Made by a program: the position numbers and the translations under genes. Below the pieces are notes generated by a model. It made no database searches. It saw nothing but the letters and a program-made list of their open reading frames with translations, and was not told where the DNA came from. From contig SUPR01000078.1 of NCBI GenBank assembly GCA_005191425.1, forward strand, positions 1-16,124: DNA of 16,124 bases, written 5' to 3'. How positions within the stretch are numbered: position 1 is the first letter of the stretch; every line of letters begins with the position of its first letter. The stretch is from Candidatus Helarchaeota ASGARD archaeon Hel_GB_B (GTDB lineage Archaea; Asgardarchaeota; Lokiarchaeia; Helarchaeales; HEL-GB-B). Below, one piece after another: positions 1 to 16,124 of the stretch.

Positions 1-229
1 CATCTTTTATTAATTTCTCCGTGAAGTCGAGCATAATATTTTCGACAAATTGTTCGTCTAAATCCCGCATATAACTATAGAATTTATCTTTTCCAGGTAT
101 ATATATATAGAACCCAAGTCCCCTTGCTATTACAGTATCACATATACCACCTTTAAGTTTTCATATCTCTGACACTGCCCTTACCAGTGAATAGGTACCA
201 TTATACCAGCTCATCCTTCCATAGACCAT
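1..229 (-). pseudogene. Coding-like remnant running off the left edge, possibly URO-D/MtaA-family, interrupted by an in-frame TGA
   Basis: Manual minus-strand translation from ATG 229: MVYGRMSWYNGTYSLVRAVSEI*KLKGGICDTVIARGLGFYIYIPGKDKFYSYMRDLDEQFVENIMLDFTEKLIKD (TGA at 163-161). The part after the stop loosely resembles the GIWESAWQGFGMEFF...LAKDVFKTITDF segment of the URO-D protein at 14530-15690. The family assignment is weak. Confidence 0.35.
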
Positions 230-237
230 AGTCTTTA

Positions 238-1427
238 GTGGGTGGATTTTTCTTCGCCTTATGGCAGACTACAATGCGATTTATCGGACACCAGACGCAA
301 ATAGGGTTAATTTGCATAGGTAATCCAGATCCGAATAGTCCTGTATTGTGTACATGTAATTTTAAATTAACATTTACCAGACTTTGTAAATTATTAAATA
401 AAAATCAAATTAATACGTGGCTACTAATAGCACCGACAGGAGGAGTTAATGTATGGTGTTCTGCATGTGGTGGCGAATTCAATGCCGGATCAGTTATCAT
501 TGCTATTAAAATCTCAAGTATTGAAAAATATGTGAACCATCGGACAATTATATTACCACAATTATCAGCACCTAGAATTAATCCAAATAAGGTTAATGAA
601 ATTACAGGTTGGAAATGCGTCTGGGGGCCAGTAAATATGAATGATCTATCAGATTTTCTTAAAGGTTTACCGAATTCAATTCATAATAAAACTGAAAAAC
701 AAAGAAAAATTACATTTAAAACGAAATTTAGGCTGGAGATGGCATCTCTTTTGATATTTCCGATATTGCTGATTACTGTAATCCCATTGTCTATTATACT
801 TTATTTATTCAATCAATGGGATATGGATTCTTCAAATCTTGATCATGATACCGACACATGGATATTTTATTTTTCTATTTTGGCCAATTTTTCCGGTTCA
901 TAGAGAGACCCACAAAGTATTAATTGGTACTATTTTATTAATTTTAATTATTTCAATTTTATCATGGCTTTTTACTTCTATTTTTTAACATAAATGTTTT
1001 AAATACATCAAATTTAACAGGTATTTTAGCTATATTCAATTGATGGCCTCTTGACATCACAATTTTACTCTCAATGGGATTATTACACTATGTTGCGGAC
1101 GGAATGAGCCCAACTTTACGCTCATCTTTAGGAGATCGAAGCTTTAATAAAGGAAAAATAAAGATGACAGAACTCTGGGGGGCAAAATACCTTTTAACAG
1201 TTTATGGGCGAATAACTATGGATATTGAAAAATGTATTGGGTGCAGAACTTGTATTGATATCTGTCCAATAATAATACCTATTTTATAAAATAACAAAAT
1301 CCATTTTCAACACCCAGAGTTATGCGTTAATTGTAATACATGCGTAAACCGCTGCCCTAAAAATGCTCTCTCTTTCGAGCCCGAAACTGAAGCTACAAAA
1401 CAAGCTCTCGAAAAATTAAAAACTTAG
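238..1427 (+). pseudogene. Disrupted fused HgcAB-like gene (CdhE/HgcA-type corrinoid domain + multi-TM block + 2x[4Fe-4S] ferredoxin)
   Basis: Frame 1 (238-819) has IGNPDPNSPVL, TGGVNVWCSACGG, ILPQLSAP and GWKCVWGPV, all HgcA/CdhE-type motifs. A +1 shift near 820 gives hydrophobic IWILQILIMIPTHGYFIFLFWPIFP...LSWLFTSIF. A +1 shift in the T run at 981-986 leads into frame 3, which contains TGA 1041-1043, CIGCRTCIDICP, TAA 1287-1289, CVNCNTCVNRCP and a final TAG at 1425-1427. The true start is uncertain (GTG 238 or ATG 274). Confidence 0.88.
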
Positions 1428-1429
1428 AA

Positions 1430-1478
1430 TATTATGTAAAAACTAAAAATTAAAAATTAAAAAATAAAATATTTATTC
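1430..1478. terminator. A-rich tract between convergent genes; oligo-T on the minus strand, a likely terminator for the frhB-like gene
   Basis: TAAAAAT-type repeats (aactaaaaattaaaaattaaaaaataaaat) directly after the minus-strand stop at 1479. Archaeal terminators are oligo-U tracts. Confidence 0.35.
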
Positions 1479-2933
1479 TTATTTTTGTTGAGGAATAAGT
1501 TTTTGAATATCTATCTTATTAGTCATTACTCGAGACTCTTTGTCGATAACTCTTACTAAATATTCTTGGTCATTTTCGATTCTAGGTATTTGAAACTCTA
1601 ATTCTTCAAAGGGATACCAAACAGAAATTTTATCATTATAGCTCGCTGTCTCAAAAAATTCACTTACATGAGAAATATTTACAATTACATCTTCCATACT
1701 TCTTCCAGAAACATTAGTAAGCGTTATTGAAATAATTTTATCATTATCGATCAGTTTCGGTTTTGACATCTTAACAGCTTTAAGTTTTGCAATTGTATCT
1801 TCAAGGACAACTTCTTTTTTAGGGGCAGTTTCGACCAATTTTTTCTCAGTAATACCTTCCTCTCCTACATACCTAATAACAAATGTCCGGCGCTTCTTTA
1901 AGGTATAAAGACTAACTTTCTTTAATTTAGCTAAGAAAAGAATTGCCTTCATTGACGGGCCTTTCTCATTAACTTCAATATAACCGTTTTTTACAGCTTC
2001 ATTAAATATCTCATTCCCAAGTCCAGTCCGAATTAATACACTAGACCATCCATCAGGAGACCCCACGCTTCCAATTGATATATCAGATTTTTCAGAAGTT
2101 AAATCAATACAATAATTACAAGAGCTTGATTTAGCTATGTCTAAATCATGGACAGGAAACTCGGATATTTTGCCGTCCTTCTCTATAAAAGTAAATTTCC
2201 CTTTTTGAATAGTCATTTTTTCAACATTATTGATATCGATTCCATGATTTGCCATAAAAAGCTTTAAACTTCTATAATCGAATGAATCCATACAAAATAG
2301 CCCTAATCGGATAATATTAGCCCGCATAAACAAATTTAAAAGACCAGTTGGACTTGTTGTCATTTTATAAACAGCATCAATATTACAAGGGGTTCCTACA
2401 AAAGCAATTGACGAGTCTCCGTTCTTTATTGCTGAAATTAATGCTATCAATGTCTGAGAATGACAATAAATTGATCCGGACGATTTTAATAACTCTTCTT
2501 TTGTGTGGACAATACTTGGAAGGGGTTTCCAATTTTCTTTTGGGTCTTTCATTGTTACTATTGCCGAATCTATAAAGCCTTTATCTAACAAGAATTCAAT
2601 TAATGCAGTAACTACTCCACCATCTTGTCCTTTTATGTCTGGATTGGTAGCTCTTGCACTATAAGAAGTAATATAATCCCCAATTAATGCACTTTCAAGG
2701 GTCAATGTTCGTGGACATTGGTTATAACATACTCCGCATCCAGTACACTTACCCACTAATTTTGGTTTCCCATCAACCCATTCTAGAACATCACATGTCG
2801 CTACACATGCACCGCAATGAGTGCAGATTCCAGTATTTACTATTTCTCTGATTAATTTGCCATAACTATCCTTTGTACCCTCTAATCTTTGTTGAGCCAA
2901 ACTGAAACTGCGCTTAACTTTTTCGACACTCAT
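1479..2933 (-). CDS. Coenzyme F420 hydrogenase/dehydrogenase beta-subunit (FrhB/FdhB) family protein with N-terminal 2x[4Fe-4S] domain and an extra ~140-aa C-terminal extension
   Basis: CTHCGACVATC and CTGCGVCYNQCP ferredoxin motifs; GQDGGVVTAL, FVGTPCNIDAV, GLFCMDSF and CNYCIDLTSEKSDISIGSVGSPDGWS FrhB motifs. ATG 2933 is preferred over GTG 2942 because GTGAG forms an SD-like motif just upstream. Confidence 0.92.
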   Translation of the reverse strand: MSVEKVKRSFSLAQQRLEGTKDSYGKLIREIVNTGICTHCGACVATCDVLEWVDGKPKLVGKCTGCGVCYNQCPRTLTLESALIGDYITSYSARATNPDIKGQDGGVVTALIEFLLDKGFIDSAIVTMKDPKENWKPLPSIVHTKEELLKSSGSIYCHSQTLIALISAIKNGDSSIAFVGTPCNIDAVYKMTTSPTGLLNLFMRANIIRLGLFCMDSFDYRSLKLFMANHGIDINNVEKMTIQKGKFTFIEKDGKISEFPVHDLDIAKSSSCNYCIDLTSEKSDISIGSVGSPDGWSSVLIRTGLGNEIFNEAVKNGYIEVNEKGPSMKAILFLAKLKKVSLYTLKKRRTFVIRYVGEEGITEKKLVETAPKKEVVLEDTIAKLKAVKMSKPKLIDNDKIISITLTNVSGRSMEDVIVNISHVSEFFETASYNDKISVWYPFEELEFQIPRIENDQEYLVRVIDKESRVMTNKIDIQKLIPQQK

Positions 2934-3182
2934 AGTTCTCACTAGATAAACATATTTTTAAAATCTAGAATTTAATTGATAATGAAGTTAGTCAAATATA
3001 TAAATTTAATTTATCAATTTTTTATTAAATAAAATTTGGATTGATCTCTGAATATCCCTTTAAAAAAAATATTATTTAAAAAAAGAATTTTTTGGATGAA
3101 TTTTGGAAATATTTTTATTTAAAAAATAATATTTTGATATTATTTAAAAATTAATTATTGCATTTTTTAATATTTTTTAGAT

Positions 3183-4319
3183 TCATGGCCATTTTAAATG
3201 CTCATAACTTTTTATAATGACTTTATCAAATCCTTCGAAAAGATTTTCTATCTCTTTATTTTTTACCATCTCCAAAAACTCTTCCATCGTAGTAATAGAC
3301 CCTTTTTTCGCCGCTAAATATGCCAATCTTGCCACAGCGACCGCTTCTCTTGCTTCTTCAGGTGTAAATTCGGGATCTTTATTATTTATGATACAATCAG
3401 CAAAATGAGCATCTTCATAACCAAATGAAATTAGATAATATTTAGGAAATGAAGAATGTTCTATCTCAGGTATATAAAATTCTCCCTTTTTTGGAGCCTC
3501 TTTATGAGTTGAAAAGATTTTGACTGGTGGGTTCCAATCATGATCTTCTAAAATAGTACCCATTGTACCTTGTATCTCAATCCTATTCGTAGGAGTATGA
3601 ATTGCCGATGTTGAAACGGATACTTCCGCTATGGCGCCTTTTTTATAATGTAAAAGCACTGATGCTGTATCTTCTCCTTTATTAGATGGAGACTCTATGG
3701 TTTTTATACACCAACTTTGTGCAGACTCTACTTTATCATTAAGAAGCCAATTTATTGTTGCAAATTTATGTACTCCTTGGTCAAATAATGCACCACCACC
3801 CCCTTTATCAAATGAAAACATCCAGTGATTAGGGTCACAAAATTTTGTCGGATCATCATATGCCCCCTCGTAAGACCTAATTAAGAATACATCTCCAATT
3901 AATCCTTTTTCAATTACACCTTTAATATATTTATGCGCAGGTAAGAACCTATGATTCTCTGCTACCATAAACTTTACTCCCGCCTTTTTTGTCGCATTTA
4001 TCATCTCATCACATTCTTTTAAAGTATTTGCCATTGGCTTTTCACAAATAATATGTTTACCTGCTTTCGCTGCTTCAATGACTAAATCCTTATGAAGATA
4101 ATGTGGCACATTTATATGGACTGCATCAATATCACTATTAAGAAACTTATCAAGATCAGTAAAACCTTCGACTTTGAGTCTTTTGGCAAATTTTTGGACG
4201 CTCTTTTCTACAATGTCATATGCAGCAACAAATTTTACATTCGAATGGTTTTTTGCACCATTTATATGAAATCTTGCTGCTTGCCCAGTCCCAATTATTC
4301 CAAATTTTATATAATCCAT
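3183..4319 (-). CDS. Gfo/Idh/MocA-family NAD(P)-dependent oxidoreductase
   Basis: FGIIGTG Rossmann motif, PHYLH, GKHIICEKPMA and GGGALFDQGVH. ATG 4319 is preferred over TTG 4331. Confidence 0.93.
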   Translation of the reverse strand: MDYIKFGIIGTGQAARFHINGAKNHSNVKFVAAYDIVEKSVQKFAKRLKVEGFTDLDKFLNSDIDAVHINVPHYLHKDLVIEAAKAGKHIICEKPMANTLKECDEMINATKKAGVKFMVAENHRFLPAHKYIKGVIEKGLIGDVFLIRSYEGAYDDPTKFCDPNHWMFSFDKGGGGALFDQGVHKFATINWLLNDKVESAQSWCIKTIESPSNKGEDTASVLLHYKKGAIAEVSVSTSAIHTPTNRIEIQGTMGTILEDHDWNPPVKIFSTHKEAPKKGEFYIPEIEHSSFPKYYLISFGYEDAHFADCIINNKDPEFTPEEAREAVAVARLAYLAAKKGSITTMEEFLEMVKNKEIENLFEGFDKVIIKSYEHLKWP

Positions 4320-4406
4320 TCTGATAACCAATCTTATTAAAGTATAAAATTTTTAATCAAATATATATATTTTTTATTTAAATTTTTAACTCTTTTATAT
4401 AACATA

Positions 4407-4922
4407 TTAAAAATAGACCATTATTATCGCCAATATCAATAATAATGAATCTAAAATTATCTCAAACAAAACTTTACTCTTTTTATTTATATTCCCTTTA
4501 ATTCCACTCATTAAATTAAGCATAGGCCGGTCAATAAAATTGTGGACATAAGGTTCATTATACCATTCAAGATGAAAAATCTTAAATTTTCTCAAAGCAC
4601 GAGCACCCCAATCTAAAATGTCAGGTATAATCGAAGCTATCATTCCTATCCAATATTGTATAAAAAAAATGATTACTACAATAGTTAAAATATATATCCC
4701 TAAATGATATGATACCCAAAAAATATCATGCCAATTGGCTTCAGGTGGGTGATATGTAAATTTAGCAGCAAGTGGGTCCAAAATTGCATGTGATAAAAAT
4801 CCAAATACAATAGTTATTATTATTAGCGCCCATATTGGAAATATTTTCAAATAATTAAAAACTAAATATTGAATAATTATTCCTACAATAAAATGAGTTG
4901 ATACTTGAATTGTAAAAATCAC
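4407..4922 (-). CDS. Membrane protein with metal-dependent-hydrolase-like His/Asp motifs (YdjM-like)
   Basis: Several hydrophobic helices plus STHFIVG, LSHAILD, SYHLG, IPDILD and VHNFID motifs. The start codon is ambiguous (GTG 4922 or ATT 4910). Confidence 0.65.
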   Translation of the reverse strand: MIFTIQVSTHFIVGIIIQYLVFNYLKIFPIWALIIITIVFGFLSHAILDPLAAKFTYHPPEANWHDIFWVSYHLGIYILTIVVIIFFIQYWIGMIASIIPDILDWGARALRKFKIFHLEWYNEPYVHNFIDRPMLNLMSGIKGNINKKSKVLFEIILDSLLLILAIIMVYF

Positions 4923-5009
4923 CTTTTATCTACAATTTTTGACTTGTTTTCTCTATTTAATTATAATATTTTTTATATTTATTTATTTCTTTTTATTCTT
5001 TTAATTATT

Positions 5010-5414
5010 TATCCGAGAGATTCAAAATATCTTCTAAATAGTATGTCAAATATCATATGGAAATTATGTGACGATATAGCGGACGGCTTTTATGCGGTAA
5101 TACTAAACGAAAGGAATTATTTGGACTGAAAACCATAAAACAACAACGCACCTCTTGTTATAAATATTAATACAAATCTTCAAGGTACCTGGAACTACAC
5201 AATTATTTATAATGATTCCACAATATTATGATGTGCCTTGAATATAGCATTTATAACTATTACACTATCAATTAATACCTTGCAGACAAACATTTCTATT
5301 GATGAGTTTGGATTTTATTATGTAATATTAATAATTAGTATCTTGGTAAGGATATACTATATAAAAAGGCAAAATTCGAAAAACTCTAAATTTTACTCCT
5401 TTTTCTATTTTTAG
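5010..5414 (+). pseudogene. Remnant of a cell-surface/secreted beta-rich repeat protein with C-terminal membrane anchor
   Basis: A single frame (3) reads YPRDSKYLLNSMSNIIWKLCDDIADGFYAVILNERNYLD*KP*NNNAPLVININTNLQGTWNYTIIYNDSTIL*CALNIAFITITLSINTLQTNISIDEFGFYYVILIISILVRIYYIKRQNSK... It is Asn/Thr-rich, has N-glycosylation sequons (NYT, NDS, NIS) and ends in a hydrophobic helix followed by a basic tail. Internal stops at 5127, 5136 and 5229. Confidence 0.65.
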
Positions 5415-5957
5415 AATCATTTTTTATTAATTTACTATAACCAATAACTGAATAATTATTCCAATTGGTCTAACCACTTATGAACTCTATTCAAAAATTG
5501 ATAAATCCATTTATATAAAATTGAGCAGAAATAATATAAAAAACTTTTATAACTATCGTTTTTGAAATATTTGGCATTTTGAGGAAACTTCTAAATTTCA
5601 TAATTAAATTTTGAATGATATTCCATTTTTAAATTTATAATATCTTTAAATATGCACTTTTAATCTATCTTTAAAATAAAAATTAATTATAAATAGTATA
5701 TGGTATCTAAAAATAAAGAATTAGAAAATATAAAATAGCAAAATGAAAAATTAATGAGAGTAATAAGTATAAATTTTTAAAAAAATGAAGAAAAAAGATT
5801 GAATTGATAATAACGAAAAGAGTAATGATAGATAAAAGACTTTTAATTTGGTCAGTCAATGTTTGAATAATTGATTATTGATTTATTTTTATACATTAAA
5901 TTATTTTTAAATAGTAGTTTATTCTTTTTATTTTTATTAAGATGTAGTGAATTTTAA

Positions 5958-7337
5958 ATGAATAAAAAGTATCTTTATACGATTATTATTTTCATTATAA
6001 TGGCTTCTTTGGACAATGCTGCCATTGCAATTTTGCCGGCTATTACGAGTTTAGTAGCATCAGAGTTAAAAATTAGCGATAATATAGTTTTGAATATAAT
6101 ATCTTTGATAACATTTATTATTGCTTTTACTAGTTTTTTTTGGGGTTATTGGGGAGATAAATATCCACGTAAAAAGTTGTTAATATATGGCTCTTTGCTG
6201 TGGGCTATAATGAATTTTCTAACTTATTTTTCAGTAAATGCGTATATGTTATTATTTTTCCAGGTTCTAACTGGAGTTGGTCTTGGCTGTATAGCATCAG
6301 TTGGTTTTTCAATTATAGTGGATTATATTTCTCCTAAGAAGAGGGGACTTGCTCTTTCTTTGTGGGGGCTTTCTCAAGCTGCTGGAACTATGGTTGGATA
6401 TTTTATTGCCATATTATATGCGCCAGATTTTGGATGGTCTTTTCCATTTCTTGTTATTTCGATAGTTACTTTTTTATTTATTGTCCTATATTTTTTTACT
6501 GAGGATCCAAAACGAGGAGGAACTGAAGAAGAATTGAAACGGTTATTTGAGGAAGGAAAACTATATGAATATAAAATAAAAAAATCAGATTTAAAAATGA
6601 TAATAACAAACAGATCAAATGTCTTTTTAATATTACAAGGAGCTTTTGCGCAAATTGGATGGGGAGCTATTGCGATTTTGCCCAGTGTTTTTGCATATAA
6701 AATCGCTGTTTATGGGTTTACAATAAAAGACGGTCTAAAAGTAGGTGGTATAATTGCGGCATTGTTTCAATTGGGGGGAGTTTTCTCGATATTATTCGGA
6801 TGGATAGGTGATAAATTGCAACAAAAAACCTATAAAGGAAGGTCCATAATTAGTGCAATAGGCTCATTTACGGGAATTCCGCTTTTTATTGTGATGCTTT
6901 TAATCCCATATAATTTTACCACAGTTTCTTTTACAAATCCAGTAATTTTTATATTTGAGCAACTTGCTACTAATCCATTATTTTTGACTGCATTTATATG
7001 TTCCTTTTTTGCTTCGATGATGATGTCAGCGGATTCACCGAATTTTTTTGCACTAGTAGGAGATGTCAATTTACCTGAACACCGAGGGACTTTATTTGGA
7101 CTATCCAACTTTACTAATGGTATTGGTAGAAGTTTGGGCACATTTATACTTTCTAGTTTTCAAATCCTACTAGTCCCATTTGTTGGATTTACAAATAGCT
7201 GGATTTATGCAATGGTATTTATCCAATTATTTTATATTGGGACGGGCATTTTTTATACCTTAACAGCATTAACTGCTCCAAAAAATATTAGAAATGTAAA
7301 GTCCATTCTCGCAGATAGAGCAAAAAGTAATTTTTGA
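5958..7337 (+). CDS. Major facilitator superfamily transporter
   Basis: About 12 TM segments; motif A WGYWGDKYPRKK, second-half FGWIGDKLQ, PKKRGLALS and PEHRGTLFG. GTGA SD-like motif at 5947-5950. Confidence 0.93.
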   Translation: MNKKYLYTIIIFIIMASLDNAAIAILPAITSLVASELKISDNIVLNIISLITFIIAFTSFFWGYWGDKYPRKKLLIYGSLLWAIMNFLTYFSVNAYMLLFFQVLTGVGLGCIASVGFSIIVDYISPKKRGLALSLWGLSQAAGTMVGYFIAILYAPDFGWSFPFLVISIVTFLFIVLYFFTEDPKRGGTEEELKRLFEEGKLYEYKIKKSDLKMIITNRSNVFLILQGAFAQIGWGAIAILPSVFAYKIAVYGFTIKDGLKVGGIIAALFQLGGVFSILFGWIGDKLQQKTYKGRSIISAIGSFTGIPLFIVMLLIPYNFTTVSFTNPVIFIFEQLATNPLFLTAFICSFFASMMMSADSPNFFALVGDVNLPEHRGTLFGLSNFTNGIGRSLGTFILSSFQILLVPFVGFTNSWIYAMVFIQLFYIGTGIFYTLTALTAPKNIRNVKSILADRAKSNF

Positions 7338-7520
7338 TCATTATTTTTTTAATTTAAATAGAAAAAAAACCTTCATTTACTATAAAAATTCCATACTAAA
7401 TGAAAAATTGAGTAAACATTTTTATTGATTTTAAATTCATGGTTAAGAATTAAATACACCAAGATTACATCAATGAATTAAAAAAAAATTAAAATTAAGA
7501 AATTACATCAACCGTTAATT

Positions 7521-7745
7521 TCAATCTTCAGAGTTTTTAGTTTTAACAATTGCAAACGCTACGATAATTAAAGAAGGTAAATTCAAACCTATTAAAAATA
7601 TCAGGTCTAAATATGTCAGAGGGATGTATAAGGGAGGGTCTTCGTAATATAATGGAGGTACAATCCCTGAAATTAATAATATTCCTGAAATTAAATTTAT
7701 CAGGAAAAAGCTCAAAAATCCAATAATAGGTATCCATTTTCTCAT
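7521..7745 (-). CDS. Small (74 aa) two-helix membrane protein of unknown function
   Basis: MRKWIPIIGFLSFFLINLISGILLISGIVPPLYYEDPPLYIPLTYLDLIFLIGLNLPSLIIVAFAIVKTKNSED. The SD GAGGT (7757-7753) overlaps the upstream stop codon and lies 7 nt before ATG 7745. Confidence 0.7.
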   Translation of the reverse strand: MRKWIPIIGFLSFFLINLISGILLISGIVPPLYYEDPPLYIPLTYLDLIFLIGLNLPSLIIVAFAIVKTKNSED

Positions 7746-7755
7746 TTTTATTACC

Positions 7756-8514
7756 TCAACTTGGCCAAGCCCACCAAGAAATGTCAATGCCATAAAACGG
7801 GAATAATGCTAAGGTTATACCAACTGTAATGAATTCAACTATGATTAAGACCGCATACATTAAGACATAAAACATTAGAATACTTTTCCATTGATTCCAA
7901 TTTCTTTTTTCGAGATATTTATCATGATACCAGTAAAATAGCCAATTAAAAGAGAAAATCAATAAAAACCAGCCAATAAAATTTGAAATTGGGACTTGAA
8001 GTATCCAGAAAGCCTGGTCTAAATCAGCCAACCAAATCCACTTATATTTTCTGATCATTATTGGGTCTATCATTAGGTCCATACTCATTCCAATAAATGC
8101 ACCGAGTAATGAAGAAATTACAAACCTTTTTGTTATTTTCTGAGTTATTTGGACAGATGTATAAGTAATAAGAAACCATGAGCAAGCCACAACTATAGGT
8201 ACTGCCATAAACCAGAGTATATAACCATGATAATTGAAATAATAAGTCATTGGGACTTCAATACCCATAAATGTTGTACCTTTTAAATCATAACCAGCTA
8301 ATATCATTTCATTCTCTTCTAAAGCGGCAAATAGAAATCCTCCTGAAAAGAATAGAATTATTTTTTTAATACCATATTTTTTATATCCATGATAAATTAC
8401 CATGAATGTCAATGCAAAAACAAGAACCTCATTTAAAATATTAGTAAAATTAATAGAATCTGAATATTTTATCAACCAGAAAAGTCGTTCCCAGAACAAT
8501 GGGTCATAGTCCAT
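7756..8514 (-). CDS. Carotenoid biosynthesis protein family (CruF-like membrane hydratase)
   Basis: Family pattern: E in TM2 (LEENE), VPIVVACSWFLITY, MDLMIDP, W-x-W and VPISNFIGWF. SD AGGAG upstream. Confidence 0.8.
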   Translation of the reverse strand: MDYDPLFWERLFWLIKYSDSINFTNILNEVLVFALTFMVIYHGYKKYGIKKIILFFSGGFLFAALEENEMILAGYDLKGTTFMGIEVPMTYYFNYHGYILWFMAVPIVVACSWFLITYTSVQITQKITKRFVISSLLGAFIGMSMDLMIDPIMIRKYKWIWLADLDQAFWILQVPISNFIGWFLLIFSFNWLFYWYHDKYLEKRNWNQWKSILMFYVLMYAVLIIVEFITVGITLALFPFYGIDISWWAWPS

Positions 8515-8987
8515 TTTGTCTATCTCCTATTATTTATTTAAATAAAAATTTGTTTAATAATAATCATTAATATATTTCGATTTTTAATTATTTGATTTAT
8601 TAAAATTTAGGTATAAGTCTTTATATTGAATTTGAATGGAAAATTTATTAGATTATTTCAATTTGAATTCATATTATTATTTTTTAAATTATTTTTTTAA
8701 ATTTAAAAAGATAAATCAATTCAATACATATCCCAGATCAGAATAAAATTTTAAATAAACTAAATAAAATGATTTTATTCTTAATTTTTAATTAGTTAAA
8801 ATATAAGACCTATTTTTTTCTCTTAAAATTGTATAAAAAATAATGTTACAAAATATTAATAATTATTTTCTTTTTAGGTACAATTATACAGTTCAAAATA
8901 TAAAAAATTAAAAGATTTAATTATTTAAATATTGAAAATTAAAACTTATTGGTCAGAATACCAATTAAAAATGATGAGTTGATTAAA

Positions 8988-10277
8988 ATGTCCAAATTTA
9001 AAGTTCAAGCAGTTAATGATGAGATCTTGGACGCATTAAAGTTGGAAAACCGCTATAAATGGCTTAATATGAACCTTCAGGCTATTTTAAACAAAAAGCA
9101 AATGGAGTTCTTAAAGGAAGTTGAAGATTTCGCTTTAAAAGTTGATAAAGAGAATAACTTTACTCATAGTATGGACGAAGATGTATATCAATATATGCCA
9201 ATATTTGGGAAGAAAGGGTATATTTCCAGAGGTCATAAATTTGATGAGATTGACATGGATTATGGAGATAAGTGGGGTTTAACATATGATATGTTACGAT
9301 GTCTTGCCGTTGATTTTTTTGATCCTCAATTTAATATGAGTATTGGTGCAACTACGTTATGTATTAATCCTATTGCGGAACACCACGATAATATTGATGT
9401 TAGATTAAAAGCTCTAAAAGAGTTAGTCACGGGGCAGGCAATTGGTTGTATATTAATTACTGAGCCTGAAAGAGGTTCTGATGCTACACATATGTTAACA
9501 ACTTGTGTAGAAAATGATGATGGGAGCTATTCTGTTTCTGGGACTAAGATTTTTAATACTAATGCTCCAAAATCGAAATATGCAGTTGGTTATGCGACCA
9601 CGATACAAAATGATTGGAAAGGTATGTGCCAATTTTTAATTGATACTTCGTGGGAGGGATGGAACTGTGAGAGAGCTAACATACCTTGGGTACCTAAATT
9701 ATGGATTGGAAAAGAAGAACTAAAAGATTTGCGAGTGCCAAAAGAATATGTTCTTGGCGGGCCAGGCAAAGGTAGGGATAATTTATTTGAAGGACTTCTT
9801 ACTGAACGCCTTGGAATTGCTTATGAAGACGTTGCACAATGCTGGGGTGCAATTGCTCATGCTGCAATCTATGCAAGTATGAGAAAACAATTTAAAAATC
9901 CAGTAATTAAATTTCAAGGAGTAGCTTTTACCTTGACAGACTATTGGGCAAAAACAGCCAATCTCTTCCAAGCAATTCTAAAATTTGCTGAAAATTATGA
10001 CGAAAAATATATAAAATATAAAGGAAATATCCCTAATGCAATTAGACAAAGTTTGGCTATCTCAGCTAGCCAGTTAAAATATAATGCATCTATATTAACA
10101 GAACGATGCTGTTATGAAATGGCAAATCTAATGGGGGGTGCAGGAGTCTGTGATAATACCTTAATACATGACCTTCTTGGTGTATCAAGAATTCAGGAAA
10201 TTGTAGGTGGTACTAGACAAATTCAACAATATATAATGACCAGTGGACTAATGCATTTATTTAAAGTCCTTCTTTAA
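8988..10277 (+). CDS. Acyl-CoA dehydrogenase family protein
   Basis: ITEPERGSDA, SGTKIFNTNA, LLTERLGIA, RKQFKNPVIKFQGV, MGGAG and EIVGGTRQIQ. ATG 8988 is preferred over TTG 8949. Confidence 0.93.
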   Translation: MSKFKVQAVNDEILDALKLENRYKWLNMNLQAILNKKQMEFLKEVEDFALKVDKENNFTHSMDEDVYQYMPIFGKKGYISRGHKFDEIDMDYGDKWGLTYDMLRCLAVDFFDPQFNMSIGATTLCINPIAEHHDNIDVRLKALKELVTGQAIGCILITEPERGSDATHMLTTCVENDDGSYSVSGTKIFNTNAPKSKYAVGYATTIQNDWKGMCQFLIDTSWEGWNCERANIPWVPKLWIGKEELKDLRVPKEYVLGGPGKGRDNLFEGLLTERLGIAYEDVAQCWGAIAHAAIYASMRKQFKNPVIKFQGVAFTLTDYWAKTANLFQAILKFAENYDEKYIKYKGNIPNAIRQSLAISASQLKYNASILTERCCYEMANLMGGAGVCDNTLIHDLLGVSRIQEIVGGTRQIQQYIMTSGLMHLFKVLL

Positions 10278-10322
10278 TTCTTAATTTTAACTTTATTTTC
10301 CCTTTTATTTTCTCTCTTTTCA
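10278..10322 (+). terminator. Pyrimidine/T-rich tract downstream of the acyl-CoA dehydrogenase
   Basis: ttcttaattttaactttattttcccttttattttctctcttttc immediately follows the TAA stop. Confidence 0.45.
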
Positions 10323-10636
10323 AGGTTGATAATTTTTAAATGTAATTGTTATTAAATTCTTGAATCTATTAAATGAAATGACTTTAAAAATATAGATTCT
10401 TATTTTCATGATTAATTATTACCTAAAAAATTTAACTTTGAACACATATTGAAAATAAAAATAAATAGGAAAAATTGAGTGAAAAATAGATAAAACGCTG
10501 TTATATATACACCATAATATCATTAAATCCTAATTTGTTAAAGTGATCAATAATTAAATCAAAAATTTAAAAATTATAAAAACTTTAAATATATTAGAAT
10601 TAAAAACAAAAATAAATAAGTAAGTGAATAATAAAA

Positions 10637-10888
10637 ATGGAAATAAATAACAGCTTAAGGGAAAAAATTCATAGACTGATCAATGAAATAGAAACTAGAA
10701 CAAAAAAATCCGAACAAATAAAGGAATTGAAATCTATCTTAGAGACAATAAAATCAGATCCTCAAAAATTCGAATCATTAAAGGATATTTACGAAGATGC
10801 AGAAGATGTTATTATGTTATATACAAGTTCAGGTCCTAAAGTTTGTGTTTATGATTCATTTATAAAAGGAGAATTAGATAATTCATAA
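10637..10888 (+). CDS. Hypothetical 83-aa protein
   Basis: Charged helical composition typical of real proteins; GTGA SD-like motif at 10624-10627. No family recognised. Confidence 0.65.
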   Translation: MEINNSLREKIHRLINEIETRTKKSEQIKELKSILETIKSDPQKFESLKDIYEDAEDVIMLYTSSGPKVCVYDSFIKGELDNS

Positions 10889-10931
10889 CAATATTATTAA
10901 ATTTTTCAATTAAGAATTAAAATTTATGAAT

Positions 10932-11390
10932 TTATTTGTCATTATTTATTGAATTTCGTAACATATTAAAAGTTGTTTTCTCTTTTTTACATTTTTCAAT
11001 TAAATCTGATACATTTTTTATAGAATTAATATCGTTTATTTCCGAAAAAAACTTTAAACTAGAATTGTAATTATCTAATGCCATATCAAATTTTTGAAAT
11101 TTTTGAAATAAAATCCCTTTATTCAGCAAGTAAGCAGCAATTCCAGGCTTAAAATTTATTTTTTTTACAATATTGATACCTTTTTCTAATATTTTTAAGG
11201 CAATTTCATCATTATTAAGAGATATATTCGCTAATGCTAGGCCAAGCAAGCTCGAAGCTTTTCCTAAATCATTGTTTTTATTATCAAAATAAGTTATTGC
11301 CTCATTAAATTTATTAATTGCAGATTTATAATTCTTTTTTCTTAATAATTCTATTCCTTCTTTCCATTTTTCATTACCATTCTCGCTCAT
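10932..11390 (-). CDS. Tetratricopeptide-repeat protein
   Basis: TPR-like helix pairs: YKSAINKFNEAI, GKASSLLGLALA...ALKILEKGI and GIAAYLLNKGILFQKFQKFDMALDNYNSSL. Confidence 0.85.
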   Translation of the reverse strand: MSENGNEKWKEGIELLRKKNYKSAINKFNEAITYFDNKNNDLGKASSLLGLALANISLNNDEIALKILEKGINIVKKINFKPGIAAYLLNKGILFQKFQKFDMALDNYNSSLKFFSEINDINSIKNVSDLIEKCKKEKTTFNMLRNSINNDK

Positions 11391-11760
11391 ATTTTCTCAT
11401 TTTTTTATTATATTTTTAATTATAAATGAATATTTTTGTATATAAATTGATTTATTATTAGTTTTATAATTTTGATCATAAAATAAAAATGTATGTTATA
11501 AACTGGTCAATATTGTTAGAAATTTTAAAGTTATGACCTTTTTTATTCAATCTTTTAATTTTTCAATATAAATTAATTGAATTTTATTAATAAATTTTAA
11601 AAATAGAAATTAATAAACCAATTAAATTGAGAGATGACGACAAATCTATTATTTTTTATAGAAAATTTGTTAATTTATTGAAAAAATACTAATTACACAA
11701 TTTTAATATTATGATTCAAATATTGTAAATTAATTTTCCTTTTTCATTTGATTATTTTAA

Positions 11761-13113
11761 ATGATCAAATTGGTGGTTTCATTGATTACAAAAATAAAAA
11801 AAGTATTAAAAGAACTAAAGGAGAGCATAAATTATAAGCTTCAAGGGCATCGAATAATTTTAATGTTTATATTGTCAGTAATTATAGGAATAATTAGTGG
11901 ATATGGATCTATTCTTTTTAGACTGATGATTTATTTAAATCAATTACTATTTAATTTGATTCCATTTTATTTTGGGAGTGTTTATATTATTCTAATGCCA
12001 GCAATAGGTGGTCTAATAGTAGGAATATTGACAAACAAATTCGGGAAAGAAACAAAAGGACATAGTGTACCAGAAATAATGGAAGCAATGTTATATAGAG
12101 ATGGAGTTATTAAAAAAAGGGTAGCACTATTAAAATTAATAGTATCTAGTGTTACGATCGGATCTGGAGGTTCTGCAGGTATAACAGGGCCGATTGCTCA
12201 AATTGGTGCTAGCTCTGGGTCGGCCATAGGTCAAATAATGAATTTAGACAAGAAAGATTTAAAATTATTAATAGCATGTGGAGTTTCTGCAGGAATTGCA
12301 GCCACCTTTAATGCCCCTTTTGGTGGTCTGCTATTTGGAATTGAAGTGATTTTGCGTCGATTAGAACTGGACATTAAAGTGTCATTGAATTTAACAATTT
12401 CTATTATTATTGCAACTCTAATTTCTATTGGATATTTAGGGAATCATCTTGCATTTGTTGTTCAATCAAATTATATTATGAATATTCCATTTGACTTTTT
12501 TATTTATCTAATTTTTGGTGTTATAATTGGACTATTTGGAGTAGGGTTTGTTAAATTTTTTTATGGTATAGAAAAAATATTTAATAAAATTAAAATTCCA
12601 AATTTTATTAAACCGTTAATTGGAGGAATCGGTGTTGGTCTAATTGCTCTTTTTTTCTCGCCACAAATTATGGGCGTTGGTTATGGGACAATTGAACAGA
12701 CATTAAAAGGTATGATACCATTATTTGTACTTCTTATGCTTTGTTTATTTAAGATCATTGTTACTTCTATTACACTCGGTAGTGGTGGTAGCGGTGGAAT
12801 ATTTGCACCATCACTCTTTATCGGGTCTACATTTGGTGGAACCTTGGGAATATTATTTTATTATTTATTTCCAACTCAGATATCTGACCCAATGGTATTT
12901 GCATTAGTTGGGATGGGAGCATTTTTTGCGGGTATAGCTAGAGCGCCATTAACCTGTATTTTAATGACTATTGAAATGACTTCGGATTATTTTCTAATAA
13001 TTCCACTTATGCTATCTTGTACTATAAGTTATTTAATCAATCAAATTATAATGAAAAAGAAGAGCATCTATACTATCAAAATCTTAAATAAGGGATATAA
13101 ATTAGATATTTAA
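11761..13113 (+). CDS. ClC-family anion channel/transporter without CBS domains and with atypical gate residues
   Basis: GHSVPE, GSGGSAGITGP, AGIAATFNAPFGGLLFGIEV, GSGGSGGIFAPSLFIG, ARAPLT and SIYT (Y445 equivalent). Confidence 0.95.
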   Translation: MIKLVVSLITKIKKVLKELKESINYKLQGHRIILMFILSVIIGIISGYGSILFRLMIYLNQLLFNLIPFYFGSVYIILMPAIGGLIVGILTNKFGKETKGHSVPEIMEAMLYRDGVIKKRVALLKLIVSSVTIGSGGSAGITGPIAQIGASSGSAIGQIMNLDKKDLKLLIACGVSAGIAATFNAPFGGLLFGIEVILRRLELDIKVSLNLTISIIIATLISIGYLGNHLAFVVQSNYIMNIPFDFFIYLIFGVIIGLFGVGFVKFFYGIEKIFNKIKIPNFIKPLIGGIGVGLIALFFSPQIMGVGYGTIEQTLKGMIPLFVLLMLCLFKIIVTSITLGSGGSGGIFAPSLFIGSTFGGTLGILFYYLFPTQISDPMVFALVGMGAFFAGIARAPLTCILMTIEMTSDYFLIIPLMLSCTISYLINQIIMKKKSIYTIKILNKGYKLDI

Positions 13114-13145
13114 TTGCCTCTCAATCTTCATAAAATATTATTTTT

Positions 13146-13796
13146 TTATAAAAAGAATTTTGAAATACTTTCTTTTAATGTCTTTTTATGTAATAAAATT
13201 ATTTTATCATTTTCTTGAACAACTATATTACTTTCAGGTAAAACAACTTTATTTTCTCTAACAATTACAAGAATATGAGTACCTTTTGGAAACGATATTT
13301 CATTTATATGCTTGTGGAAATATTTTGAATCTTTTGATATTTTAATACTTATTACATCAGCAAAACTAATGATTTTATTAATTACTTCAACTAATTCTAA
13401 TCCTCGTAAATATGCCATAAGATATTGAGCTGTAATTAGAGCTGGATCAATGATTTCAGTTAGTCCTAATTTTTTACATGATTCTATATAAATTGGATCC
13501 CTAACTCTGACAAGAATTCGCTTCACATTGTAAATTTTAGCTAAACATCCAATTAAAATATTAGTAGATTGGTTTTCAGTAACTGCTATTACAACATCTG
13601 CAGACTTTATACCTGCAGATTCTAAAACTTGAGGGTCTTTTGCATCGCCACATATTATATGAGATGAGAGACCTTCAGATAGCTGGGCACAAGTTTTCTC
13701 ATCTTTTTCAACCATATATACATAAATATCGTGCTTCATTAAAATCCTAGAAATTTCATAACCTGTTTGACCGCCGCCAATTACAAGTACTTTCAT
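13146..13796 (-). CDS. trkA: TrkA/KtrA-type RCK protein (one TrkA-N plus one TrkA-C domain)
   Basis: MKVLVIGGGQTG, GDAKDPQVLESAGIKSADVVIAVT, ARVR-like VRVRDP, and C-terminal ILVIVRENKVVLPESNIVVQENDKI. ATG 13796 follows AAGGATGG. Confidence 0.88.
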   Translation of the reverse strand: MKVLVIGGGQTGYEISRILMKHDIYVYMVEKDEKTCAQLSEGLSSHIICGDAKDPQVLESAGIKSADVVIAVTENQSTNILIGCLAKIYNVKRILVRVRDPIYIESCKKLGLTEIIDPALITAQYLMAYLRGLELVEVINKIISFADVISIKISKDSKYFHKHINEISFPKGTHILVIVRENKVVLPESNIVVQENDKIILLHKKTLKESISKFFL

Positions 13797-14030
13797 TATA
13801 AATTCCATCCTTAATTATAAATTTGAATAATCATTACCTATCTAAGAAAAAAAATTGTTTATAATTAAAATAATTAATTGATTTGTTATTTTAAAAGGTA
13901 TATTTAAAATTTTTGAGAAATTTGTTTCTCAATTTTAAATTCTGACCATAATTATAATTTAAAATCTCTAAAATAATTTAAATTTGATAATCTATTTAAT
14001 TTTAAAAAATTTCAATGATAATTCATCCAC

Positions 14031-14474
14031 TTAATTCAATATTGATTCTAGCCTATCGGATGGCTTTTTTGACAAATCACCAATTATTTTATCAATTATA
14101 TTTTTAAATTCGTTATATATAGAAACATTACCTGAAAAATCATTTAAATTATTATATTTTTCGAGAAATATCTTTAAAATATTGTCTAAAATTTTTGTTA
14201 TCATTTTTTCATCTAATTTTGTGCTTCCTATACAAAAAATACAGATATTACTATCAATTAAATTAGGTTCTAAACAGTTTAATATGATTATTTTATATTT
14301 TTTCATTTTAAATATTTCAATTTCATTTGGTGTAGTTTCCCCTATAAAAGAATTAATTACACTTAAGAATGCTCCTCTTAAATCAATATCAATTTTAATT
14401 TCTTTTTCATCATGATAAGACCTATTAAATACAATTAGGCCATTTTTCATTATTCCAATTTCAATAACGACCAT
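14031..14474 (-). CDS. Longin-like domain protein (Asgard eukaryotic-signature type)
   Basis: Beta-beta-alpha-beta-beta-beta-alpha-alpha pattern with GLIVFNRSY, DIDLRGAFLSVINSF, FKMKKYKII, ILDNILKIFLEKY and GNVSIYNEFKNIIDKII. SD AGAGGG upstream. Confidence 0.72.
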   Translation of the reverse strand: MVVIEIGIMKNGLIVFNRSYHDEKEIKIDIDLRGAFLSVINSFIGETTPNEIEIFKMKKYKIIILNCLEPNLIDSNICIFCIGSTKLDEKMITKILDNILKIFLEKYNNLNDFSGNVSIYNEFKNIIDKIIGDLSKKPSDRLESILN

Positions 14475-14529
14475 ATTAGCCCTCTAATATAATAGATAAA
14501 TCTAATTTATTTTAAAATATTAATATATA

Positions 14530-15690
14530 CTAAAGAGAAATGGGATAATTTCCAAATTCTTTTGCAGCTTCTACCATCCATTTTATATTTTCTATTTTTA
14601 CTGAATTTATCATATTGCTTGCTGATAGAATAAATCCGCCAACAGGAGCAGCTGTTTTAATTGCATACCTAACTTCTTTATAGACATCCTCTTTTGTCCC
14701 ATGAGTAAGTACAGCTCCAACATCAATATTTCCTAAAAGGCACAATTTATCCCCGACCTTTTTCTTAACATAATTTAAATCTACATTAGCTGTTGGTTCA
14801 AGGCTATGAAGTCCATCAAAACCCGATTCAACAATATAATCTAATAAAGGCATTATATTTCCATCAGTATGTAAAATAATTTTACCACCTCTTGAATGTA
14901 CCGCTTCAGTTAATCGCTGATAGCATGGGACCAATAACTCATGAAAAATTTTGGGGCTCATCATTGGACCAGTTTTAAAAGCTAAATCCTCGGATTCAAC
15001 AAAAACTTTAGCACCTGCATCCATATATGACATATAACAACTAATAGTAAAGTCAGTTATGGTCTTAAAGACATCTTTAGCTAAAGGTCGATTGCCATAC
15101 AATTGTTTTACAAAAAATTCCATTCCAAATCCCTGCCAAGCAGATTCCCAAATCCCTTGAATATCATTAATAACAAAAACTATGGTCTGTTCTTTAAATT
15201 TTCTATTAATTTTTCTATAAAAGCGTTTAGCCATTTTTGAATATTTAGTAGCATAAATTTCCTGGATGTTTTTCTTATATTCGTACCATTTCTCAACTGA
15301 ATCAATAAGTCCACGTTTATAAAACGGATAAATATTTCCTTCATTATCTAATGCTTCAATTAATCTTCCAAAAATATCGACCATTTTATGATCATCTATG
15401 AATTTTAGAGTTAAAAAGCCAACTTGTACAAAATCGATACCCAATTTTAGAACTGCTTTTACCATACGCGTAAAAATGTCAGTTTCCATGTCTTCAACTA
15501 CATTGTTTAATTGATTTAACCAATCATTCGGAAAATCTATCTTTAACTGCTCTATTACTTCAAAATCAGATTTTGGGGGAGGCCCTAATATTTTATCTAT
15601 ATTGTTTGCATCTAAATATATTAAATGAGTTGGGACTCTATCTACATCTTCTAAATTTAATGCAGCCCATATTCTCTCAATATTATTCAT
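14530..15690 (-). CDS. Uroporphyrinogen decarboxylase (URO-D)/MtaA-CmuA superfamily protein
   Basis: MNNIERIWAAL...DRVP N-terminus, EDLAFKTGPMMSPKIF, ILHTDGNI, GFDGLHSLEP, LLGNID and APVGGFILSASN. The HemE RQAGR motif is absent. Confidence 0.9.
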   Translation of the reverse strand: MNNIERIWAALNLEDVDRVPTHLIYLDANNIDKILGPPPKSDFEVIEQLKIDFPNDWLNQLNNVVEDMETDIFTRMVKAVLKLGIDFVQVGFLTLKFIDDHKMVDIFGRLIEALDNEGNIYPFYKRGLIDSVEKWYEYKKNIQEIYATKYSKMAKRFYRKINRKFKEQTIVFVINDIQGIWESAWQGFGMEFFVKQLYGNRPLAKDVFKTITDFTISCYMSYMDAGAKVFVESEDLAFKTGPMMSPKIFHELLVPCYQRLTEAVHSRGGKIILHTDGNIMPLLDYIVESGFDGLHSLEPTANVDLNYVKKKVGDKLCLLGNIDVGAVLTHGTKEDVYKEVRYAIKTAAPVGGFILSASNMINSVKIENIKWMVEAAKEFGNYPISL

Positions 15691-16124
15691 TATAATTTTC
15701 CAATTATCATTTTTTAAATTTAAGTTAAAATAAATATTATAAATATTCCATTTTTAAATTTTTAAGAATTCATTTTCTACAATAGGAATTAGAAAAATGA
15801 GAAAATAAAGAATTGATAAAACATGACCTTTTAATCAAATTTATTTATTTATTTATAATTCCTAATCAATTAATAGAAAATTTTATAAATTTAAAGAAAT
15901 TGGGGTTAATTTTAACTTCATTAACAGGAATTCTTTTTTATTTTCTAAATTAAAGAGTTTCTAATTTACTAATTCAGTTAAATAAAATAAAAAAAGCAAA
16001 AGTATCAAATTACAGTAAAAAATAAATGAAAATTAAATAAATATTTTTATTATTTTTGTTAAATTGAATTATAATGAAGTATCAATAATCAATTTTGATT
16101 AAATTACTATTAATTTTGTTGATT

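What the first reader, a model, noticed from the sequence alone, without database searches (positions are those of the whole stretch)
238..1427. Hidden, decayed fused HgcAB-like corrinoid/ferredoxin membrane protein
The ORF track splits this into two unrelated short ORFs. Removing one base near 820 (GGG run) and one at 981-986 (T6 run) and reading through TGA 1041 and TAA 1287 gives one ~395-aa protein: HgcA/CdhE-type corrinoid domain, multi-TM block, then two CxxCxxCxxxCP motifs. This is the architecture of fused HgcAB homologs. Tested examples (Pyrococcus furiosus, Methanococcoides methylutens) did not methylate mercury and their function is unknown. Four lesions plus G-to-R changes in conserved motifs (APRI for APG, CRTC for CGxC) beside error-free 1.1-1.5 kb genes suggest real pseudogenisation rather than sequencing error (inference).
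Basis: partly seen in the sequence, partly recalled or inferred. Interest (0 to 1): 0.75.

Follow-up and report, generated by a model that had tools for sequence, protein, structure and literature searches.

The report
Decayed Asgard HgcAB-like corrinoid gene
This is a genuinely dead copy of an already catalogued membrane vitamin-B12/iron-sulfur gene, a relative of the mercury-methylating enzyme whose own function is unknown, in an Asgard archaeon; it lost its front end next to a broken mobile element and then picked up frameshifts and stop codons, which is ordinary gene loss.

Summary
Window 238-1427 reads in frames 1, 2 and 3, with an extra G at 818-820, an extra T at 981-986, TGA at 1041 and TAA at 1287. 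Read through, it gives 395 residues.

Read through in two parts, it scores 245 + 60 bits against NCBIfam NF043039 (HgcAB-like fusion protein, cut-off 285). In a tree it sits in the Asgard branch of the fused-HgcAB clade, apart from canonical HgcA.

The lesions are real. Contigs from four sequencing studies and three other assemblies carry all four, across three SNP haplotypes, and one haplotype adds a further stop at 265.

- The nearest intact relative (66% identity) is a triple fusion with the partner methyltransferase CpaM.
- That part is gone here. Homology starts at 241, directly against a truncated, inactivated IS transposase relic (1-238).
- No CpaM was found in the genome.

Of the two G-to-R changes, APR hits a glycine invariant in 83 of 83 relatives. 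CRTC is normal variation.

Three of the five other members of this subclade are also interrupted, each differently.

This scan has met the intact CpaM/HgcAB-like module before (29 findings in at least 23 genomes).

Verdict: real but ordinary pseudogene, low interest.

The parts
1..238 (-). Relic of an IS element: an internal part of a DDE (IS4/IS5-type) transposase gene, cut off at 238 inside the ORF, with TGA at 161-163 where the abundant copies have TGG
   Evidence: In L030 the same stretch continues into a 323-aa ORF with Pfam DDE_Tnp_1 (E 5e-13). A 581-aa homologue in G002 aligns across position 238 into the sequence that higher-depth contigs carry beyond it (residues 213-264, E 2e-12). 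Depth is 2-5 times that of the adjoining contig, and the same continuation appears after 238 in three runs. Changes at 158, 160 and 161 in the abundant copies restore Trp-Glu. Another copy's end lies at a contig end, G000:C117.
238..239 (.). Junction between the truncated transposase relic and the truncated HgcAB-like gene, head to head; inferred to be a deletion end point
   Evidence: IS homology ends at 238. Homology to the HgcA part of the intact relative starts at 241, which is residue 247 of 652. The same junction is present in L030, L136 and L137.
238..819 (+). Frame 1: corrinoid-binding (CdhD/HgcA-type) domain and first membrane helix, residues 1-194
   Evidence: Pfam PF03599 E 2e-20. 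NF043039 scores 230 bits on profile positions 3-179. 66% identity to G004 residues 247-439. Hydropathy.
265..267 (+). CAG here; TAG (a further stop) in a sister haplotype
   Evidence: C to T at 265 in L030 and in contigs of runs X1, X2 and X3.
448..474 (+). Cap-helix motif NVWCSACGG; the Asn, Trp and cobalt-facing Cys are kept
   Evidence: Asn, Trp and Cys are invariant in 83 of 83 relatives. The second Cys is typical of the Asgard clade (15 of 83). Ser at the next position is rare (1 of 83). All.
574..576 (+). AGA (Arg) in place of a family-invariant Gly in the QLxAxG motif
   Evidence: Gly in 83 of 83 relatives.
818..820 (+). GGG run holding one extra G: first +1 frameshift, between membrane helices 1 and 2
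   Evidence: No indel at this place in any contig laid on it or in L030, L136 and L137.
821..982 (+). Frame 2: membrane helices 2 and 3, residues 195-248
   Evidence: 43% identity to G004 residues 433-491 in frame 2. With this segment added, NF043039 coverage extends to profile position 232. Hydropathy.
981..986 (+). T6 run holding one extra T: second +1 frameshift
   Evidence: Reproduced.
984..1427 (+). Frame 3: last membrane helix, linker and ferredoxin-like tail with two CxxCxxCxxxCP motifs (1233-1268, 1323-1358); natural stop TAG at 1425-1427
   Evidence: 51% identity to G004 residues 480-640. NF043039 scores 60.4 bits on profile positions 242-350. Fer4 families.
1041..1043 (+). In-frame TGA at a position that is Trp in the three closest relatives
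   Evidence: The column never holds Cys in the family. Neighbouring genes end in TGA.
1092..1094 (+). GTT (Val) at a position that is Asp or Glu in all 80 relatives aligned there
1287..1289 (+). In-frame TAA between the two Fe-S motifs
   Evidence: The column holds Asp or Asn in most relatives.

Best explanation
Window 238-1427 is a recently inactivated pseudogene of the HgcAB-like fusion family, belonging to an Asgard subclade in which the intact gene is a single CpaM (SAM methyltransferase) + corrinoid domain + membrane helices + 2x[4Fe-4S] ferredoxin protein.

What the ancestral module did (inferred from domain content and from the near-constant CpaM partnership, tested by nobody): it moved a methyl group from SAM through protein-bound cob(I)amide to an unknown acceptor at the membrane. 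The ferredoxin tail would re-reduce the cofactor.

How the copy was lost here:
1. An IS element of the IS4/IS5 type landed upstream.
2. A deletion then joined the inside of its transposase gene to the first codons of the corrinoid domain (junction 238|239). This removed the CpaM part together with the original start and promoter.
3. Two single-base insertions in short homopolymers, a TGG-to-TGA change, a TAA, and missense changes at invariant positions (Gly to Arg, Asp to Val, Ala to Thr) followed.

Shown: family membership, every lesion, their presence in several assemblies, the truncated IS relic, and that no CpaM was found in the genome.
Inferred: the order of events, that one deletion made the junction, and the ancestral chemistry.
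For: Family:
- NF043039 scores 230-245 bits on the N part and 60 on the tail (sum about 305, cut-off 285), against 144 for HgcA and 93 for CdhE.
- The sequence is sister to, or in one clade with, G004's intact 652-aa CpaM-HgcAB fusion (SH-aLRT 100; six-member clade 100/100). That clade lies inside the fused clade and apart from nine canonical HgcA sequences.

Lesions:
-.
- No indel or substitution at any lesion in contigs of four runs from four studies.
- L030, L136 and L137 are identical at all four lesions while differing at six other sites, so there are three haplotypes.

Relaxed constraint:
- An extra polymorphic stop at 265.
- Six variable sites in 1189 bp of the relic against two in 3476 bp of flanking genes (Fisher p 0.005).
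- Terminal branch 0.39-0.40 against 0.15-0.17 for G004.
- 31-42 private substitutions against 16-25 for G004, with eleven outgroups.
- 23 of 150 clade-invariant positions changed, against 5-6 in the two intact members.

Loss of the front end:
- Homology begins at residue 247 of the intact relative.
- CpaM is adjacent or fused in 75 of 84 HgcAB-like family loci, after removing four canonical HgcA loci and reclassifying overlapping ORFs that the script listed as 'elsewhere'; three more loci are cut too short to tell.
- No CpaM above cut-off in the 93.7%-complete genome (best 51 bits against 180).

IS relic.
Against: - The N-terminal ORF (221 aa from GTG 238, or 209 aa from ATG 274) is open in every haplotype, so some residual product cannot be excluded.
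- The protein-level decay is mild: only 3 departures at the 42 most conserved family columns, where intact members have a median of 1.
- The rate comparisons are confounded by the very low G+C content (27.8%) and by the window being a lone lineage in its clade.
- The assemblies may partly derive from the same sampling campaigns, and all read evidence is from contigs, not raw reads.
- The genome is a 182-contig MAG, so CpaM could lie on an unbinned contig.
- The single-deletion scenario is only the simplest reading of the junction.
Confidence: 0.88

Rival explanations
1. A stand-alone corrinoid protein survives. The still-open N-terminal ORF (209-221 aa, corrinoid domain plus one membrane helix) is expressed and useful on its own, and only the membrane and ferredoxin part is dead.
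For: The ORF is open in all three haplotypes. The polymorphic stop at 265 lies upstream of the in-frame ATG at 274, so a 209-aa ORF remains. The cap-helix Asn, Trp and Cys are kept. Of the four changes in this part that do not make a stop, three are silent.
Against: - The family-invariant Gly (83 of 83) in this very domain is Arg.
- The original start, promoter and CpaM partner are gone.
- All six variable sites of the relic lie in this part.
- No family member found has this truncated architecture as an intact gene.
- The ORF ends in 27 out-of-frame residues.
Confidence: 0.07
2. The gene is intact and is read by recoding or RNA processing: TGA as selenocysteine or Trp, programmed frameshifts, or tRNA-type (bulge-helix-bulge) introns such as earlier notes report in other genes of this genome.
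For: Stop-codon recoding (Sec, Pyl) is published for some Asgard lineages (PMC9723677, abstract seen). Earlier notes of this scan describe BHB introns in dnaG, RFC and an acyl-CoA dehydrogenase gene of this genome. A second clade member (L133) also has TGA at a Trp position.
Against: - Four lesions of three kinds would each need their own mechanism.
- TAA is not among the stop codons reported as recoded in Asgard archaea (TGA as Sec, TAG as Pyl; PMC9723677).
- The TGA columns never hold Cys in 83 relatives.
- Neighbouring genes end in TGA and TAA.
- There is no inserted stretch relative to the relatives, only single extra bases, so there is nothing for a splicing endonuclease to remove.
- The lesions are not shared by the closest relatives.
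Confidence: 0.02
3. Assembly or sequencing artefact: the real gene is intact, and homopolymer miscalls and chimeric joining at the contig end created the picture.
For: Both frameshifts sit in homopolymers. The window is the first 16 kb of a MAG contig that starts in a repeat. Logan contigs break at 209-238.
Against: - The lesions are identical in contigs of four runs from four studies and in three further assemblies that differ at other sites.
- Two lesions are substitutions.
- 155 similar homopolymer runs in the intact neighbours show no shift.
- The JGI contig L030 runs unbroken from tetR through the IS relic into the relic gene.
Confidence: 0.02

Closest known systems
HgcAB-like fusion protein (NCBIfam NF043039) with its partner CpaM, corrinoid protein-associated methyltransferase (NF043040); the 'fused HgcAB' clade of Podar et al. 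2015, Gilmour et al. 2018 (PMC5893877) and Lin et al. 2023 (10.1101/2022.11.21.517362), which includes Lokiarchaeota and Thorarchaeota
   Same: Same domain order: corrinoid domain, membrane helices, two Fe-S motifs. The cap-helix Asn-Val-Trp-Cys is kept. It is the best HMM match and the tree places the sequence there. The closest intact relative (G004, 66% and 51% identity in the two main parts) scores 359 bits.
   Different: Interrupted by two frameshifts and two stops. It lacks the CpaM gene or domain and its own 5' end. An invariant Gly is replaced. It passes the family cut-off only when read through.
Canonical mercury-methylating HgcA/HgcB (NF040863, NF040864)
   Same: Homologous corrinoid domain with the cap-helix Cys, membrane helices and a 2x[4Fe-4S] partner.
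   Different: 144 bits against a 275 cut-off. The cap helix reads NVWCSACGG, not N(V/I)WCA(A/G)GK. The ferredoxin is fused, not a separate gene. The sequence lies in a different, well-separated clade. Canonical loci have no CpaM upstream. Cultured carriers of the fused type did not make methylmercury.
CdhE/AcsC, gamma subunit of acetyl-CoA decarbonylase/synthase (PRK04165, Pfam PF03599)
   Same: Shares the C-terminal corrinoid-binding fold region (93 bits).
   Different: Far below the cut-off (306). The true CdhE of this genome is a separate, intact 490-aa gene on contig C160.
IS4/IS5-type insertion sequences with DDE_Tnp_1 transposases (for window 1-238)
   Same: Pfam PF01609 on the longer copy in L030. 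It is multi-copy by depth, and further copies or relics lie at contig ends and elsewhere in the genome.
   Different: This copy lacks about 200 N-terminal codons of the transposase and one end of the element, and it carries a stop. The terminal inverted repeats and the IS family were not determined.

Membership tests
HgcAB-like fusion protein (NF043039) | Score over the curated whole-protein cut-off (285 bits) | tested here: inconclusive
   As encoded, the best ORF gives 230 bits, below the cut-off. Read through in two parts it gives 245 + 60.4, about 305 bits, over profile positions 3-232 and 242-350. This is a rough sum, so the sequence is a member by descent, not as a working gene.
HgcAB-like fusion protein (NF043039) | Corrinoid domain with cap helix G-(I/V)-N-V-W-C | tested here: met
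   GVNVWC at 442-459. Asn, Trp and Cys are invariant in 83 of 83 relatives. PF03599 E 2e-20.
HgcAB-like fusion protein (NF043039) | Membrane-helix block followed by a fused ferredoxin tail with two Cys motifs | tested here: met
   Hydropathy segments at about residues 168-190, 195-218 and 226-248, with a likely fourth. CIGCRTCIDICP and CVNCNTCVNRCP are present.
HgcAB-like fusion protein (NF043039) | One uninterrupted reading frame | tested here: not met
   Two +1 frameshifts, TGA and TAA, reproduced in other assemblies.
HgcAB-like fusion protein (NF043039) | CpaM methyltransferase (NF043040) directly upstream or fused | tested here: not met
   An IS relic lies upstream, with no match to CpaM in window 1-237. 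The best CpaM-model hit in the genome is 51 bits against a cut-off of 180. The partner is adjacent or fused in 75 of 84 HgcAB-like family loci, after removing four canonical HgcA loci and reclassifying overlapping ORFs that the script listed as 'elsewhere'.
HgcAB-like fusion protein (NF043039) | Placement inside the fused clade in a tree that includes canonical HgcA and CdhE | tested here: met
   The sequence lies in a 13-row Asgard clade (SH-aLRT 98) within the 84-row fused clade. Canonical HgcA forms a separate 9-row clade (99). The careful subtree supports the six-member clade at 100/100.
Canonical HgcA (NF040863), mercury methylation | Score over 275 bits, cap helix N(V/I)WCA(A/G)GK, and a separate hgcB gene | tested here: not met
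   143.5 bits. The cap helix is NVWCSACGG. The ferredoxin is fused.
Canonical HgcA (NF040863), mercury methylation | Methylmercury production | not testable with these tools
   Cultured carriers of the fused type did not methylate Hg (PMC5893877). This copy is broken in any case.
CdhE/AcsC (PRK04165) | Score over 306 bits and the full 450-aa architecture | tested here: not met
   93 bits on the last 120 profile positions only.
IS4/IS5-type insertion sequence (window 1-238) | DDE transposase, multiple copies, defined ends with inverted repeats | tested here: inconclusive
   The DDE_Tnp_1 domain is on the longer copy. Depth is 2-5 times that of the flank. One end is defined at about L030:771 by comparison with G000:C117. 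The other end, the inverted repeats and target duplications were not seen.

The most novel reading that the evidence does not exclude
The CpaM-HgcAB-like module may be decaying in parallel across a whole Asgard subclade. Four of its six known copies are interrupted, each at a different site by a different lesion:
- the window;
- L133, with TGA at a conserved Trp;
- L134, with a frameshift in a (GA)n run;
- L135, with a frameshift in a G run.

If real, selection on the module was relaxed clade-wide. Comparing genomes with intact and broken copies could then show which genes are co-lost, and so point to the still unknown substrate of the HgcAB-like family.
Probability: 0.35. Interest if true: 0.45.

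Novelty: new member of a known kind. Interest (0 to 1): 0.25.

Why it matters
The practical value is mainly in annotation. Surveys that count hgcA-like genes in metagenomes to estimate mercury-methylation potential could pick up the intact-looking 209-221-aa corrinoid ORF, although it is a remnant of a non-methylating paralogue.

It also gives a dated snapshot of the 'extensive loss' that Lin et al. infer for this gene family. An IS-associated deletion removed the partner methyltransferase, and point lesions followed.

If the parallel interruptions in sister lineages are real, they form a natural loss series. That series could help find what the functionally unknown CpaM/HgcAB-like module is used for.

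Tried and rejected
- RNA evidence: no RNA holder was listed among the public runs, so nothing can be said about expression.
- Other copies of window 1-238: none found in the genome's own assembly or in 40 relatives by DNA search. The repeat showed up only through depth and through the transposase protein.
- Synteny with the same-genus genome G001: only the FrhB-like gene is shared. Both flanks differ and no relic is present, so it gives no empty-site evidence.
- A single-reference read-through using four-letter words failed, because the words recur in frame. I scored the two parts separately instead.
- tetR link: a TetR gene lies beyond the IS relic in L030, on the same strand as the relic gene. 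TetR genes precede cpaM in 12 of 88 loci, but not in the closest relatives. The idea that the IS replaced cpaM inside a tetR-cpaM-hgcAB operon therefore stays a weak inference. The TetR stretch itself is not in this MAG.
- BHB intron, Sec or Pyl recoding, and programmed frameshifting were considered and rejected (see rival explanations).
- Literature search for 'CpaM' or the NCBIfam names found no relevant paper.
- The departure counts and relative-rate counts point towards relaxation but are confounded by tree shape and base composition, so I use them only as supporting evidence.

Full report
**Observation**

Translating window 238-1430 in three frames shows one protein-like reading that moves from frame 1 to frame 2 to frame 3. 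The nearest intact relative is a 652-aa protein in genome G004 of the same order (L014:745-2700, P0001). tblastn with it gives collinear, gap-free matches:
- window 241-819 in frame 1: 66% identity to residues 247-439;
- window 794-976 in frame 2: 43% identity;
- window 942-1418 in frame 3: 51% identity to residues 480-640.

Counting residues across the joins places each shift exactly:
- One extra G lies in the GGG run at 818-820. Reading QW|IW matches LWFW in the relative.
- One extra T lies in the T6 run at 981-986. Reading SI|FN keeps the 24-residue spacing to the next conserved Asn.
- TGA 1041-1043 aligns with Trp in the three closest relatives.
- TAA 1287-1289 lies between the two Fe-S motifs.

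The read-through product has 395 residues.

**What it is**

- The N-terminal ORF matches Pfam CdhD (PF03599, E 2e-20).
- It matches NCBIfam NF043039 'HgcAB-like fusion protein' at 230 bits. Canonical HgcA gives 145 bits and CdhE 94.
- Read through in two parts, the family score is 245 bits (profile 3-232) plus 60.4 bits (profile 242-350). The sum is about 305, against a cut-off of 285. The intact G004 protein scores 359.
- Hydropathy shows three clear membrane segments and a likely fourth.
- Both CxxCxxCxxxCP motifs are present.

I built a 98-row tree containing CdhE of this genome, nine canonical HgcA sequences (five of them fetched for this purpose), a Lokiarchaeial paralogue group and 84 family members. 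In it the window is sister to G004 (SH-aLRT 100). Both sit in a 13-row clade of Promethearchaeota and Odinarchaeota sequences (98), which lies inside the fused clade and well apart from canonical HgcA.

The literature agrees with this placement. Lin et al. place Lokiarchaeota and Thorarchaeota in the fused-HgcAB subtree (10.1101/2022.11.21.517362). Methanococcoides methylutens and Pyrococcus furiosus, both with fused genes, did not produce methylmercury (PMC5893877).

**Are the lesions real?**

The window is the start of contig C161 of a 3.54-Mb, 182-contig MAG that is 93.7% complete. Sixteen public runs hold part of the stretch. They come from hydrothermal-vent and marine-sediment metagenomes.

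- Contigs of four runs from four studies, laid on window 1-1600, show no insertion or deletion anywhere and no substitution at any of the four lesions.
- A JGI contig (L030, Ga0190360_1006160) is 99.84% identical over window 1-3726 and has all four lesions.
- So do L136 (Ga0366834_1007013) and L137 (JBQSIZ010000147.1).

These sequences fall into three haplotypes:
- the window;
- L030 with runs X1-X3, differing at 265, 630, 646 and 649;
- L136 and L137 with run X4, differing at 348 and 401.

The lesions therefore predate the split of these haplotypes and cannot be an error of one assembly. The L030 haplotype adds a fifth lesion, CAG to TAG at 265-267.

Eleven neighbouring ORFs are intact although they hold 155 comparable homopolymer runs. 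They end in TAA (7), TGA (3) and TAG (1), so no stop codon is reassigned.

Caveats: all of this is contig evidence, not raw reads, and some assemblies may share samples.

The closest relative is a triple fusion. Residues 1-224 match NF043040, 'corrinoid protein-associated methyltransferase CpaM', at 259 bits (cut-off 180).

An HMM built from the Asgard CpaM sequences finds this methyltransferase directly upstream of, or fused to, the gene in 75 of 84 HgcAB-like family loci from bacteria and archaea. This count removes four canonical HgcA loci and reclassifies overlapping ORFs that the script listed as 'elsewhere'; three more loci are cut too short to tell. The pairing is already catalogued by NCBI, and earlier notes of this scan describe it in at least 23 genomes.

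In the window, homology starts at 241, which is residue 247 of the relative. Nothing in 1-237 resembles CpaM. The best CpaM-model hit in the whole MAG is a generic methyltransferase at 51 bits. No second HgcA-like gene exists in the MAG apart from the true CdhE on contig C160.

**The left flank**

- Contigs covering window 1-238 have 2-5 times the depth of the contig carrying the relic gene. In three runs they continue after 238 with one and the same different sequence. The long single-copy contig of run X1 starts at 209.
- On the minus strand, 1-238 encodes part of a DDE transposase. In L030 it continues into a 323-aa ORF with Pfam DDE_Tnp_1.
- A 581-aa homologue in genome G002 (45% identity) aligns with residues 213-264 across position 238 into the 'other' continuation: YPDDLM | LKTMVYG.
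- So the copy beside the relic gene is cut inside the transposase ORF and lacks about 200 N-terminal codons.
- It also has TGA at 161-163. The abundant copies have TGG, matching the Trp-Glu of the G002 protein.
- The L030 haplotype has, in addition, a 2-bp change in the (TA)n run at 98-99.
- Another copy's end sits at the end of contig C117 with a different flank. This fixes one IS end near L030:771.

Two truncated genes thus meet head to head at 238|239. The simplest reading is one deletion running from inside an inserted IS to the first codons of the corrinoid domain. This is an inference.

In L030 an intact TetR gene lies beyond the relic on the same strand as the relic gene. TetR genes precede cpaM in 12 of 88 loci, but not in the closest relatives, so I treat the operon reconstruction as weak.

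**How decayed is it?**

- Of 42 family columns that are at least 90% conserved, the window departs at three: Val46Phe, Gly113Arg and Ala367Thr. Intact members have a median of one departure.
- Gly113, in the motif QLxAxG, is Gly in 83 of 83 relatives.
- Asp285Val hits a position that is acidic in all 80 aligned relatives.
That position is Arg in 9 and Gly in only 18 of 83 intact relatives.
- Within the six-member subclade, the window departs at 23 of 150 positions where the other five agree. The two intact members depart at 5-6.
- Its terminal branch is 0.39-0.40, against 0.15-0.17 for G004.
- It has 31-42 private substitutions against 16-25 for G004 with each of eleven outgroups.
- Six variable sites lie in the 1189-bp relic, against two in 3476 bp of flanking genes (p 0.005).

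All of this points to relaxed constraint, but base composition and tree shape confound the rate measures. The picture is of a recent pseudogene.

**Alternatives**

- Recoding. Sec and Pyl recoding is known in some Asgard lineages (PMC9723677), and earlier notes report tRNA-type introns in other genes of this genome. I reject these here for four reasons. There is no inserted stretch, only single extra bases. The TGA columns never hold Cys. TAA is not among the stop codons reported as recoded in Asgard archaea. The relatives do not share the sites.
- A surviving stand-alone corrinoid ORF (209-221 aa) cannot be excluded. It is made unlikely by the Gly-to-Arg change, the loss of start, promoter and partner, and the fact that all polymorphism of the relic lies in it.

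**Distribution**

- Of the seven species-level genomes of the order, only G004 has an intact family member. The same-genus genome G001 has none.
- A protein search found the truncated 209-aa ORF in other assemblies. It also found three more relatives annotated as 'CpaM' of 365-428 aa, each followed by a ferredoxin ORF.
- Inspection shows these are the same triple fusion, interrupted in different ways:
  - L133 by TGA at the conserved Trp of ITGW(Q/K)CVWGPV;
  - L134 by a frameshift in a (GA)n run;
  - L135 by a frameshift in a G run. Its truncated ORF is on record on three contigs.
- With the window, G004 and a JGI fragment, they form one clade (100/100). Four of the six copies are therefore broken, each differently. 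I could not check reads for the three extra cases.

**Verdict**

The finding is a correctly recognised, real pseudogene of a known, functionally uncharacterised family. It matters for annotation, and as a small natural loss series. It does not reveal a new kind of system.

Noticed in passing
L133:4090-4130; L134:4070-4135; L135:4255-4310: Three more members of the same six-member Asgard subclade (CpaM-HgcAB triple fusions) are interrupted, each differently. L133 has an in-frame TGA at a Trp conserved in 70 of 83 relatives. L134 has a frameshift in a (GA)n run. L135 has a single-base frameshift in a G run within the first membrane helix. Public annotation calls the front halves 'CpaM'.
   Followed up: partly
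window 1-238; L030:771-1879; G000:C117:1-296: The contig starts in a multi-copy IS4/IS5-type element whose full transposase is about 580 aa in a relative (G002:C81). The copy here is truncated and carries a stop. MAG contigs C161 and C117 both end in it.
   Followed up: yes
L017:1771-3426 (-), L018:745-2403, L019:1768-3444 (-), L113:2221-3900: A separate Lokiarchaeial group of 552-560-aa proteins fuses a CpaM-like methyltransferase (125 bits, below the cut-off) to an HgcA-like corrinoid/membrane part without the ferredoxin tail. It scores equally (179 bits) against the HgcA and HgcAB-like models, below both cut-offs, and forms its own clade near the base of the tree. A separate ferredoxin ORF follows in L019.
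   Followed up: partly
alignment of 84 family members, column of window residue 335 (window 1242-1244): The second Cys of the first Fe-S motif is present in only 35 of 83 family members (Ala in 19, Val in 12). Many HgcAB-like proteins may therefore bind only one complete [4Fe-4S] cluster. The Asgard clade, including this relic, keeps all four Cys.
   Followed up: no
L030:115-741: An intact TetR-family regulator gene lies just beyond the IS relic, on the same strand as the relic gene. It may be an orphaned regulator of the lost module. The stretch is not in this MAG's assembly.
   Followed up: partly
L133:5635-6363; L014:2704-3255: Downstream of the CpaM-HgcAB gene, L133 encodes an ICMT/PEMT-type membrane methyltransferase. 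G004 has a 184-aa membrane protein at the same relative place. I did not check whether the two are homologous.
   Followed up: no
window 14530-15690 (-): An intact URO-D family gene (Pfam PF01208, matching residues 188-378 only) lies on the same contig. I did not examine it further.
   Followed up: no

What the first reader, a model, noticed from the sequence alone, without database searches (positions are those of the whole stretch)
12058..12348. Intact ClC homolog lacking both proton-coupling glutamates
The ClC gate motif G(R/K)EGP reads GITGP (GGT ATA ACA GGG CCG, 12178-12192). Glu to Thr needs two base changes, so it is not a single error. The internal proton-transfer site (E203 of ClC-ec1, FIIEE) reads FGIEV (GTG 12346-12348), the Val found in eukaryotic ClC channels. 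The GSGIP filter reads GHSVP, while GIFAP and the central Tyr (SIY) are retained. Gate-Glu mutants of ClC-ec1 lose H+ coupling, and ClC-K channels naturally lack this Glu. The prediction is an ungated, uncoupled passive anion channel or one with altered selectivity, which is unusual for a prokaryotic ClC and relevant to the origin of eukaryotic ClC channels if the host is Asgard.
Basis: partly seen in the sequence, partly recalled or inferred. Interest (0 to 1): 0.75.

Follow-up and report, generated by a model that had tools for sequence, protein, structure and literature searches.

The report
Strain-private ClC allele without gating glutamate
One strain of an Asgard (Helarchaeales) archaeon carries an intact chloride-transporter (ClC) gene whose proton-coupling "gating" glutamate was recently replaced by threonine; sister strains 99% identical in DNA still have the glutamate, so this is a young private allele that either leaks anions passively or is decaying, not an ancient channel lineage.

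Summary
The 450-aa ClC gene (11761-13113, +) reads GHSVP / GITGP / FGIEV / GGIFAP / SIY at the stated coordinates, and alignment to ClC-ec1 puts Thr142 at Glu_ex and Val196 at Glu_in.

Two of the three "odd" features are ordinary. In 190 relatives the Glu_in column is never Glu (V/I/L), and the Ser_cen column is His in 187.

The loss of Glu_ex is private to this strain. Contigs 99.1% identical in DNA from four other samples, and four NCBI Helarchaeota MAGs, encode GHGVP / GREGP / xPAF. The window branch carries 10 non-synonymous and 7 synonymous changes against 1:11 on the sister branches (p=0.008). Four changes hit columns at least 95% conserved: G102S, R141I, E142T and P230L.

Glu_ex-less prokaryotic ClCs are not rare in kind. 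About 60 GTDB species carry V/A/I there, some as conserved clades, and this scan has reported such groups before on other DNA. One archaeal lineage (GIVGP) shares R-to-I and P230-to-L and is under purifying selection (pN/pS 0.21).

Best reading: H+ coupling through Glu_ex is gone, leaving a passive anion pathway (about 0.5) or an allele in early decay (about 0.38). Nothing links it to the origin of eukaryotic ClC channels.

The parts
11761..13113 (+). ClC gene, 450 aa, transmembrane domain only (no CBS pair); the only ClC in the genome
   Evidence: The AF2 model has pLDDT 93.4 and TM-score 0.84-0.86 to ClC-ec1. The Asgard relatives are 587-596 aa with CBS domains.
12058..12072 (+). GHSVP, equivalent to GSGIP. 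His101 at the Ser_cen position is clade-wide. Ser102 is private (G102S, A at 12064) and is the first residue of helix D in the model.
   Evidence: Among the relatives the column is G in 120 of 121.
12178..12192 (+). GITGP, equivalent to GREGP. Ile141 and Thr142 (the Glu_ex position, first residue of helix F) are private to this strain. Sister alleles read AGA GAA.
   Evidence: The Glu_ex column is E 185, V 3, T 2 (the two T rows are the window and its duplicate) in 190 sequences.
12343..12348 (+). Glu195-Val196, equivalent to E202-E203 of ClC-ec1. The superfamily-invariant Glu is kept. Glu_in is Val, as in the whole clade.
   Evidence: PMC3519907 covers the conservation of E202 and the presence of Val in channels.
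12382..12384 (+). Ser208 (L208S, private): a polar residue in a hydrophobic column of helix I
12448..12450 (+). Leu230 (P230L, private, C to T at 12449): the conserved Pro of the LGxxPAF motif, at the start of the extracellular I-J linker. The same column is Leu in the independent GIVGP lineage.
12685..12687 (+). Gly309 (E309G, private). The column is E in 88 of 121 and G in 10.
12793..12810 (+). GGIFAP, equivalent to GxFxP and retained (V347I is a common variant). Phe348 corresponds to Phe_cen and starts helix N.
13069..13071 (+). Tyr437, equivalent to the central Tyr (Y445 of ClC-ec1), retained
11391..11760 (.). Intergenic region upstream of the ClC gene. Against the sister strain it has 6 SNPs and a 15-base deletion at 11398.
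13146..13808 (-). Convergent TrkA_N/TrkA_C (RCK) gene. Neither a ClC nor this protein was found in the same-genus genome G004, and its syntenic site is too short to hold them.

Best explanation
This is a real, recently derived allele, private to one strain, of the single ClC gene of a Helarchaeales (Asgard) archaeon. The species' normal allele is a CBS-less member of a large archaeal/bacterial ClC clade with the motifs GHGVPE, GREGP, GIEV, GGxFAP and Tyr. In this strain a three-base cluster changed Arg141-Glu142 to Ile-Thr, and G102S, L208S, P230L, T155A, Y282F, E309G and V347I were added within about 2-3% synonymous divergence. The protein still has the full ClC fold, the invariant E202-equivalent Glu, GGIFAP and the central Tyr. 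It has no protonatable side chain at the outer gate, so the only known mechanism of H+ coupling and gating cannot work. If the protein is made, it should act as an H+-uncoupled, constitutively ungated passive anion pathway (slow uniport or leak), like ClC-ec1 E148A/Q. Shown: the allele, that it is derived, that it is private, and the gene-specific burst of replacements. Inferred: the loss of coupling (by analogy), and that the protein still conducts and is tolerated or useful. The last point rests on the independent GIVGP lineage, which has the same accompanying changes and is under purifying selection.
For: Identity and fold.

Derived and private:
- L002-L005 are 98.6-99.1% identical in DNA over up to 14.3 kb and encode GHGVP/GREGP/HPAF/GYETIE.
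- Four NCBI Helarchaeota MAGs carry the same canonical protein.
- Run X2, and a further variant seen in contig fragments of X5, also read AGA GAA.
- All Asgard relatives at 58-66% identity have GREGP.

Real haplotype: X3 contigs are identical to the window and show no alternative allele, and L006 differs by 1 base in 7332.

Branch asymmetry: the window branch has 10 non-synonymous and 7 synonymous changes against 1 and 11 on the other branches, Fisher p=0.008. The effect is gene-specific. Outside the ClC and URO-D-like genes, the window has 1 derived amino-acid change against 3 for L002.

Viability of the Glu_ex-less state:
- About 60 species representatives have V/A/I at Glu_ex.
- Conserved clades include Nitrospinaceae (8 species, 59-94% identity), Sediminispirochaeta (7) and Nitrospirales (12).
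- The archaeal GIVGP pair P0027/P0019 shares R141I and P230L and has pN/pS 0.21 (25 synonymous, 16 non-synonymous).
- Three of the window's four private hits on conserved columns fall in the same columns as that lineage's hits.

Mechanism: a non-protonatable Glu_ex abolishes H+ transport while Cl- transport persists (PMC3519907). ClC-K channels naturally lack the gating Glu and are largely open (PMC5362633).
Against: - No function was measured. Thr at Glu_ex was found in no other ClC: there was none among the genome-collection hits (whose residues there were mostly V, A or I), and a metagenome scan gave only a collagen-like false positive.
- G102S hits a Gly that is invariant in 120 of 121 relatives and is kept in nearly all Glu_ex-less ClCs. 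L208S puts Ser into a hydrophobic helix column. Neither belongs to the usual Glu_ex-less pattern, and both look like damage.
- The dN/dS ratio of about 0.4 on this branch cannot be told apart from neutrality with 17 changes.
- The ClC gene is dispensable in this group. The same-genus genome G004 (93% complete) and two other genomes of the order have none.
- The Glu_ex/P230 association did not reach significance in the independent-pairs test (median p 0.125).
- X3, L006 and the window may all come from one sample.
Confidence: 0.5

Rival explanations
1. Early pseudogenisation. Constraint on the ClC was lifted in this strain, and the replacements at invariant pore positions are unselected damage. 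The open frame is intact only because too little time has passed, and the protein is non-functional or badly impaired.
For:
- Four of about nine derived replacements hit columns at least 95% conserved, roughly the share expected with no constraint at all.
- G102S and L208S are not part of any Glu_ex-less pattern.
- The ClC is absent from the same-genus genome and from others in the order.
- The CBS pair had already been lost in this species.
- The URO-D-like gene, two genes downstream, also shows a burst of derived replacements in this strain, 8 against 3.
- With 17-25 substitutions, the absence of a stop codon is uninformative.
Against: - The replacements coincide in column with those of a selectively maintained Glu_ex-less lineage: R-to-I and P230-to-L in P0027/P0019, pN/pS 0.21.
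- Loss of Glu_ex does not abolish anion transport in any ClC tested (PMC3519907, PMC5362633).
- The allele is the only one assembled in run X3, so the strain is established there.
- dN/dS on the branch is about 0.4 rather than 1.
- There is no frameshift or stop, and AF2 gives a confident ClC fold. AF2 is, however, insensitive to point changes.
Confidence: 0.38
2. One reading: an Asgard ClC lineage that is natively channel-like, lacking both glutamates, and bears on the origin of eukaryotic ClC channels.
For: The host is an Asgard archaeon. Val at Glu_in is shared with all eukaryotic ClC channels (PMC3519907).
Against: - The Glu_ex loss is confined to one strain, while alleles 99.1% identical in DNA and all other Asgard ClCs keep GREGP.
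- Val, Ile or Leu at Glu_in is general in this prokaryotic clade, in bacteria and archaea alike.
- The protein is much closer to bacterial ClCs (E 1e-48 to 1e-42) than to any eukaryotic ClC (1e-14 or weaker).
Confidence: 0.02
3. Sequencing or assembly artefact, or a chimeric consensus of a low-coverage MAG.
For: Depth in the only run that holds the haplotype is about 4x. X3 contigs do not cover 12365-12667, which includes P230L, L208S and Y282F. The window, L006 and X3 may share reads.
Against: Three assemblies give the same letters. Logan contigs are identical over the stretches that hold G102S, R141I/E142T, T155A, E309G and V347I, and L006 matches throughout. All 25 differences in the gene, synonymous third-position changes included, are reproduced letter for letter in a second assembly (L006), which random read errors would not give.
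Confidence: 0.03
4. A functional transporter with changed substrate or coupling, for example another anion, or H+ coupling by a non-canonical route using His101 or Thr142.
For: Both filter motifs were changed (G102S, E142T). The clade already departs from ClC-ec1, with His at Ser_cen and no Glu_in, and no member of it that I know of has been characterised. A few CLC antiporters work without a dissociable Glu_in (PMC3519907).
Against: No ClC is known to couple H+ without a carboxylate at Glu_ex. The changes are too recent and too private to show selection for a new specificity.
Confidence: 0.07

Closest known systems
Sister allele P0002 / P0122 (Candidatus Helarchaeota MAG proteins, e.g. MHA1312111.1)
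   Same: Same species-level population: 99.1% DNA identity over 14.3 kb, the same synteny, the same 450-aa CBS-less architecture and 97% protein identity.
   Different: It reads GHGVP, GREGP, T155, L208, P230, Y282, E309 and V347. All of these match the family consensus, and the window allele is derived at each.
ClC-ec1 (E. coli ClcA) and its E148A/E148Q uncoupled mutants (PDB 1OTS, 1OTT, 1OTU)
   Same: Same fold (TM-score 0.84-0.86, rmsd about 2.5 A), the same GxFxP, central Tyr and E202. Like the E148 mutants, it has no protonatable gate residue, which in ClC-ec1 gives H+-uncoupled Cl- transport (PMC3519907).
   Different: About 27% identity. The change is natural, not engineered, and is Thr rather than Ala or Gln. 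It has His at Ser_cen, Ser at the following Gly and Val at Glu_in. Nothing was measured here.
Vertebrate ClC-K channels (GKVGP; PDB 5TQQ, 11AH)
   Same: They naturally lack the gating Glu and have Val at Glu_in, and they are largely open anion channels (PMC5362633).
   Different: They belong to the eukaryotic branch (E about 1e-5 to this protein), have CBS domains and need barttin. Their Glu-less state is fixed across a gene family, not private to a strain.
Archaeal GIVGP ClC lineage (P0027 / P0019, Thermoprotei MAG)
   Same: Same close clade (47% identity). It has the same three columns changed, R141-to-I, Glu_ex lost and P230-to-L, and is under purifying selection with pN/pS 0.21.
   Different: It has Val rather than Thr at the gate, keeps G102 and the CBS pair, and is separated from its nearest Glu-bearing relative by about 32% divergence, so it is older.
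Conserved bacterial Glu_ex-less ClC clades (Nitrospinaceae GRVGPT, Sediminispirochaeta GRAGPV, Nitrospirales GN[VI]GPC)
   Same: Prokaryotic ClC homologues with a non-protonatable residue at Glu_ex, no Glu at Glu_in and E202 retained.
   Different: In them the state is conserved across many species (49-95% identity within clades), whereas here it sits in a single strain. Their gate residues are V, A or I, never T. They are 34-45% identical to Glu-bearing ClCs of the window's clade.

Membership tests
CLC superfamily (Pfam PF00654 Voltage_CLC) | Profile match above the curated cut-off over the whole transmembrane domain | tested here: met
   322 bits against a cut-off of 24.8, covering profile positions 1-345 of 346. 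PDB phmmer gives E=5.8e-48 to Sll0855 and about 1e-42 to ClC-ec1.
CLC superfamily (Pfam PF00654 Voltage_CLC) | ClC fold, with helix N-termini (D, F, N) pointing at the anion site | tested here: met
   The AF2 model has pLDDT 93.4 and pTM 0.90. Helices start at residues 102, 142 and 348. Foldseek gives TM-score 0.84-0.86 to ClC-ec1.
CLC superfamily (Pfam PF00654 Voltage_CLC) | Anion-site motifs GxGxPE and GxFxP, the central Tyr and the invariant E202 | tested here: inconclusive
   GGIFAP, Tyr437 and Glu195 are present. The first motif reads GHSVPE, with Ser replacing a Gly found in 120 of 121 relatives.
CLC superfamily (Pfam PF00654 Voltage_CLC) | Homodimer | not tested
   No complex prediction was run.
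CLC 2Cl-/1H+ exchangers (ClC-ec1 type) | Protonatable Glu (or Asp) at Glu_ex | tested here: not met
   Thr142 (ACA, 12184-12186) aligns with E148.
CLC 2Cl-/1H+ exchangers (ClC-ec1 type) | Glu at Glu_in (E203); a few exchangers are known exceptions | tested here: not met
   Val196. The column is never Glu in 190 relatives. The exceptions are noted in PMC3519907.
CLC 2Cl-/1H+ exchangers (ClC-ec1 type) | Measured coupled Cl-/H+ exchange | not testable with these tools
   This needs liposome flux assays.
Glu_ex-less CLC channels (ClC-K-like) | Non-protonatable residue at Glu_ex and Val at Glu_in | tested here: met
   Thr142 and Val196.
Glu_ex-less CLC channels (ClC-K-like) | Glu-less state conserved among orthologues, i.e. 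a maintained trait | tested here: not met
   Alleles 99.1% identical in DNA and all Asgard relatives have GREGP.
Glu_ex-less CLC channels (ClC-K-like) | Membership of the eukaryotic channel branch | tested here: not met
   E is about 1e-5 to ClC-K and 1e-6 to ClC-2, against 1e-48 to a cyanobacterial ClC. No tree including eukaryotes was built.
Glu_ex-less CLC channels (ClC-K-like) | Passive, H+-independent anion conductance | not testable with these tools
   Inferred only by analogy (PMC3519907, PMC5362633).

The most novel reading that the evidence does not exclude
The allele is a snapshot of an exchanger-type ClC being converted into a passive, ungated anion channel in a wild Asgard population. 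On this reading a single multi-base mutation removed Arg-Glu at the gate, and P230L (and perhaps G102S) followed as compensatory changes. This would repeat the route taken independently by the GIVGP archaeal lineage. The two natural alleles, 13 residues apart, would then define a minimal mutational path from coupled or gated transport to channel-like transport.
Probability: 0.3. Interest if true: 0.55.

Novelty: new member of a known kind. Interest (0 to 1): 0.3.

Why it matters
As an annotation matter the result is modest: the gene is a ClC and should not be called a Cl-/H+ exchanger in this strain. It does not inform the origin of eukaryotic ClC channels.

Two things have some value. First, the canonical and Glu-less alleles differ at only 13 residues and occur in samples of the same sediment study. 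They form a ready-made pair for testing what loss of Glu_ex does in the uncharacterised GHGVPE/GREGP/GIEV clade, and whether P230L compensates for it.

Second, the census run to put the allele in context shows that prokaryotic ClCs without a gating glutamate recur, at least 9 state changes on the tree. They include clades conserved across many species in Nitrospinaceae, Nitrospirales and Sediminispirochaeta. No paper on these turned up in four literature searches. They are better candidates for native prokaryotic ClC "channels" than this allele.

Tried and rejected
- Expression: no RNA holder was listed for the gene, so nothing can be said about expression.
- Thr at Glu_ex in JGI metagenome contigs: a degenerate 45-base pattern scan returned only a collagen-like repeat protein, a false positive. 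Records close to the window's genome may have been left out.
- Templated origin of ATAACA: there is no second copy of GGTATAACAGG in the window.
- Glu_ex/P230 coupling: the independent-pairs test gave 7 pairs, about 4 in the same direction and 0 opposite, median p 0.125, so it is under-powered. Distant bacterial clades may lack the motif for other reasons.
- Genome-wide relaxed selection in this strain: rejected for this window. Outside the ClC and URO-D-like genes, derived amino-acid changes are 1 (window) against 3 (L002). The window does carry A/T where L002 has G/C at 67 sites against 31 the other way.
- Import of a divergent allele by recombination: not supported. The ClC pS of 0.036 is like that of its upstream neighbours, 0.034-0.048.
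- Literature: four searches found no paper on natural prokaryotic Glu_ex-less ClCs or on E148T. The library lacks most subscription journals.
- Distance between P230 and the gate: not measured, because the structure tool returns no coordinates.
- Not used: complex prediction and the search of protein representatives.
Full report
**What is there.**
The window holds one ClC gene, 11761-13113 on the + strand. It encodes 450 aa with no internal stop. It matches Pfam Voltage_CLC at E=5.5e-96 over the whole profile and is the only ClC in the 3.54-Mb, 182-contig genome. An AlphaFold2 model built on a 70-sequence alignment is confident (pLDDT 93.4, pTM 0.90). It superposes on ClC-ec1 structures with TM-score 0.84-0.86 and rmsd about 2.5 A.

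HMMER alignments to Synechocystis Sll0855 and ClC-ec1 fix the register:
- GHSVP (12058-12072) corresponds to GSGIP.
- GITGP (12178-12192) corresponds to GREGP.
- GIEV corresponds to IIEE.
- GGIFAP and the SIY tyrosine are retained.

Thr142 therefore sits at Glu_ex (E148), Val196 at Glu_in (E203) and Glu195 at the invariant E202. In the model Ser102, Thr142 and Phe348 are the first residues of helices D, F and N, as expected for residues lining the anion site.

**Which features are ordinary.**
I aligned 190 relatives returned by two searches of the 5.8-billion-protein collection. The Glu_in column is V in 115, I in 71 and L in 4, and never Glu. The Ser_cen column is His in 187. This clade holds archaeal and bacterial ClCs, most of them with a C-terminal CBS pair. 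Its consensus is GHGVPE / GREGP / G(I/M)E(V/I) / GGxFAP / IYT. So "no internal glutamate" and "GH.VP" do not mark this gene out. The literature also notes that a few CLC antiporters lack a dissociable Glu_in, so Val there does not identify a channel (PMC3519907). The Glu_ex column is E in 185, V in 3 and T in 2; the two T rows are the window protein and its alternative-start duplicate.

**The loss of the gating glutamate is private to one strain.**
- The nearest relative, P0002, is 97% identical, also 450 aa and also lacks CBS domains. It reads GHGVP, GREGP, HPAF, GYETIE and GGVFAP.
- It is encoded on contigs from four other metagenome samples (L002-L005). These are collinear with the window and 98.6-99.1% identical in DNA over up to 14.3 kb.
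- Four NCBI "Candidatus Helarchaeota" MAGs carry the same canonical protein.
- Contigs of public runs laid on the gene show three things. Run X2 carries the P0002 haplotype. Some contig fragments of X5 match the P0002 haplotype, and others carry a further variant that also reads AGA GAA. Run X3 carries contigs identical to the window, with no alternative allele assembled. X3 and X5 come from the same sediment study.
- A separately deposited MAG contig (L006, GCA_054387055.1) differs from the window by 1 base in 7332.
- All Asgard relatives at 58-66% identity have GREGP.

The GITGP allele is therefore real and derived, and it is confined to one strain lineage. AGAGAA became ATAACA, three changes within four bases.

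**Rate and pattern of change.**
Against L002 the gene has 25 differences, 11 synonymous and 14 non-synonymous. Its pN of 0.0134 is 3.6 times the pooled value for the other twelve genes, and its pN/pS is 0.38 against 0.26. I polarised the changes with the X5 fragments. The window branch has 10 non-synonymous and 7 synonymous changes. The other two branches together have 1 and 11 (Fisher p=0.008). The derived replacements are G102S, R141I, E142T, T155A, L208S, P230L, Y282F, E309G and V347I. Four of them (102, 141, 142, 230) fall in the 102 columns that are at least 95% conserved, and P0002 has none of these.

The acceleration is gene-specific. With the same-genus genome G004 as outgroup, the other genes show 1 window-derived change against 3 L002-derived changes. 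Only the URO-D-like gene at 14530-15690 shows a similar burst, 8 against 3. The pS of the ClC gene resembles that of its upstream neighbours, so nothing suggests an imported divergent allele.

**Is a Glu-less ClC unusual in prokaryotes?**
It is rare, but not exceptional. I ran a degenerate DNA pattern for G[ST]GGSxGx-[second codon base not A]-GPxxQI over one genome per GTDB species. It returned 73 loci, of which about 60 are genuine ClC genes with V, A or I (rarely S, W or G) at Glu_ex. Some form clades conserved across many species:

| Clade | Motif | Species | Pairwise identity |
|---|---|---|---|
| Nitrospinaceae | GRVGPT | 8 | 59-94% |
| Sediminispirochaeta | GRAGPV | 7 | 71-94% |
| Nitrospirales | GN[VI]GPC | 12 | 49-95% |
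| Anaerolineae | GRVGPI | 3 | 63-68% |
| Methanofastidiosum | GRAGPI | 2 | 88% |
| Streptomyces | GCVGPI | 2 | 92% |

All of them keep the E202-equivalent Glu. On a tree of 243 sequences the Glu_ex state changes at least 9 times. Earlier reports of this scan describe further maintained Glu_ex-less groups on other DNA. Four literature searches found no paper on such natural prokaryotic variants. Thr at this position was seen nowhere else.

**A clue that the changes are not random.**
Within the close clade, two other lineages lack Glu_ex. P0152 reads GKVGP. The pair P0027/P0019 reads GIVGP. That pair also has Ile at the Arg column and Leu at the P230 column, the same columns changed in the window. 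The two GIVGP genes differ at 41 bases with pN/pS 0.21 and mostly conservative replacements, so this type of protein is selectively maintained.

P230 is lost in 6 of 183 Glu-bearing rows but in 35 of 60 Glu-less rows. The strict independent-pairs test has only 7 pairs, about 4 in the same direction and none opposite, with median p 0.125. Distant clades may lack the motif for other reasons. P230 lies at the start of the extracellular I-J linker: helix I spans 205-226 and the loop 227-244. I could not measure its distance to the gate, so the association remains unexplained.

**Weighing the explanations.**
Any transport by this protein cannot use the canonical H+ route. In ClC-ec1, replacing Glu_ex with a non-protonatable residue abolishes H+ transport while uncoupled Cl- movement persists (PMC3519907). 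ClC-K channels, which naturally lack this Glu, are largely open (PMC5362633). What remains open is whether the allele is kept by selection or is decaying.

For a working passive pathway:
- the overlap with a maintained Glu-less lineage;
- the intact frame;
- the retained GGIFAP, Tyr and E202;
- an established strain in run X3.

For decay:
- G102S and L208S, which belong to no Glu-less pattern;
- a share of hits on conserved columns close to the neutral expectation;
- an earlier loss of the CBS pair;
- no ClC in the same-genus genome G004 (93% complete) or in two other genomes of the order;
- in G004 the flanking genes lie next to each other with no ClC or TrkA gene between them.

I put the passive-pathway reading at about 0.5, decay at about 0.38, altered coupling or substrate at about 0.07, artefact at about 0.03, and the deep channel-lineage reading at about 0.02.

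**Relation to eukaryotic ClC channels.**
There is none that I can see. The trait is strain-private, other Asgard ClCs keep the Glu, and the protein is far closer to bacterial ClCs (E 1e-48 to 1e-42) than to any eukaryotic one (1e-14 or weaker).

**Verdict.**
The gene is a new member of a known kind, a natural Glu_ex-less ClC, and interest is low to moderate.

Noticed in passing
L022, L038, L046, L058, L063, L071, L072, L087 (Nitrospinaceae); L041, L048, L056, L059, L060, L074, L075 (Sediminispirochaeta); L023-L025, L033, L040, L043, L062, L067, L073, L079, L083, L086 (Nitrospirales): Whole bacterial clades of ClC homologues have Val, Ala or Ile at the gating-glutamate position and no Glu at Glu_in. 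The state is conserved across species at 49-95% identity. The Nitrospirales proteins are short (about 450 aa) and also read GQGVER and GGI[VI]LP in the filter motifs. They are candidate native prokaryotic ClC channels, and no paper on them turned up in the library.
   Followed up: partly
window 14530-15690 (-): The URO-D-family gene (Pfam E=1.3e-29) has 13 non-synonymous and 3 synonymous differences from the sister strain (pN/pS about 1.1). Polarised with G004, 8 replacements are derived in the window strain, including C87F and G350V, against 3 in the sister. It is the second gene in this strain with a private burst of protein change.
   Followed up: partly
window 11761-13808; G004:C41 (L012, L013, L094, L096): The same-genus genome G004 keeps the flanking genes in order (carotenoid-synthase-like, acyl-CoA dehydrogenase, TPR, URO-D). 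It has only about 870 bp where the window has the ClC, TrkA-like and ORF147 genes. Neither a ClC nor the TrkA-like protein was found anywhere in G004, so ClC and TrkA appear to be gained or lost together.
   Followed up: partly
window 13111-13145 and the alignment: This species' ClC ends right after helix R (KGYKLDI*). Its Loki/Helarchaeota relatives continue into a CBS pair and are 587-596 aa. Some relatives (P0094, P0100, P0118, P0121) carry a fused TrkA_C domain, and here a stand-alone TrkA_N/TrkA_C gene lies convergent, 32 bp downstream.
   Followed up: no
P0027/P0019 (L102:3001-4803, L104:1462-2934) and P0152: Two further independent Glu_ex-less lineages lie inside the close archaeal clade. 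One reads GIVGP, with P230L and F232L, and has pN/pS 0.21 between two strains. The other reads GKVGP, the same motif as ClC-K.
   Followed up: partly
window 1776-16124 against L002: At the differing sites the window has A/T where the sister strain has G/C 67 times, and the reverse 31 times (p=0.0004). Divergence is very uneven along the contig: 2 differences in 1776-5000 against 25 in the 1.35-kb ClC gene. There is also a 15-base indel at 11398.
   Followed up: partly
window 238-903 (+): This ORF matches only the C-terminal third of Pfam CdhD (profile positions 271-386 of 387, E=2e-20).
   Followed up: no
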